Position numbers and translations under genes: made by a program. Positions 1 through 42,665 of a stretch of 42,665 nt of DNA are shown piece after piece. Every line of letters begins with the position of its first letter. Within the stretch, counting starts at the first letter, position 1. The stretch comes from Sedimentisphaerales bacterium (GTDB lineage Bacteria > Planctomycetota > Phycisphaerae > Sedimentisphaerales > Anaerobacaceae). The notes beneath the pieces were generated by a model. It was given only the letters and a program-made list of their open reading frames with translations. It did no database searches and had not been told where the DNA came from. The DNA lies in contig JAVVFI010000001.1 of the NCBI GenBank assembly GCA_032250555.1, forward strand, positions 1 through 42,665, read 5' to 3'.

Positions 1-2
1 CG

Positions 3-2318
3 GGAGTAGTTGTCGTTGCTGCGGCGGGTAATTCCGGTAAGTCAGATACAATCGGAGCTCCGGGACAGATTCCGGAAGTTATCACGGTCGGTTCTGTGAC
101 AAATTCTCACAATAGCGAGTTTTCCGCCGGGATGTCTATTGCAATGATGAACGTATATGCCGATGGAAGAGAAATCTTAAGCGGAGAAGAAGTTGTTTTA
201 GGTCCGAATCCCGATTTTTTCTCACGACCATTGCTCGGGCGGTTTGAACTCATTGACGCTGATAATTTTGACGGCCGCAGTTTTGGTGGCGATCAAGACG
301 GCCTGGTTTGTGAGAGCCTGCATGGTGGTTCTGCAGAGAATAAATGGGTTTTGGTTCAGCGGGGTATTTGCACATTCACAACTAAAATTAACAATGTACA
401 GGAAATCGGCGGCTGGGGTGCTCTGATCTATAATAACGGCAATGCAGAAGAGGGCCCCGACGAACCTCTTCTTGGTCCAAGTGTTCCCGGCACGCAAATA
501 CCTTCATATTTCCTGTCGCACAATACCGGCTTGTCTGTCAAAAATGCTATTAAGAATTCAAGTACAGTGGAAATAGAATTCTATGCTGCTGCTCCCTTGG
601 AGAGAGAGCAAAGCTCTTTTCAATTAAGTACGTTTTCTTCTTTGGGTCCTTCTCTTGGTTATTCCATAAAGCCCGAGATAGTTGCGATTGGTGAAGGAAG
701 TTATGCGGCAACACAGAACGACTTTCCGGGAGAATTCCAATTAAGCCTCTTCGAATATACCGCATTTGATGTGTCCGGTTTCAGTTTCAGTAATGGAACC
801 AGCTTTTCGTCGCCCCGTGTGGCAGGAGCCGCAGCCATCATCAAACAAATGAATCCTTCATGGAAACCGGAAGATATCAAATCAGCAATAGTTATTTCTG
901 CTGAACGACCATTGAATATTGCTTCGATGTCCGGGATGGAACGGGGAGGGGGACATATTGATCCCGGCAAGGCCATAAATCTTCCCGTGATAGTAACACC
1001 ATCGACTATAAGCTGGGAAAATTTGCTGGTCGATAGCCAGACTGAATTCGAAAAAACTGTCAGCTTAAGAAATGTATCTCTGCAGTCCCAATCTTTTTTC
1101 ATCTCGATGGAATTATCCCGAACGGACCGAATAGAATCTTTCGATATATTCCCCAATCAATTTGATTTAGCGCCGTCTGAGAGTATCGATGTCCTGTTAA
1201 AACTGAAATTCAATCCCCCATCGCAACCCGGAGATTTCGAAGACATAAGTGGAGATGTGATAATCGATTTGGATAATCAGGCAGAACTACTGCGCGTTCC
1301 TGTGTGGGCACGCGTTATGAAAGTTCCCGCTCCAGAGGGAAATGTATTATTAATTGACGATGACGGCAGCGATTCTATCGAGAACCAATATTTAGACGCA
1401 ATTAGCCTTGCAGGCTATGAGCCAACTTTGTGGGATGTGAACACACTCAATGCTTATCCTTCTCTTGAGTATATGCAGAACTTTCAGGCGGTTTCATGGT
1501 TTATGGCTACTACATCTCTTAATGCAGTTACAGACAATTTAGTGCTGCAATTGAACTATAGAACACGTTTCAATGTAGAGCTAACACAGTATTTAGCGCA
1601 AGGGGGCCGGCTGCTGGTTTCAGGTATGGATTGGAGTGATCAACAGGAACATACTCCGTTTGGACAACAAGTTTTACATATTTTAGGATTTGAGCATGAC
1701 CCATTTGTCAGTTACTCGACCGATGGAGAGATTTTATCTCAGGAAACCTCTTTGGACATTTCCGGAATAACCGATAGTCCTATCAGCCTTGGGATATCCG
1801 GTTTGAATGCAGAATTTGATATCAACGTTCCGAATATGACGGATATTTTAGTATTAGATCGCAGTGATGTAGCAAAGCCGGCTCTTTTCACTAATCAGAA
1901 TCCTGAAGACGTGATTGGGATTACGGTAGAGACCGGGAGTTATCGTGCCGTGTTTTTTGCTTTTGCTCTTGAGCGAATTTCAAGGGGAATGGACATTATT
2001 ATGAGAAACAGTCTTGATTGGATGATGGAAGGCTCACAAAAGCTCTTATCTATTCAATCGGTTGAACCTGGAATTCAAAACGATAACAGTCTCCCTCTGA
2101 CAGTTCTGCTTACAGTTGAAGGAATTAATTTTTTAGTCGGTCATGATGTTCTTCTTAACGATATTCCCGTGGAAATAAATTCAATCAATATGAATGGAAA
2201 TGTGGAAATTCTTATTCCTGCAGGATTACCCCAGGGAATTTATGATATTACCTTAAGATCTCCTGATGGTCAAAGTACTATCTTATCGGAGTCATTCCAG
2301 GTAGAAAATCCAGTCTAA
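3..2318 (+). CDS. Subtilisin-like (S8) serine peptidase with PA-domain insert and C-terminal IPT/TIG-like domain; 5' end outside window
   Basis: Frame 3 is open from base 3 (GVVVVAAAGNSG, subtilase oxyanion-Asn motif) and continuous with the 96..2318 ORF. SNGTSFSSPRVAGAAAI matches the GTSxSxP catalytic-Ser motif. PA-like insert (WVLVQRGICTFTTK). Asp/His catalytic motifs are absent, so the N-terminus is missing. Confidence 0.85.
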   Translation, partial: GVVVVAAAGNSGKSDTIGAPGQIPEVITVGSVTNSHNSEFSAGMSIAMMNVYADGREILSGEEVVLGPNPDFFSRPLLGRFELIDADNFDGRSFGGDQDGLVCESLHGGSAENKWVLVQRGICTFTTKINNVQEIGGWGALIYNNGNAEEGPDEPLLGPSVPGTQIPSYFLSHNTGLSVKNAIKNSSTVEIEFYAAAPLEREQSSFQLSTFSSLGPSLGYSIKPEIVAIGEGSYAATQNDFPGEFQLSLFEYTAFDVSGFSFSNGTSFSSPRVAGAAAIIKQMNPSWKPEDIKSAIVISAERPLNIASMSGMERGGGHIDPGKAINLPVIVTPSTISWENLLVDSQTEFEKTVSLRNVSLQSQSFFISMELSRTDRIESFDIFPNQFDLAPSESIDVLLKLKFNPPSQPGDFEDISGDVIIDLDNQAELLRVPVWARVMKVPAPEGNVLLIDDDGSDSIENQYLDAISLAGYEPTLWDVNTLNAYPSLEYMQNFQAVSWFMATTSLNAVTDNLVLQLNYRTRFNVELTQYLAQGGRLLVSGMDWSDQQEHTPFGQQVLHILGFEHDPFVSYSTDGEILSQETSLDISGITDSPISLGISGLNAEFDINVPNMTDILVLDRSDVAKPALFTNQNPEDVIGITVETGSYRAVFFAFALERISRGMDIIMRNSLDWMMEGSQKLLSIQSVEPGIQNDNSLPLTVLLTVEGINFLVGHDVLLNDIPVEINSINMNGNVEILIPAGLPQGIYDITLRSPDGQSTILSESFQVENPV

Positions 2319-2347
2319 TTGCAGGACAAGTTATTGGCAAATTCCAA

Positions 2348-2902
2348 TCAATTCAAGGCCATCTCCGGTGCTGCTACCTGCTCATGTATTAGCTCCCGGA
2401 TTCTTTCTCGAAGTAATTTTTCGCTTTCTGCGCCCTTCCAATTTAGTTCGCCATACCACCAGTATCGTATGAAGCCGTTTTTATCGACAAGGTATATGCT
2501 GGGCCAGATATGGTTTGCCCATGAATTCCAGGCAAGGCTTTCATTGTCGATGGCAATAGGATATTCCATATTGGCTTTAGCAGCTTTGTCTTTGACCTTG
2601 TCGATAATCCGCTCCTGTTCAGTCTCCGGTCTGTGGATTCCTATTATGGAAAAGCTGCTTTGAGGGAAATGCTTGTGCCAGTCATTGTAGTAGGGAAGTG
2701 AGCGGATACAGTTGCCGCAGCCGAAAGCGTAAAAGTGGACGACGGTTACTTTTCCTTTTTGCTCAGACAGTTTGACCGGCGGCGAGTTGAGCCAGGTATC
2801 AATTTCAAATTCCGGGGCTTTACAGGCGATAGTTTGAATCCGAGAGAAATTAAAAGGGCGTCCCATTAGCATTGTAAAAGTATTCTGTTGATAGCTATTC
2901 AA
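2348..2902 (-). CDS. Thioredoxin-fold redoxin (TlpA/AhpC-TSA-like thiol-disulfide oxidoreductase)
   Basis: 184 aa ORF. VVHFYAFGCGNC places a CxxC motif in the position typical of redoxin-family proteins. No obvious signal peptide. Confidence 0.7.
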   Translation of the reverse strand: MNSYQQNTFTMLMGRPFNFSRIQTIACKAPEFEIDTWLNSPPVKLSEQKGKVTVVHFYAFGCGNCIRSLPYYNDWHKHFPQSSFSIIGIHRPETEQERIIDKVKDKAAKANMEYPIAIDNESLAWNSWANHIWPSIYLVDKNGFIRYWWYGELNWKGAESEKLLRERIRELIHEQVAAPEMALN

Positions 2903-3179
2903 AACGGCCAGGATGTTCCTTTGAGCTTCCGCCTGCAGATTTTGGATGTTAGCGGCTTTTATGATTCGGACTTTATATTAGGGTTGTTCTGTAATGAAGC
3001 GATTTTGCTATATAATGTTTTTACAAGCGTTTGGATTCTGCTGGATTGCACAGGTGAGAAATTCAGCCCGAGGCCAACCTGATTTCGAGTGAGTAGGAAT
3101 ATATACTCTGAAAAGGCATTCGATGTTCAGTGGCTTTTTATCTAAAATCCTATTCTATATAAATATCGACGATAAAGGC

Positions 3180-3210
3180 AAAAAATAGGGCGAGTCACGA
3201 CTCACCCTAT
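3180..3210 (-). terminator. Rho-independent terminator downstream of the Spondin_N-like gene
   Basis: On the minus strand, TAGGGTGAGTC / GACTCGCCCTA hairpin (one mismatch, 3186..3209) followed by a run of six T (A-run 3180..3185 on plus). Lies about 60 nt past the stop at 3269. Confidence 0.6.
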
Positions 3211-3268
3211 TAGAACGTAGAAGCCAGCATTAAAATATTTTTCAATTTTGAGAAAGCAGATTAAGTCT

Positions 3269-4105
3269 CTACTGTCCCATTTCACTATCCATAGCGACCG
3301 GCTCAATTGTAATCCGTGCTACTACGGCATATGGTAATGTGAAGTCGGCTCCGACCGGATCTATCAATGTTCCGGCAGCATTCATGCCGCCCAGGATAAT
3401 CGGTTCGCCGCCCGGATTCGCATAAGAGTTCAAAAAGCCGGGATGAGGCAGTACCGGACAGGTTGTTGTCACCCCAGTGTTGGGAGCGGTCTGATTGATG
3501 AAAGCCGCATCCAATTCGTTATTCAACTCTGTGCCCGCATCCCAGACCATCGAACCTGGGACCGTGATGATTTGTTTACCCTTGAAATTTCCGGCCGCGT
3601 CAAAAAGCTCGATGCCCCAGGGATTGTGGTTACCCATGAAGGCATCGTTCGAAGGCACGACCATGCTGGCGAAGCTCATATATCGATTCTGTGATGCTGT
3701 CAGGGTAAACTCGGCAGTACTGATCTCGCCCGGGTCGAATATCGGGAGGCCAGGGAAACCAGCCGGGGAAGTAATCACACCATCTATGCCACCGGTATCG
3801 GTTGTGATGGCTTCAAAGTCCGCGTGGAGTACAGAGGTGTCACCATCTTCGGCAATACGCTCGACTGCTTCGCTGGCAAGACTGCCTAAATCGAATAAGT
3901 CGAAGCTGCCATTGTGAAATCCCACCCATACCAGTGAAAAGTAAACACCGTTTTCGGATGCCAGGCTCTCTATTTTAACGATGACGTTCACGGTTTCATC
4001 CTGTGCCTGCAACGTTTGAGTGGTTGCTAAAAGAGCCAAAACCGCAAGCACTAATGCCCAATACATTGGTTTGATTGTTTTTTCCTTTCTAAAAATAGTT
4101 TTCAA
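3269..4105 (-). CDS. Secreted Spondin_N-like domain protein
   Basis: 278 aa. N-terminal signal peptide (YWALVLAVLALLATTQTLQA-QD). The body resembles bacterial Spondin_N proteins from memory (VWVGFHNGSFDLF...AEDGD...). Family assignment not verified. Confidence 0.5.
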   Translation of the reverse strand: MKTIFRKEKTIKPMYWALVLAVLALLATTQTLQAQDETVNVIVKIESLASENGVYFSLVWVGFHNGSFDLFDLGSLASEAVERIAEDGDTSVLHADFEAITTDTGGIDGVITSPAGFPGLPIFDPGEISTAEFTLTASQNRYMSFASMVVPSNDAFMGNHNPWGIELFDAAGNFKGKQIITVPGSMVWDAGTELNNELDAAFINQTAPNTGVTTTCPVLPHPGFLNSYANPGGEPIILGGMNAAGTLIDPVGADFTLPYAVVARITIEPVAMDSEMGQ

Positions 4106-4251
4106 ATTTTACTGTTTATTGTGGATGATTTTTATTCATCCAATTTTTTGTGAACAAGCATATTAATTAATTTATTCCAGTTTTAGTATTTAAGGCGCTG
4201 GAAGCACCCCCTTTCCCCCGGATGTGTCCCAGCGCCATATCAAAAAAGCTA

Positions 4252-4542
4252 TCAGGGAGTTGTTCGACCCGGTCCCAGAAGAGGACACAAAAGGAAAACA
4301 TCAGACGGACCCATGATGCCGTCGCCGTCATCAATCCACCATCTTCCACCGACATATCCTTTTTGGCCTGGGCCAAACTCGGTGACGCCGTTTTCAAGTT
4401 TCTGGAAAGGACAGTGCAAAGGAAGAGACTCGGCTGATACGAAAGTATCGTAATAGAGTCCCTGGCTCGTCACATAGACAACACCAAGTGCTCCATCTCC
4501 ACGATTCGCCATCGCATCAACTGTGAAGTATGCTGTCGCCAA
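4252..4542 (-). CDS. Small secreted hypothetical protein; N-terminal signal peptide apparently disrupted by a frameshift at an (AT)5 repeat
   Basis: The ORF begins at a TTG with no SD. A strong SD (AAGGAG, 4599..4604) plus ATG at 4589 sits upstream in another frame and stops after 8 codons inside the AT repeat 4566..4575. See finding. Confidence 0.45.
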   Translation of the reverse strand: MATAYFTVDAMANRGDGALGVVYVTSQGLYYDTFVSAESLPLHCPFQKLENGVTEFGPGQKGYVGGRWWIDDGDGIMGPSDVFLLCPLLGPGRTTP

Positions 4543-4687
4543 AGCGATAACCGCCGCTACTGTTAATATATATATGTTTTGGTTTTCATGGTTTACTACT
4601 CCTTATTTTTTAGTGTTTACAAGCAAATTAGTTTTTGCGCCGCGCAACAAGTCGAAACATATGCGCAACACCACTTTTGAATTATTG

Positions 4688-5056
4688 TCAGTACTGAACG
4701 AATAAGTAATTCACTAATGAGTCGTGAACAGGGGTGTGAACCTTACATGGAATCCAGATTTTCCCGGATTTTTTTGAAATTCTGCTTTTGAGAGCCTTTG
4801 ACTGCTCTTTGGTCAGCAGAGAAGATGCCATTATATCGTAAAGTCGTGATTCCGTCAGCTTAGCCAGAATATCACGCATAAGCTTTAACTGCTTCTTATA
4901 TTTACGGCACACTCTGCAAATTAGCAGATGAAAAGATAAAGCCAAACGTTCTGCTATATTTAAAGGCGTTTCCTGTGAAAAGGATATCAAACGAGAAGCC
5001 TGATCGCATCTCAGAGTCAAAATAAATATAATATTTTTTAAAGTTTTGCGAACCAT
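4688..5056 (-). CDS. Soluble zinc-binding (ZAS, zf-HC2) anti-sigma factor
   Basis: 122 aa. C17...H43-x3-C47-x2-C50 (HLLICRVC) is the ZAS motif. No transmembrane segment. Starts 16 nt downstream of the ECF sigma gene. Confidence 0.7.
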   Translation of the reverse strand: MVRKTLKNIIFILTLRCDQASRLISFSQETPLNIAERLALSFHLLICRVCRKYKKQLKLMRDILAKLTESRLYDIMASSLLTKEQSKALKSRISKKSGKIWIPCKVHTPVHDSLVNYLFVQY

Positions 5057-5072
5057 TTTTTAGTCAACAGTA

Positions 5073-5642
5073 CTATATAAACCAGTTCAATTCCAGACAC
5101 CGGCGAAGCTGCAGGCGCGCACGATGCAACCGCACCCATAGGTTAGTCGGGGAAATCTCCAAATACTTACATACTTCTTCGGAACTTATACCCTCCATTT
5201 CCCGCATGACGAACGCCTGAGCCATGACCTTAGATAGCTCTCTGAGACAATCCTGCAAAATTTTCCGGAATTCAATGTTTTCAACCAATACCTCGGGACT
5301 CGCCTTCCAGTTAACCATTTTGTCTTTCCAGTGCCTGGCTTTATCGAAGTATTCCTTTTGCCATGACTCGTCGTCCATACTCTGCCGGCTGCTGTTCTGT
5401 CGGAAGAAATCCAGTATTTTATGACGCAGTATTCCTATGAGCCAGGTTCTCTCGGATGAGTCCCCGGCAAAGTTTTTCCAGCTCTGCAGCACCGCCAGAA
5501 GAGTATCCTGAACAATATCTTCGGCCAACTCTTGTTTGCCGACCCGCGTCAGGGCATAAAAGTAGAGCGTCTCCGCATGCTCGTGTACCAGCCGGTCAAT
5601 ATTCTGGTGGGCACTGCTGGTGGATTTATCTTCTTCCGACAT
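5073..5642 (-). CDS. ECF-type RNA polymerase sigma-70 family factor
   Basis: 189 aa. Region 2-like (AEDIVQDTLLAVLQSW...ERTWLIGILRHKILDF) and region 4-like HTH (SSEEVCKYLEISPTNLWVRLHRARLQLRRCL). Confidence 0.85.
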   Translation of the reverse strand: MSEEDKSTSSAHQNIDRLVHEHAETLYFYALTRVGKQELAEDIVQDTLLAVLQSWKNFAGDSSERTWLIGILRHKILDFFRQNSSRQSMDDESWQKEYFDKARHWKDKMVNWKASPEVLVENIEFRKILQDCLRELSKVMAQAFVMREMEGISSEEVCKYLEISPTNLWVRLHRARLQLRRCLELNWFI

Positions 5643-5967
5643 ACTTCAATCTGCCGACAATCTGAACCAATCGCTTTCTTTATAAATTTCTCTTGCTTTT
5701 ATAGTTGTATAGCCGCTTATATTATACACTTTTTTCAGGTCAATCACAAGGCCTGGAAGGATGAAGAAATTACACGTCTTTACAAAGTTTCACATCAAAG
5801 CCTCTTTATGCTTGTTTAGAAAAGAACACAGCAAAATATTTGATTAGAAGAGCTTTGTTCGTTAGACTAATCATTAGAATCGTACTATTGTTACAAAAAT
5901 CATTCAGGAGGCAGAAGAAGCTTAATCTTAACAGAACCTATCATCAGATTTATTCAGGAGAATAATA

Positions 5968-8436
5968 ATGTATCGGAAAATTATTGGAGCACATCAAATA
6001 AAATGGACATTGGCCTCAGTTCTTATCGTTAGTTTCTGTTTCGTCCCCCTGACGGCATGTGCGAACGATATAAGAATACAAGGTCCGTTGCGAGTTCTAA
6101 AGGACAATCCTCGCTATTTTACTGATGATAGCGGCCGGGCTGTTTATCTGACAGGCTCGCATACATGGTCTAATCTGGTGGACATTGGTCCAACAGATCC
6201 GCCGCCGCGATTCGACTTTACATCCTGCCTTGACTGGATGCAAAAGCTGAATCACAATTTTATCCGAATGTGGATGTGGGAACCGGTGACATGGAACACA
6301 AAAGCAAACAGGGAGAGCAAGCTCCATACATCCGCACCCCAACCATGGGCGCGTACCGGCCCGGGCAAGGCCATTGACGGCAAGCCGAAGTTTAATTTAA
6401 CAAAATTCAATCCGGCTTACTTCGAGCGATTGCGAAGTCGTGTTTCGCAAGCCCGGGACCGCGGGATTTATGTTTCGATAATGCTTTTTGAGGGCTGGGC
6501 GATGCAGTTTTCTTCCGGGGCATGGGAAGGCCATCCATTCAATAAGCAGAATAATATAAATGGTATTGATGCAGACCAAAATAAAGATGGTAAAGGACTC
6601 GAATTTCATACTTTGGCCGATCCGGAAATTACTGCCTTGCAGGAAGCCTATGTGTGCAAGGTCATTGATACTGTCTACGATTTCGACAATGTGTTATATG
6701 AGATTTCCAATGAAAACCATCCGCCATCAACGCAATGGCAATATCACATGATTCGTTTTATTAAAAAGTATGAGAAAAACAAACCTAAGCAGCATCCGGT
6801 CGGGATGACATTCCAGTACCGCGGCGGAAAAAATGAGACGCTGTTCAACAGTCCCGCCGACTGGGTATCACCGAATAATGAGGGAGGTTACAGGGACAAT
6901 CCGCCGGCTGCCGATGGTCGAAAAGTTGTACTCAGTGACACCGACCATCTCTGGGGAATCGGAGGAAATCAGGCATGGGTTTGGAAGAGTTTTCTGCGGG
7001 GGTACAATCCGATTTTTATGGATCCTTATGATGGCGTGGTTCTCGGGGAAAAATTTGATCCGAAGTGGGAACCGATTCGGGTCAGCATGGGATATACACG
7101 AAAGTATGCTGAAAGAATGAATCTGGCAGCAATGAAGCCGCGTAATGATTTGGCCTCAACGAAATATTGTCTGGCGAATCCTGGCATTGAATATCTGGTT
7201 TATAAGCCTGTATCTGATGAAAGCTCGATAACGGTAAAACTTAAACTCGGTAAATATCAATACGAGTGGTTTAATCCGAATCAAGGCAAGATTATATCGA
7301 AAGGTACCATAAGAGCAGATGGTGGAGAGCAATCGCTTAAAGCTCCTTCGAAAATCGATGCTGTTGTTTACATCACCAATTCAACAATGGCTTTCCCTGG
7401 CAAAGACTGGGAAGAGGTGAAACCTGAATCACAGGGTATCGACTCTGCTAAGCTTAATGCCGCTATATCCTATCTTAAGGATAATACCGGGCGGGATGGT
7501 GTCAATGAGCTGGTAATCATACGCAACGGTTATATGGTATGGAAAGGCTCGGACATTGATAAAGTTCACGGAGTCTGGTCTCTGACAAAATCCTTTACCA
7601 GTACGGTGCTTGGATTACTTATCGATGACGATAGGACGACTCTGGAAACGCGGGCAAAAGAATATATATCCGGCATGTCGAAAACATATCCGGCTATCAC
7701 ACTTCGCCATTTTACGACCATGACATCCGGATATTACGCCGTTGGCGATGCACCTCGGGGCAGCTATAAACATGGCCCAAGCCCCACACCTTTTAAGCCC
7801 GCTGATAAACCGCTGTTTACTCCGCCCGGCTCGAAGTATGCTTACTGGGATTCGGCTATGAACCAGTTTGCCAACGTCCTGTCCCGAATAGCCGACGAAC
7901 CGATAGAGGAACTATTTAAGCGAAGAATCGCCGACCCGATTGGGATGGACTCCGGTAAGTGGGACTGGGGCGATTTCGGAAAAATCAATGGTATCGTGGT
8001 CAACGGAGGCTCGGGAAATGGTAACAAGCACATGAAAATTTCGGCTCGAGAATTAGCTCGTTTCGGCCACTTATTTCTGAATAAGGGTAAATGGAAAAAC
8101 AGGCAATTAATCAGCAGTGCCTGGGTTTATCAGGCGACGCGGGCCCAGGTGCCGGCTTCCTTACCCCTGGAAGATTTGAGCGGTGCGGATGGACGTGGCG
8201 TTTACGGTTATAACTGGTGGGTCAACAGTATTAAACACGACGGCAAGCGAAAGTGGCCCGGTGTTCCAGATGGAACCTATTCGGCCAGTGGATATAATAA
8301 CAACGATATGTTCGTCATTCCTGAATGGGGCATGGTTGTCGTTCGCCTCGGTCTGGACCAAAACGACATTCCCATCACAGATACAATATACGGCACTTTC
8401 ATAGAAAAAATTGGCCAGGCAATCATGGACTACTGA
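5968..8436 (+). CDS. Secreted fusion protein: clan GH-A (GH5-like) glycoside hydrolase domain + beta-lactamase/serine-hydrolase domain
   Basis: 822 aa. Signal peptide. N-terminal half has TIM-barrel glycosidase hallmarks including YEISNENHP (the NE acid/base motif). C-terminal half has WSLTKSFTS (SxxK nucleophile motif) and YSASGYNNN typical of class C beta-lactamase-fold hydrolases. SD AGGAG 8 nt before the ATG. Confidence 0.7.
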   Translation: MYRKIIGAHQIKWTLASVLIVSFCFVPLTACANDIRIQGPLRVLKDNPRYFTDDSGRAVYLTGSHTWSNLVDIGPTDPPPRFDFTSCLDWMQKLNHNFIRMWMWEPVTWNTKANRESKLHTSAPQPWARTGPGKAIDGKPKFNLTKFNPAYFERLRSRVSQARDRGIYVSIMLFEGWAMQFSSGAWEGHPFNKQNNINGIDADQNKDGKGLEFHTLADPEITALQEAYVCKVIDTVYDFDNVLYEISNENHPPSTQWQYHMIRFIKKYEKNKPKQHPVGMTFQYRGGKNETLFNSPADWVSPNNEGGYRDNPPAADGRKVVLSDTDHLWGIGGNQAWVWKSFLRGYNPIFMDPYDGVVLGEKFDPKWEPIRVSMGYTRKYAERMNLAAMKPRNDLASTKYCLANPGIEYLVYKPVSDESSITVKLKLGKYQYEWFNPNQGKIISKGTIRADGGEQSLKAPSKIDAVVYITNSTMAFPGKDWEEVKPESQGIDSAKLNAAISYLKDNTGRDGVNELVIIRNGYMVWKGSDIDKVHGVWSLTKSFTSTVLGLLIDDDRTTLETRAKEYISGMSKTYPAITLRHFTTMTSGYYAVGDAPRGSYKHGPSPTPFKPADKPLFTPPGSKYAYWDSAMNQFANVLSRIADEPIEELFKRRIADPIGMDSGKWDWGDFGKINGIVVNGGSGNGNKHMKISARELARFGHLFLNKGKWKNRQLISSAWVYQATRAQVPASLPLEDLSGADGRGVYGYNWWVNSIKHDGKRKWPGVPDGTYSASGYNNNDMFVIPEWGMVVVRLGLDQNDIPITDTIYGTFIEKIGQAIMDY

Positions 8437-8531
8437 AAGCCGGACGAAATTATTGGTTTGATAGAAATTGTAATATTAAAAATTTGCTTTTCTCACAATT
8501 TTTCAAGAAGAGTCACAGTTGGAGTAATCGG

Positions 8532-9683
8532 ATGATGGTATCGCATCACAAGGATACAGGGACAGCATCGAGCGAACATGTCGGGCATAAATCGAGATGT
8601 ACCCGGTATCTTTTTGTAGGAATTTTTGTCGTTATACTACAAGGATTGGCCTTTGGGCAGCAGGAAGCTGCAAAAGTAATCAGGACCAGACAAGAAGTTG
8701 AGGCCCTTATTAAAAATGCCGGCGCTAGTACACCCCAATGGTGGAGTTCGGTGGGACTGAACTATCCAAAGACACTCGATCTAAGCTGGCCTATGAAACC
8801 GGGCGGAAAATGGAACAACCAGAAAAATGTCGGGCAGTATATTTGGGACGTTATCAATCCGAATCCACACCGCTGGAAAGAGGGAATCAAGCTCGTTCAT
8901 CATCTGATGATTAAGCACAAGAACGACCGCGCCAAACTCGCCAGGAGTATGCAGAGTTTGGGTTCGATGTTCTATAACTTCCAGAAAGACTGGCCGAGAG
9001 CTGTCTTTTGGTGGCGAATGAGCGCAAGCTATGGCGGCATGGTTGATCCGATCCGGCTTGCAAACTGCTATTGGCAGATGGGCTGTGAAGAAATGGTCCG
9101 CGAGATTCTGCTTAGAGTTCCTGCCGACTACACTCGGAACGGAGAGGTAATCAAGCTGTGGGCCGACATGGGGCAGATCGATAAGGCGTTACAGATGGCC
9201 GAGCAAAAAGCTCGCAGCGGGATGCCACATATCGCGTATCTTGCCGCCGGCAATGCATGTCGCCAGGCGGGCAGATACACCGAGGCTTTGGCATATTATC
9301 GCAAAACAATTGCAGCGAGGCTGCCGGCCAAAAAGAACAATGATTTTTCCCGAGCGGTGGAACAGGCGAAAGAGAATATTGATGCGATACAGCTCTTCGA
9401 GATGCTGGATGTATCGAAGATTCCGAATGGTGTTTACAGCGCCGGCAGTACGGCCTTCAATGGGCCTATGAAAGTGGAGGTCAAAGTCACCGACGGCCGG
9501 ATTGAGTTGGTTCGTGTTATCAACCACAGGGAGAAACAGTTTTACACGGCTCTGACGGACACACCACAGCAGATAGTCGAAAAGCAGAGGTTTAAAGGGA
9601 TCGATACAGTAACGGGCGCAACGATTACATCGGAAGCAATCATTATAGCTGCTGCCAAAGCGCTTGCCAGCGGCAGTAAGTAG
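8532..9683 (+). CDS. Exported TPR/Sel1-like protein with C-terminal FMN-binding (FMN_bind) domain
   Basis: Start moved to the ATG at 8532 (GGAG 8 nt upstream), because the longer 8325 ORF overlaps the previous gene. Signal peptide (FVGIFVVILQGLAFG-QQ). C-terminal GIDTVTGATITSEA matches the flavinylation motif of NqrC/RnfG/NosR-type FMN_bind domains. Confidence 0.75.
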   Translation: MMVSHHKDTGTASSEHVGHKSRCTRYLFVGIFVVILQGLAFGQQEAAKVIRTRQEVEALIKNAGASTPQWWSSVGLNYPKTLDLSWPMKPGGKWNNQKNVGQYIWDVINPNPHRWKEGIKLVHHLMIKHKNDRAKLARSMQSLGSMFYNFQKDWPRAVFWWRMSASYGGMVDPIRLANCYWQMGCEEMVREILLRVPADYTRNGEVIKLWADMGQIDKALQMAEQKARSGMPHIAYLAAGNACRQAGRYTEALAYYRKTIAARLPAKKNNDFSRAVEQAKENIDAIQLFEMLDVSKIPNGVYSAGSTAFNGPMKVEVKVTDGRIELVRVINHREKQFYTALTDTPQQIVEKQRFKGIDTVTGATITSEAIIIAAAKALASGSK

Positions 9684-9759
9684 CCTGGGTATTGGACATT
9701 CGGTTGCAGGATTTTATTCAAGATAAAGACCAGCGGAAAACACAAATAAGAGAGATACT

Positions 9760-11487
9760 ATGAGATTGCATTTCTTCATGCCGATGAACAGTCGCCTTCG
9801 AAATCTGGGGAAGATTCTTTCTATGCTCGGGCCGACGTGGCGTTCATCTCCGGTGCGAAGGATACTCCAAAGTATATGCCTCATCGTATTTATCGTGTTT
9901 TTCATCTATGTATGCTGGCCTTACGGATCGAGTGAGTATGGGGAATTCTTTGAGGCAAAAGAGGTCATTGAGGCAGAAATTTTTCTTGTGTTGGATCCGC
10001 TGGTCAGTATCTCGACAGCAATAGCAGCAAGAATGTGGGTGTGGGCGCTTGGGTATGCGCTTGCAGTGTTGATAGTATGTCTGGTTCTGCCGAGGAGTTT
10101 TTGTGCTTATGTATGTCCTTTGGGGACACTACTTGATCTTTTCGATTGGGCGTTTACGGGCAAGGTTCTGAAGTCTCGAACCAGGACATATCGGTCATTG
10201 GCCAATACACGGTACTATGTGCTTGCGGCCGTGCTGGCAGCGGCCGGATTGGGAGTAATGCTGTCGGGATTCGTTTCAGCGATTGCTGTTATAACGCGGG
10301 CAATGCTGTTTGTGGTTGGATCTGTTCAAATGGGACTGATGAAGGGCTGGTATCTTGTGCCGCCGATGAATGCCGGACACTGGATTTCCATAGGCATGTT
10401 CGTAGTACTTATCTCGCTCAATCTTCTGGAGAGGCGTTTCTGGTGTAAATATTTGTGCCCTACCGGTGCGGTTTTTTCCGTGGCCAATTTGTTTCGACTC
10501 TCTGAGCGCAAGGTACGTTCACGGTGCGTGGAATGCGGCAAGTGTGAAGAAGTATGTTCCTTTGGGGCAATAAAAAGTGATTACACAACCAGAGACCTTA
10601 ACTGCAGTTTTTGTCAGAGCTGTGCAGGGGTATGCCCTGTCGAGGCGATTGAGTTCACAGGCAGATGGAATAGAGAAGAAAGCAAGGCAAGCAGCGAAAT
10701 TAGCAAAAATATCCTGCTGTCCAGACGAAACGTAATAGCAGGGATAGGAACAGTAGCAGTTGGAGCCGGGCTGCCTGTCGCTCTGTGTAAGGCTGCCAGA
10801 AATAGCGAAGCAGTGGTAAGGCCGCCGGGGGCGGTGCCGGAGGAGGAATTTCTGCAACTGTGCGTTCGATGCGGACAATGTATCAAAGTATGTCCTAACA
10901 ATGTTCTGCAGCCGATCGACCTGGAGCATGGATTCGACCCGCTGTGGACACCTAAGGTGACACCTGACTGGTCGGGATGTGAGCCTTCATGTAACAACTG
11001 CGGCCAGGTTTGTCCAACCGGGGCGATACGCGCATTGAATTTGCCTGAGAAACAGGCTGCGAGAATAGGGCTGGCTGAGGTTAATAAAAAAACGTGCCTG
11101 CCGTATGTCGGTAAAGAGCAGTGCCAGTTGTGTGTGGATGAATGTAAGGCAGCAGGGTATGATGCAATTGAGTTCGTTCGAGTTGGCGGTGAGACGGCAG
11201 ACAATGGTGAACCTATCGAAAACAGCGGAGTGCTTGCCCCGGTCGTATTGGAAGATAAATGTGTCGGGTGCGGACTTTGCCAGATGCGCTGCATGGCCAT
11301 CAACGTCAAGGATACGCATTTGCTCAACGAGGCGGCAATAAAGGTGGTTGCCGGGCCCGGTAAAGAAGATCGAATCTTTAAAGGATCATATATAGAGCTG
11401 AGAGACCGGCGCAGAAAGGAGCAAAAGCCGGGTGGGCAGGAACAGCAAGGCGCAGGAGATGATTATCTGCCTGATTTTTTTAAGTGA
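9760..11487 (+). CDS. NapH/MauN-like integral-membrane polyferredoxin (multiple 4Fe-4S clusters)
   Basis: 575 aa. N-terminal TM helices with two CxxxCP motifs (CAYVCPLGT, CKYLCPTGA). Then several CxxCxxCxxxC(P) motifs (CVECGKCEEVC, CSFCQSCAGVCP, CVRCGQCIKVCP, CNNCGQVCP, CVGCGLCQMRC). Confidence 0.8.
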   Translation: MRLHFFMPMNSRLRNLGKILSMLGPTWRSSPVRRILQSICLIVFIVFFIYVCWPYGSSEYGEFFEAKEVIEAEIFLVLDPLVSISTAIAARMWVWALGYALAVLIVCLVLPRSFCAYVCPLGTLLDLFDWAFTGKVLKSRTRTYRSLANTRYYVLAAVLAAAGLGVMLSGFVSAIAVITRAMLFVVGSVQMGLMKGWYLVPPMNAGHWISIGMFVVLISLNLLERRFWCKYLCPTGAVFSVANLFRLSERKVRSRCVECGKCEEVCSFGAIKSDYTTRDLNCSFCQSCAGVCPVEAIEFTGRWNREESKASSEISKNILLSRRNVIAGIGTVAVGAGLPVALCKAARNSEAVVRPPGAVPEEEFLQLCVRCGQCIKVCPNNVLQPIDLEHGFDPLWTPKVTPDWSGCEPSCNNCGQVCPTGAIRALNLPEKQAARIGLAEVNKKTCLPYVGKEQCQLCVDECKAAGYDAIEFVRVGGETADNGEPIENSGVLAPVVLEDKCVGCGLCQMRCMAINVKDTHLLNEAAIKVVAGPGKEDRIFKGSYIELRDRRRKEQKPGGQEQQGAGDDYLPDFFK

Positions 11488-11503
11488 ATTACTGTAAGCC
11501 TTC

Positions 11504-12895
11504 TTATACCATTGGTAAAATCATAGCCAACAGCAACGAAACAACAATTCCTGCGAAACCAACTATTGCCAGCAGTGGGGTCCATGATTTGAGTCCTTCG
11601 GCTTCAGTTAGCCCGGTCATTTTTACGAATATCCAGAAACCGCTGTCATTCATCCATGAGCCTATCATCGAACCGCTCCCGATGGCAGTAGCCAGATACG
11701 CAGTGTTATAACCCAACATTTTAGTCGATGTAATCATTGCTGCCATCATTGCCGATGCCGTTATCATTGCTACCGTACATGAGCCCTGGGCAATTTTAAT
11801 CAGCGCAGAGATGAAAGCTCCCAAAAGCAAAAGCATAATACCATTTGCTGGTTGGCCGCTATTTCCCTTGAATAAGTTTTCAATCGCCGGGCCTATCTGG
11901 GCGGCTTTAAGCATCGCACCAAAGGCACCCCCTGCTGCGGTAATGAGAATAATCATGCCTCCGCTCATTAGTGACACTTCGACAATTTTTGCCAGTTGCG
12001 CATTTGTCAGAGCGCGTTTGTTCTTGAGCATCCACATGGCAATTGCCGCCGATATGAGCATCGCCAGATTCACATTTCCCAATACGGCGGTTATGGCAGC
12101 GGCCCGGCTTAAACTCGAACCATCAGCGGCACCCTTGGCTATCGTGCGGACAATCGTATTGGCTGAGACCAGAAGCACGGGAAGAATAATCGGCAAAAGC
12201 GATATCATTAAGCCCGGTAACTGATGGTCTTCGAGCGGCTCCGACTCAGACAGTTCGCCGCCAAGCGGTCTCATTTGTATATTCATTCGCCGGTCTGCAT
12301 ATCCCGAAAAGAACATTCCGACGATAGCAGCCGGAAGCGCAACCATCGCTCCAACCATAATCATAACGCCGATATCTATACCAAGATTGTCGGCCATAAT
12401 TAGTGGCCCTGGAGTTGGCGGAACAAGGCAGTGAGTAATAACTCCGCCGGCTGTAATGGCCATGGCGTATTTTAAGTAGTGTTTCTTTGTCCGCCGGTGC
12501 ATGGAACGTGCCAGGGGCACGAGCAGATAGAAAACCGTATCGAAGAATACAGGAACCGAAAGCACAAAGCCGCTTGCCATAAGTGCTGTGGAACTGCGTT
12601 TTTCTCCGAGCACTGACAGGAAACCTCTGACAATACGGTCCGCTGCACCGCTGTCCATCATACATCGGCCAATCACAACCGCAAGTGCTATTACGATACC
12701 GATTCCTGCGGCCGTACCGCCAAATTCTGTCGCCACGCGGCTTATCTTTGTATCCAAATCCCCGGGGGCAAGCAGACTGACAATCACGGCTGAGGTAATC
12801 AAAGCGATGAAAGCATTCATCTTCAAGACCGTAATCATGAGTATGACAGTTAACATACCGATGACAAGAATTATTAGCGGGTGAAGGCTGAACAT
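11504..12895 (-). CDS. GntP-family sugar-acid:H+ symporter
   Basis: 463 aa polytopic membrane protein. N-terminus and overall pattern typical of the GntP family. Sits in a sugar-acid operon, as E. coli yjhF does. Confidence 0.8.
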   Translation of the reverse strand: MFSLHPLIILVIGMLTVILMITVLKMNAFIALITSAVIVSLLAPGDLDTKISRVATEFGGTAAGIGIVIALAVVIGRCMMDSGAADRIVRGFLSVLGEKRSSTALMASGFVLSVPVFFDTVFYLLVPLARSMHRRTKKHYLKYAMAITAGGVITHCLVPPTPGPLIMADNLGIDIGVMIMVGAMVALPAAIVGMFFSGYADRRMNIQMRPLGGELSESEPLEDHQLPGLMISLLPIILPVLLVSANTIVRTIAKGAADGSSLSRAAAITAVLGNVNLAMLISAAIAMWMLKNKRALTNAQLAKIVEVSLMSGGMIILITAAGGAFGAMLKAAQIGPAIENLFKGNSGQPANGIMLLLLGAFISALIKIAQGSCTVAMITASAMMAAMITSTKMLGYNTAYLATAIGSGSMIGSWMNDSGFWIFVKMTGLTEAEGLKSWTPLLAIVGFAGIVVSLLLAMILPMV

Positions 12896-12970
12896 AACAC
12901 TGTGCTCCTATCAATCAACAGGATAAACATAACTTCATAAGCTTAACAAGTTTTCAGGGCAAAGATATCG

Positions 12971-14350
12971 TTAACTATCAAGATATTTCTGACCGAGCAT
13001 GGCAGCTCCCTTCATGGATGACTGCTCGTTATGGATATATTCACTGTCCCTCATCCATTTTGATTTTGCCCGCATTAACACTGGATTTGTTGCACCACCA
13101 GTTACGTGGATAATGTTTTTAAGAGGAATTTTCTTTTCAATTTCTTCCAGGTGAGCTTTCTGATATTCGCAAAGTCCCCTGACAATTCCAGCTAATATTT
13201 CCTCTCGGGTGGTCTGCTGGGTCAATCCCAATAACTGTGCTTTAAGAGGCTCAAGACTGTAACGGGAACCCATAAGATACGGTATATAAGTAACGCTGGT
13301 TTCACAATCGAGCCGGCTCTCAATCGCCTGCGGAAGGAAGCTGTTGTAAAATTCCTCAGCGCTCAATTCTCCGCAGAACAGGTTTTTATACCAGTCCAGC
13401 GCCTTGCCGCCGGCATTCATAACATGCAAAGTGAGCCACCTGTCCTTCAGCACGTGGGCCCGGATGTTATAATTCCCAGATGCCAGACATTTATCAAGGC
13501 ACACGAGAGTAATTTCACAAGTACCGTTTACATTAATGATGTCACCCGGCTCGTTGATACCCACAGAATACGCGGCCAGGACCGCATCGTTACCGCCAAT
13601 TAATACTGGAGGTTCCTTTTTGAATCCCAGCTTGCGGGCGAGTGAATTGTTCATTCGGCCGACGCTTTCATAAGCGGGGATTATTTGCGGTAACTTGTTA
13701 AGTGAGATGCCGAACGAAGAGGCGATATCCTCGTTCCAGGTAAAGTCATTTTGAACGGTATTGTACAGTGCTGTCAATGATGCAGATGAAGGATCGATGG
13801 CAAAACCGCCTGTCAGCCAGTGAGCGAAGTACGTATTGGAATGGCCGAACTTATATGTTTTGTCGAAAACTTCAGGGCAATTTTCTTTAACCCACAGAAT
13901 GCTTGCCAGTGAACATCCACCGGCGACCGGCATGTTTGCCGTGGTATTGAGAAGGTCTTCCATACCAATGGTTTCTATTATGAATTGGGCCTGCCTGCGG
14001 GAGCGCTGGTCAAGCATCAGGATGGCAGGATAAAGTGCCTGACCGGATTTATCCATGGCTGTAAGACCCGGCGTGGTGCCGGAAAGAGAAATAACACCGA
14101 CATCACCGATAAGGTCCTCCATATCTTTACAACCGGCGATGAAAGCTGTCTTCCATTTTTCCTGCTCAATGTCCCCGAACAGACCATCGTTATAAATATT
14201 TACCTCATACTCCTGTGAATATTGCCTCATCAGACTCAGCGCATCGCAAGAGAGTTGAAAGACACCCATTTTCATACCGGTCGTCCCGATATCTACCGCC
14301 AGTATAATATTACCTTTTGTTTTCTTTTTACTTTCGACTTGAGCCATCAT
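12971..14350 (-). CDS. FGGY-family carbohydrate kinase
   Basis: 459 aa. ILAVDIGTTGMK phosphate-1 motif and C-terminal HVTGGATN motif of FGGY kinases. Substrate unknown. Confidence 0.75.
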   Translation of the reverse strand: MMAQVESKKKTKGNIILAVDIGTTGMKMGVFQLSCDALSLMRQYSQEYEVNIYNDGLFGDIEQEKWKTAFIAGCKDMEDLIGDVGVISLSGTTPGLTAMDKSGQALYPAILMLDQRSRRQAQFIIETIGMEDLLNTTANMPVAGGCSLASILWVKENCPEVFDKTYKFGHSNTYFAHWLTGGFAIDPSSASLTALYNTVQNDFTWNEDIASSFGISLNKLPQIIPAYESVGRMNNSLARKLGFKKEPPVLIGGNDAVLAAYSVGINEPGDIINVNGTCEITLVCLDKCLASGNYNIRAHVLKDRWLTLHVMNAGGKALDWYKNLFCGELSAEEFYNSFLPQAIESRLDCETSVTYIPYLMGSRYSLEPLKAQLLGLTQQTTREEILAGIVRGLCEYQKAHLEEIEKKIPLKNIIHVTGGATNPVLMRAKSKWMRDSEYIHNEQSSMKGAAMLGQKYLDS

Positions 14351-14405
14351 AATCTTTTCAGGAACACCTTAACTGTGTTTTTTATTAACGAGCTTTCCAA
14401 AGTAT

Positions 14406-15308
14406 TTAAGCAGATATAAATCCTTCATTTATCATTGCCTGCTTTATTCGCGCCTTAGCCTCTTCTGAAAGTTCTTGAAGGGGATGCCGCGGCAAACCTC
14501 CTTTAAATCCGATTATGTCCATAGCAGCCTTTGCACCTGCTACACCCCAAGCTCCTGAAACAGCCTGATTGAGTCTGGCGAGTCTGAAAGAAAGTTCCTT
14601 TGCTTTGTCGTATTCGCCTTGTGTAAACAATTGGTATAGACTGCAGCATGGCTCGGGCAGAGCATTAGTAAGTGACAACACACCACCGGCAGCTCCAAGG
14701 TGAAGGGCCGGATAAAAGAAATTGGCTGAGCCGGCAAGAACATTAAAATCTTCTACAGGATCAAGGTGGGCGAGTAATTTGAGCGGTCCTGCCGAAGAAG
14801 AATCTTTCATGCCGGCAATATTAGGATGCCTTGACAGTTCGAGAATAGTTTTCAGCGGTATTTCTGTTCCGCCTGTAAAGCCGGGCGCATTATAGAGCAA
14901 TACGGGAATATCAATAGAATCGGCGATTTGTGTGTAATAACTTTTTAAGGTTGCCCCGTCGATGTGTTTGGCGAAATAGCAAGGAGTCAGGACACTAACA
15001 TAGTCAAAGCCCATCTCAGAAGCCAGTTTTGACTTTTCTATTGTTTGCCTTGTTGATTCACAACCGGTTCCGACCATAACAACTTTGTCGCCTTTTTCTT
15101 CAGCGAAAACCTCAAGAACCTGGATCTGTTCTTTGTCGCTCAAGCTTCGGAATTCTCCATTCGAACCGAGCGCGAGATAACCCGCAAGATCAGTCTCATT
15201 TAGTTTTCGCAGATTGAACCTAAGGTCATCGCGCGCGAGTTCTTCAGAATTAAAAGGCGTCACCACAGGAGCAAAAACGCCTGAGAGCTTCTTCTTGTTT
15301 TGTGCCAT
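14406..15308 (-). CDS. DapA/DHDPS-family class I aldolase (YjhH/YagE-like 2-keto-3-deoxy-sugar-acid aldolase)
   Basis: 300 aa. VTPF...GSNGEF...IAGMKDSS (Schiff-base Lys context) typical of the DHDPS/NAL family. Adjacent to the dehydratase. Confidence 0.75.
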   Translation of the reverse strand: MAQNKKKLSGVFAPVVTPFNSEELARDDLRFNLRKLNETDLAGYLALGSNGEFRSLSDKEQIQVLEVFAEEKGDKVVMVGTGCESTRQTIEKSKLASEMGFDYVSVLTPCYFAKHIDGATLKSYYTQIADSIDIPVLLYNAPGFTGGTEIPLKTILELSRHPNIAGMKDSSSAGPLKLLAHLDPVEDFNVLAGSANFFYPALHLGAAGGVLSLTNALPEPCCSLYQLFTQGEYDKAKELSFRLARLNQAVSGAWGVAGAKAAMDIIGFKGGLPRHPLQELSEEAKARIKQAMINEGFISA

Positions 15309-15353
15309 AGATTTATCCTTATTAAATAAAGATTATCACAATTTAATCATCTG

Positions 15354-17345
15354 TTATTTCTTCGGCAAAGTTTCTTTGCCGGTATCCAGCTTTAGAACGA
15401 TTGCATCAACATCGAACACGCAGCCGCTCCAGATTCCACCGCCTGCCTGCTGAAGGGCCGCCCACAATCGCGTATCATCCGGCAGGTCCTGGCGAGGTGC
15501 CAGATCAGGCCGTAACGAACGCTGTGTCAATATGCTTGCGCCGAGTTCAACACTTCGCTGGTCCGATGGAGTGTCAGCCTCACCAATCAAATCTACGCTT
15601 CCTTCCAGTTTTTTACAATCAATAATAATTTGAATCATATCTCCTTCCAGAACTTTTCCAACTGGACCGCCGGCCAATGCTTCCGGAGCTATGTGACCAA
15701 TACACGCACCGGTGCTTACACCGCTGAACCGCCCGTCGGTTATTACTGCGACTTCTTTTCCCCAGGAGAGATGCTTCAGCGCCCCGGTCACTTCCAGTAT
15801 TTCTTCCATACCACTGCCCATTGGGCCCGCACAAATAAGTACGATGACATCACCCGGCTTAATAGTCCCTTCTTTTATTGCCCGGATGGCATCGGGTTCG
15901 CTTATGAAGACACGGGCAGGACCAATTTTTCTGTACACACCAGCCGAATCCAATAGCGTCTGGTCAATGGCGGTGCTCTTTACGACCGAGCCTTCCGGCG
16001 TGAGGTTGCCGTGAGGCAGTGTTATGGTACTTGTCATACCGGCCTTCCTGGCTCTGGCAGGGCTCATAATCACATCGTCGGGATCGATATTGTCCTTTTC
16101 TCTGAGCAGCTCACGCAGTCTCTGCCGGCGCTGCGACTTCTCCCACCAGTCGAGAAGTTCGCCCAGCCTTTGGCCAGATACTGTCATTACATCTAAATCC
16201 AAAAGGTCAAGTTCTCTTAATTTCAGCATTACTTCCGGAACTCCGCCTGCCAGAAAAACACGCACAGTGGGGTGCCCTACTGGGCCGTTTGGTAAAACGT
16301 CAACAAGACGCGGAACCTTTTGGTTGAGCTTTTTCCAGTCGGCTAGAGTTGGTCGTTTCAGGCCCACGGCATGGGCAATTGCCGGGATGTGTAAGAGCAA
16401 GTTTGTCGAACCGCCGAAGGCCGCATAAACAACCATAGCATTATGAAGGGCCGAGTCTGTAAGGATGTCTTTTATAGTTAATCCATTTTTATACAGCCTA
16501 ATGAGTGCCCTGGCCGAGCGACGTGCCATGTCCAGCCAGATTGGTTGTCCGGACGGCGCAAGCGCAGCATGCGGAAGGCTTAATCCAAGAGCTTCACTGA
16601 CAACCTGAGAAGTTGCCGCTGTTCCAAGAAACTGGCAGCCGCCGCCTGCACTCGCACAGGTGCAACAGGCCATTTGTTTAGCGTATTCCAGTGTTACCTC
16701 ACCATGGGCAAACCGCGCACCAATGGATTGTATCGTTCCCAAATCTTCGCCCTCAGTCGGTGGAAGTGTCACTCCGCCCGGCACCAACACTGAAGGCAGG
16801 TTGTGCATAGCGGCCACTGCCATCATCATCGCCGGCAATCCTTTGTCGCAGCCCGCTACACCAAGCACTCCTTTTCGCGTGGGCAAGCTGCGAATGAGAC
16901 GACGAAAGACTTGCGCCGCATCATTGCGATAGGCCAGAGAATCCATCATGCCCGGCGTACCCTGAGTGCGGCCGTCACACGGATCGGTGCAGAAAGACGC
17001 AAACGGTATGTATCCAAGACGCTGGAATTCGTTTGCGGCCGTTTCCATCAAAAGGCCAAGTTCGAAGTGCCCTGTGTGGTAACCGAGCGCAACCGGTGTA
17101 CCGTCGCTTTTTCGAATTCCTCCCTGTGTACTTATTAACAGAAACTGCTGCCCGACCAATTTGGACGGTTCCCATCCCATGCCCGCATTCTGACTCATCG
17201 CAAAGATATCACCGCTGGGTGCATCGACAAGGAGGCTTTCGGTCAAAGGCAGCTGGCCCTGCGGGCCCGGGGCATTTGTTGTAATGTTATAAATGCCATC
17301 GTCTTTACTATCCAAAATATCTTCGAGCATTATCTTATTTGGCAT
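15354..17345 (-). CDS. IlvD/Edd-family sugar-acid dehydratase, YjhG/YagF (D-xylonate dehydratase)-like
   Basis: 663 aa. Long stretches match my recollection of E. coli YjhG ([64 protein letters not shown]). Confidence 0.8.
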
Positions 17346-17391
17346 TAAAGAGTCTCCTCTGTTTGACCCCGCTTTTATGCAGATACAGGTG

Positions 17392-18246
17392 TCAAGCCTT
17401 TCCCGAGCTGCCGAACAGCTTTATCTTCTCAACAATTCCGTCCTTAAGCTCATTGAACTGAGCCTCTATAACTTTCAGCGGATTGTACTGTGTATTATTC
17501 GCGTTGTGATAAGCAACAAATCCGTCGATGAACGCATATTTGAGCTGGGTTGATATATTGACCTTCGCACAACCGAGAGAAATACACTTCCTGAACACAT
17601 CGTCTGCAAGCCCGGTGCCGCCGTGTAGTGCAATAGGAACCGCCGTTGTTGTTGCGACTTCTTCAAGCAGGTCGTAAGCAATCTTAGGTACACCCTTATA
17701 AACACCATGAGCGGTCCCAATAGCAGGGGCGAAACAGTCCGGCCTGACTTGCTCGCAAAACTGTATAGCCTGCTGGGAATCAGCTAAATGGGCATCCTGC
17801 TCCTTAACGTGGATGTCGTCCTCGACACCGACGATGGCCCCAAGCTCGGCCTCAACCGTTACATCCCGAGGCCGGGCCATTTGTACGACCTGCTGACTCA
17901 ACGCGAGATTCTCTTCGAACGGCTTTGATGAGGCGTCAATCATGACCGAGGTCCAGCCGGACTCGATGCAATCCTTGATAAGGTCTAAATCCTTACAATG
18001 GTCAAGGTGCAATGCGACAGGAACGCTTGATGAGCCGGCAAGCTGTCTTACCCATGAAATAATGGCCGAAGTGCCCCAGAAAATAACCGTCTTGGCGGAT
18101 GTCTGGATGATTACTGGAGCGTTTTCCTGCTCCGCCGCCAGAACGACAGCCTTTGTGGAATTGTAGTCCAGAATGTTAAACGCACCAACTGCATAAGCCC
18201 CATCTGCGGCTTTGCCGAGCATCGCTTTCATATTTTCAATCGGCAT
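17392..18246 (-). CDS. Class II ketose-bisphosphate aldolase family (FbaA/GatY/KbaY-like)
   Basis: 284 aa. HLDHCKD and ALHGGTGL metal-binding motifs of class II FBP/tagatose-bisphosphate aldolases. Confidence 0.8.
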
Positions 18247-18488
18247 TTATTTTTTCCTTCCTGATATTTCTCACAGATGTAACGCTTTTGCCCATACTTT
18301 TATAATCGAATCTATCATGCGGCACCGATTATATGTACTGTGAACAGGCTATCTTAGACGAACCGGCTTGTTAACGCAAGAAACTCGCACTGCTTTATGC
18401 TTGACTAAAGTAGTTTTTTTTTGTAGAACCTGTCGTTCGTTTTGACCGTATAGCAACTACGATCTTTCAGTTGACAATATTGTACTTT

Positions 18489-19376
18489 ATGAAAAAAGAT
18501 GTAAAACAAATATCGGATAGCAGGGACTCAAATAACCGTTCGCACTATTATAAAGGCGTAACTCTTGGAACTTTGGGCTTCTGCACCCGCTGGGCCGTTG
18601 ATGCTAATGGAATCGGGCCCGAGTGGATTGAAGTTGTTGAAATGGACCTGCATCTGCAAAGTCCTCATAGCAGATTACATGGAATGCGCATAGCGCATAT
18701 CAGCGATCTTCATTACAGCAGGACTGTCAGCGGTATGTATTTACATCGCTGCGTCGAGCGGATTAATATGCTTGATGTTGACGTAGTAGTGATGACGGGA
18801 GATTACATCACTTTTGATCTTCGAGGCAAGTATAGAGAGAAGGTCATTGCCCTGCTTGGCAATATCGAGAGCCGTTTGGGGGCATATGCCTGCCTTGGTA
18901 ATCATGATTATGGTGTTCACCTCTCCGGCCGCAGGCGGGGGAACTTGCTGCGCCGGCTGATACGTGGCATGGAAGCCAGCGGAATCACGGTTTTGCGTAA
19001 TGAATCAACTGTTTTGGACATCGATGGCCATCCCCTTTGGTTTGTGGGATTAGGTGATTTGAACGTAGGCGACTTCCAGCCCGAAAAGGCCTTTGCTGAG
19101 GTGCCCGCCGATCAGGTAACTATCGCATTGATGCATAATCCCCGCGGTGTTGAGCATCTGGGTGAATTCGAAGCCAATGCCGTCGTTAGCGGACACACAC
19201 ACGGAAGAAAATCCAGATTTTCAGTCTGCCTGCCCTGGACAAACGAGGAAAGGCGTTTTCATACCGGTATGTACGAGTTCGAAGGTAAGAAGCTGTATGT
19301 GAACCGTGGTCTTGGCCGGGTAGGCAGAACACGGATGAAAATAAGACCTGAAATTACTGTCTTTACTCTGCGTTGA
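18489..19376 (+). CDS. Calcineurin-like metallophosphoesterase
   Basis: IAHISDLH, TGDY, GNHD and GHTH motifs. Start set at the first ATG (18489); the ORF track starts at a TTG at 18471. Confidence 0.8.
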   Translation: MKKDVKQISDSRDSNNRSHYYKGVTLGTLGFCTRWAVDANGIGPEWIEVVEMDLHLQSPHSRLHGMRIAHISDLHYSRTVSGMYLHRCVERINMLDVDVVVMTGDYITFDLRGKYREKVIALLGNIESRLGAYACLGNHDYGVHLSGRRRGNLLRRLIRGMEASGITVLRNESTVLDIDGHPLWFVGLGDLNVGDFQPEKAFAEVPADQVTIALMHNPRGVEHLGEFEANAVVSGHTHGRKSRFSVCLPWTNEERRFHTGMYEFEGKKLYVNRGLGRVGRTRMKIRPEITVFTLR

Positions 19377-19431
19377 AAAGCTCAGAGTAAGCGGCGATTC
19401 GAAATATAATAAGATTAGTCAGTATCCTGAA

Positions 19432-21879
19432 TCACTTCAATTCAATAACCGCAACATCCTCTGCTGCAAGTGTAAAGGTGGCTTTGCCATTGCGGAAGTT
19501 TATTTTTTGACCGTGAACTAACTCCCGATCCGACACCGAGTTTATTCCTTCCATAGTGATATTTACACTGCGGCGCTGCGAGCTGTCATTGAAAACTGTC
19601 AGGTATCGGCTTCCGAACCTTTCGACATAGATGTGCTCATTGTTCGAACGAGCGTGGGTAATCGGTTCGAAGCCCGCTTCAGCCACGAGCCTGCAAAGCG
19701 GAACATACTTCTTGAAGAGGTCTCTGTCCCGTTCATAGAGTTCGGGGCGGGTAAAGTAATGGCCCTGTGAAGCATTATGGCTGAAAAAGCCTGGATACAT
19801 ACCGTAGGCAAGACAACGCTTCATATATTTTTCCACAAGCTCATGGGAAAATTCTTCAAAACGTGTATTCATAAGGAAGCAATAGGGTTTGCCTTTGCAC
19901 ATTACCCGGCGGTAAAGCAGATCGCTGTCAGACATTGGGCGCCATACTCGGCTGGGATTCCAGTCGGTCTCCGTGCCCAGGACATCACACAGGGGTGTTA
20001 GCCAGCATAATCGGATGGGTGTGGAGTTTGCCATCATTAACTTTCCTATGCTGTGTATATCGCTGGAGATTGCACGAATATACTCGAAAGCTATCAGGCC
20101 GCGAAAGATACCGACTTTCCGGCTCTTCAGCGAGAAGGTCAAGGGTGTCTGAGTCGCTGCGAAATGGTCACGGCGAAAGTTCAGCTCGTCGGTCACATAA
20201 CCTTCGCTTGAATCGATATATTCTCCATCCAGGTCAGCCCTGCGACTGGTTCCATAGAGCCTTTCTTTAAGCTTTTCGTTCCATTTGTTCTTGAATTCTG
20301 TAACGTCTCCTTTGAGACCTGGCATGGAATTAATGCTCCAAACCGCACCGTCACACCAGGGCCTGTTAAGCAGCCTTGCGGAAAATTGCCCGGTCTCATC
20401 GTGATAGCCGCTCGTAAAAAATGCTTTAGCACGAATGTCTGACTTTTCATCTGCAAGCTTTCGAGCATGGCCAAGAGCGGCTTCAAGCGTCCGGGGCATT
20501 TCTTTGGGCATGCGCATCCACCAGGTCATCGGCTCGGTGTAGCGAAAGGTAATTATATCGTGCTCATCGTCCCAGGCTGTTTCATTATTGCCTTCCTTGA
20601 ATTTGAAACCGAAATCCTGCCAACCTTTAACTTCGCTGATTTTAGCAAAAGGCATCCAGAGGCCCTGCTCAGGTGTGCGGCAGCGGAATTGGTCATCGAA
20701 TATTTCATAATATCGAGATAGGGCCCCGCGAAATCCCCATTGCTGATCGAAATTAAACTTACAGAATCTCAAATGGGCCGTTGGTTTTTCAGGTGCAAGG
20801 CCAATATCATAAGCAAGAAACAATTCACCTGTCCGGCTGTTGTAGCCCGCGCGGAAGAAAGCCGGCCTGGCCATGTCGATACCCAGAGCATAGCCCTTAT
20901 CTGCAGCAGACACAGCCGCAAACGGATACCGCGAGAGTTGGCCGTTGGCTCCGGCTGAGAATCCATTGGCATTTATATACTCGCGGGCCGGTTCGACCAT
21001 CATACTTTGACGCGGGTCCTGTAACCAGTAGCATTGCTGGCGCCGAACGGGAACAGCATAAATCAAAGTTACAGCGCGGTCTTTCCCGGTTTTATCGCTA
21101 ATGGTGACATCATAAAATGTAGCCTGGTCAGTATGTTTTGTTTCACAAGTAAGCTCAAGGCCGAGAGCACTTCGTTCAAGTCGAACGAAATCAGAACCGG
21201 CAGCTACGTCACGAACCTGAAAACCTTCTTGCACCTGCCCCGTTAGTGAAACAGGCACGCCATCGAACATACCGGCTCCTTTCGGGGGCCTTATAATACG
21301 AAGCTCGGGATTGCGAAAGTAAGCCTTGCCCTTATGACGCCTCATAAGCATATGAAATGAAACTGACCTCACCGGCTTTTCAGGAATTACGGTCACTTCA
21401 GCTTTCTCCCACTGGCCTGTGCCAACGTTAAAAGAATCGGTCTGACCCCACAACGAGCTTCCGTCGGAATAAACGAGGTCCAGATAAAGGGAATAATCAC
21501 TGTTCCTACCGCCGCCAACTGATTCCGCTTTGCTCCAAGTTGTAGCAACAATCGGTTCGGGTTTGGTTTGGTTCAGTACAACCGTTTGGGAGACACCCCG
21601 CTGGGCCTGCGCATCGTCGCCGTTATCGCAAATAAAAATATTGCCCTGTTTTTCGAAGCCCTTTTGCCACGGTCTCCATGCATTTGGTTTAAGGAGGTTG
21701 TTTCCTGCATCGCGCACATCGAGCACTTTCTTTACGACAGTGCCATCAGGTTGTGCATAAAGCAATTGGGATGGCACCAGGGCGAAATATATCAGGAGAA
21801 GGAGACCGAAGATTCGAATAATATCACTTTTATTTCTACAATATACTGGACACAGGGGGCTTACGCTTGATTCTCTCAT
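19432..21879 (-). CDS. Large secreted/anchored hypothetical protein (no family recognised)
   Basis: Longest ORF starts at a TTG at 21912. The ATG at 21879 has GAGGA 10 nt upstream. Hydrophobic signal/anchor (IFGLLLLIYFALVPSQLLYA-QP). No catalytic motif recognised. Confidence 0.6.
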   Translation of the reverse strand: MRESSVSPLCPVYCRNKSDIIRIFGLLLLIYFALVPSQLLYAQPDGTVVKKVLDVRDAGNNLLKPNAWRPWQKGFEKQGNIFICDNGDDAQAQRGVSQTVVLNQTKPEPIVATTWSKAESVGGGRNSDYSLYLDLVYSDGSSLWGQTDSFNVGTGQWEKAEVTVIPEKPVRSVSFHMLMRRHKGKAYFRNPELRIIRPPKGAGMFDGVPVSLTGQVQEGFQVRDVAAGSDFVRLERSALGLELTCETKHTDQATFYDVTISDKTGKDRAVTLIYAVPVRRQQCYWLQDPRQSMMVEPAREYINANGFSAGANGQLSRYPFAAVSAADKGYALGIDMARPAFFRAGYNSRTGELFLAYDIGLAPEKPTAHLRFCKFNFDQQWGFRGALSRYYEIFDDQFRCRTPEQGLWMPFAKISEVKGWQDFGFKFKEGNNETAWDDEHDIITFRYTEPMTWWMRMPKEMPRTLEAALGHARKLADEKSDIRAKAFFTSGYHDETGQFSARLLNRPWCDGAVWSINSMPGLKGDVTEFKNKWNEKLKERLYGTSRRADLDGEYIDSSEGYVTDELNFRRDHFAATQTPLTFSLKSRKVGIFRGLIAFEYIRAISSDIHSIGKLMMANSTPIRLCWLTPLCDVLGTETDWNPSRVWRPMSDSDLLYRRVMCKGKPYCFLMNTRFEEFSHELVEKYMKRCLAYGMYPGFFSHNASQGHYFTRPELYERDRDLFKKYVPLCRLVAEAGFEPITHARSNNEHIYVERFGSRYLTVFNDSSQRRSVNITMEGINSVSDRELVHGQKINFRNGKATFTLAAEDVAVIELK

Positions 21880-21934
21880 CACTTCAATATCCTCAAAATG
21901 GCCTCCGAGCAAGAGTTCGGCGCTTTGAATATTA

Positions 21935-24900
21935 TTACGATATTAATTGCTGCTTATGGATTTTAACTTCTTTGATCCAGCAATACAGGACCGGCACGAC
22001 TAACATCGTAAGAATTTCAATCGTCATTCCGCCGAAGGAAGGTATTGCCATCGGTACCATTATGTCCGATCCACGCCCCGTGGAAGTCAGCACCGGAATA
22101 AGCGCCAGTATCGTCGTTGCAGTCGTCATCAGGCAGGGGCGAATTCTGCGTTTTCCCGCCTCTATCACCATCTGACGGGTCTGGTCAATACTCGCAGGAG
22201 TTTTGTTCTGGAACGATTGCTTAAGATATGTGCACATCACGACACCATCATCCGATGCTATCCCGAACAATGCCAGAAATCCCACCCATATTGCCACGCT
22301 CAGATTGATTGGATGCACCTGGAAAAGCTCCCGCATATTCACACCGAATACTTCGAAATCCAGGAACCATCCCTGACTATATAGCCATATCATCAAAAAG
22401 CCGCCCGACCAGGCAACAATTATACCTGAAAATACGAGCAGGCTGGTTGCAGTGGATTTAAACTGTAAATACAGAATTATAAATATGATAAACAGGGCCA
22501 AGGGTATAACTACCGAAAGCGTTTTGGCGGCACGAAGCTGGTTTTCATAGCTGCCGGCGAATGTATAACTTACTCCTTCCGGTATAACGAATTCACCGCT
22601 ATCGATCTTGGCCTTTAGATATTTCTGACAATCTTCAACGACATCTACCTCGGCATGGCCGGCCTTCATATCGAAGAGCACGTAGCCGACAAGAAATGTG
22701 TCTTCGCTCTTTATGGCCTGAGGCCCGCGCACGTAGCGAATTTCTGATAATTGGATAAGCGGAATCTGTGCCCCATCGGCCGATGGAACCAAAATCTTCC
22801 CTAACGATTCAATCTGGTCCCGTAATTCACGCGCATATCTTACCCTTACGCTATATCGCTCTCGTCCCTCAACCGTTGTCGTTATTCGCCTGCCGCCTAT
22901 CGCAACCTCAATAACGTCCTGTACCTGCCGAATCTTTATGCCGTATCTGGCAATGGCATCACGGTCTATATCAAATTCAATGTAGGGCTTGCCGACGATT
23001 CTGTCGGCTACTACCGCGGCTGGCTCAACAGAAGGGACTTCTTTAAGAAAGCGTTCAATCTCCAGGCCAACTCGATCGATAGTATCCAGGTCCGGCCCTT
23101 TTACTTTAACACCCATCGGCGCCCGCATGCCGCTCTGGAGCATAACTATTCGTGTAGCAATCGGCTGCAATTTTGGCGCGGAGGTCGAACCTGGAATCTG
23201 ACCTGCTTTTACAATCTCATCCCAGATGTCATCCGGGCTCTTAATTTTTGGCCGCCACTGTCTTTTTGGTCTGCCGTAACGGTCGGGTATCAGCTCGCCT
23301 TTCTCATCGCGAGGATATGTCCCCGTTTTTTTGTCATACTTAAAGCGAATACGATGCCCGTCTTTGTCTGTAATATATTCAGGCTTATAGTTGATAATCG
23401 TCTCGACCATAGAAATCGGCGCAGGATCAAGTGGAGATTCAACTCGGCCGATTTTTCCTACTACCGAATCTATCTCAGGGATGGCTTGAAAAGCTGTATC
23501 CTGTTTTTGCAAAACATCCAGGCACTCTCCGATAGAAGCATGAGGCATAGTCGTCGGCATATACAAAAAAGAACCTTCATCCAAAGGAGGCATGAATTCC
23601 TTACCGAGTCCCGGGAAGCTATGCATTCCAGCATACCAGAACCTGTTTGTCTTCAATCCATCCGGCACAAAGAAAAAGACCCTCCCGAACCCAAGCCATA
23701 CCATCATGCCAATGACTACAAGTGTACTGGGAATTGATAAAAAAGCTATTTTATGCCCGAGGCACCAACCTAAAATGTGAGGATAGAATTTCTGGAATAT
23801 TCGGAAAAACAAAAGCAGCCCACCGATGAGCAATGCCACAAACACCAGATTTCGCAGCATACCTTTATCCGAACCTAAGGGCAGCCAGTGGTTGGCGAGT
23901 ATAATCCCGACCAGAACAACGGCCAGGGCGTTGGCAATAATGGGCAGCAGACTGTTCATTCTCTTTGGGATGTAGTCTCTTGAGAGATGGTAAATTGCAA
24001 TTACGCCGATAAGAACGCCTATCCACCAGGTAAGCCAGAAAGCCGCGACAACAGCAGCGACGGCTAATAATCCGCCCAATAAGTACAGCCTCAACTTTTT
24101 AAGAGCGGTTTTTTTTGTAAAGAGGATATGTGCGGCCGGCGGAATTATAGTTAAAGCCACTATCACCGAAGCGACCAGCGCAAAAGTCTTTGTGAACGCC
24201 AGAGGCTTAAAAAGCTTTCCTTCTGCTCCGGTCATTGTGAAGACCGGCAAAAAACTGACAACCGTAGTCGAAACCGCCGTCAAAACCGCCCCGCCTACCT
24301 CGCTTGCTGCTTTGTAAATTACCTCCAGTTTATTATCATCCGGCCTCGCTTCGTTAAGATGTTTTAGAATATTCTCACAGACTATTATCCCCATATCGAC
24401 CATCGTTCCGATGGCAATCGCAATGCCCGACAGCGCTACAACATTAGCATCTATCCCGCCAACCTTCATAGCAATAAAGCACATCAGCACGGCCAACGGA
24501 AGCAGGCCGCTGATCAATACCGAGCTTCTCAGATGCACTACCAAAACGATAACAACGATGATAGTAACCAATATTTCCTCGGTCAGGGCAGTGTTTAATG
24601 TGCCTAAAGTTTCATAAATAAGCCCTGTACGGTCATAAAACGGAACAATCGTAACCTGTGAAACCGTGCCATCTGGCAAAGTCTTTCTTGGCAGTCCGGG
24701 TGATATCTCTTCGATTTTGGCTGTTACATTTTTAATAGCTTCAAGAGGATTATATCCATAGCGAACAACAACAACTCCCCCAACCGCCTCGGCTCCACCT
24801 TTGTCTAGTGCCCCTCTGCGCAATGCCGGCCCGAATGAAACCTTCGCGACGTCTTTAATATAAACTGGAACATTATCGTTAACCTTTATTACCGATCTTT

Positions 24901-25714
24901 CTATATCGGAAAGGTCTTCGATAAAGCCCAGACTGCGAATTACATACTCGGCCCTGTTAATCTCAATCGTCCTGGCGCCGACATCAATATTGGACATCTT
25001 TACCGCCATAAATATCTCATCGAGGCCGACATCGTATGCCCGCATCGCATCAGGGTCCACGTCTATTTGATATTCTTTAACAAATCCGCCCACAGAGGCC
25101 GCTTCGCTTACACCCTTGGCAGAGAGCAGGGCATAGCGGACTTGCCAGTCCTGGATACTCCGAAGCTCATCCAGATCCCAGCCTCCGGCCGGATTGCCCT
25201 TTTCGTCCCGGCCCTCAAGGGTGTACCAGAATATCTGTCCCAGACCCGTCGCATCAGGCCCTAATGCAGCCTGAACTCCTTCAGGTAGCGTTCCGGCTGG
25301 CAACGAATTCAGCTTTTCAAGAACCCGGCTTCGAGACCAGTAAAAATCGACATCATCCTCGAAAATAATGTATATTGAGGAGAATCCGAAAAACGAGTAA
25401 CTGCGGATAGTTTTGACACCTGGAATGCCTAAAAGTGATACCGTCAAAGGATATGTTATCTGGTCCTCAACGTCCTGCGGCGAACGCCCCATCCATTCGG
25501 TAAAAACTATCTGCTGGTTTTCGCCGATGTCCGGAATGGCATCCACTGGAACAGGGCTTCTCGGCAGGCCCCAGAGGTCCCAGTCGAATGGGGCCACCAT
25601 AACACCCCACCCGATGAACATTATCACTAAAAGGCCGACGATCAACTTATTTTCAAGACAAAACCGTATGACTTTGTCTACCAGTGATTGCTTATGAGAA
25701 GGTAGTTCTTCCAT
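21935..25714 (-). CDS. cusA: Heavy-metal efflux RND permease, CusA/CzcA family (oversized, 1259 aa)
   Basis: HME-RND hallmarks: AIGTMVDMGII in TM4 and EFMPPLDEGSFLYMPTTMP (compare E. coli CusA EFLPQINEGDLLYMPSTLP). Operon context with the MFP and OMF genes. Confidence 0.9.
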   Translation of the reverse strand: MEELPSHKQSLVDKVIRFCLENKLIVGLLVIMFIGWGVMVAPFDWDLWGLPRSPVPVDAIPDIGENQQIVFTEWMGRSPQDVEDQITYPLTVSLLGIPGVKTIRSYSFFGFSSIYIIFEDDVDFYWSRSRVLEKLNSLPAGTLPEGVQAALGPDATGLGQIFWYTLEGRDEKGNPAGGWDLDELRSIQDWQVRYALLSAKGVSEAASVGGFVKEYQIDVDPDAMRAYDVGLDEIFMAVKMSNIDVGARTIEINRAEYVIRSLGFIEDLSDIERSVIKVNDNVPVYIKDVAKVSFGPALRRGALDKGGAEAVGGVVVVRYGYNPLEAIKNVTAKIEEISPGLPRKTLPDGTVSQVTIVPFYDRTGLIYETLGTLNTALTEEILVTIIVVIVLVVHLRSSVLISGLLPLAVLMCFIAMKVGGIDANVVALSGIAIAIGTMVDMGIIVCENILKHLNEARPDDNKLEVIYKAASEVGGAVLTAVSTTVVSFLPVFTMTGAEGKLFKPLAFTKTFALVASVIVALTIIPPAAHILFTKKTALKKLRLYLLGGLLAVAAVVAAFWLTWWIGVLIGVIAIYHLSRDYIPKRMNSLLPIIANALAVVLVGIILANHWLPLGSDKGMLRNLVFVALLIGGLLLFFRIFQKFYPHILGWCLGHKIAFLSIPSTLVVIGMMVWLGFGRVFFFVPDGLKTNRFWYAGMHSFPGLGKEFMPPLDEGSFLYMPTTMPHASIGECLDVLQKQDTAFQAIPEIDSVVGKIGRVESPLDPAPISMVETIINYKPEYITDKDGHRIRFKYDKKTGTYPRDEKGELIPDRYGRPKRQWRPKIKSPDDIWDEIVKAGQIPGSTSAPKLQPIATRIVMLQSGMRAPMGVKVKGPDLDTIDRVGLEIERFLKEVPSVEPAAVVADRIVGKPYIEFDIDRDAIARYGIKIRQVQDVIEVAIGGRRITTTVEGRERYSVRVRYARELRDQIESLGKILVPSADGAQIPLIQLSEIRYVRGPQAIKSEDTFLVGYVLFDMKAGHAEVDVVEDCQKYLKAKIDSGEFVIPEGVSYTFAGSYENQLRAAKTLSVVIPLALFIIFIILYLQFKSTATSLLVFSGIIVAWSGGFLMIWLYSQGWFLDFEVFGVNMRELFQVHPINLSVAIWVGFLALFGIASDDGVVMCTYLKQSFQNKTPASIDQTRQMVIEAGKRRIRPCLMTTATTILALIPVLTSTGRGSDIMVPMAIPSFGGMTIEILTMLVVPVLYCWIKEVKIHKQQLIS

Positions 25715-25841
25715 AACTTTATCCGCTAAATCTGAACTTAATTATCTTTACACTATTCCCGCAGTCCCCCTGCGGCCAGATGGCAAAACAACCGCATACT
25801 ATCAGAGGCAGTATTCAGGCTCGGCACCATATGTCTTAAAG

Positions 25842-26216
25842 CTACTGAGTCTGCTGTTGGAACTGGGGAAGTTTGGCAATATACTTTTCCGGTTCCGCAT
25901 TGAATTTTTCTTCGCAGCCGGGGCAGCAGAAATACACCTTCTTGCCCTTGTACTCAACAAACAGAGCCTTATTGATAGGATTACCTTCCATAACCGGACA
26001 GGTTGTCTGCTCTATTGCAGCGGCAACCGCCTTAGCCGACTCTTCCATCATAGCCGCATGGTCGTGTCCTTCATGACCCTGCATCTGTGAAGTGGTTGTT
26101 TCAGCGGGTGTCGGCTCATCTTTCTTACAGCCATTTATCATAAAAAGCCCGACGAGCAACAGACTTACCACCATAAACATTACTTTGAATTGTTTCATTT
26201 TACCGTTCATTTTCAT
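25842..26216 (-). CDS. Lipoprotein with His/Met-rich linker and C-terminal YHS/TRASH-like metal-binding domain (paralogue 1)
   Basis: 124 aa. Lipobox-like MING-C. MQGHEGHDHAAMM stretch. TTCPVMEGNPINKALFVEYKGKKVYFCCPGCEEKF...KLPQF. Confidence 0.7.
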   Translation of the reverse strand: MKMNGKMKQFKVMFMVVSLLLVGLFMINGCKKDEPTPAETTTSQMQGHEGHDHAAMMEESAKAVAAAIEQTTCPVMEGNPINKALFVEYKGKKVYFCCPGCEEKFNAEPEKYIAKLPQFQQQTQ

Positions 26217-26241
26217 TTCCTTTCAAAACTTATTGTGATTA

Positions 26242-26850
26242 TCAATTCTTAAATTGAGGCAGCTTGCTCAGATATTTTTCAGGATTTTTAAGAAAAGGAG
26301 TTTCACACCCTGAACAACAGAAATATACTTTCTTGCCATTGTAGGTGGTGAAAATGCTCTTATTGATTTTCCCTCCCATGACAGGACAGACGGTTTGCTG
26401 AGCGGTTTGCATTTGCTTATTCGCGGTAGCCCCTGCCGTCATTGTACCGCATGTCTCCTTACACACCGACGCCATGCTGATTGGTGCAACTGAAACATTC
26501 CAAAGTTTCTTCCGCTGGACGGGGTTTAGAACAGCCAAAGCCTGTGCTCGAGCCTGTCTTTCGATTTCCAAAAGTTTTCGATTTTGCTCGGCTGTTAAAC
26601 TCAACACCTTAGTACGGGCCAGGATGGCCGAAGGGCTGTCCAAAAATATTTTCGTTTGCATTAATGTTTTGTACTGCTCCGCCATCAGCTTCGATGTCAG
26701 CGTATTAGAAGCCTTTGTTGTTTGAGTCTTAGCTGCACAATTTGGGCAGCAACTCTCTGCAAAAGCCGGGGCGGCCGCGACAAACATCGCCAACAAAAAT
26801 ATCACAGCCTTGAAGTTTTTTCTTTCAATCATTTTCCACCTTCCTTTCAA
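26242..26850 (-). CDS. Periplasmic LTxxQ (CpxP/Spy/ZraP-like) + YHS/TRASH-like fusion protein (paralogue 2)
   Basis: 202 aa. Sec signal (AAAPAFA-ESCCPNC). LSLTAEQNRKLLEIERQARAQ is an LTxxQ-type motif. C-terminal TVCPVMGGKINKSIFTTYNGKKVYFCCSGCETPF...KLPQF. Confidence 0.65.
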   Translation of the reverse strand: MKGRWKMIERKNFKAVIFLLAMFVAAAPAFAESCCPNCAAKTQTTKASNTLTSKLMAEQYKTLMQTKIFLDSPSAILARTKVLSLTAEQNRKLLEIERQARAQALAVLNPVQRKKLWNVSVAPISMASVCKETCGTMTAGATANKQMQTAQQTVCPVMGGKINKSIFTTYNGKKVYFCCSGCETPFLKNPEKYLSKLPQFKN

Positions 26851-26889
26851 AAAAACGTACCTTAAAATTTGGTTAATTTGCCAAACATT

Positions 26890-27249
26890 TTAATTATGAA
26901 ACTGCGGCAGCTTCGCAATATAACTTGACGGACTGGCTTTAAATTTATCTATGCAGCCCGGGCAACAAAAATAAACTTTTTTATCTTCGTATTCGGTATA
27001 AATGCTTTTCTCTATAGGCATACCCATTACCGGGCAGGTTGTTTGTTCTGCGGTCTGAACCAGTTTCGTTTTTGGCTCGCTCACTATCATAGCCTTATGT
27101 CTTTGCTCGTCCATTTCCTGCCTTGCTTCAATAAATGCCTGAGAATCCGTTTCTGAAGATTTGCATCCCATAATCGCTGTAATTCCAACAAGGAAAACAC
27201 TTACAGCCAACCATACTCTTATTGATTGTTTGCTTCTTTTCTTCATCAT
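26890..27249 (-). CDS. Lipoprotein with C-terminal YHS/TRASH-like metal-binding domain (paralogue 3)
   Basis: 119 aa. Lipobox-like AIMG-C. TTCPVMGMPIEKSIYTEYEDKKVYFCCPGCIDKF...KLPQF. Confidence 0.7.
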   Translation of the reverse strand: MMKKRSKQSIRVWLAVSVFLVGITAIMGCKSSETDSQAFIEARQEMDEQRHKAMIVSEPKTKLVQTAEQTTCPVMGMPIEKSIYTEYEDKKVYFCCPGCIDKFKASPSSYIAKLPQFHN

Positions 27250-27286
27250 TCATCCCCTAAAAAATAAACTCTAAAAAGTTTCAGTT

Positions 27287-29230
27287 TCAATTCGTTTCGC
27301 CCTTAATTTCCTCCATAACCTGGCCGCATTTGAGCATAGAGGCGCCAAAATAAGGATTACGGATATCCTCATCTGTTTGCAGCCAGTCTGCTCCCTTGTT
27401 ATTAAATGCCATCGGGCAATGAATATTGTAAAGGATCTTGCCCTGATACACTCCAAATTGCCCGACAACAGCAATAAGCTCATTGGAAAGCCCTTCAAAT
27501 CCTTCACGCATCGGCTCAATTGCATTGGCTGTTTTTATCTTATCTAATGCGGCCTTCATCTTCTTGCTGTTAGCCATCCACACATTATGAGCTTTGTCAC
27601 TGACCAAACCCATTTCAACCGCAGAAAGCGCTTCCAGTGTCTCGTTAGCCGCACGGGCAGCGCCTTCCTTCTCATCAGAAGCCAGGGCCTCATGTAATAA
27701 TAAATACTTTTCGACAACTCCCCAAAGCTGCCTGCGATACTCATCGGGCACTTCAAATATCTCGTTCTTATGACCGCTTTCCGCACTCATCATACTGGGC
27801 TTGGCCTGTATCTGAAGGGCCGAATCAATCTTAAAATTGCCGTTTGTAACAACAATCTCTCCTTCGGCGAGCCCTTCTTTAACCAAATAGTAATCACCCG
27901 CTCTTGGGCCAAGAACTACCTGCCTGCCCTCGAACGTCGGCTTATCTGCATTTGGTATTCGGACATACACAACTGCACGTTTACCTGTTATCAAAGGTGC
28001 AGTAGCGGGAATTACCAGGGGCGGCTGGTTGGGCTCATCGGCCGTAGCGAATAGTGACTCAGTAGGCACCAAATCCATTTCGCAAATGTCGCAGGTCCCC
28101 GCTTGATCCTTGACAACAGACAGATGCATAGGACAAATCCACTGGCCTGCCAGTTCTGGATCCATTGCAGCACCGCCCTGGGCAACTTTCGCACGCAATA
28201 CACTCCTGACAAACATTCCGGGCTTGAGTTTGCCGTCAGTATTATCAATGTTGAGGCGGACTTTTACCGTCCTGGTCTTCGCGTCGAGTATGGGATCACG
28301 GAAGCTTATTTTGCCTTTGAAGACCTGCCCCGGATATGCTTCCGTTAAGAACTCGACTTCCTGTCCGTATCGAATCCAGGGCAAATCAGACTCATAAGCA
28401 TCCAGCTTAACCCACAAACGCGATAGGTCTGCGAGAGTATAAATAGGGGTACCGGTATTAACATACATACCTTCTGTGGCGTTTTTATGGATGACTACAC
28501 CACCCATGGGTGAATAAATCGTAATATGAGTGACTGGTTCACCGGCGTTTTCGATTATATAAATTTGAGCATTGGTAAGACCAAGTAATCGAAGTTTGTC
28601 CCTCGCCGCTTCAAGTGTGGCAAGAGTGGTTCTTTTCATCAGGTCGGAAGTATTGTCATTGATACTGCCTACGGCTTTTAGAGCCTGAAGAAGTTCTGCC
28701 TGTGCGCTGATTAGCTCAGGGCTGTAAAGATCGACCATATGGTCACCCTTGTTAACCGTAATGCCCGTAAAATCAACATAAAGCCGGTCGATCCTGCCGG
28801 GAACCCATGCCGTGATATTTTTTACTCGGGTCTCATCATAATCAACCTTACCGACCATGCGGATTTCGGCCTCGACAAATTTTCGCTCAACAGGGGTCGT
28901 TTGAACTTCCATAAGTTTTAAGGCCTCTTGCGAGAAAGCAATTTGCCTTTCGCCGACAACACCTTCTTGAGCAACTTCCGGTATCAAATCCATAAAGCAA
29001 ATCGGGCACTTACCTGGCTTGGGAAGGTGAAACTGCGGATGCATAGAGCATGTCCACGTCGTCTGTTTTTCTGCGGCAGCCTGTTCACCGGGACGTTCAT
29101 GCTCTTGGCCGGAATGGGATTCCTGCAAGAGCGAGTGAACAACATAACCTGCAAGAAAGGTTACAACAACAAGAATAACGGTCTTAAATACTCGACTACT
29201 CAATAACGATTTGGCTCGTGTCATTTTCAT
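27287..29230 (-). CDS. cusB: RND periplasmic adaptor (CusB-like MFP) with two heavy-metal-binding (HMBD) motifs and a DUF3347-like C-terminal domain
   Basis: WTCSMHPQFHLPKPGKCPICFMDL and WICPMHLSVVKDQAGTCDICEMDL resemble the HMBD pattern. MFP barrel-sandwich/beta-barrel core lies between them. C-terminus has IHCPMAFNNKGADWLQ (DUF3347-like). Start placed at the ATG 29230 (AGGTGG 5 nt upstream); the ORF track starts at a GTG at 29239. Confidence 0.8.
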   Translation of the reverse strand: MKMTRAKSLLSSRVFKTVILVVVTFLAGYVVHSLLQESHSGQEHERPGEQAAAEKQTTWTCSMHPQFHLPKPGKCPICFMDLIPEVAQEGVVGERQIAFSQEALKLMEVQTTPVERKFVEAEIRMVGKVDYDETRVKNITAWVPGRIDRLYVDFTGITVNKGDHMVDLYSPELISAQAELLQALKAVGSINDNTSDLMKRTTLATLEAARDKLRLLGLTNAQIYIIENAGEPVTHITIYSPMGGVVIHKNATEGMYVNTGTPIYTLADLSRLWVKLDAYESDLPWIRYGQEVEFLTEAYPGQVFKGKISFRDPILDAKTRTVKVRLNIDNTDGKLKPGMFVRSVLRAKVAQGGAAMDPELAGQWICPMHLSVVKDQAGTCDICEMDLVPTESLFATADEPNQPPLVIPATAPLITGKRAVVYVRIPNADKPTFEGRQVVLGPRAGDYYLVKEGLAEGEIVVTNGNFKIDSALQIQAKPSMMSAESGHKNEIFEVPDEYRRQLWGVVEKYLLLHEALASDEKEGAARAANETLEALSAVEMGLVSDKAHNVWMANSKKMKAALDKIKTANAIEPMREGFEGLSNELIAVVGQFGVYQGKILYNIHCPMAFNNKGADWLQTDEDIRNPYFGASMLKCGQVMEEIKGETN

Positions 29231-29294
29231 TTCAGCCACCTATTATGTTGTAATATTACAATAGTAATTCGAGACAACCAAATGAACGATTGAA

Positions 29295-30602
29295 TCACTT
29301 TTCCAGAGCACCGCTGCTGATCGAGGACAGTTCCGTCCCGATAAGCATTTCCAGTTCAGCTAATTTCTGCTGATTATTCGTAACGACCCTTTCGTAGTCC
29401 AGCTCATATTTAAGCAGCATGCGCTGGGCATCTATAAGCGAGAGAAAATCTACCGTGCCTGCTTTATAGGCGGTTTCGGATGCCTGAACAAGCTCCTCGG
29501 CCTTGGAAACTAAAACATCCCCATAAAGATGTGTCTTTCTTCGACTATCTTCTATATCGTATAGAACCTCGAATACTCTCGATAGTAATTTGTTTTCGAC
29601 ATCTGTTCTTTGCGATTGAATTTTCCTTACATTCGCTTTTGCCTGTTGCTCAGCAGCCTTATAGCTGTTCTGCCACAGGGGGATATTCATTGAAAACATT
29701 AAAATCACAGGATCATCGCCGCTGCCTTTAACTCCGGGAGAAACCGCTCCATCGGTCTGAATCCAATCGAGACCTACTCCTATATCAGGATAGAATTTCT
29801 TTTTTGCAAGCTTCACACTGCTTTTTGCCGCCTGAATTTCCCAGCTAAGCTCGGCAAGCTCAGGATTCGCTCTTTTTAACGCCTGAATTATATGCTGCCG
29901 GTCAAGCGGTACATTTTCGGGCTGACTTTTTTCGGGCCAGGCCAATTCTGCATCAATTGGCCGATTAAGCACTGAATTAAGTTTTGCAACTGTCGGCTCT
30001 TTGAGCTGCTCCAGACTTTTTAAGATATCCTCAAGTTTAGCTAATTCCACCTGGACACGAATTATGTCAGGATGTATCGCTGCGGCTGTTAAGTATTTGA
30101 TTCGTGCGACTTCTTCGAAATGCTGAAGCAGTTCGAGATTCTGTTTTGCAATATCGATAGCCGTGGCAAGATATGCGAATTCGTAAAAAGCCTCTTTTAC
30201 CTGCCTGAATAGTTTCAACTTTGTTGTTTCGTATCTTTGCTTTGCAGCTTGTGCCTTTGCTGCGGCCACATCGGTTCTGGCCTGGAGTTTGCCAAACCAG
30301 GGGAATACCTGCATGATACCGAATTTTTGTTGCTGAGGGCCGGTCCGTGTTTCGACTTCCTCGATAAAATATCCGTATGTAAATTTCGGGTCACTTAATG
30401 CTCCTGCTTGTGGAATCTGCTCTAACGCCGCCTTCCACTGCTCAAATTTAGCCTCCAGTTCTGCATTATTGAGAGAGGCATAACGAAGATAATCCGAAAG
30501 TACGTATAAATCATTTGCATCAGCCGGCTGCTGCGAAGCTTTTGCGCACTGAACGAAAACAAATACTATTACTCCCAAAGTTAAAGCGGCTCGTTTGTTC
30601 AT
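29295..30602 (-). CDS. cusC: TolC-family outer-membrane efflux protein (CusC-like)
   Basis: 435 aa. Signal peptide. Two-repeat coiled-coil/beta-barrel OEP pattern. Operon position upstream of the MFP. Confidence 0.8.
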   Translation of the reverse strand: MNKRAALTLGVIVFVFVQCAKASQQPADANDLYVLSDYLRYASLNNAELEAKFEQWKAALEQIPQAGALSDPKFTYGYFIEEVETRTGPQQQKFGIMQVFPWFGKLQARTDVAAAKAQAAKQRYETTKLKLFRQVKEAFYEFAYLATAIDIAKQNLELLQHFEEVARIKYLTAAAIHPDIIRVQVELAKLEDILKSLEQLKEPTVAKLNSVLNRPIDAELAWPEKSQPENVPLDRQHIIQALKRANPELAELSWEIQAAKSSVKLAKKKFYPDIGVGLDWIQTDGAVSPGVKGSGDDPVILMFSMNIPLWQNSYKAAEQQAKANVRKIQSQRTDVENKLLSRVFEVLYDIEDSRRKTHLYGDVLVSKAEELVQASETAYKAGTVDFLSLIDAQRMLLKYELDYERVVTNNQQKLAELEMLIGTELSSISSGALEK

Positions 30603-31159
30603 ATTTGTCCCTCAATATTATCGACCTTCTTCTCTTTTTTCTTCTGATTTGCCATAGAAAGCTCTCTTACCAGCTCTTCTATTTCATTTGATAAATTCAT
30701 CAGAAATTCTTTAGAGGACATATCCAGAGCTTCTGATTCTTTGGCTATTGACCGAATTTTCTGTGTTCGATTAGAAAGAGCAGTTAACGACAAATCCGGT
30801 ACACTGCGATCAATTTCATCCAGTAAAAGCTGAACCCCTTCAGCTATTTCCGAAATTTCGGTAATATTTGATTCAATTTCAAGAGAGCTTAAATCCCCTC
30901 GCGTTATACCATACAGCTTCAGGTACAAATCATTTATAGGTATAACTACTGTTTTATATAGAACCGCATACAGTGTCAAGTAAATGAGTGCACCTAGAAC
31001 CAGCACATGCCAACTGTGCTCTAATATGAGCCCTAATACAGTCTGCCCCGGAGTAGAAATATATTGGTGTACTGCATATACCGCCATTCCTAAAGCAATC
31101 ACTAAAGCCGAGTATCCTGCAACTATCGATGCTAATGAATTTTCTCGTTTACTTTTCAT
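30599..31159 (-). CDS. Orphan two-TM + HAMP-like + coiled-coil membrane protein
   Basis: 186 aa. Two hydrophobic helices flank a short His-containing loop (HQYISTPGQTVLGLILEHSWH). VVIPINDLYLKLYGITRGDLSSLEIE...ISEIAEGVQLLLDEI fits the HAMP pattern. Its stop overlaps the cusC start (ATGA at 30599..30602). Confidence 0.55.
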   Translation of the reverse strand: MKSKRENSLASIVAGYSALVIALGMAVYAVHQYISTPGQTVLGLILEHSWHVLVLGALIYLTLYAVLYKTVVIPINDLYLKLYGITRGDLSSLEIESNITEISEIAEGVQLLLDEIDRSVPDLSLTALSNRTQKIRSIAKESEALDMSSKEFLMNLSNEIEELVRELSMANQKKKEKKVDNIEGQI

Positions 31160-31267
31160 GAGAAATTACCCCATTAAGCAATCTTTATTCTATCCCAAAA
31201 ACATATTTTAAGTCCATAGCAATTCAATATTAAAAAAAATTAATCAGATTTATTTTTACGGTAATAT

Positions 31268-31549
31268 TTACACTCTGCGTTTTTGATGAATCAATTTGAG
31301 AATTTCATCCAGCTTTTGCTGTTTTTCCCTCTCCGAGCTTCCTTTTATAGCTTGAGTTACACAGCTTTGAAAGTGTTTTTCGATAATATTTTCTTCGACT
31401 CCGACAAGCGCTCCTTTGATAGCGTATATCTGGTTTAAAATATCAATGCAGTATTTGCGACCTTCAACCATCTTTTGGACGCCTCGAACCTGTCCCTCAA
31501 TTCGCCTTAATGCGACCAGATTATCTTCATGACTTGGGTGTTTCTTCAT
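31268..31549 (-). CDS. csoR: CsoR/RcnR-family metal-sensing transcriptional repressor (CsoR-like, x-C-H-C)
   Basis: 93 aa. LRRIEGQVRGVQKMVEGRKYCIDILNQ...EKHFQSCV shows the conserved Cys...His-x3-Cys Cu(I) ligand pattern. First gene of the cus cluster. Confidence 0.85.
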   Translation of the reverse strand: MKKHPSHEDNLVALRRIEGQVRGVQKMVEGRKYCIDILNQIYAIKGALVGVEENIIEKHFQSCVTQAIKGSSEREKQQKLDEILKLIHQKRRV

Positions 31550-31582
31550 TTCTTATTCCTTATTTATCTTTCTACACCCAAT

Positions 31583-31599
31583 ATACCCCCCGGGGGTAT
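31583..31599. promoter_or_regulatory. Putative CsoR operator: ATACCCCC-C-GGGGGTAT perfect inverted repeat
   Basis: 8-bp perfect arms around a single central base, 34 nt upstream of the csoR ATG. AT-flanked G/C-tract palindromes are the known operator type for the CsoR/RcnR family. Confidence 0.65.
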
Positions 31600-31638
31600 G
31601 TTGTGTTCGGAAAAAACTTGTTTTTATGAAATTTAGTT

Positions 31639-32757
31639 TTAGTCCGATATCGTGCCGCCTGCAACGATATTATCAGCGTTATTATAAACCACAAGCCTTT
31701 GACCTGGACAAGGTGCGAATTGAGGCAGGTCAAAATCGACTGTTATAGAATTTTCACCAATATTAGTGAGTTTGCAAGGTTTAGGATCACCGTAGGAACG
31801 GATTTTCCCGAAGAATTTCCTGATCGGGACAAGTTCTTCAGGAATGAGCACATTTATCCGGTTTGCTCTGACGGTATGAGTGCTCACTTCTTCTCTTGAA
31901 CCTAATGCAATCGTGTTTGCCTCAGCATCAATCTTGCCGACATACAGTGGCTTACCGCCGGCATAACCAATACCCTGCCTTTGGCCAAGAGTGTAGTGAG
32001 CAATGCCTTTATGCGTACCAATTATGTTCCCCTGCATATCCGTTATGTCACCCTGCCGATTGGCCTCAGCGTCATCCAGAGCCAATCGATAATCACCCTC
32101 TCCCGCAAAACAAAGTTCCATACTTTCAGCTTTGTCCGCAACACTCAGATTTAATTGAGCGGCAGTCGAACGAACCTCATCTTTTGTCAACTCGCCTAAC
32201 GGCAGAATAAACCTCTGAAGTTTTTCTCTGGAAATTCCATATATAAAATAGCTCTGGTCCTTGGTTTGATCTTTCGCCCGGCCAAGCCGCGTCTTACCAT
32301 CAGCTTTGGAAACTCGCGCATAATGACCCGTAGCAAGATAGCTAATCCCGAATGTTTCCTCCAGGAAATCCCAAAGCAGGGAAAACTTAAGGAGCGTATT
32401 GCAGTCCACACAGGGATTGGGAGTTTCACCCCTCGAATAAGATTGACGAAATTGCTTTATTATCAGCTCTTCGAAAGGTTCAGTAACATCGACAAAATAA
32501 TGAGGTATATTCAATTCACCGCACACAAAGGCGGCATCGGCGCCGCAGCATCCTCTTTTATTTGTATTGCACGAGACAGGTATCTTCATCGTGATACCTA
32601 ATACGTCCCAGCCTTGCTCTTTCAGCAGATAGGCCGTAACGCTGCTGTCAACTCCACCGCTCATTAATACAGCGACAGGTTTTGAGCGTTCCTTGTCGGC
32701 TCGCCAGGGCGAAAAACTCGGCCCCAATAACTTGATATTAAACTTATCGGTTGTCAT
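31639..32757 (-). CDS. mnmA: tRNA-specific 2-thiouridylase MnmA
   Basis: 372 aa. VAVLMSGGVDSSV PP-loop and conserved Cys (NPCVDCN). Typical length. Confidence 0.9.
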   Translation of the reverse strand: MTTDKFNIKLLGPSFSPWRADKERSKPVAVLMSGGVDSSVTAYLLKEQGWDVLGITMKIPVSCNTNKRGCCGADAAFVCGELNIPHYFVDVTEPFEELIIKQFRQSYSRGETPNPCVDCNTLLKFSLLWDFLEETFGISYLATGHYARVSKADGKTRLGRAKDQTKDQSYFIYGISREKLQRFILPLGELTKDEVRSTAAQLNLSVADKAESMELCFAGEGDYRLALDDAEANRQGDITDMQGNIIGTHKGIAHYTLGQRQGIGYAGGKPLYVGKIDAEANTIALGSREEVSTHTVRANRINVLIPEELVPIRKFFGKIRSYGDPKPCKLTNIGENSITVDFDLPQFAPCPGQRLVVYNNADNIVAGGTISD

Positions 32758-32772
32758 AATTACCGAAAGTTT

Positions 32773-33693
32773 TTATTCGAACAGTGCCGTGCTGATATAT
32801 CGCTCGGCTGTGTCGCAAAGGACAGCAACTATCAGTTTGTCCGCATTTTCCTGTTTTTTACCTATCTTGATAGCTGCGGCCGCTGCGGCACCGGCTGATA
32901 TACCGGTAAAAATACCTTCTTCTTTAGCCAGGCGTTTTGCCATATCAAATGCCTCGGCATTTGATATCTGCACAACCTCATCAACAACTTCTAAATCCAA
33001 AACATCAGGGACGAAACCCGCCCCAATGCCTTGAATCATATGCGGGCCGGGCTTGCCGCCCGAAAGAACAGGTGATTCCGCCGGTTCAACAGCAACGATT
33101 TTGACGGATGGTTTGCGCGATTTCAGCACTTCTCCAACACCGGTTATTGTGCCGCCGGTTCCTACACCGGAAACAAAAATGTCCACTTGTCCATCGGTAT
33201 CAGCCCAAACCTCTTCAGCGGTTGTTTCTCTATGTATCTGGGGATTCGCAGGATTAAGAAACTGCTGTGGCATAAAAGCGCCATCGGTTGTTTCCACGAT
33301 TTCATTGGCCTTATTGATCGCGCCGGTCATACCTTCTTCTGCAGGTGTAAGTACAAGTGTGGCACCGAATAGCTTGAGTATCTTTCTTCGCTCGATAGTC
33401 ATCGATTCCGGCATAGTAAGTATCAGCTTATATCCCCTTGCCGCTGCGACCCACGCAAGTGCGATACCGGTATTACCGCTTGTAGGTTCAACGAGAGTAT
33501 CACCGGGCTTGATTTTACCGGCTTGTTCCGCTGACAATATCATATTTACACCGATACGGTCCTTGACACTGCTGGCTGGATTGAAGAACTCCAGCTTACC
33601 CGCTATCTTTGCTTTACAATCTCTGCTTACTCTGTTGAGTTGAACCAGCGGTGTTTTACCAATTAATTCAGTCATATCTTTTGCAATATTCAT
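32773..33693 (-). CDS. cysK: Cysteine synthase A (O-acetylserine sulfhydrylase)
   Basis: 306 aa. [10 protein letters not shown] (PLP Lys), [20 protein letters not shown] and [12 protein letters not shown] motifs. Confidence 0.9.
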
Positions 33694-33742
33694 TTAATCA
33701 ATCCTCTAAACAAAATGTTTAACAACACAAATTACAGAAATA

Positions 33743-35968
33743 TTATTTTTTTCGGCGCACTTTTACGAAAAAGTGATCACCGTTGTTTTTAATTTCCAAT
33801 ACTTCCTGGCCCTGATCGGCAAAGCTCGCCGGCACATTCCTTACCGGCTCCCCTTCATCAAGCAATACGCCAAGAATAGCACCTGTTTCGAGCTTTTCAA
33901 GCTCAAGTTTGGCTTTGACGAAGTTTAAGGGGCATCCGACACCACGCAAATCGATAACATGATTATTAGTCTCAGCTTCATCTACGATAGTTTCTTTTGC
34001 CACCGGCTCTATCTTAAACTTGAGATTGGCATCAAGGGACAGGTAAAGCTCTTCCACACGTCTTGTTAAATCCCGGGCCTGCGAATACAAATCCTCGATT
34101 GACTCTCTATCGCCCATACGCCAGTCAACCGCTTCGTCAAGGAGCTGCTGTGTCTGAGGTTTAACCCAGCCCGGTTCAATAAGACCTTTTGAAAATGCTG
34201 CAAATATTTCTCTGTCCTTTTTGGGCTCCAGACCGAACGTAACCATCAGCGCCCTGGCCGCGGCAACAACCGCTTTATAAATATTTTCACTGTGAACAGG
34301 TTCCGACTTGAGTGCATCTTTCGCTTCTTCGATATCCAGCTTGATTACGTCCGTCACACCAGCCCCGCACTCACCCGGCCCCCTGCCCGCCAGAGAAAAC
34401 GGCTCATTCGAACCATAGTCATAATAATAGTCCTCTGGAAATTGCTCCGAAGAAAAATCACTGTATTGACCAACCATTTTTTTTAGCTTTTCTTCATTAA
34501 TTTCACCGCCTTCAAAAGCTTCTGATAACAACTCAGGTATTTTTTTTGCCGGTACCGTACCAATTCTTTTGCCCAAATTTGCATCACCTTCAACAGTTTG
34601 TGCACCAACCAACACATCATAGCATGGCATCAGTCTGCCGTTGACTCTTTTGGCTTTTCCCTGGAATCCTATTGAGGCGATATAATGATGACCGCAGGAA
34701 TTCGGACAGCCGCTGATTCTTATGGTTGTCTTAGACAAATCGGCTGAAAAATCCTTATGGCTCAACTTCTCCGAAATCGCCTCAGCCAAACCTCTTGAAA
34801 GACATAGCCCGAGTTTGCATGTCGAAGCTCCGGCGCAGGCAACTATTTTGGAACCGCCGTCGCCAAATACATCAATGCTGAGTTTCTTAAGTTCGCTATG
34901 GACCTTGTCAATAGCTTCTTCGGCAACACCTGTAATGAGAAGGTCCTGCAGTTGAGTAGTCCTTATGAGTCCCTGGCCGTATTTAGCTGCGATTTGACCG
35001 ACTATGTTTAAATCATCCGCGGGTATATCGCCGTTTTTCAATCGTAATCGCACAGTAACCGACTTCTCAGGCGCCTTATATACTGAACTAATATCACGGA
35101 TTTGCGGCGATGGGTAAGGAAGCCCATCGGCCTTAAGTATATCTCTTTCGGCCCGGTACAGTTTGATAAATTCTTCAATACCGACTCTGGCGAGCACATA
35201 TCGTAATCTTGCTTTATGCTTGTTTGCCCTGTCACCGTATTGATCGAACAATCTCTTGACCGCCTCTGCAACTGCGAAAATCTCTTCAGCTTCTATGAAA
35301 TCTTCTATTTTCGCTGAAACTGCTGGATTCGAGCCAAGCCCCCCCGCGGCATAAACAGAAAAACCTTTCACTCCGTTCTTAATGTGGGCGAAAAAGCCAA
35401 GGTCTGCTATAGAAGCAAATGCACAATCCTTTGAACAGCCGGAAAAAACCAGTTTGAATTTTCTTGGCAAATTAAAAGAGCTTCTGTCCTGCAGGAGATA
35501 TTCTGCAGCGGCAATCGCATAAGGAGCAACATCAAATTCTTCTTCCGGACAAACCCCCGCCTCCGGACAGGCTGTAACATTACGAACAGTATTACCTCCC
35601 CCGCCGCGTGAAGAAAGCCCTGCTTCAAGCAGACCTTCCAGTACATCCGGCGTATTTTCGATATCTACCTCGTGAATCTGGATATCCTGTCTGGTAGTAA
35701 CGTGGATAATCCCATTGCCATAAGTCTTACTCAACTGGGCAATTCGTTCCAATTGATGCGGCAAAACCAGTCCCCCCCCGATACGTATTCGAATCATGAA
35801 TTTACCTGCTGTTCTTTGCTCATAAATTCCCATTGGTACTCGATAGGCTCTAAAAGCTACCGGTGACGTTTGGCCGTCAAGAAACTTTTTAACACCGCTG
35901 CGGTAGCCATGAGTATCTTCTTTGACGCTTTGGGGAATATGCAGAATTGGCTCTTGTTGTTCACTCAT
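33743..35968 (-). CDS. Assimilatory-type sulfite (nitrite/sulfite) reductase hemoprotein fused to an uncharacterised linker domain and a C-terminal TusA/SirA-like domain
   Basis: 741 aa. Siroheme-[4Fe-4S] Cys motifs CAGASTC (C-x5-C) and GCPNSC (C-x3-C). C-terminal about 75 aa carry VIDLRGVGCPLNFVKAKLEL, the CPxP active-site motif of TusA-like sulfurtransferases. Confidence 0.8.
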   Translation of the reverse strand: MSEQQEPILHIPQSVKEDTHGYRSGVKKFLDGQTSPVAFRAYRVPMGIYEQRTAGKFMIRIRIGGGLVLPHQLERIAQLSKTYGNGIIHVTTRQDIQIHEVDIENTPDVLEGLLEAGLSSRGGGGNTVRNVTACPEAGVCPEEEFDVAPYAIAAAEYLLQDRSSFNLPRKFKLVFSGCSKDCAFASIADLGFFAHIKNGVKGFSVYAAGGLGSNPAVSAKIEDFIEAEEIFAVAEAVKRLFDQYGDRANKHKARLRYVLARVGIEEFIKLYRAERDILKADGLPYPSPQIRDISSVYKAPEKSVTVRLRLKNGDIPADDLNIVGQIAAKYGQGLIRTTQLQDLLITGVAEEAIDKVHSELKKLSIDVFGDGGSKIVACAGASTCKLGLCLSRGLAEAISEKLSHKDFSADLSKTTIRISGCPNSCGHHYIASIGFQGKAKRVNGRLMPCYDVLVGAQTVEGDANLGKRIGTVPAKKIPELLSEAFEGGEINEEKLKKMVGQYSDFSSEQFPEDYYYDYGSNEPFSLAGRGPGECGAGVTDVIKLDIEEAKDALKSEPVHSENIYKAVVAAARALMVTFGLEPKKDREIFAAFSKGLIEPGWVKPQTQQLLDEAVDWRMGDRESIEDLYSQARDLTRRVEELYLSLDANLKFKIEPVAKETIVDEAETNNHVIDLRGVGCPLNFVKAKLELEKLETGAILGVLLDEGEPVRNVPASFADQGQEVLEIKNNGDHFFVKVRRKK

Positions 35969-35969
35969 T

Positions 35970-36380
35970 CTATCTTTCCATAATCTTTATAGGCACTTCA
36001 GTTACATTAGTTCCTGCTATATGAAATCCTTTGACCACAGAACCATTATTGTTCTGCAGTGAAACAATTACATAAATCACATTCGGCGTAAGTGCCAGCT
36101 TGATATCCACTGCCGAAGGCCTGGCTGGCGTTTCAGGATGGCTGTGATATATCGCTAACATCTCAAGCCCGGCCGAGCGGATATCTTTGACTGTCGCAAA
36201 CTGCTCCTTTGGATCCATCATATAATGGGTGCTGCTGTTATCGGTATTTGTCATCTTATAAAACTTCTCGACCCTACCATTGATGCCTGCCAGAATTCCA
36301 CAGTCCTCGATTGGTGCAAGAGCTTTAGCTCTAGCAACCATCTGTTGAAATATTGTATTTGGAATCTCTAACTTCAGCAT
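35970..36380 (-). CDS. JAMM/MPN+ metalloprotease (Mec/HcyD/QbsD-like)
   Basis: 136 aa. PIEDCGIL (conserved Glu) and HSHPETPARPSAVD match the JAMM motif H-x-H-x7-S-x2-D. Confidence 0.85.
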   Translation of the reverse strand: MLKLEIPNTIFQQMVARAKALAPIEDCGILAGINGRVEKFYKMTNTDNSSTHYMMDPKEQFATVKDIRSAGLEMLAIYHSHPETPARPSAVDIKLALTPNVIYVIVSLQNNNGSVVKGFHIAGTNVTEVPIKIMER

Positions 36381-37189
36381 TGGCAGTCCTTGAGATCACA
36401 TACGACCTGTTCTTCGTCCTTCAATTCAGTTATTTGTGGTTTTTCACCGCACAGTGGGCAGTCGGGATTTCGGTTTAATTTGATCGAACGAAAGTTCATT
36501 TCGAGCGCATCATACGTCAACAATGTTCCGGTCAGCAGCTTGCCGAGGCCAAGCAAATACTTTATTGCCTCTGTTGCCTGCAATGAACCAATAACCCCGG
36601 CCAGAACACCAAGTACGCCGGCCTGCGAACACGATGGCACCGCATTGGCAGGGGGCGGAGCATTAAAGATACAGCGATAGCACGTGGTTTCGCCGGGCAA
36701 TATTGTTATCAACTGCCCGTGGAAACGCAAAATCCCTGCATGTGAAAGCGGTATCTTCTCAAAATAACACGCATCGTTAATTAGAAATTTGGCGCCGAAA
36801 TTGTCCGTACCGTCAATTACAAAATCGTACTTACGAATAACGTCTGATATATTCTTGGCATCCACTCTTCTCTGGTAGGTCTGGACGGTGACATCCGGAT
36901 TTATGGCCCGCATCTTGTTTTCGGCGGATTTAATCTTTTCGACGCCTACATCACTTGTATGATGGATTATCTGGCGTTGCAGGTTTGATAAATCCACCTT
37001 ATCATAATCTACAATCCCAATCGTTCCAACCCCGGCTGCGGCAAGGTATAATCCCGCCGGGGCGCCAAGACCGCCCGCACCTATAATCAACACTTTGGAG
37101 TTCAGCAGTTTTTCCTGACCTGCACCGCCAACCTGCTCCAGGATTATATGTCGGCTGTATCTTTCTATTTGTTTTTCAGTTAGAGACAC
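36374..37189 (-). CDS. ThiF/MoeB/HesA-family E1-like adenylyltransferase (HcyF/MoeZ-like, no rhodanese domain)
   Basis: 271 aa. GAGGLGAPAGLYLAAAGVG nucleotide loop, DLSNLQRQ, CYRC...CPLC zinc motif. GTG start preceded by GGGAGG, which is encoded by the Gly codons of the carrier gene. Confidence 0.85.
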   Translation of the reverse strand: MSLTEKQIERYSRHIILEQVGGAGQEKLLNSKVLIIGAGGLGAPAGLYLAAAGVGTIGIVDYDKVDLSNLQRQIIHHTSDVGVEKIKSAENKMRAINPDVTVQTYQRRVDAKNISDVIRKYDFVIDGTDNFGAKFLINDACYFEKIPLSHAGILRFHGQLITILPGETTCYRCIFNAPPPANAVPSCSQAGVLGVLAGVIGSLQATEAIKYLLGLGKLLTGTLLTYDALEMNFRSIKLNRNPDCPLCGEKPQITELKDEEQVVCDLKDCQC

Positions 37190-37391
37190 TTCCGCCTCCC
37201 ATAAAATATAAAAATTCCACTTTATCGTCGTCCTTTAGTACCGTCTCTTCAAACTTGCTTCTTTTCAGAATCTGCCCGTTGAGTTCCACCGACACCATAT
37301 CCGGCATCTGTACATTCTCCTGAGCCAGAAGTTGATTCACAGTCAAACCATCATTAATATTAGTCTCTTTGCCATTTATAACAAGATTCAT
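37176..37391 (-). CDS. ThiS/MoaD-family sulfur-carrier protein with a 4-residue extension after the Gly-Gly
   Basis: 71 aa. ThiS-like pattern (INGKE...LNGQIL...DDDKVEFLYFMGGG) ending GGG-SVSN. Its start overlaps the metY stop (ATGA). Confidence 0.8.
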   Translation of the reverse strand: MNLVINGKETNINDGLTVNQLLAQENVQMPDMVSVELNGQILKRSKFEETVLKDDDKVEFLYFMGGGSVSN

Positions 37392-38638
37392 TTTGTCTCC
37401 TTGAAAGCTATTTCTATTGCCTGCTGAAAATCAGCCTTTATATCCTCAAAATCCTCGATACCGACCGACACACGGACCATATCCTCGGTAACTCCCATTT
37501 TATTCTGTTCAGCAATGGTGAAATCATGAAATATAGTAGAGGCCGGATGTACGACCAATGTTTTCGCATCACCAAGATTTGCAAGGTTCTTTGCCAGCTT
37601 AAGTGAATCGATAAAACTAAATGCCCGTTGCTTATCACCAAGCCCGAAAGTGAGCAGCCCCCCGCCGCGACCGGCAAACAGCTTTGTAACTCTTTCGCTA
37701 AACCTGCTGTCCGCCAATCCCGGATAATTCACCCAGGATACTTTAGGATGGTCCTGTAGAATTTGGGCTAATTTCCCTGCGTTTTCATTGTGTTTGATCA
37801 TTCTTACCGGCAAAGTATCTAAACCCTGCAGCATAAGAAAGGAATTCATCGGAGCAGGACAGCCCCCAAGATCGCAATAAATTAGGTTCCGCAAATTCGC
37901 AAGGAAAGCTAATTGCCCGACTCTCTGAGATACATCTCTTATATCATCAAACACCCCTTTCCTCCAGTTATAGTTACCCGTATCGATTATTGCCCCGCCA
38001 ATCGCCGTGCCGTGCCCGTTAATAAACTTTGATGTCGAATGAACAACAATATCGGCACCGAAATCCACAGGCCTGATTATAAAAGGCGTAGTAACGGTAT
38101 TATCAACAACCAAAGGCAAATTGGCCTTGTGAGCAATATCAGCTATCGCCGCTATATCAGGTACATCCATTCGAGGATTGCCGATAGTCTCGATAAAAAT
38201 CAGTTTTGTCTTTTCATTGATAGCTTCTGCAAATTGATTCGTCTCTGCACCATCAACAAAGTTGGTCTTTACTCCGAACCGCCCTAAAGTATTTTCAAAT
38301 AAAGATACCGTCCCGCCGAATATGCCCGTCGCTGCGATTATCTCGTCTCCGGCCCTCGTTAAACTCATCACAACCGACGCGATAGCCGCCATACCGCTGG
38401 AAGTGGCAATGCAGCCGATCCCGTCTTCAAGCAGAGTCAGTCTGACCTCGAGAGCGGTAGTGGTTGGATTCGCAATCCGTGTATAGATATACCCCGGAGC
38501 TTTGCCGTGAAAAACATCGGCAAGCTCCTGGGCTGTTTTATAAGCATAGGATACGGTCTGGCAAATCGGTACTGCCGAAGCACCGCTGATACTATCGCCT
38601 GCAAAACCACCGTGAATTGACAAAGTTTCTGGTTTCAT
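37388..38638 (-). CDS. metY: O-acetylhomoserine sulfhydrylase (Cys/Met-metabolism PLP enzyme)
   Basis: 416 aa. HSTSKFINGHG (PLP Lys) and overall MetY/MetZ-like pattern (ETLSIHGG..., YTRIANPT). Confidence 0.8.
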   Translation of the reverse strand: MKPETLSIHGGFAGDSISGASAVPICQTVSYAYKTAQELADVFHGKAPGYIYTRIANPTTTALEVRLTLLEDGIGCIATSSGMAAIASVVMSLTRAGDEIIAATGIFGGTVSLFENTLGRFGVKTNFVDGAETNQFAEAINEKTKLIFIETIGNPRMDVPDIAAIADIAHKANLPLVVDNTVTTPFIIRPVDFGADIVVHSTSKFINGHGTAIGGAIIDTGNYNWRKGVFDDIRDVSQRVGQLAFLANLRNLIYCDLGGCPAPMNSFLMLQGLDTLPVRMIKHNENAGKLAQILQDHPKVSWVNYPGLADSRFSERVTKLFAGRGGGLLTFGLGDKQRAFSFIDSLKLAKNLANLGDAKTLVVHPASTIFHDFTIAEQNKMGVTEDMVRVSVGIEDFEDIKADFQQAIEIAFKETK

Positions 38639-38665
38639 TTTTCAGCTTTACCTCTTTACTTTTTA

Positions 38666-39379
38666 CTATATCTGGTAGTCAAGCAAAGGCTTTGTGTGGA
38701 TACCGCACTCACCGCCGCACTTGCTCGTTCCGATCCAACGGCCGGCCCGCTCGTCAACACCCTGAGCGATTTTCGTGCATGGTGCGCAACCAAGAGACCT
38801 GTAACCTTCGTTATAAAGCGGATTAACAGGTACATCATTTAAGGCCAGATACTGCCATATTTCTCGTTCATACCATATAAGAATGGGATTTAGCTTTATC
38901 AGGCCTTTGTCCAGCTCTTCCACTTCTTTGTAATTCGTTCGCGTCCGGCCCTCGGTGCAGCGAAGCCCTGTGACCCAGCACTCAACGTTCATTTCCTGAA
39001 CAGCCTGCCTCACAGGTTGAACCTTTAGGATTTCGCAGCACTTGTCAGGATCGGTTTCATAAAGCTTATCCGAAATTTTTTCCTCATTGCTGAAAACCTT
39101 CAACTCCGGATATCTGGCAACTTCTTCTGCCATAAACTGCTTCGTTTCCTTTGGTTTGAACCTTGTAGTAACTATGAAGCCTCGAATCTTCGGACTTACA
39201 CGTTTCGCAAGATGCCATACAGCGCTGGAATCTTTACCAAGGCTGTTCGCAACTACCAGATTATCGCCGAATTCCTTGTAAGCACGATCAATCAATTCCA
39301 GTGAGCGATCTACCTTCTCTGCAAAATTTAGCTTCTCGACAAGCTCTACAACATTTTCTGTAACTTCTTGAATTAACAT
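38666..39379 (-). CDS. cysH: Adenylylsulfate (APS)/PAPS reductase, CysH family; Fe-S (APS-type) signature present
   Basis: 237 aa. PAPS_reduct fold. C-terminal ECGIH (the ECGLH motif). The CC (DKCCEIL) plus CAPC cysteine pairs are characteristic of the [4Fe-4S] APS-reductase subclass. Confidence 0.8.
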   Translation of the reverse strand: MLIQEVTENVVELVEKLNFAEKVDRSLELIDRAYKEFGDNLVVANSLGKDSSAVWHLAKRVSPKIRGFIVTTRFKPKETKQFMAEEVARYPELKVFSNEEKISDKLYETDPDKCCEILKVQPVRQAVQEMNVECWVTGLRCTEGRTRTNYKEVEELDKGLIKLNPILIWYEREIWQYLALNDVPVNPLYNEGYRSLGCAPCTKIAQGVDERAGRWIGTSKCGGECGIHTKPLLDYQI

Positions 39380-39491
39380 AACCTTAAATCTCCTTGTAAC
39401 ATAACTGTAACTAACGTAAAGTGTTAAATCTGATACTTTGGAGGCTGCCGGCTCGTATCGGAAGTAGCCTCTTTTTTAAAGCTTACTTTTC

Positions 39492-40535
39492 TCATAACAA
39501 TCCAACCTTATTCGCTATCACCGTAAACATGAATGACAAACCTAAAGCAATTAATGGTGCTATAACCCAAACCGTTAATAGTTTCTTTATGGTGGCTGTA
39601 CAGACAAAACTTACGCCTCTCCTATTTGTTTTGCCGATACCTAACCCGATTATTGCTGCCGTATTTAATTGAACTAATGATGTAGGGATACCTTTAATAA
39701 CTGATGCAAGTAATAGTAGAGTTGCTGTAACAACTGAGATTAAAATTGCCCCTAAAGGTCCAATCTCTGTTATCTCTTTTCCGGTTGTTTGCACTACCCT
39801 TTGACCAAAAAGTGAGCTTCCAATACCAAAGCATGGAGTAATAAGCAATACAGAAAGAATCATAATAAGTAAAGGATTCTCTCCGTTTGTACCAATATCT
39901 AATTCGTTAAAAACCATTGATGCTATAGGACCTGATACATTTGCTACATTATTAGAACCAATTGCAAAAGCTACATAACACGATGCCAGTATTACAATAA
40001 TTTTCAATGAAGGATGATTAGATATTTGTTCAAATTTAATTTTTCCTCTTTCATTTATTGGGCCCCATACAAATTTTCCAATAATTACTGTAATTCCAAA
40101 AGATACAAATGGTAGTATCAGCCATGTAGGTATTATTTCAAAAAACAGTTTGTGTGTTTTGAGAATATCAAAATAAATAGCAGGACCAATAAGGGCAAAG
40201 ACTGTAGCTTGACTTGTCGACTGAGGGATTCTTAACAAATTTGCCATCAAAATGGAAAGGCAGACTGATAACAAAATTATTGTGGTCAGGGTTATACCCA
40301 TTACTTCTCCCGGCAAGATACCTTTACCAATTGTCAACACGACCTTCTTGCCACCTATTATGGCACCAAAAAAGACAAACAACCCAAATAATCCCGGTAT
40401 CAAATCTTTCCTTATAATGTTTGAACCATAAGCGGCAGAAAAGGATGGTGATGTTCCACTTCCGCCCATATTTATTGCTAAAAACATTGCCACAAGGAAC
40501 GGAACAAGAAGTATAGAAAACATTGGCGATAACAT
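39492..40535 (-). CDS. PiT (Pho4)-family anion permease, probable sulfate permease (CysP-like) by context
   Basis: Polytopic. AIGSNNVANVSGP resembles the PiT signature GANDVAN. Start moved to the ATG at 40535 (GAGG 7 nt upstream), because the longer ORF to 40652 overlaps the DUF2061 gene. The B. subtilis sulfate permease CysP belongs to this family. Confidence 0.7.
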   Translation of the reverse strand: MLSPMFSILLVPFLVAMFLAINMGGSGTSPSFSAAYGSNIIRKDLIPGLFGLFVFFGAIIGGKKVVLTIGKGILPGEVMGITLTTIILLSVCLSILMANLLRIPQSTSQATVFALIGPAIYFDILKTHKLFFEIIPTWLILPFVSFGITVIIGKFVWGPINERGKIKFEQISNHPSLKIIVILASCYVAFAIGSNNVANVSGPIASMVFNELDIGTNGENPLLIMILSVLLITPCFGIGSSLFGQRVVQTTGKEITEIGPLGAILISVVTATLLLLASVIKGIPTSLVQLNTAAIIGLGIGKTNRRGVSFVCTATIKKLLTVWVIAPLIALGLSFMFTVIANKVGLL

Positions 40536-40617
40536 AAATCTACCTCTTAAATGGCGATTCTCATTAATGTTCTGTGTATTTTCAAAGTGCAGAAGGCATC
40601 TGAAATACTGTAAATCA

Positions 40618-40839
40618 TTATATTTGATACTCCGGCGACTTCTTTTTGCCAAAACTCAACCGATTCCACAGCCGTTCATGGAAGTAAAATGCCGCTATCT
40701 TAATTACTGTATCCAATAGGCCAATTTGTGCGGCTAAATCAAGTCTGCGAGTCAGAATCCAAGCAACTGCAAAAGTAACCACGGTCCCACCGGTACGCCA
40801 GGTTATTGCCTTCGCTATGCTTCTAGCATGTGATTCCAT
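40618..40839 (-). CDS. DUF2061-family small membrane protein
   Basis: 73 aa. SIAKAITWRTGGTVVTF...DTVIKIAAFYFHERLW matches my recollection of DUF2061, a family often linked to sulfate-activation genes. Confidence 0.6.
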   Translation of the reverse strand: MESHARSIAKAITWRTGGTVVTFAVAWILTRRLDLAAQIGLLDTVIKIAAFYFHERLWNRLSFGKKKSPEYQI

Positions 40840-40930
40840 AAGTTATTGCTTCCTATTCCATAGCTTACCTATGGTGTTACTGGGTTATATAATAAAAAAT
40901 AAATGTTCATGAAAAATCTGTCCTCTCTAA

Positions 40931-41377
40931 TTAAATATTGTAATTTGGAACACACTTCTCTCTTTTAGCCTTTTCAAAGTCTATCAAGTCAGCAAATGTC
41001 TTGTTTGTGCAAACCTCAGATATTGATTGATTCACTTCCCGCCAAAGCTCCTTAAAGGCTTCGTTTCCAAATAATGAGGTGTCTCCATTATCTTTGAAGG
41101 CTTCTGGAGCTACTGATATTTCGCCCTGGATATATTCAACGACTTCTCTGACTGTCAGCGTCTTAGGATCTCTTGCTAATAAATAGCCGCCTTCATTGCC
41201 TCGTCTTGATTCGACAAACCCGCCATGTTTGAGTTCATTAAGTATAATCTCAGTAAATCGTTGAGATATCCTTTGGGAACTGGCGATATCATGAGTTTTA
41301 ACTGTTTCACCGGTATTTCGCCGGGCAATCTCAAGTATTGCCTTTAAGGCGTATTGGCATTTCTTTGATATTTTCAT
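40931..41377 (-). CDS. Rrf2-family transcriptional regulator lacking the Fe-S Cys triad (CymR-like)
   Basis: MKISKKCQYALKAILEIA... winged-HTH of the Rrf2 family, with only one Cys in the C-terminal half. Start set at the ATG 41377 (GAGGA 9 nt upstream). Confidence 0.8.
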   Translation of the reverse strand: MKISKKCQYALKAILEIARRNTGETVKTHDIASSQRISQRFTEIILNELKHGGFVESRRGNEGGYLLARDPKTLTVREVVEYIQGEISVAPEAFKDNGDTSLFGNEAFKELWREVNQSISEVCTNKTFADLIDFEKAKREKCVPNYNI

Positions 41378-41396
41378 ATAAATCAATCCTCATTAT

Positions 41397-41425
41397 TTCT
41401 ATCGGAATACTATTCTATCGGAATA
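41397..41425. promoter_or_regulatory. Tandem direct repeat TTCTATCGGAATA x2 (16-bp period), candidate Rrf2 operator
   Basis: Exact 13-mers at 41397..41409 and 41413..41425, 20-48 nt upstream of the Rrf2 ATG. The second copy is part of the inverted repeat TATTC-N5-GAATA. Confidence 0.45.
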
Positions 41426-41522
41426 AATGTTCGCTGTCAACAGTTTTTTCATAAAATATTTGCAAATATATTTAAATACCTGAAAAAAACGCTGTTTTTC
41501 GTTAAATTTTTGACAACATAAG

Positions 41523-41558
41523 TTGACAAATTACCGTAATATGCTACTAATGCAGTAG
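41523..41558 (+). promoter_or_regulatory. Candidate sigma-70 promoter for the plus-strand Rrf2-cysE unit, with overlapping palindrome
   Basis: TTGACA (41523..41528), 17-nt spacer, ACTAAT (41546..41551). CTACT-AATGC-AGTAG inverted repeat (41544..41558) overlaps the -10. A second TTGACA lies at 41510..41515. Confidence 0.35.
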
Positions 41559-41579
41559 GAAATTATAAGGAACTTAATT

Positions 41580-42014
41580 ATGAAACTTTCTACTCGAACC
41601 AGATATGGGATACGGGCAATATTGGAATTGGCACAAAATTACGGTAATGGGCCTTTACAATTGAGAATTATTGCACGTGATCAGGGAGTATCTATAAAAT
41701 ATCTGGAACAATTAATGGCAATGCTAAAAGCAGCAGGCATTGTCAGGAGCGTGAGAGGATCCAAAGGAGGGTACATCCTGGCTAAATCACCTGGTCAGGT
41801 TAAAGTCAGTGAGTGTTTTCAATGCCTGGAAGGATCTGTAATTACAACTGAGTGTGTTGAAGACGAAAGTTTTTGTGAAAGAACGAGTGATTGTATTGCC
41901 AGGCAGGTATGGACAGAAGTTCAGGAGGCCGTTATGGGAGTTTTACAATCAATGACATTACAAAATCTTGTTGACAGAGCAAAAAATGATAAAGCGATAC
42001 ATTACCATATATAA
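41580..42014 (+). CDS. Rrf2-family transcriptional regulator with Cys cluster (probable Fe-S binding, IscR/NsrR-like)
   Basis: MKLSTRTRYGIRAILELA... Rrf2 HTH. C-terminal ECVEDESFCERTSDC gives C-x6-C-x5-C, close to the IscR/NsrR ligand spacing. Confidence 0.8.
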   Translation: MKLSTRTRYGIRAILELAQNYGNGPLQLRIIARDQGVSIKYLEQLMAMLKAAGIVRSVRGSKGGYILAKSPGQVKVSECFQCLEGSVITTECVEDESFCERTSDCIARQVWTEVQEAVMGVLQSMTLQNLVDRAKNDKAIHYHI

Positions 42015-42023
42015 GGCTTGAAA

Positions 42024-42665
42024 ATGAAAAAGAAAAAATTAACTTCCCGAAAAATGGAAAAACTGGTCAGTGAAATTGCCCAAACATATAAAGATGACAC
42101 CGGTATAAATTTCATTGATGTCTCTAATCTGCCAATCCGACGAAAGATTTTGAAAATCCTTGAGTTACTGACTGAGGTCCTTTTCCCCGGCTATACAGGA
42201 ACAAGAACGGTAACGAAATCAAATATCAGTTTCATCGTCGGTGATATTCTCTGTCAGGTCTATACAGAGCTTTCGGAACAGATAGAACGGGCTTTTCAAT
42301 ACCAGTGCAGAATTAAGAAGTGCGAAGGCTGTGATTGCCGGTCAATGGCGGAAAAGGCTACACAACATTTGCTGTCAAAACTTCCGAAAATCAGAGAGCT
42401 GTTAAAAGGTGATGTCGGTGCGGCCTTCGGTGGAGACCCTGCGGCAAAGTCTTTTGAGGAAATTGTGATAAGTTATCCCTGTATCATGGCGATTGCCACC
42501 TATCGCATTGCTCACGAGCTGTATCTAAAACAAGTACCGTTAATTCCAAGGATAATGACTGAATGCGCCCATTCAAAGACAGGGATCGATATAAATCCCG
42601 GAGCCAAGATAGGCAAAAACTTCTTTGTCGATCACGGTACGGGTGTTGTAGTTGGTGAAACATCC
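42024..42665 (+). CDS. cysE: Serine O-acetyltransferase, 3' end outside window
   Basis: Open frame from the ATG at 42024 to the window edge (not in the ORF track because it has no stop). Ends in GIDINPGAKIGKNFFVDHGTGVVVGET, the hexapeptide-repeat active-site region of CysE. Confidence 0.85.
   Translation, partial: MKKKKLTSRKMEKLVSEIAQTYKDDTGINFIDVSNLPIRRKILKILELLTEVLFPGYTGTRTVTKSNISFIVGDILCQVYTELSEQIERAFQYQCRIKKCEGCDCRSMAEKATQHLLSKLPKIRELLKGDVGAAFGGDPAAKSFEEIVISYPCIMAIATYRIAHELYLKQVPLIPRIMTECAHSKTGIDINPGAKIGKNFFVDHGTGVVVGETS

Follow-up and report, generated by a model that had tools for sequence, protein, structure and literature searches.

How do Cus-type pumps come by their metal? To our knowledge, the acquisition of periplasmic Cu(I) by these pumps is understood solely for the enterobacterial CusF/CusB pair, and most cus operons are missing cusF. 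The question is raised anew by a planctomycete locus, analyzed here in a window of 42,665 nucleotides (the whole stretch of DNA under study), in which three small genes, whose products each end in a YHS-type domain, lie between cusB and cusA. A preliminary description of this DNA proposed that the three proteins replace CusF as periplasmic metallochaperones, and we ask how far the locus and its relatives bear out such a role.

Three YHS genes inside a copper-type RND operon

The operon reads csoR–ORF186–OEP–cusB–YHS×3–cusA, and all three small YHS genes were confirmed on the minus strand, with cusB upstream and cusA downstream. Its features, in order of transcription, are as follows.

31584-31598: palindrome TACCCCCGGGGGGTA resembling a CsoR operator (TAC-X9-GTA with its G-tracts), upstream of csoR by about 35 nt.
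31268-31549, minus strand: CsoR-family repressor with the Cu(I)-type signature C34...H59-x3-C63 (Pfam Trns_repr_metal, 9.4e-26).
30599-31159, minus strand: ORF186, a membrane or coiled-coil ORF of 186 aa, with a 4-nt overlap with the OEP start.
29295-30602, minus strand: outer-membrane factor, CusC/TolC-like (Pfam OEP, 2.4e-42).
27287-29239, minus strand: CusB-like periplasmic adaptor of 650 aa, with an N-terminal HMBD, a barrel-sandwich core, a second, inserted HMBD, and a C-terminal DUF3347 (Pfam HlyD_D23, 1.3e-74; HMBD, two copies; DUF3347, 1.1e-20).
26890-27249, minus strand: YHS-A, 119 aa; a lipoprotein-type signal (Cys29) and a charged linker that has no His/Met motif precede the YHS domain (Pfam YHS, 32.7 bits).
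26242-26850, minus strand: YHS-B; a Sec signal, CCPNC at the mature N terminus, a helical region bearing two LTXXQ-type motifs, and CKETC precede the YHS domain (Pfam YHS, 33.8 bits).
25842-26216, minus strand: YHS-C, the core paralogue; the YHS domain (Pfam YHS, 39.7 bits) follows a lipoprotein-type signal (Cys30), a linker rich in His/Met at residues 45-57, and a helix.
21935-25714, minus strand: CusA-like HME-RND pump of 1259 aa (TIGR00914, 784.9 bits against a cut-off of 701.45).

Three features support copper specificity for this operon: the conserved Met triad of CusA, the C-H-C signature of CsoR, and a canonical predicted CsoR operator. The pump aligns with Escherichia coli CusA (3k07) at an E value of 2e-193, and the E. 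coli Met triad M573/M623/M672 falls on M719, M769, and M858 of the window protein, which carries extra segments at about 527-702 and 780-815 relative to its E. coli counterpart. Its TM4 motif, AIGTMVDMGIIVCEN (AIG-x3-D-x6-EN), is without the first Asp of the divalent motif, which we take, following the HME-RND classification, to denote the monovalent type. The best NCBIfam match of the repressor is RicR, at 75 bits and under that model's cut-off of 175. The site at 31584-31598 matches the TAC-X9-GTA consensus of experimentally defined CsoR operators (PMC3902906); the same motif precedes csoR by 40-55 nt in 12 related loci and, in locus L004, stands immediately before a stand-alone YHS gene. 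ORF186 has no significant family match, and its only homologue among 80 related loci (described below) is in L050, in a csoR–ORF–YHS arrangement. Between the YHS genes and cusA, an internal promoter or terminator was rejected, consensus scans having scored at chance level, as was a structured RNA in the intergenic segment following YHS-C (fold z, 0.35); Rfam returned zero matches across 25600-31800.

The C-terminal pattern that the preliminary description recognized is real, comprising Q-x2-CPVM, KKVYFCC-x-GC, x10, and Y[IL][AS]KLPQF in all three proteins over a domain of about 55 aa, with the correction that the gap after CPVM spans 14, 14, and 15 residues rather than 15-16. Since a profile of the domain, searched against a six-frame translation of the window, matches at these three places only (E values of 6e-37 to 2e-31), the shared pattern is not due to chance. 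The residues that follow KLPQF are HN, KN, and QQQTQ. In agreement with the earlier statement that the copies are diverged, the domain-coding DNA is only 56-62% identical in pairwise comparison, and therefore the genes are not recent duplicates. YHS-C is 124 aa long (gene callers start at M3, giving 122 aa), and its domain residues are Q70, C73, M76, C97, C98, C101, and LPQF at 116-119. YHS-B is 202 aa from a TTG start at 26850, although its true start is probably the ATG at 26832, giving 196 aa.

All three proteins carry export signals of the types first assigned to them, two lipoprotein-type and one Sec-type, as read by eye from the N termini. In YHS-A, a hydrophobic stretch is followed by IMGC (Cys29) and, in YHS-C, by INGC (Cys30), both of which depart from the lipobox [LVI][ASTVI][GAS]C at position -2; YHS-B has a Sec-type cleavage site between AFA and ES. 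A hydrophobic stretch and then an xxGC lipobox, including the canonical LAGC and LSGC, are present in 77 of 81 free-standing homologues; YHS-A and YHS-C are putatively anchored in the membrane. The His/Met-rich stretch noticed earlier, MQGHEGHDHAAMM, occupies residues 45-57 of YHS-C, and 34 of the 81 free-standing homologues have linkers with at least four His and Met residues in sum.

The YHS domain and its cysteine site

The YHS/TRASH-type identity first suggested for these domains was upheld by an HMM search, in which the three proteins scored 39.7, 33.8, and 32.7 bits against a Pfam YHS (PF04945) gathering score of 30.3. The margins are small, yet all three pass, and PF04945 is carried by every homologue in the list obtained; none of the NCBIfam models match the three proteins. 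By fold, YHS/TRASH domains are classed with the treble-clef zinc fingers. AlphaFold2 models the domain as a hairpin with helices at a pLDDT of 82-88 (in YHS-C, the linker preceding it is below 50). In a Foldseek search of the PDB, the YHS domains of phenol hydroxylase and ToMO rank at the top, followed by L24e and the TRASH domain of ZMYM5, all of them weak matches (E values of 0.05-3, none reaching 0.001); phenol hydroxylase is the only PDB entry matched, weakly, by both sequence and fold.

Ligand positions were mapped through an alignment with phenol hydroxylase and the published ligand description (PMC4626032). The canonical Cys positions (x2-C ... C-x3-C) are all kept, as C73, C97, and C101 of YHS-C and their equivalents in YHS-A and YHS-B. 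Two positions deviate from what defines the family: the first ligand, Asp in YHS and Cys in TRASH domains, is an invariant Gln (Q70 in YHS-C), and the "S" of YHS is an invariant Cys (C98 in YHS-C), giving FCCxxC. These substitutions make the site a variant within the YHS family. The Met of CPVM varies across the wider FCCxxC subfamily, in which CPVS, CPVL, and CPIS occur. TRASH and other treble-clef sites are frequently structural Zn sites, and this precedent, along with the variable Met, counts against reading the domain as a Cu(I) chaperone. YHS selenoproteins have been reported from deltaproteobacteria; a replacement of the Cys ligands by selenocysteine was ruled out here, there being no in-frame TGA at those positions in the window or the 80 loci.

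Our search for functional literature on YHS domains found one study, on a cytosolic adenylyl cyclase, and none on periplasmic YHS proteins; likewise, nothing relevant was found on periplasmic YHS proteins, on YHS with CusA, or on DUF3347. The YHS domain of that cyclase, from Mycobacterium phlei, is the sole one known for which experiments indicate a copper response (PMC4626032). It has three Cys positions in common with the window domains but is a cytosolic sensor module on an enzyme, has Asp as its first ligand where Gln stands here, and is found in no transport context. Archaeal CopM (the TRASH protein of Sulfolobus copTMA/copRTA) and the YHS/TRASH N termini of copper P-type ATPases resemble the window proteins in belonging to the same superfamily, in adjoining a copper exporter, and in their predicted hand-over of copper. 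These domains, however, are cytoplasmic rather than exported; their site is the canonical C/D-x2-C...C-x3-C, they lack the CC doublet, CPVM, and LPQF, and the partner of CopM is a P1B-ATPase, not an RND pump.

The preliminary description viewed KLPQF as an invariant C-terminal tail and possible docking peptide. Conservation within the subfamily stands (LPQF is present in 98 of 100 domains), but a strictly terminal position does not: LPQF lies 2 residues before the stop in 68 of the 98, is internal in tandem-domain proteins, and is followed by 1-25 residues in fusions to CusB. The motif is absent from the wider FCCxxC-YHS family and is modelled by AlphaFold2 as an ordered short helix (pLDDT of about 75). 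Because it is specific to the subfamily, modelled as ordered, and also found internally, we read LPQF as the predicted end of the domain, not as a proven docking tail.

A further claim, that YHS-B is fused to a CpxP/Spy-like domain, is weakly supported, as it comes down to two LTXXQ-type motifs and sub-threshold scores. The N-terminal region of YHS-B is like CpxP, Spy, and ZraP in being, by prediction, periplasmic and helical and in having two such motifs, LTAEQ and LNPVQ (the second is LTPxQ in most homologues), in register with both motifs of Spy. Pfam LTXXQ (PF07813), however, scores only 9.7 bits on YHS-B (E value of 1.9) against a cut-off of 24.3; seven of nine homologues match it weakly (best E value, 0.0056), and a YHS-B profile compared with the PDB gives sub-threshold E values of 0.15 for Spy and 1-5 for CpxP. 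AlphaFold2 is confident at residues 62-112 and 145-196, with helices at 81-100 and 104-110. A CpxP/Spy fold was rejected after Foldseek gave no match to either protein and a list consisting mostly of YHS/TRASH domains, and the region further differs from CpxP and Spy in that its roughly 50 confidently modelled residues are flanked by CCxxC and CxxxC, both of which those proteins lack.

YHS genes and fusions in related loci

The comparison covers 80 species-level loci, chosen by similarity to the query and drawn almost entirely from one phylum, the Planctomycetota (Phycisphaerae/Sedimentisphaerales), so the counts of loci do not represent independent events. A lack of linkage between the YHS genes and Cus-type RND operons had been named beforehand as a refuting outcome; instead, RND genes were found to adjoin them in 74 of the 80 loci. 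The gene order is cusB–YHS–cusA in 58 and OEP–YHS–cusB–cusA in 8, with a single RND neighbour on truncated contigs in 7 and a convergent RND operon in 1; in five loci no RND gene lies within reach. An independent, Pfam-annotated locus, L081, reads OEP–CusB(HMBD, YHS)–YHSx2–ACR_tran.

In 17 loci, a YHS domain is fused to the C terminus of CusB, and in two of these (L060 and L077) the fused domain is the sole YHS copy. One lipoprotein, P0247, has the architecture YHS–HMBD–YHS. Across the relatives, the C-terminal module of CusB is YHS, DUF3347, or none. The possibility that the CPM...NPYFG..M..CG motif of DUF3347 makes it a YHS homologue was ruled out (hhalign probability of 0.2%, with only "CP" aligned), and sequence comparison presents the two as alternative C-terminal modules of CusB with no detectable relationship.

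YHS genes number one to three per locus, and the three-copy state, for which the preliminary description suggested a relay or division of labour, is rare, being present in only 2 of the 80 loci. Orthologues of YHS-C adjoin cusA in nearly all 80 loci, and that of YHS-B is present in one (L019), in addition to about 20 full-length metagenomic homologues, some of which have a second YHS domain. For YHS-A, the 80 loci contain no close orthologue; in a neighbor-joining tree that, at 55 aa, is weak, its nearest domains include CusB-fused copies. By sequence, YHS-C appears to be the ancestral, near-universal component, and YHS-A and YHS-B appear to be lineage-specific extra copies. Beyond these loci, 9,609 representative clusters match the profile of the FCCxxC/LPQF YHS subfamily; the wider family includes tandem arrays of 2-9 YHS domains per polypeptide, and the domain also occurs joined to planctomycete proteins of unrelated kinds that have LRR and cytochrome-like regions. 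Such arrays and fusions are as compatible with a general module for binding or buffering as with a dedicated chaperone.

Comparison with CusF and possible roles

CusF folds as an OB-type beta-barrel and has a His/Met2/Trp site. A tblastn search with one E. coli CusF sequence found no match in the window (best E value, 4.4) or in the 80 loci; the predicted YHS fold is not a beta-barrel, and Pfam matches the proteins to YHS only. Both sequence and model thus place the YHS proteins outside the CusF family, and any relation would be one of functional analogy. A precedent comes from Cupriavidus metallidurans, whose SilB bears a CusF/SilF-like chaperone domain at its C terminus (PMC10407283), an arrangement mirrored by the YHS-CusB fusion in 17 loci. 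The YHS proteins are like CusF/SilF and the SilB C-terminal domain (PDB 2L55) in being small, exported, and encoded inside a Cu/Ag RND operon, and like CusF/SilF in occurring free-standing or fused to the adaptor C terminus, in being missing from many cus operons, and in their proposed job, the capture of periplasmic Cu(I) and its passage to CusB/CusA. In contrast, their fold and ligands are unrelated to those of CusF (a YHS/TRASH treble-clef-like fold with Cys3(+Cys/Met)), most are predicted lipoproteins whereas CusF is soluble, their genes lie between cusB and cusA rather than between cusC and cusB, and they are present in one to three copies. On the strength of RND synteny, CusB fusions, the SilB parallel, and lipobox conservation, the suggestion that they may replace CusF has good comparative support.

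We therefore lean, at somewhat better than even confidence, toward the reading that the YHS proteins are a periplasmic module for the capture of Cu(I)/Ag(I) and its hand-over to CusB/CusA, analogous to CusF. Three exported proteins, two presumably lipid-anchored and one soluble, would be co-expressed with the CsoR-controlled CusCBA-type pump. Their Cys3(+Cys/Met) site, formed by the C and M of CPVM and by C-C-x2-C, would replace the canonical D/C-x2-C...C-x3-C. A thiolate site would be unworkable in an oxidising periplasm; in this anaerobic planctomycete, whose periplasm would be reducing, the site is proposed to bind Cu(I)/Ag(I). The flexible His/Met-rich tether of YHS-C would probably make the first contact with the metal, which would then pass to the HMBD/DUF3347 modules of CusB and the Met triad of CusA.

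It is conceivable, if unlikely, that the YHS lipoproteins instead serve as a metal sponge or buffer like SilE/PcoE, retaining Cu(I)/Ag(I), and possibly further thiophilic metals, at the membrane surface and lowering free metal without specific hand-over to the pump, with extra copies supplying capacity. Such a role would suit the variation in gene number from one to three per locus, the arrays of up to nine domains per polypeptide, the common His/Met- or His/Asp-rich linkers, and the stand-alone YHS genes that lie behind a CsoR operator without an adjacent pump (L004 and L050). It sits poorly, however, with the cusB–YHS–cusA position fixed in 58 of the 80 loci, and the recurrent covalent joining of the domain to CusB would be difficult to account for if the proteins were not physical partners of the pump.

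We find it improbable that the Cys cluster holds structural Zn, as a zinc ribbon does, and that the proteins are assembly, anchoring, or regulatory factors for the CusB hexamer or the tripartite pump that carry no substrate. The treble-clef fold, the nearest solved relatives (the YHS domains of phenol hydroxylase and ToMO, ribosomal L24e, and the ZMYM5 TRASH domain), and the occurrence of the same domain on unrelated planctomycete proteins are in keeping with this explanation, as is an ordered and invariant LPQF, which is what an interaction surface would look like. But with Gln for the first ligand and an extra Cys and Met, the site looks less like Cys4 Zn than like a remodelled three-coordinate thiolate; next to the domain are metal-rich linkers, and the operon is under a Cu-type regulator. 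Finally, a chaperone or binder for another thiophilic metal (Zn, Cd, Hg, or Au) in place of Cu/Ag is very improbable, since, although operons of the czc kind also commonly feature Cys-rich sites, HMBD modules, and DUF3347, CusA keeps its Met triad and is missing the divalent-type first Asp of TM4, and the C-H-C signature of the regulator is of the Cu(I) type, as its operator is of the CsoR type.

A capture and hand-over module for Cu(I)/Ag(I) is thus the reading that we retain, and it can be extended. In the extended version, FCCxxC/LPQF YHS lipoproteins would be an unrecognised Cys-based class of periplasmic Cu(I) metallochaperones that replaces CusF in anaerobic PVC bacteria, is swapped modularly (free, CusB-fused, or tandem), and in this operon would form an ordered three-copy relay, with capture by the His/Met tether of YHS-C, YHS-B as a CpxP-like holdase or sensor, and LPQF as a docking surface for CusB/CusA; that all of these parts hold together seems improbable to us.

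Taken with its 80 relatives, the locus suggests a different solution from that of CusF, in which a YHS module, thiolate-based and tethered by lipid, can be exchanged for a C-terminal domain of the adaptor. If this is true, it would be the first extracytoplasmic function for the large and almost uncharacterised YHS family, and the design of a chaperone that is either free or fused to the adaptor would have evolved convergently. A domain of 55 aa would then offer a simple model for Cu(I) trafficking in anaerobes.

Three YHS genes between cusB and cusA

Three small genes, each ending in a YHS domain, lie between genes resembling the adaptor cusB and the RND pump cusA, as follows.

21935-25714, minus strand, cusA-like gene, one flank of the trio
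25842-26216, minus strand, YHS-C, ORF of 124 aa
26242-26850, minus strand, YHS-B, ORF of 202 aa from a TTG start
26890-27249, minus strand, YHS-A, ORF of 119 aa
27287-29239, minus strand, cusB-like gene, the other flank
31268-31549, minus strand, csoR (repressor), with the Cu(I)-type signature C34/H59/C63

The three proteins have in common a C-terminal module of about 55 aa that reads Q-x2-C-P-V-M, 14 or 15 residues, K-K-V-Y-F-C-C-x-G-C, 10 residues, and Y-[IL]-[AS]-K-L-P-Q-F, with 2, 2, or 5 residues following; the pattern in the preliminary description holds as a whole, its spacing of 15 to 16 being off by one. A profile of this module matches the six-frame translation of the window at these genes only (E values of 6e-37 to 2e-31). 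Because the domain-coding DNA is merely 56 to 62% identical between copies, the duplication is old, as had been proposed.

Read directly, the N termini of YHS-A and YHS-C consist of a basic start and a hydrophobic stretch leading to IMGC or INGC. Lipidation is predicted for both, despite noncanonical residues at position -2 of these lipoboxes, and is supported by the retention of a hydrophobic stretch followed by xxGC in 77 of 81 free-standing homologues. The sequence MQGHEGHDHAAMM occupies residues 45 to 57 of YHS-C. Homologues and gene-caller output have a YHS-B of 196 aa, which starts from an ATG at 26832 (26242-26832); its N terminus reads AFA|ES, with CCPNC (residues 28 to 32) immediately after, so that the mature protein would begin ES-CCPNC. 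At least 90% of the full-length homologues keep the CC pair, some homologues (262 aa) contain a second YHS domain, and a CxxxC motif (CKETC) precedes the YHS domain of YHS-B at about residues 125 to 129.

All three proteins exceed the gathering threshold of Pfam YHS (PF04945) by small margins (39.7, 33.8, and 32.7 bits against 30.3), which bears out their assignment to the YHS/TRASH group; TRASH matches are subthreshold, and no NCBIfam model matches the three. By sequence, the only related solved structure is the phenol hydroxylase YHS domain (E value of 5e-5). AlphaFold2 models of YHS-B and YHS-C contain a confident beta-hairpin-plus-helices module (pLDDT of 82 to 88), whose best Foldseek matches, all at weak E values, are monooxygenase YHS domains, ribosomal L24e, and a TRASH domain. 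When the canonical ligands, D/C-x2-C...C-x3-C (PMC4626032), are mapped onto these proteins, three Cys ligands are retained (C73, C97, and C101 in YHS-C), the first position is an invariant Gln, a Met follows the first Cys of the site, and an invariant Cys stands in place of the "S" of YHS, creating a CC doublet. These are genuine YHS domains whose site has been remodeled and is richer in thiolate and thioether ligands.

The invariant KLPQF had been tentatively interpreted as a C-terminal docking peptide. LPQF is indeed conserved in 98 of 100 domains from 80 related loci, with a stop exactly two residues on in 68 of the 98, but a free tail is not required: the motif is internal in three two-domain homologues (P0027, P0069, and P0092) and is trailed by 1 to 25 residues in CusB fusions. 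Since it is internal in places, modeled by AlphaFold2 as an ordered short helix (pLDDT of about 75), and absent in most members of the wider FCCxxC-YHS family, LPQF is a subfamily-specific end of the fold, which may or may not serve as an interaction surface. The CpxP/Spy-like domain ascribed to one copy is plausible but unproven. A helical region with LTAEQ and LTPxQ motifs (LNPVQ in the window) is conserved between YHS-B and its homologues, and in profile comparison both motifs align with those of Spy, but all scores are subthreshold (Pfam LTXXQ, 9.7 bits against a cutoff of 24.3, best homologue E value of 0.0056; Spy, E value of 0.15; CpxP, E values of 1 to 5), and Foldseek with the YHS-B model returned no CpxP/Spy match.

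Operon organization and related loci

The genes are ordered csoR, a 186-aa membrane ORF (ORF186), OEP (outer-membrane factor), cusB, the YHS trio, and cusA, with short gaps and no terminator signals above chance within the operon. Window CusA passes the CusA/CzcA model (784.9 bits against a cutoff of 701.45), in the PDB it matches E. coli CusA best (E value of 2e-193), and the Met triad for Cu(I)/Ag(I) in the latter (M573/M623/M672) aligns with M719/M769/M858. Its TM4 motif, AIG-x3-D-x6-EN, does not have the first Asp found in divalent-cation pumps. These signatures and that of CsoR point to a copper/silver system. A perfect palindrome, ATACCCCCGGGGGGTAT (31584-31598), precedes the csoR start by about 35 nt and is a predicted operator of the TAC-X9-GTA form that, with G-tracts, is bound by CsoR in experiments (PMC3902906); in 12 related loci, the motif likewise precedes csoR, by 40 to 55 nt.

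At 1,259 aa, against 1,047 aa in E. coli, window CusA has a hydrophobic insertion of about 175 aa between its two halves (residues ~527 to 702), which may add transmembrane helices, and a second insert of about 36 aa (780 to 815) in the periplasmic domain near the Met triad. ORF186 (30599-31159) is located between csoR and OEP, whose start it overlaps by 4 nt. The encoded protein is hydrophobic in its N-terminal region, its tail resembles a coiled coil, and the one homologue that it has within the set of loci is encoded in L050.

Close homologues of YHS-C number at least 1,287, each annotated simply as "YHS domain-containing protein," the named sources being Planctomycetota, Phycisphaerae, or Sedimentisphaerales MAGs. 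A scan with one genome per species gave 216 relatives, of which the best 80 loci, almost all from Planctomycetota, form the comparison set. These loci were chosen by query similarity with the seed Y[KEN][GD]KKVYF, so conservation of that stretch is by construction, and the genomes are phylogenetically clustered. The linkage to RND efflux genes anticipated earlier is recovered: the order is cusB–YHS–cusA in 58 of the 80 loci and OEP–YHS–cusB–cusA in 8, while 7 have one RND neighbor on a truncated contig, 1 adjoins a convergent RND operon (L020), 1 reads csoR–ORF186–YHS (L050), and 5 have no RND gene in reach (L004, L007, L025, L068, and L074). An independently annotated locus, L081, has the order OEP–CusB–YHS(x2)–ACR_tran, and the gene of a Verrucomicrobiota protein adjoins an OEP gene. 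Three YHS genes at one locus, as in the window, are unusual: 62 loci have one YHS copy, 16 have two, and 2 have three. Orthologues of YHS-C are nearly universal, for YHS-B there is one in L019 besides about 20 full-length metagenomic homologues, and no close orthologue of YHS-A was found in the 80 loci; an NJ tree of the 55-aa domains is not robust.

Several features adjoin the YHS genes and the pump. The 127-nt spacer between YHS-C and cusA (25715-25841), strongly conserved in DNA in L001, L002, L003, L005, L006, and L019, includes a 6-bp hairpin on the minus strand (25759-25775, CCGCAG-GGGGA-CTGCGG), one pair of which changes from A-U to G-C in relatives; it has no Rfam match and an ordinary folding energy (z of 0.35), and it could act within the operon as a regulatory or processing element that sets the chaperone-to-pump ratio. 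Directly downstream of cusA, an 826-aa ORF (19432-21912) with no Pfam match may be cotranscribed with the pump, because its position is conserved in the closest relatives (L001, L002, L005, L006, and L019). Directly upstream of the operon lies a sulfur-assimilation and cysteine cluster (31639-41386) encoding mnmA, a cysK-like PALP enzyme, a sulfite reductase–TusA fusion, ThiF, an O-acetylhomoserine sulfhydrylase-like enzyme, PAPS reductase, a PHO4-family transporter, and an Rrf2 regulator; mnmA or cysK/Rrf2 genes also adjoin stand-alone YHS genes in L004, L007, and L068.

Fused and stand-alone YHS domains

In 17 loci, the CusB polypeptide includes a YHS domain, which follows the conserved adaptor end "...NGNFKIDSALQIQAKPSMM" and a His-rich linker and in 2 of the 17 is the sole YHS copy. 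Among 63 CusB-like ORFs, which include split fragments from two loci, the C terminus is plain in 33, YHS in 18 (17 single and 1 double), and DUF3347 in 12, the last two never occurring together; window CusB has the DUF3347 form. The CusB C terminus is thus modular across relatives. The DUF3347 end has an invariant CPM...NPYFG..M..CG motif, which we considered as a YHS relative and rejected, there being no detectable homology.

The unrelated CusF fold is likewise known both free and adaptor fused, as in the C-terminal SilF/CusF-like metallochaperone domain of C. metallidurans SilB (PMC10407283). We regard this shared duality as the best argument at hand that, as CusF does, the YHS module would work physically with the adaptor.

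The stand-alone YHS gene of L004 follows mnmA and stands directly behind a CsoR-type palindrome, ATACCCCCGGGGGGTAT (L004:9681-9695), which shares the "TTTTCCGAACACA" promoter context with the region preceding csoR in the window; from this position, its product seems to remain in the copper regulon despite the lack of a neighboring pump. The wider FCCxxC-YHS family comprises 9,609 representative clusters at an E value of ≤1e-3, and many members are arrays of 2 to 9 domains. Such arrays (up to 9 copies) occur in a 2,065-aa protein, a 597-aa protein, and a 6-copy Elusimicrobia protein, and the domain is also fused to planctomycete LRR/cytochrome-like proteins (arrays and fusions in P0235, P0236, P0237, P0247, P0257, and P0275). 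P0247 is a lipoprotein with the order YHS–HMBD–YHS and a His/Asp-rich stretch of about 40 residues.

Proposed role of the YHS proteins

Metal binding by YHS/TRASH domains is a long-standing prediction, and no CusF homologue is detectable with the E. coli sequence in the window or the 80 related loci. We lean toward a reading in which the membrane-tethered modules capture periplasmic Cu(I)/Ag(I), possibly helped by His/Met linkers, and hand the metal to CusB/CusA, and we consider this somewhat better than an even prospect; here we infer YHS metal binding, the metal at the site, its transfer, and lipidation. The modules would then be a nonhomologous CusF analogue suited to a reducing periplasm.

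A buffering "sponge" with no specific handover is favored by the variable copy number, the tandem arrays, and the stand-alone genes; the fixed synteny and the YHS–CusB fusions speak against it, and we consider it unlikely. We give a still smaller chance to a structural Zn module that mediates interactions in pump assembly, and the CusA and CsoR signatures render a different thiophilic metal very unlikely.

Our literature search found no paper in which YHS proteins are described as exported, linked to Cus-type RND pumps, or fused to CusB; CopM, an archaeal TRASH protein that accompanies a Cu-ATPase, is cytosolic. Periplasmic metallochaperones that serve an RND copper pump are already known, and the YHS version proposed here would be one of different fold and chemistry, in a role that is directly testable.

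Follow-up and report, generated by a model that had tools for sequence, protein, structure and literature searches.

The locus analysed here, part of a 42,665-nucleotide window from a Sedimentisphaerales bacterium, raises the question of why a sulfite reductase gene is packed against genes for a ThiS-like carrier, an E1-type enzyme, a JAMM protein and MetY, and by which route the reduced sulfur would reach an amino acid. Our analysis suggests, with a probability of about 0.8, that the block represents, in Planctomycetota, the protein-thiocarboxylate homocysteine pathway known from Wolinella succinogenes, placed within a long assimilatory sulfate-reduction operon.

A five-gene block within a sulfur-assimilation operon

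According to the ORF list, the block comprises the following genes:

37388..38638, minus strand: metY, 416 aa
37176..37391, minus strand: ThiS-like carrier, 71 aa
36374..37189, minus strand: E1, 271 aa, GTG start
35970..36380, minus strand: JAMM, 136 aa
33743..35968, minus strand: sulfite reductase (Sir) with a C-terminal TusA domain, 741 aa

The metY/carrier junction reads AAAATGA, the ATGA at 37388..37391 being common to the metY stop and the carrier start (4-nt overlap). At the carrier/E1 junction, read directly as GGAGGCGGAAGTGTCTCTAACTGA, the overlap is 14 nt, and a GGAGG Shine-Dalgarno sequence lies 5 nt upstream of the E1 start. E1 and JAMM overlap by 7 nt (ATGCTGA), while 1 nt separates the JAMM stop from the Sir start (TAGAATG). 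The packing is equally tight in relatives and in W. succinogenes, thus the layout of the block is not due to chance. A preliminary description of this DNA had given the same five minus-strand genes, coordinates, overlaps and gap, which were matched by the ORF list and the junctions. Moreover, every diagnostic motif that it listed was located in the metY, carrier, E1, JAMM and Sir translations, and the profile search that it proposed returned Cys_Met_Meta_PP, ThiS, ThiF, Prok-JAB, NIR_SIR and TusA from Pfam on the expected genes.

The block is surrounded by further genes of sulfur assimilation:

41580..42014, plus strand: second Rrf2-family regulator (Pfam Rrf2, 2.8e-37), pointing away from the operon and preceding cysE
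42024..42665, plus strand: cysE, serine O-acetyltransferase, partial (TIGR01172, 1.4e-23, model positions 2-88 of 162)
40931..41386, minus strand: Rrf2-family regulator (Pfam Rrf2, 1e-30)
40618..40839, minus strand: DUF2061 small membrane protein (Pfam DUF2061, 5.4e-21), heading the sulfur-assimilation operon
39492..40652, minus strand: PiT-family permease, a CysP-like putative sulfate permease (PHO4, 2e-42)
38666..39379, minus strand: cysH, (P)APS reductase (PAPS_reduct, 9.5e-41; NF002537, 171.9 bits, cut-off 154)
32773..33693, minus strand: cysK, O-acetylserine sulfhydrylase (TIGR01139, 474.7 bits, cut-off 351)
31639..32757, minus strand: mnmA, tRNA 2-thiouridylase (Pfam tRNA_Me_trans domains, 6e-66)

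The operon order is Rrf2, DUF2061, permease, cysH, metY, hcyS, hcyF, hcyD, sir-tusA, cysK, mnmA, and gene order is unchanged in the Planctomycetota relatives L001-L003. The minus-strand Rrf2 gene, whose position is kept in these three and in many more loci, is likely to open the operon or to regulate it. A promoter-like site is found at 41440..41412; such sites are no commoner in the region than in shuffled sequence. The permease matches the sulfate permease model NF053884 at 8.9e-63, under the model's cut-off; its PHO4 match begins at residue 62, and translation probably begins further downstream than the longest ORF does. The cysH gene ends 27 nt upstream of metY, precedes the module in relatives and in Wolinella as well, and encodes its predicted sulfite supplier. 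At the other end, mnmA lies 15 nt downstream of cysK, a position kept in L004-L008, L023 and others, and is probably the operon's last gene. The cysK/cysE pair reported in the preliminary description does share this locus, but the two genes are not adjacent: they lie 8.3 kb apart, and cysE runs off the window end, leaving the N-terminal 214 aa only. Neither ATP sulfurylase nor homoserine O-acetyltransferase is encoded in the window, and both absences count against the homocysteine reading.

Correspondence with the Wolinella succinogenes cluster

The W. succinogenes locus of the crystallised MetY (PDB 3RI6) was retrieved for comparison. It contains DUF2061, CysH, CysD, CysN, ThiS (69 aa), ThiF (272 aa), JAB (130 aa) and Sir-TusA (764 aa), with metY divergent (proteins CAE10106-CAE10109 and CAE10114). 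The substrate of this MetY is the carrier thiocarboxylate, not sulfide (PMC8191291, PMC6271081, PMC6225789). The window proteins resemble those of Wolinella gene for gene: the carrier is 48% identical to HcyS (CAE10109), E1 56% to HcyF (CAE10108), JAMM 40% to HcyD (CAE10107), Sir 35% over its full length to the Sir-TusA fusion (CAE10106/WP_011138900), and DUF2061 50% to the protein heading the Wolinella cluster. The position of metY differs, since it precedes the carrier gene in the window whereas it is divergent in Wolinella.

The carrier (Pfam ThiS, 4e-13) ends in FLYFMGGG (GGG 65-67) followed by a four-residue tail, SVSN, where the Wolinella C-terminus is FLYFMGGGA; the FLYFMGGG motif with a variable short tail recurs in about 35 loci, which cover many phyla. 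It is predicted to be HcyS-like with a ThiS fold, and SVSN would have to be removed before the C-terminal glycine is exposed. E1 (Pfam ThiF, 1.6e-85, residues 11-245 of 271) displays the nucleotide loop GAGGLG (37-42), the zinc-site pairs CYRC (170-173) and CPLC (244-247), and Cys187. It scores 203 bits against Escherichia coli MoeB and 196 bits against ThiF, and is a putative HcyF-like adenylating enzyme of the ThiF/MoeB family. The Pfam scan revealed no rhodanese domain in its 271 aa, as in the Wolinella protein. JAMM (Prok-JAB, 1e-23), with the motif Glu25 and H79-S-H81...S89..D92, is a predicted HcyD-like JAMM/MPN+ metalloprotease.

At least 598 species genomes carry the Sir-TusA fusion, and neighbourhoods were counted within 6 kb at 44 informative Sir-TusA loci spread over many phyla. 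In 30 of the 44, the ThiS/E1/JAMM trio falls within this range, accompanied by MetY in 26 of these 30. The assignment to a protein-thiocarboxylate module of the HcyS/HcyF/HcyD/MetY type, which the preliminary description had proposed, is well supported by the Wolinella identities and by this conserved metY/sir link. Its claim that a rhodanese-less E1 beside Sir-TusA is an uncharacterised architecture had to be abandoned: the characterised W. succinogenes cluster has the same arrangement, and Iyer, Burroughs and Aravind had described this gene neighbourhood class in 2006, stating that rhodanese is without exception missing from the E1s of such operons and that SirA/TusA, always present, is probably its substitute (PMC1779556).

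The Sir-TusA fusion and the delivery of sulfur

Three parts are distinguished in Sir:

34514..35968, minus strand: Sir core, residues 1-485 (Pfam NIR_SIR and NIR_SIR_ferr)
33974..34498, minus strand: middle helical domain with GRGxGEC, residues about 491-665
33755..33958, minus strand: TusA (SirA-like) sulfurtransferase domain, residues 671-738 (Pfam, 1.1e-15)

The core is predicted to be a NirA/Sir-type siroheme-[4Fe-4S] reductase; its PDB matches are NirA and nitrite reductase (about 1e-44), and Foldseek likewise retrieved NirA/SiRHP. The cysteines of the catalytic half (C378-x5-C384...C421-x3-C425) are invariant in 42 diverse representatives. Furthermore, the N-terminal half carries a second, subtype-specific set (C134, C140, C178, C182) that is all-or-none, with all four present in 36 of 71 proteins and none in the other 35. 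The middle domain has no significant match in Pfam; its helices are predicted with pLDDT 75-91 in the full model, and a model of the C-terminal part was of low confidence. Cys534 of its GRGxGEC motif is invariant in 42/42 representatives and 71/71 alignment rows, window and Wolinella included. In the TusA domain, for which Foldseek retrieved E. coli TusA (TM 0.85) and the Desulfitobacterium hafniense SirA-like protein 3hz7, the active-site Cys679 lies in DLRGVGCPLN, and Cys679-Pro680 is invariant in the same two sets.

These two cysteines could move sulfur from the siroheme site as a persulfide directly to the E1-adenylated carrier, free sulfide never being released, a route of the kind raised in the preliminary description and sketched earlier by Iyer et al. 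2006 (PMC1779556). We regard this relay as possible, although the odds are against it. In its favour, rhodanese is missing from the E1 here, in Wolinella and in all operons of the class (PMC1779556), and both cysteines are invariant. The JAMM gene lies directly upstream of Sir-TusA in 26/44 loci, apparent JAMM-Sir-TusA fusions exist (P0120, L025), and an extra stand-alone TusA is found between E1 and JAMM at several loci of Bacteroidales and Spirochaetota (L055, L061, L066, L073, L074). However, carrier, E1 and JAMM genes are all missing from the 6 kb around the fusion in 12 of the 44 loci, which come from Prevotella/Bacteroidales and certain Spirochaetota, so that the TusA domain serves more than the carrier alone and has a carrier-independent role. 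The six-electron reduction of sulfite yields sulfide (S2-), whereas the cargo of TusA is sulfane sulfur as persulfide, so that a direct relay would have to capture an intermediate before reduction is complete, or include a redox step. Krishnamoorthy and Begley reportedly found in 2011 that the carrier thiocarboxylate is formed by attack of Sir-produced bisulfide, which also counts against it.

The acceptor of the carrier sulfur

The carrier thiocarboxylate might also, or instead, be used for cysteine through the co-transcribed CysK, like CysO/CysM in Mycobacterium tuberculosis. The cysK gene follows sir on the same strand after 49 nt, and in 23 of the 44 loci CysK is encoded no more than 6 kb from Sir-TusA. 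The order Rrf2, CysK, ThiS, MetY, E1, JAMM, Sir, which puts CysK immediately beside the carrier gene, recurs in several phyla (L034, L044, L045, L054, L062, L083), CysK and ThiS even sharing a single open frame in L056 and L063. We nevertheless consider this use unlikely, because the window CysK is a cysK equivalog (TIGR01139, 475 bits) that outscores the CysM models, the carrier gene is coupled translationally to metY and not to cysK, and MetY is the enzyme of the characterised relative.

MetY (Pfam Cys_Met_Meta_PP, 6e-124; TIGR01326, 3.5e-145; PLP lysine Lys204 in STSK) is a predicted PLP-dependent O-acetylhomoserine sulfhydrylase. It shares only 37% identity with 3RI6 and 41% with the canonical Wolinella MetY paralog, and its top PDB matches are the canonical sulfide-using enzymes 8sf5 and 7kb0 (about 1e-120); carrier use by the window MetY thus rests on gene context. 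These matches and the low identity to 3RI6, together with the sulfur-consuming tRNA thiolase gene mnmA in the same operon, would fit a canonical MetY working on free sulfide, with the trio devoted to buffering or storage of reduced sulfur or to another thiolation. Such a division of labour seems quite improbable, given that metY is coupled to the carrier gene through ATGA, that 15 window-subtype loci keep the two side by side, and that MetY-ThiS fusions are known (P0310, P0363). Moreover, MetY is 46-82% identical to ThiS-adjacent MetYs from Planctomycetota, Verrucomicrobiota, Kiritimatiellia, Armatimonadota and Chloroflexota, and sequence comparison places it with them in a carrier-linked clade apart from the 3RI6 clade and the canonical paralogs. 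Two Kiritimatiellia loci (L025, L027) each have both types, a canonical-type MetY elsewhere and a window-type one adjoining ThiS, which argues for a specialised window-type enzyme.

That the trio merely performs thiamine (ThiS/ThiF) or molybdopterin (MoaD/MoeB) sulfur transfer beside sulfur-assimilation genes is very improbable: the carrier passes the NCBIfam thiS equivalog TIGR01683 (68 vs a cut-off of 37 bits), which counts against a homocysteine carrier, and among named models E1 scores best with those of MoeB type, but thiG, thiH, thiC, thiE and moaE are all absent from the window, the true ThiS proteins of Bacillus subtilis and E. coli in the PDB match the carrier weakly (E=6.5e-5 and E=0.06), and neither ThiS nor MoaD has a C-terminal tail and a neighbouring JAMM. 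The preliminary description had named such an affiliation, together with an unconserved link to metY/sir, as fatal to its proposal; the trio proved far closer to HcyS/HcyF than to true ThiS/ThiF/MoeB and the link is kept across many phyla, which argues against both.

In the homocysteine pathway that we propose, all steps of which are inferred from homology and gene context, sulfite from CysH would be reduced by the siroheme/[4Fe-4S] domain of Sir. The JAMM protease would cut the SVSN tail off the carrier to free its C-terminal Gly-Gly, and the rhodanese-less E1 would adenylate the trimmed carrier's glycine. The acyl-adenylate would then react with reduced sulfur from Sir, delivered as bisulfide or via the fused Cys534/TusA-Cys679 module, to give carrier-COSH, which MetY would join to O-acetylhomoserine. 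After an acyl shift, hydrolysis of carrier-homocysteine by JAMM would release homocysteine and recycle the carrier. Cysteine would be made by a parallel route through cysK and cysE, and translational coupling may keep the five proteins in balanced amounts.

The gene-for-gene match to the W. succinogenes pathway makes this block another instance of a system already described, not a new kind. The new element is the subtype represented by the window, one not characterised before: its MetYs form a separate clade, metY precedes the carrier gene, and Sir carries a further full set of Fe-S cysteines.

A five-gene block within a longer sulfur operon

Five minus-strand genes, encoding MetY, a ThiS-like sulfur carrier, an E1 enzyme, a JAMM protease and a sulfite reductase with a C-terminal TusA domain (Sir-TusA), form a closely packed block in the window. 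The block reported in the preliminary description was borne out by the list of open reading frames and by direct reading of its junctions, and the domains and motifs named there were all present according to Pfam, NCBIfam and motif searches. It is part of a longer minus-strand run with short gaps, which comprises an Rrf2 regulator, DUF2061, a permease, cysH, the five-gene block, cysK and mnmA.

Genes of the sulfur operon and of its upstream flank
42024..42665, plus strand: cysE, a fragment only, which runs off the window end
41580..42014, plus strand: second Rrf2 regulator, divergent, precedes cysE
40931..41386, minus strand: Rrf2 regulator, head of the long sulfur operon
40618..40839, minus strand: DUF2061 small membrane protein, heads the sulfur-assimilation cluster
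39492..40652, minus strand: PiT/CysP-like permease, PHO4 match from residue 62
38666..39379, minus strand: cysH, upstream of metY
37388..38638, minus strand: metY, Cys_Met_Meta_PP (Pfam/NCBIfam), PLP lysine within STSK
37176..37391, minus strand: carrier, ThiS-like, 71 aa, ThiS (Pfam/NCBIfam)
36374..37189, minus strand: E1, 271 aa, GTG start, ThiF, motifs GAGGLG, CYRC and CPLC
35970..36380, minus strand: JAMM, 136 aa, Prok-JAB (1e-23), HSH...S..D with a Glu upstream
33743..35968, minus strand: Sir-TusA, 741 aa, NIR_SIR/NIR_SIR_ferr and C-terminal TusA (residues 671-738)
49 nt downstream of sir, minus strand: cysK, cysK equivalog
31639..32757, minus strand: mnmA, tRNA 2-thiouridylase, directly after cysK in the same operon

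As read directly, the metY stop codon and the start codon of the carrier gene lie together in ATGA, the last 14 nt of the carrier gene overlap the E1 gene, E1 shares 7 nt (ATGCTGA) with JAMM, and 1 nt lies between the JAMM stop and the Sir ATG. The GTG start of E1 is preceded by GGAGG, and the N-terminus of the protein aligns with that of the Wolinella E1. The carrier ends in FLYFMGGG-SVSN, that is, Gly-Gly followed by a four-residue tail. ThiF is the sole significant full-length Pfam match of the E1 (residues 11-245 of 271), and no rhodanese domain was found in this protein by Pfam. The JAMM/MPN+ motif E...HxH...S..D of the protease is intact.

The operon boundaries are drawn solely from the short gene gaps, because a scan found promoters and terminators no more often than in shuffled sequence. 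No Rfam family, and hence no SAM or other riboswitch, was detected in 30500..42665 at E<=0.1. The two Rrf2 genes, which likely encode CymR/IscR-like regulators of sulfur assimilation, stand back to back, 193 nt apart. At 41440..41412 there is a promoter-like sequence close to the consensus (TTGACA-17-TAGAAT), in a region whose sites are no commoner than in shuffled sequence. The longest open reading frame of the permease starts at a TTG and extends 35 nt into DUF2061; translation probably begins instead at an internal ATG near 40535.

The position of mnmA after cysK is kept in many Planctomycetota loci, and the link between an Rrf2 regulator and mnmA resembles the cymR-yrvO-mnmA operon of B. 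subtilis. As in E. coli, MnmA might also be served by TusA, here the domain fused to Sir. Directly downstream of the sulfur operon lies an unrelated, CusCBA-like efflux cluster of the copper/silver type (21935..31549). It encodes an RND pump, an outer-membrane factor, a CsoR-like repressor, two YHS-domain proteins and a membrane-fusion protein that bears heavy-metal-binding domains. The remaining genes of the window, including those of sugar-acid metabolism, are also unrelated, and the named closest homologues come from Planctomycetota, Phycisphaerae or Sedimentisphaerales MAGs.

Correspondence with the Wolinella succinogenes pathway

The window contains a Planctomycetota member of the known HcyS/HcyF/HcyD-MetY-Sir pathway class, and not a new kind of system. 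The W. succinogenes locus was reached through a Campylobacteraceae MAG (locus L047) that holds PAPS reductase, ThiS, E1, JAMM, Sir-TusA and MetY. Its MetY matches PDB entry 3RI6 (E=1e-182), and the 3RI6 sequence, taken from the alignment, is 100% identical to a protein (P0271) encoded on contig L084. An exact-sequence look-up identified the proteins of this contig as W. succinogenes CAE10106-CAE10109 and CAE10114, and the MetY cluster includes 3RI6_A. Genes for DUF2061, CysH, CysD, CysN, ThiS (69 aa), ThiF (272 aa, without rhodanese), JAB (130 aa), siroheme synthase and a 764-aa protein with NIR_SIR and TusA are found there, with metY divergent from the rest of the cluster.

The match is gene for gene and supports the earlier functional reading of a protein-thiocarboxylate module for homocysteine synthesis. 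Identity to the Wolinella counterpart is 48% for the carrier, 56% for the E1 (the counterpart has 272 aa and ThiF only), 40% for the JAMM protease, 50% for DUF2061 and 35% for the Sir, the latter end to end with the middle domain and TusA included. MetY, although coupled to the carrier gene, is only 37% identical to 3RI6 and belongs to a separate ThiS-linked clade. Both clusters have an FLYFMGGG carrier with a removable tail, a rhodanese-less E1, a JAMM protease, a MetY, a Sir with a helical middle domain (GRGxGEC) and C-terminal TusA, flanking CysH and DUF2061, and equally tight gene overlaps. A DUF2061 gene heads the cluster in W. succinogenes (9558..9785 on L084) and also in 12 of 44 other loci, as a conserved partner of sulfate assimilation.

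The two clusters differ in phylum (Planctomycetota against Campylobacterota) and in the MetY clade. In the window, metY lies directly upstream of the carrier gene and is translationally coupled to it, whereas it is divergent in Wolinella; the carrier tail is SVSN instead of Ala; and the Cx5C...Cx3C set in the N-half of the Sir is complete, whereas D/A/S/R stand at these positions in Wolinella. CysD/CysN and CysG are outside the window's genes, and cysK and mnmA are inside its operon, unlike in Wolinella.

[quoted passage not shown] 2011. The W. succinogenes carrier ends in FLYFMGGG-A, which we take to be the "HcyS-Ala" of Krishnamoorthy and Begley 2011. Three citing papers state that the W. 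succinogenes MetY uses the carrier thiocarboxylate instead of sulfide (PMC8191291; PMC6271081; PMC6225789).

The preliminary description had presented the rhodanese-less E1 and the Sir-TusA fusion as new features. This does not hold, because both belong to a known and characterised system: they are present in the Wolinella cluster and in excerpts of Iyer, Burroughs and Aravind 2006 (PMC1779556). These excerpts describe operons of the same composition, list W. succinogenes among the organisms, say of the rhodanese domain that the E1 "always lacks" it, and report SirA/TusA as always present, with a predicted rhodanese-like role, probably in place of rhodanese. The composition is identical to that of the window, but the Planctomycetota are outside the lineages listed in these excerpts, which likewise contain no description of the two subtypes, of the middle-domain Cys534 or of the extra Fe-S cysteine set considered below. 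When the literature was searched for the Sir-TusA fusion or for newer work on the module, Iyer et al. 2006 was the one relevant paper found.

The Sir-TusA fusion, its distribution and two subtypes

The Sir core fold matches NirA and SiRHP (PDB match and Foldseek), and the catalytic [4Fe-4S]-siroheme ligands C378-x5-C384...C421-x3-C425 are present and invariant; from context only, we infer that the substrate is sulfite rather than nitrite. The TusA domain scores 57.7 bits against PF01206 (cut-off 28.6) and superimposes on E. coli TusA and 3hz7 with Foldseek TM values of 0.82-0.86. Its active site Cys679-Pro680 is invariant, with the motif CPxN instead of the classical CPxP. Between core and TusA lies a helical middle domain (residues about 491-665; window 33974..34498), for which no Pfam family was found, the sole match, to HEPN, being non-significant (E=0.095). 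The GRGxGEC motif of this domain, which contains Cys534, is invariant from Planctomycetota to Wolinella. In the alignments, Cys534 and TusA Cys679 form a strictly conserved two-cysteine pair. To our knowledge, there is no study of the role of the TusA domain in this fusion. In the full-length model (pLDDT 73), the core resembles NirA and one domain resembles TusA; the C-terminal 251 residues, modelled separately with AlphaFold (mean pLDDT 54), gave no usable information on the domain arrangement.

A second Cx5C...Cx3C set, with the spacing of the catalytic one, is found in the N-half of the Sir (C134, C140, C178 and C182; 35423..35569). Among 71 fused Sirs this set is all-or-none: 36 have all four cysteines and 35, including that of W. 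succinogenes, have none. To judge from this pattern, one subtype may have an additional site for an Fe-S cluster (or siroheme). Since the Sir has a single copy of the anion-binding Lys-x-Lys (K170/K172), a second catalytic site would not be indicated.

Sir-TusA homologues number thousands. All of the best 120 (>=72% identity) contain NIR_SIR and TusA, and the best 150 cluster representatives (34-55% identity) are mostly full-length, at 730-820 aa. A scan of one genome per species, with an alignment of the middle and TusA region as query, retrieved the fusion from at least 598 species genomes. The best 80 of these belong to Planctomycetota, Chloroflexota, Spirochaetota, Verrucomicrobiota/Kiritimatiellia, Fibrobacterota, Calditrichota, Omnitrophota, Halanaerobiales, Bacteroidales, Elusimicrobiota and Campylobacteraceae, among others.

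Neighbouring genes were mapped by profile searches built from the window proteins, at 44 loci with enough flanking DNA. The proposed association of the carrier, E1 and JAMM trio with metY and sir is conserved across many phyla: all three members lie within 6 kb of Sir-TusA at 30 of the 44 loci, MetY is also present at 26 of these 30, and the JAMM gene is directly upstream of sir at 26 of the 44. No trio member occurs within 6 kb at 12 loci, chiefly of Prevotella/Bacteroidales. Eight Prevotella/Bacteroidales loci (L049, L050, L053, L059, L068 and L078-L080) have Sir-TusA with CysH/CysD-like genes and no trio within 10 kb. Such loci point to a carrier-independent role of Sir-TusA, unless the trio is encoded elsewhere in these genomes.

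The gene order from Rrf2 to Sir is kept whole in the Planctomycetota relatives. The FLYFMGGG carrier C-terminus is kept throughout related loci and is followed by a tail that varies from 1 to about 15 residues. The MetYs adjacent to ThiS fall into two groups, which co-vary with gene order and reductase type; for the N-half cysteine set, the agreement with MetY clade and gene order is perfect. In the subtype of the window (15 loci), metY comes before the carrier gene, its product shares 46-82% identity with the window enzyme, and the Sir has the N-half set. In the other (8 loci), metY comes after the carrier gene, its product shares 48-53% identity with 3RI6, and the Sir is without the N-half set, whose cysteines are absent from the Sirs of the Wolinella and Campylobacteraceae loci. 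These differences place the window in a sister subtype of the characterised one, and this sister subtype is without a characterised member. At two Kiritimatiellia loci, a window-type MetY adjoining ThiS coexists with a MetY of canonical type, which argues that the window-type enzyme is specialised.

Several loci show further arrangements. Apparent fusions join JAMM to Sir-TusA (L025 7922..10720, and protein P0120), ThiS to E1 (L022 13426..14457) and MetY to ThiS (proteins P0310 and P0363), and CysK and ThiS appear in one open frame at L056 and L063. Such fusions would support a physical coupling of the module parts. An extra stand-alone TusA gene lies between E1 and JAMM at L055, L061, L066, L073 and L074 (Bacteroidales, Prolixibacteraceae and Spirochaetota).

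Route of sulfur and alternative readings

By homology, the pathway would most likely run through the following steps. Sulfite made by CysH would be reduced by Sir, the JAMM protease would trim SVSN off the carrier, and the exposed carrier glycine would be adenylated by E1. Reduced sulfur would convert the adenylate to a thiocarboxylate, which MetY would join to O-acetylhomoserine, and the JAMM protease would then set homocysteine free.

For the sulfur transfer itself, an alternative is a built-in cysteine relay from reductase to carrier, without free sulfide. Here the Sir would be no plain sulfide-releasing reductase: Cys534 and TusA Cys679 would take over the sulfur at the siroheme site, in the manner of DsrC with DsrAB, and would pass it on, in persulfide form, to the carrier-adenylate bound by the rhodanese-less E1. 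In the window subtype, electrons for this chemistry would come from an additional Fe-S cluster at the N-half Cx5C...Cx3C site. The lack of rhodanese in the E1, the invariance of both cysteines, the apparent JAMM-Sir fusions and the stand-alone extra TusA gene of several loci are consistent with such a relay. However, a quarter of the Sir-TusA loci have no trio nearby, sulfide and a TusA-borne persulfide are mismatched in redox state, and bisulfide was reportedly the nucleophile in carrier thiocarboxylate formation as described by Krishnamoorthy and Begley 2011. We consider the relay unlikely. The likeness to DsrAB-DsrC and to the TusA/IscS relay is one of analogy only, namely a siroheme reductase and a partner with conserved sulfur-accepting cysteines. 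DsrC is a separate protein of TusE-like fold with two C-terminal cysteines, whereas the window domain is a fused TusA fold, and the window Sir is of the assimilatory NirA type, unlike DsrAB. If the relay were true, the accepted Wolinella mechanism would also be revised, since the characterised Wolinella enzyme has the same fusion.

Assignment of the carrier and E1 to other known systems was also considered. The M. tuberculosis CysO/MoeZ/Mec+/CysM system shares with the window an E1-activated carrier of ThiS fold, a JAMM protease (Mec+) that cleaves the adduct of carrier and amino acid, and a PLP enzyme for which carrier-COSH is the nucleophile. Its product is cysteine, made by CysM from O-phosphoserine, its E1 (MoeZ) carries a rhodanese, and its operon is without sulfite reductase or TusA fusion (see also PMC1779556, rows 4c and 4d). 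A CysO-type reading was rejected because the E1 has no rhodanese and because the PLP enzymes encoded nearby are MetY and CysK; NCBIfam scores the window CysK as a cysK equivalog, above the CysM models.

A molybdopterin (MoaD/MoeB) reading was rejected, as no moaE or other moa genes occur in the window and the E1 falls below the equivalog-type MoeB cut-offs (372 bits against 449 for PRK08762, and 237 against 377 for TIGR02355). It passes only the broad subfamily model PRK05690 (296 against 266 bits), and both E. coli MoeB and ThiF match it at about 200 bits. The carrier passes the NCBIfam TIGR01683 (thiS) cut-off, so automatic annotation would name it ThiS; nevertheless a thiamine ThiS/ThiF reading fails on the absence of thiG, thiH/thiO, thiC and thiE from the window, on the four-residue tail, and on the carrier's matches to genuine PDB ThiS proteins, which reach only E=6.5e-5 and, for E. 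coli ThiS, E=0.06.

Two other systems offer partial likenesses. In Streptomyces (MetO/MetM/MoeZ/Mec), homocysteine sulfur also comes from a carrier thiocarboxylate, but with the threonine-synthase-like MetM, O-phosphohomoserine and the E1 MoeZ in place of MetY and O-acetylhomoserine, as told in parts of the GapMind 2026 preprint that summarise Hasebe et al. 2024 (10.1101/2024.10.14.618325). The Pseudomonas QbsE/QbsC/QbsD and PdtH/F/G systems (thioquinolobactin and PDTC siderophores) have the residues after GG removed by JAMM before E1 activation; their E1 has a rhodanese, their sulfur goes to a siderophore, and neither Sir nor MetY is involved (see also PMC1779556, row 4a).

The little-known HcyS/HcyF/HcyD-MetY-Sir pathway was noted by Price et al. 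2018 to be missing from MetaCyc and KEGG, with its proteins mis-annotated (PMC5764234), and the homologous parts bear database names such as "ThiS", "MoeB/ThiF family" and "sulfurtransferase TusA family protein". The Sir-TusA fusion is part of a characterised system, and its two invariant cysteines offer a concrete handle for asking whether sulfur is channelled. The module comes in two coherent subtypes, that of the window having a different MetY clade and an eight-cysteine Sir. With the fusion in at least 598 species genomes and the trio at most informative loci, the module is widespread well beyond Campylobacterota, and it should therefore be included when methionine synthesis is reconstructed for Planctomycetota, Verrucomicrobiota, Fibrobacterota, Omnitrophota and others.

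What the first reader, a model, noticed from the sequence alone, without database searches (positions are those of the whole stretch)
33743..35968. Sulfite reductase hemoprotein with an extra linker domain and a C-terminal TusA-like CPxP domain
Seen in sequence: the 741 aa protein has the siroheme-[4Fe-4S] motifs CAGASTC and GCPNSC in its first roughly 450 aa. An acidic/helical segment of about 170 aa follows that I cannot assign (EINEEKLKKMVGQYSDF...VEELYLSLDANLKF). The last roughly 75 aa (33743..33965) carry VIDLRGVGCPLNFVKAKLE. Established knowledge: the Cys in the CPxP motif of TusA-type proteins carries a persulfide in sulfur relay systems, and assimilatory sulfite reductases normally release free sulfide. 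Inference: a covalently tethered persulfide/sulfide acceptor on the reductase would be a channeling device. It could deliver sulfur to the neighbouring carrier/E1 or to MnmA at the operon end.
Basis: partly seen in the sequence, partly recalled or inferred. Interest (0 to 1): 0.7.

Follow-up and report, generated by a model that had tools for sequence, protein, structure and literature searches.

The report
Sulfite reductase with built-in sulfur-relay module
This gene encodes an assimilatory sulfite reductase permanently fused to a two-cysteine sulfur-carrier module; the fusion is real but widespread and already annotated, and it is the reductase of a known protein-thiocarboxylate pathway for making methionine, although what the extra module does has not been tested in any paper I could read.

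Summary
The 741-aa ORF (33743..35968, minus strand) is real. It contains a ferredoxin-type siroheme sulfite reductase (aa 1-484), a conserved helical domain (aa 485-647), a roughly 21-residue tether, and a TusA-fold domain (aa 669-741).

- The TusA motif is CPLN, not CPxP. The Asn is invariant across the family.
- The "linker" is a conserved HEPN-like helical bundle. It has an invariant Cys534 in an FSLxGxGxGEC[GS]AG loop.
- A second Cx5C...Cx3C motif in the N-terminal half was overlooked.

The architecture is not rare. It occurs in at least 598 species across more than 15 phyla. NCBI names it "sulfurtransferase TusA family protein".

In about two thirds of well-flanked loci it sits beside a ThiS-like carrier (...FLYFMGGG plus a tail), a rhodanese-less E1, a JAB protease and MetY. 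This is the Wolinella HcyS-type neighbourhood that Iyer et al. catalogued in 2006, where SirA/TusA was predicted to replace rhodanese.

The channeling idea is therefore plausible and has been anticipated, but it is untested. About one third of loci, mainly Bacteroidales, lack a nearby carrier yet keep both cysteines.

My best mechanism is a relay from the siroheme site to Cys534, then Cys679, then the carrier acyl-adenylate. Verdict: a new member of a known kind, of moderate interest.

The parts
34517..35968 (-). Sulfite reductase catalytic region (aa 1-484): two NIR_SIR_ferr + NIR_SIR pseudo-repeats of the ferredoxin-dependent NirA/SiR type
   Evidence: Pfam hits. PDB sequence hits to plant nitrite reductase, M. 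tuberculosis NirA and E. coli SiRHP. Foldseek hits 2akj, 1zj8 and 5h8y at E 1e-21 to 1e-16. LPRKFK carries K172 where plant nitrite reductase has Asn (alignment).
34694..34837 (-). Siroheme-[4Fe-4S] ligand motif C378-x5-C384 ... C421-x3-C425 (CAGASTC ... CPNSC)
   Evidence: The cysteines are invariant in alignment A1.
35423..35569 (-). Second Cx5C...Cx3C motif in the N-terminal pseudo-repeat (C134, C140, C178, C182). It may be an additional cluster or cofactor site.
   Evidence: Invariant in the close homologues. Present in 23 of 65 diverse full-length representatives. Absent from plant nitrite reductase at the aligned positions.
34028..34516 (-). Conserved helical domain (aa 485-647). It consists of a short N-terminal helical segment, a Gly-rich Cys loop and a HEPN-like helical bundle (aa 535-643).
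   Evidence: AF2 pLDDT 94-98. Foldseek hit 2hsb (HEPN protein) with TMt 0.64, rmsd 3.3 A, E=0.019. Pfam HEPN at E=0.095, not significant. Conserved down to ~30% identity.
34349..34399 (-). Cys loop FSLAGRGPGECGAGVTD (aa 524-540). Cys534 (codon 34367..34369) is invariant and sits at the N-terminus of the first bundle helix.
   Evidence: C534 is invariant in A1, A2 and A3. A GEC[GS]AG-type motif is found in 80 of 83 loci. The loop at aa 528-533 has pLDDT below 50, so it is flexible.
33965..34027 (-). Variable, disordered tether (aa 648-668) between the helical domain and TusA
   Evidence: pLDDT below 50. Length and sequence vary, from ~20 to ~45 residues in A2.
33746..33964 (-). TusA-fold domain (aa 669-741) with invariant Cys679 (codon 33932..33934) in a CPLN motif
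   Evidence: Pfam PF01206 E=1e-15. TM 0.83 to E. coli TusA. The Cys aligns with the active Cys of the family. C679, P680 and N682 are invariant.
35970..36380 (-). JAB/JAMM metalloprotease (HcyD/Mec+-like), immediately upstream
   Evidence: Pfam Prok-JAB E=1e-23. Linked in 46 of 83 loci.
36374..37189 (-). E1-like adenylyltransferase (ThiF/MoeB type, 271 aa) with no rhodanese domain
   Evidence: Pfam ThiF E=1.6e-85 is the only domain found. NCBIfam MoeB subfamily hit is above its cut-off. The 52 linked E1 enzymes are all 246-282 aa.
37176..37391 (-). ThiS-like sulfur-carrier protein (71 aa) ending ...EFLYFMGGG-SVSN. It is made as a precursor whose tail must be trimmed.
   Evidence: TIGR01683 68 bits against a cut-off of 37. 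The FLYFMGGG + tail ending is conserved across phyla.
37388..38638 (-). MetY-type O-acetylhomoserine sulfhydrylase
   Evidence: Pfam Cys_Met_Meta_PP E=6e-124. NCBIfam OAH/OAS sulfhydrylase subfamily TIGR01326 at 484 bits, just below its 495-bit cut-off.
38666..39379 (-). CysH (P)APS reductase with a C-terminal ECGIH tail
32773..33693 (-). CysK cysteine synthase A, immediately downstream
   Evidence: TIGR01139 475 bits against a cut-off of 351. Linked in 45 of 83 loci.
31639..32757 (-). MnmA tRNA 2-thiouridine synthase, the last gene of the operon
   Evidence: NF001138 361 bits against a cut-off of 284. Linked in 17 of 83 loci, mainly PVC phyla.
39492..41386 (-). Head of the operon: Rrf2 regulator (40931..41386), DUF2061 (40618..40839) and a PiT/CysP-type sulfate permease (39492..40652)
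   Evidence: The Rrf2-DUF2061-CysH order recurs in L001-L003 and other loci.

Best explanation
**What it is**

The gene encodes the assimilatory, ferredoxin-type siroheme sulfite reductase ('Sir') of an HcyS-type protein-thiocarboxylate pathway. The enzyme carries its own sulfur-relay module.

**Proposed mechanism**
1. Sulfate is imported and reduced to sulfite by CysH. The siroheme domain then reduces the sulfite.
2. The reduced sulfur is picked up at the mouth of the active site by Cys534, which sits on a flexible Gly-rich loop of the helical domain.
3. The sulfur passes as a persulfide to Cys679 of the TusA domain. This domain swings on a ~21-residue tether.
4. The TusA persulfide attacks the acyl-adenylate of the ThiS-like carrier held on the rhodanese-less E1.
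5. The second cysteine resolves the acyl-disulfide. This releases carrier-COSH and leaves a Cys534-Cys679 disulfide.
6. The next sulfide re-opens the disulfide to a persulfide, so the cycle is redox neutral.
7. MetY uses the thiocarboxylate to make homocysteine. JAB trims the carrier's C-terminal tail and releases the product. CysK, and in this lineage possibly MnmA, draw on the same sulfur supply.

**Shown here**
- The domain identities.
- The two invariant cysteines.
- The tether.
- The conserved gene neighbourhood.
- The absence of a rhodanese domain on E1.

**Inferred only**
- Every chemical step of the relay.
- The order of the two cysteines.
- The acceptor.
For: - **Domains:**
- **Sulfite-type KxK signature:** K172 lies where nitrite reductase has Asn.
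- **Cysteines:** C534 and C679 are invariant in all three alignments, down to 27-30% identity. Both Cys motifs are also found in most of the 150 representatives and in 80 of 83 loci. Both sit at helix N-termini.
- **Fusion is obligatory:** the module always follows a sulfite reductase. This holds in 81 of 83 loci; the other two are contig ends. Apparent stand-alone copies are frameshift artefacts.
- **Neighbourhood:** in 38 well-flanked loci from many phyla, E1 and ThiS are within 7 kb in 26, JAB in 24 and MetY in 25, usually in the order MetY/ThiS-E1-JAB-SiR.
- **E1:** 52 of 52 linked E1 enzymes lack rhodanese.
- **Carrier:** the carriers end FLYFMGGG plus a tail; the Campylobacteraceae ones end ...GGGA.
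- **Wolinella link:** a Wolinella sp. homologue has the same architecture.
- **Prior prediction:** Iyer et al. 2006 list this neighbourhood (Wsuc, Gmet and others) and predict that SirA replaces rhodanese.
- **Established knowledge:** TusA carries persulfide on this Cys. ThiI and MnmA use a persulfide Cys plus a resolving Cys when sulfur is inserted into adenylated substrates. W. succinogenes HcyS/HcyF/HcyD/MetY/Sir were described by Krishnamoorthy & Begley, JACS 2011. I could not read that paper and cite it from memory.
Against: - There is no biochemical evidence for any relay step.
- As I recall the Wolinella study (not readable here), HcyS thiocarboxylate formed from the adenylate with free bisulfide, so a relay is not strictly required.
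- 12 of 38 well-flanked loci, mostly Bacteroidales/Prevotella, have no carrier or E1 within 7-10 kb yet keep both cysteines. There the neighbours are siroheme-synthesis genes.
- The downstream CysK is an ordinary sulfide-using OASS-A type enzyme, which implies that free sulfide is also released.
- The CPxP motif is not met; the motif is CPxN. The closest sequence relatives of the TusA domain are TM0983, YedF and YeeD rather than E. coli TusA.
- Inter-domain geometry could not be examined. The full-length model has pLDDT 70, the module has pTM 0.56, and no coordinates were available.
- A natural Helicobacter homologue lacks the module (P0483).
Confidence: 0.55

Rival explanations
1. The module acts as a general persulfide outlet. 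It converts nascent sulfide into a protein persulfide that feeds any cellular acceptor (CysK-type synthases, MnmA, Fe-S or Moco pathways). It is not dedicated to loading the ThiS-like carrier, and the carrier linkage is only one of its uses.
For: About one third of well-flanked loci lack ThiS, E1 and JAB nearby but retain both invariant cysteines. In Prevotella the neighbours are siroheme-synthesis genes. CysK is adjacent in 45 of 83 loci and MnmA in 17 of 83. From established knowledge, E. coli TusA is pleiotropic, serving both tRNA thiolation and Moco synthesis.
Against: The order JAB-SiR with E1 and ThiS directly upstream is strongly conserved across phyla. Linked E1 enzymes universally lack rhodanese. 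The carrier system in Bacteroidales could simply be encoded elsewhere in the genome; I did not check this.
Confidence: 0.2
2. The module acts on the substrate side. The two-cysteine unit handles oxidised sulfur. It could act as the dithiol that resolves the CysH Cys-S-SO3- intermediate, releasing sulfite at the reductase. Alternatively it could bind thiosulfate or sulfite, as YeeD/TsuB-type TusA proteins do.
For: The best sequence matches of the TusA domain are TM0983, YedF and YeeD(TsuB). CysH lies within 10 kb in 45 of 83 loci. The Cys534 loop GPGECGAG shares its E-C-G core with the CysH tail GGECGIH, and both lie in Gly-rich flexible segments. A helix N-terminus next to a Gly-rich loop suits anion binding.
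Against: The motif similarity covers three residues and may be chance. CysH enzymes normally use thioredoxin or glutaredoxin. This model gives no reason for the tight linkage to the E1, carrier and JAB genes. No thiosulfate transporter (YeeE) is in the operon.
Confidence: 0.12
3. The module has a structural or docking role without sulfur chemistry. The helical domain and TusA-fold domain would mediate oligomerisation, electron-donor (ferredoxin) docking or regulation, and the cysteines would be structural or redox-sensing.
For: The electron donor of this clade is unknown. The helical bundle resembles non-catalytic HEPN domains and lacks an Rx4-6H motif. The TusA fold also resembles the IF3 C-terminal domain and the PrmA N-terminal domain.
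Against: Two single cysteines are invariant across roughly 30%-identity relatives, each at a helix N-terminus. One aligns precisely with the persulfide Cys of the TusA family. That pattern is hard to explain without thiol chemistry.
Confidence: 0.08
4. The enzyme is a nitrite reductase rather than a sulfite reductase.
For: The top sequence and structure hits are plant ferredoxin-nitrite reductases, and the best NCBIfam models are NirA and nitrite reductase.
Against: All those NCBIfam hits are far below their cut-offs. M. tuberculosis 'NirA', another top hit, is a sulfite reductase (established knowledge). K172 occupies the position of the nitrite-reductase Asn. The operon is entirely sulfur assimilation: CysP, CysH, MetY, CysK.
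Confidence: 0.03

Closest known systems
Wolinella succinogenes HcyS/HcyF/HcyD/MetY/Sir protein-thiocarboxylate methionine pathway (Krishnamoorthy & Begley, JACS 2011; cited from memory, paper not held)
   Same: The gene set is the same: a ThiS-like carrier with a GG + tail C-terminus, a rhodanese-less E1, a JAB protease, MetY, CysH and a sulfite reductase. Campylobacteraceae loci with the same fused reductase have carriers ending ...GGGA. A Wolinella sp. homologue has the NIR_SIR + TusA architecture.
   Different: The window comes from a Planctomycetota (Phycisphaerae-type) genome. It adds CysK and MnmA downstream and an Rrf2/DUF2061/CysP head. The carrier tail is SVSN rather than Ala. The reductase has an extra N-half cluster motif that is absent from the epsilonproteobacterial branch. 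As I recall it, the published pathway has the carrier adenylate reacting with free bisulfide. I could not check whether the paper addresses the reductase's C-terminal module.
ThiS/MoaD-JAB-E1 + SirA + sulfite reductase neighbourhoods, Table 1 row 4e of Iyer, Burroughs & Aravind 2006 (PMC1779556)
   Same: The window fits this class exactly. E1 lacks rhodanese, a SirA (TusA) domain is always present, and PAPS reductase, sulfite reductase and OAH sulfhydrylase are included. The authors predicted that sulfur from sulfite ends up on the carrier.
   Different: The passages I searched describe SirA only as a protein that is always present in these neighbourhoods. Here it is covalently fused to the reductase through a conserved Cys-bearing helical domain. 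That domain is not mentioned in the passages retrieved.
E. coli TusA (sulfur relay IscS -> TusA -> TusBCD -> TusE -> MnmA; also Moco synthesis)
   Same: The fold matches (TM 0.83, rmsd 1.5 A) and the reactive Cys is at the N-terminus of helix 1. MnmA is in the same operon.
   Different: The motif is CPxN rather than CPxP. The domain is fused rather than free. The presumed sulfur source is a reductase rather than a cysteine desulfurase. No TusBCD or TusE genes were identified in the operon. Sequence similarity to E. coli TusA itself is weak (E=0.12-0.15).
DsrAB-DsrC dissimilatory sulfite reductase system (functional analogy only)
   Same: A siroheme sulfite reductase is paired with a two-cysteine protein element on a flexible segment that could take sulfur at the active site. 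The window protein also keeps cluster motifs in both pseudo-repeats, as DsrA and DsrB do.
   Different: There is no DsrC/TusE fold. The enzyme is monomeric and of the assimilatory type, with only weak hits to DsrA/B. The cysteines lie about 145 residues apart on two different domains. The context is assimilatory.
M. tuberculosis CysO/MoeZ/Mec+/CysM cysteine pathway
   Same: It also uses a ThiS-like thiocarboxylate carrier, a JAB protease and a PLP-dependent sulfhydrylase.
   Different: M. tuberculosis MoeZ carries its own rhodanese domain, and CysM is specific for O-phosphoserine. Here E1 has no rhodanese. The PLP enzyme next to the carrier is MetY, and the cysteine synthase is an ordinary CysK.

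Membership tests
Siroheme assimilatory sulfite/nitrite reductase (NIR_SIR superfamily, ferredoxin-dependent monomeric type) | Two tandem NIR_SIR_ferr + NIR_SIR pseudo-repeats | tested here: met
   Pfam PF03460 and PF01077 each match two stretches. Foldseek hits to 2akj, 1zj8 and 5h8y.
Siroheme assimilatory sulfite/nitrite reductase (NIR_SIR superfamily, ferredoxin-dependent monomeric type) | Cx5C...Cx3C ligands of the siroheme-coupled [4Fe-4S] cluster in the C-terminal repeat | tested here: met
   C378, C384, C421 and C425 are present and invariant.
Siroheme assimilatory sulfite/nitrite reductase (NIR_SIR superfamily, ferredoxin-dependent monomeric type) | Sulfite-type substrate pocket (Lys-x-Lys in LPRKFK; nitrite reductase has Lys-x-Asn) | tested here: met
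   K170 and K172 are present. K172 aligns with the Asn of tobacco nitrite reductase. The significance of this residue comes from established knowledge.
Siroheme assimilatory sulfite/nitrite reductase (NIR_SIR superfamily, ferredoxin-dependent monomeric type) | Six-electron reduction of sulfite with bound siroheme | not testable with these tools
   This needs purified enzyme.
TusA/SirA family (PF01206) | Profile match above the curated threshold | tested here: met
   57.7 bits against a cut-off of 28.6.
TusA/SirA family (PF01206) | Two-layer alpha/beta sandwich fold | tested here: met
   TM 0.83 and rmsd 1.5 A to 3lvj_C; TM 0.81 to 3hz7.
TusA/SirA family (PF01206) | Conserved Cys at the N-terminus of helix 1 | tested here: met
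   C679 aligns with the Cys of TM0983, YedF, YeeD and Ta1170. The helix starts at aa 681.
TusA/SirA family (PF01206) | CPxP signature | tested here: not met
   The motif is CPLN. Almost every relative has CP[LMIF]N, and the Asn is invariant in the alignments.
TusA/SirA family (PF01206) | Carries a persulfide on the Cys | not testable with these tools
   This needs mass spectrometry or persulfide trapping.
HcyS-type protein-thiocarboxylate homocysteine pathway | ThiS-like carrier with a GG + C-terminal extension, plus a JAB protease to trim it | tested here: met
   The carrier ends ...FLYFMGGGSVSN. Prok-JAB E=1e-23. The ending is conserved across loci.
HcyS-type protein-thiocarboxylate homocysteine pathway | E1 adenylyltransferase without rhodanese, MetY, and a sulfite reductase in one cluster | tested here: met
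HcyS-type protein-thiocarboxylate homocysteine pathway | Carrier thiocarboxylate is the sulfur donor for MetY | not testable with these tools
   This is a biochemical property.
HEPN domain (for the helical middle domain) | Profile match above threshold | tested here: not met
   PF05168 E=0.095, 13.3 bits against a cut-off of 22.
HEPN domain (for the helical middle domain) | Helical up-down bundle fold | tested here: inconclusive
   2hsb with TMt 0.64 and E=0.019 is the only such hit. Helical bundles are a common fold.
HEPN domain (for the helical middle domain) | Rx4-6H catalytic motif | tested here: not met
   There is no R.{4,6}H match in aa 485-647.
DsrC/TusE family (considered as an analogue) | DsrC fold with two C-terminal-arm cysteines | tested here: not met
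   No DsrC or TusE hit appeared in Pfam, the PDB sequence searches or Foldseek.

The most novel reading that the evidence does not exclude
The enzyme may work like an assimilatory counterpart of DsrAB-DsrC. In this reading, Cys534 on its flexible Gly-rich loop enters the siroheme pocket. Together with Cys679 it intercepts a partially reduced, siroheme-bound sulfur as a persulfide or trisulfide. Free sulfide would then never be released, and sulfur would leave only as protein-bound sulfane handed to the carrier adenylate. In the Planctomycetota-type subgroup, the second Cx5C...Cx3C motif might bind a second cluster or siroheme, as in DsrA/DsrB. That would make these proteins evolutionary and mechanistic intermediates between dissimilatory and assimilatory sulfite reductases.
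Probability: 0.12. Interest if true: 0.75.

Novelty: new member of a known kind. Interest (0 to 1): 0.4.

Why it matters
**Open question.** How sulfur gets from inorganic sulfide onto ThiS/MoaD-type carriers when the E1 has no rhodanese domain is, to my knowledge, still unsettled. This family offers a compact, genetically self-contained system to test it: reductase, two-cysteine module, E1, carrier and protease sit in one operon.

**Two points I did not find in the literature I could search:**
- The middle domain is conserved and carries an invariant cysteine.
- The TusA signature is CPxN across the whole family.

Together they make specific, cheap predictions that Cys-to-Ser variants and persulfide or disulfide trapping could test.

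**Annotation.** Many of these roughly 750-aa sulfite reductases are named only 'sulfurtransferase TusA family protein'. That name hides the sulfite-reduction step in metabolic reconstructions of Planctomycetota, Bacteroidales, Campylobacterota and many uncultured phyla.

Tried and rejected
1. **Stand-alone module proteins.** Proteins of 280-330 aa on long contigs (P0349, P0170) looked like free 'helical + TusA' proteins. Their loci show a sulfite-reductase fragment directly upstream, and in L084 ThiF is also split into two pieces, so I read them as frameshift artefacts of those assemblies. Rejected.
2. **Middle domain as a bona fide HEPN.** The Pfam hit is sub-threshold, only one Foldseek hit supports it, and there is no Rx4-6H motif. 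I keep it as 'HEPN-like fold' only.
3. **Nitrite reductase.** Rejected on context and on K172.
4. **Riboswitch or other RNA control.** There are no Rfam hits in the window.
5. **Literature.** The Krishnamoorthy & Begley 2011 paper and the Tran et al. 2011 MetY structure paper are not held. Full-text searches on sulfite reductase with TusA, fusion, 'TusA domain', SirA-like or thiocarboxylate found no functional study of the fusion. The 'HcyS' search was swamped by homocysteine papers.
6. **Cys to siroheme distance.** I could not measure it because the tools return no coordinates, and inter-domain confidence is low (full-length pLDDT 70; module pTM 0.56).
7. **Second N-half cluster motif as a family hallmark.** It is restricted to a subgroup: 23 of 65 diverse representatives and none of the 110 hits to the Campylobacteraceae query.


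Full report
**1. Observation**

The ORF at 33743..35968 on the minus strand encodes 741 aa, as reported.

- **Reductase part.** Pfam places two NIR_SIR_ferr/NIR_SIR pseudo-repeats in aa ~49-480.
  - The closest solved relatives by sequence are plant ferredoxin-nitrite reductases, M. tuberculosis NirA and E. coli SiRHP.
  - A full-length AF2 model (pLDDT 70, pTM 0.70) matches the same structures.
  - All NCBIfam equivalog hits are far below their cut-offs.
- **Sulfite versus nitrite.** The substrate loop reads LPRKFK, and K172 aligns with the Asn of tobacco nitrite reductase. Every neighbouring gene belongs to sulfur assimilation. I therefore read the enzyme as a sulfite reductase.
- **TusA domain.** Pfam finds TusA at aa 671-738 (E=1.1e-15, above the gathering threshold).
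  - I folded the C-terminal module (aa 480-741) with a 61-sequence alignment, giving pLDDT 87.8.
  - Its last domain superposes on E. coli TusA with TM 0.83 and rmsd 1.5 A.
  - Cys679 aligns with the active Cys of TM0983, YedF, YeeD and Ta1170.

**2. Corrections and additions to the observation**

- **The TusA motif is CPLN, not CPxP.** CP[LMIF]N is found in almost all of 150 cluster representatives. Asn682 is invariant in alignments reaching ~30% identity.
- **The 'linker' is a domain.**
  - It has no significant Pfam hit; the best is HEPN at E=0.095.
  - It is conserved in 356 50%-identity clusters at E<=1e-10.
  - It folds as a helical bundle with pLDDT 94-98.
  - Its only structural neighbour is a HEPN protein (2hsb, TMt 0.64).
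  - It has no Rx4-6H motif.
- **A second invariant cysteine.** A Gly-rich, low-confidence loop, FSLAGRGPGECGAG, precedes the first bundle helix. It carries Cys534, which is invariant in all three alignments. Both motifs are present in 80 of 83 genomic loci.
- **A variable tether.** A disordered stretch (aa 648-668 here, ~20-45 residues elsewhere) links the bundle to TusA.
- **An extra cluster motif.**
  - The N-terminal pseudo-repeat has its own complete Cx5C...Cx3C motif (C134, C140, C178, C182).
  - It is invariant in close homologues.
  - It is present in 23 of 65 diverse full-length representatives.
  - It is absent from all 110 full-length hits to the Campylobacteraceae query.
  - Plant nitrite reductase has no Cys at these positions.

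**3. Distribution**

- The close homologues (72-100% identity) are all from Planctomycetota/Phycisphaerae metagenome-assembled genomes and share the same architecture.
  - Among the 80 best loci were Planctomycetota, Chloroflexota, Spirochaetota, Hydrogenedentota, Myxococcota, Armatimonadota, Clostridia/Halanaerobiales and Kiritimatiellia.
  - Also present were Verrucomicrobiota, Fibrobacterota, Calditrichota, Campylobacteraceae, Elusimicrobiota, Bacteroidales/Prevotella and Omnitrophota.
- A search with a Campylobacteraceae member added Wolinella sp., Sulfurospirillum, Helicobacter aurati, Zoogloeaceae, Accumulibacter and Deferribacteraceae. NCBI usually names these 'sulfurtransferase TusA family protein'.
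- The module follows a sulfite reductase in 81 of 83 loci; the other two are contig ends.
- Apparent free modules are frameshift-split genes.
- Occasional variants fuse the JAB protease as well (P0120, P0497). One Helicobacter species has lost the module (P0483).

**4. Context**

- **Gene order in the window (minus strand).** Rrf2, DUF2061, CysP-type permease, CysH, MetY, ThiS-like carrier, E1, JAB, SiR-TusA, CysK, MnmA. Three related Planctomycetota loci repeat most of this order but lack the CysP permease. One has CysK and no MnmA, and the other two have MnmA and no CysK.
- **Across 38 well-flanked loci of diverse phyla.** E1 and ThiS are within 7 kb in 26, JAB in 24, MetY in 25, CysK in 21 and MnmA in 7.
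- **E1.** All 52 linked E1 enzymes are 246-282 aa, so none has a rhodanese domain.
- **Carrier.** The carriers share the ending (E/D)FLYFMGGG followed by 1-15 variable residues. Here the tail is SVSN, and in Campylobacteraceae it is a single Ala.
- **Match to known systems.**
  - The single-Ala tail matches what I recall of Wolinella HcyS-Ala, which is trimmed by HcyD. That paper was not readable here.
  - Iyer, Burroughs & Aravind 2006 list exactly this neighbourhood type. They note the rhodanese-less E1 and an ever-present SirA, and they predict that SirA substitutes for rhodanese.
- **Exceptions.** Twelve of the 38 loci, mostly Bacteroidales/Prevotella, lack the carrier set nearby but keep both cysteines. 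In a Prevotella locus the neighbours are siroheme-synthesis genes.

**5. Mechanism**

Shown here:
- A sulfite reductase is permanently joined to two single, invariant cysteines.
- Each cysteine lies at a helix N-terminus.
- One sits on a flexible loop and the other on a tethered TusA domain.
- The gene lies next to an E1 that needs an external sulfur donor.

Inferred by analogy with ThiI and MnmA, which use a persulfide Cys plus a resolving Cys, and with TusA chemistry (established knowledge):
1. Sulfur from the siroheme site is taken by Cys534.
2. It is passed as a persulfide to Cys679.
3. It is delivered to the carrier acyl-adenylate.
4. The other Cys resolves the acyl-disulfide, giving carrier-COSH and a Cys534-Cys679 disulfide.
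5. The next sulfide re-opens the disulfide to a persulfide.

This cycle is redox neutral, and it explains why two cysteines are conserved. A fully extended 21-residue tether spans roughly 70 A, which is comparable to the size of the reductase. Reach is therefore plausible, but I could not measure it.

Arguments against exclusivity:
- The adjacent CysK is an ordinary sulfide-using enzyme.
- A third of loci lack a nearby carrier.
- As I recall the Wolinella work, free bisulfide suffices in vitro.

**6. Rivals**

- A general persulfide outlet (confidence 0.2).
- A substrate-side role (0.12). The module would resolve the CysH thiosulfonate or bind thiosulfate or sulfite. Support is the similarity to YeeD/YedF and a shared E-C-G core with the CysH tail.
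- A purely structural or docking role (0.08).
- Nitrite reductase (0.03).

**7. Novelty and verdict**

The neighbourhood class has been published and the fused architecture is common and annotated, so this is a new member of a known kind. I did not find the following three points in the literature I could search:
- the conserved middle domain with its invariant cysteine;
- the family-wide CPxN signature;
- the subgroup-specific second cluster motif.

These points sharpen the hypothesis into testable form. Interest is 0.4. The most novel reading that remains open is a DsrC-like interception of siroheme-bound sulfur, which I put at about 12%.

Noticed in passing
window 35423..35569 (-), aa 134-182 of the reductase: There is a second complete Cx5C...Cx3C motif (C134, C140, C178, C182) in the N-terminal pseudo-repeat. 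It is invariant in close homologues, present in 23 of 65 diverse representatives, and absent from all 110 hits to the Campylobacteraceae query and from plant nitrite reductase. It may be a second [4Fe-4S] or siroheme site, as in DsrA/DsrB. In the AF2 model these loops have low confidence, as do the true cofactor loops.
   Followed up: partly
window 37176..37391 (-); loci L001-L082: The ThiS-like carriers next to the fused reductase share a very strongly conserved C-terminus, (E/D)FLYFMGGG, followed by 1-15 variable residues (SVSN here; a single Ala in Campylobacteraceae). All are therefore made as precursors that need JAB trimming.
   Followed up: yes
window 38666..39379 (-) C-terminus and 34349..34399 (-): The CysH catalytic tail GGECGIH and the Cys534 loop GPGECGAG share an E-C-G core within Gly-rich flexible segments. 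This could be chance, or it could hint at related thiosulfonate or anion chemistry.
   Followed up: no
window 31639..32757 (-): MnmA is the last gene of the sulfur operon, starting 15 nt after cysK ends. The linkage recurs in 17 of 83 loci, mostly PVC phyla (Planctomycetota, Verrucomicrobiota and relatives). No TusBCD or TusE genes were identified in the operon, so direct TusA-to-MnmA transfer or sulfur-status coupling of tRNA thiolation are both possible.
   Followed up: partly
window 40931..41386 (-) and 41580..42014 (+): Two Rrf2-family regulators are divergently transcribed at the head of the operon. The one on the operon strand, followed by DUF2061, is conserved in related loci (23 and 21 of 83).
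   Followed up: partly
window 21935..31549 (-): Directly downstream lies a copper/silver-type efflux cluster. It comprises a CsoR-like repressor (31268..31549; family inferred from the sequence, not scanned), a small membrane protein, a TolC-like outer-membrane factor (29295..30602; also inferred), a CusB-like adaptor with two heavy-metal-binding domains and DUF3347 (27287..29239), a small Cys-rich ORF that may bind metal (26890..27249) and an RND pump (21935..25714).
   Followed up: partly
P0120 (805 aa) and P0497 (915 aa); P0483 (579 aa): Two architecture variants exist. In some metagenomic homologues the JAB protease is fused to SiR-TusA. In Helicobacter sp. MIT 14-3879 the helical + TusA module has been lost naturally.
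   Followed up: no
L084 (3395..4209 and 4818..6987), L085: Two assemblies split ThiF and the reductase into pieces, apparently through frameshift errors. This creates spurious 'stand-alone TusA-module' proteins in protein databases.
   Followed up: yes
window 19432..21912 (-): This 826-aa ORF has no Pfam hit at E<=1e-5.
   Followed up: no
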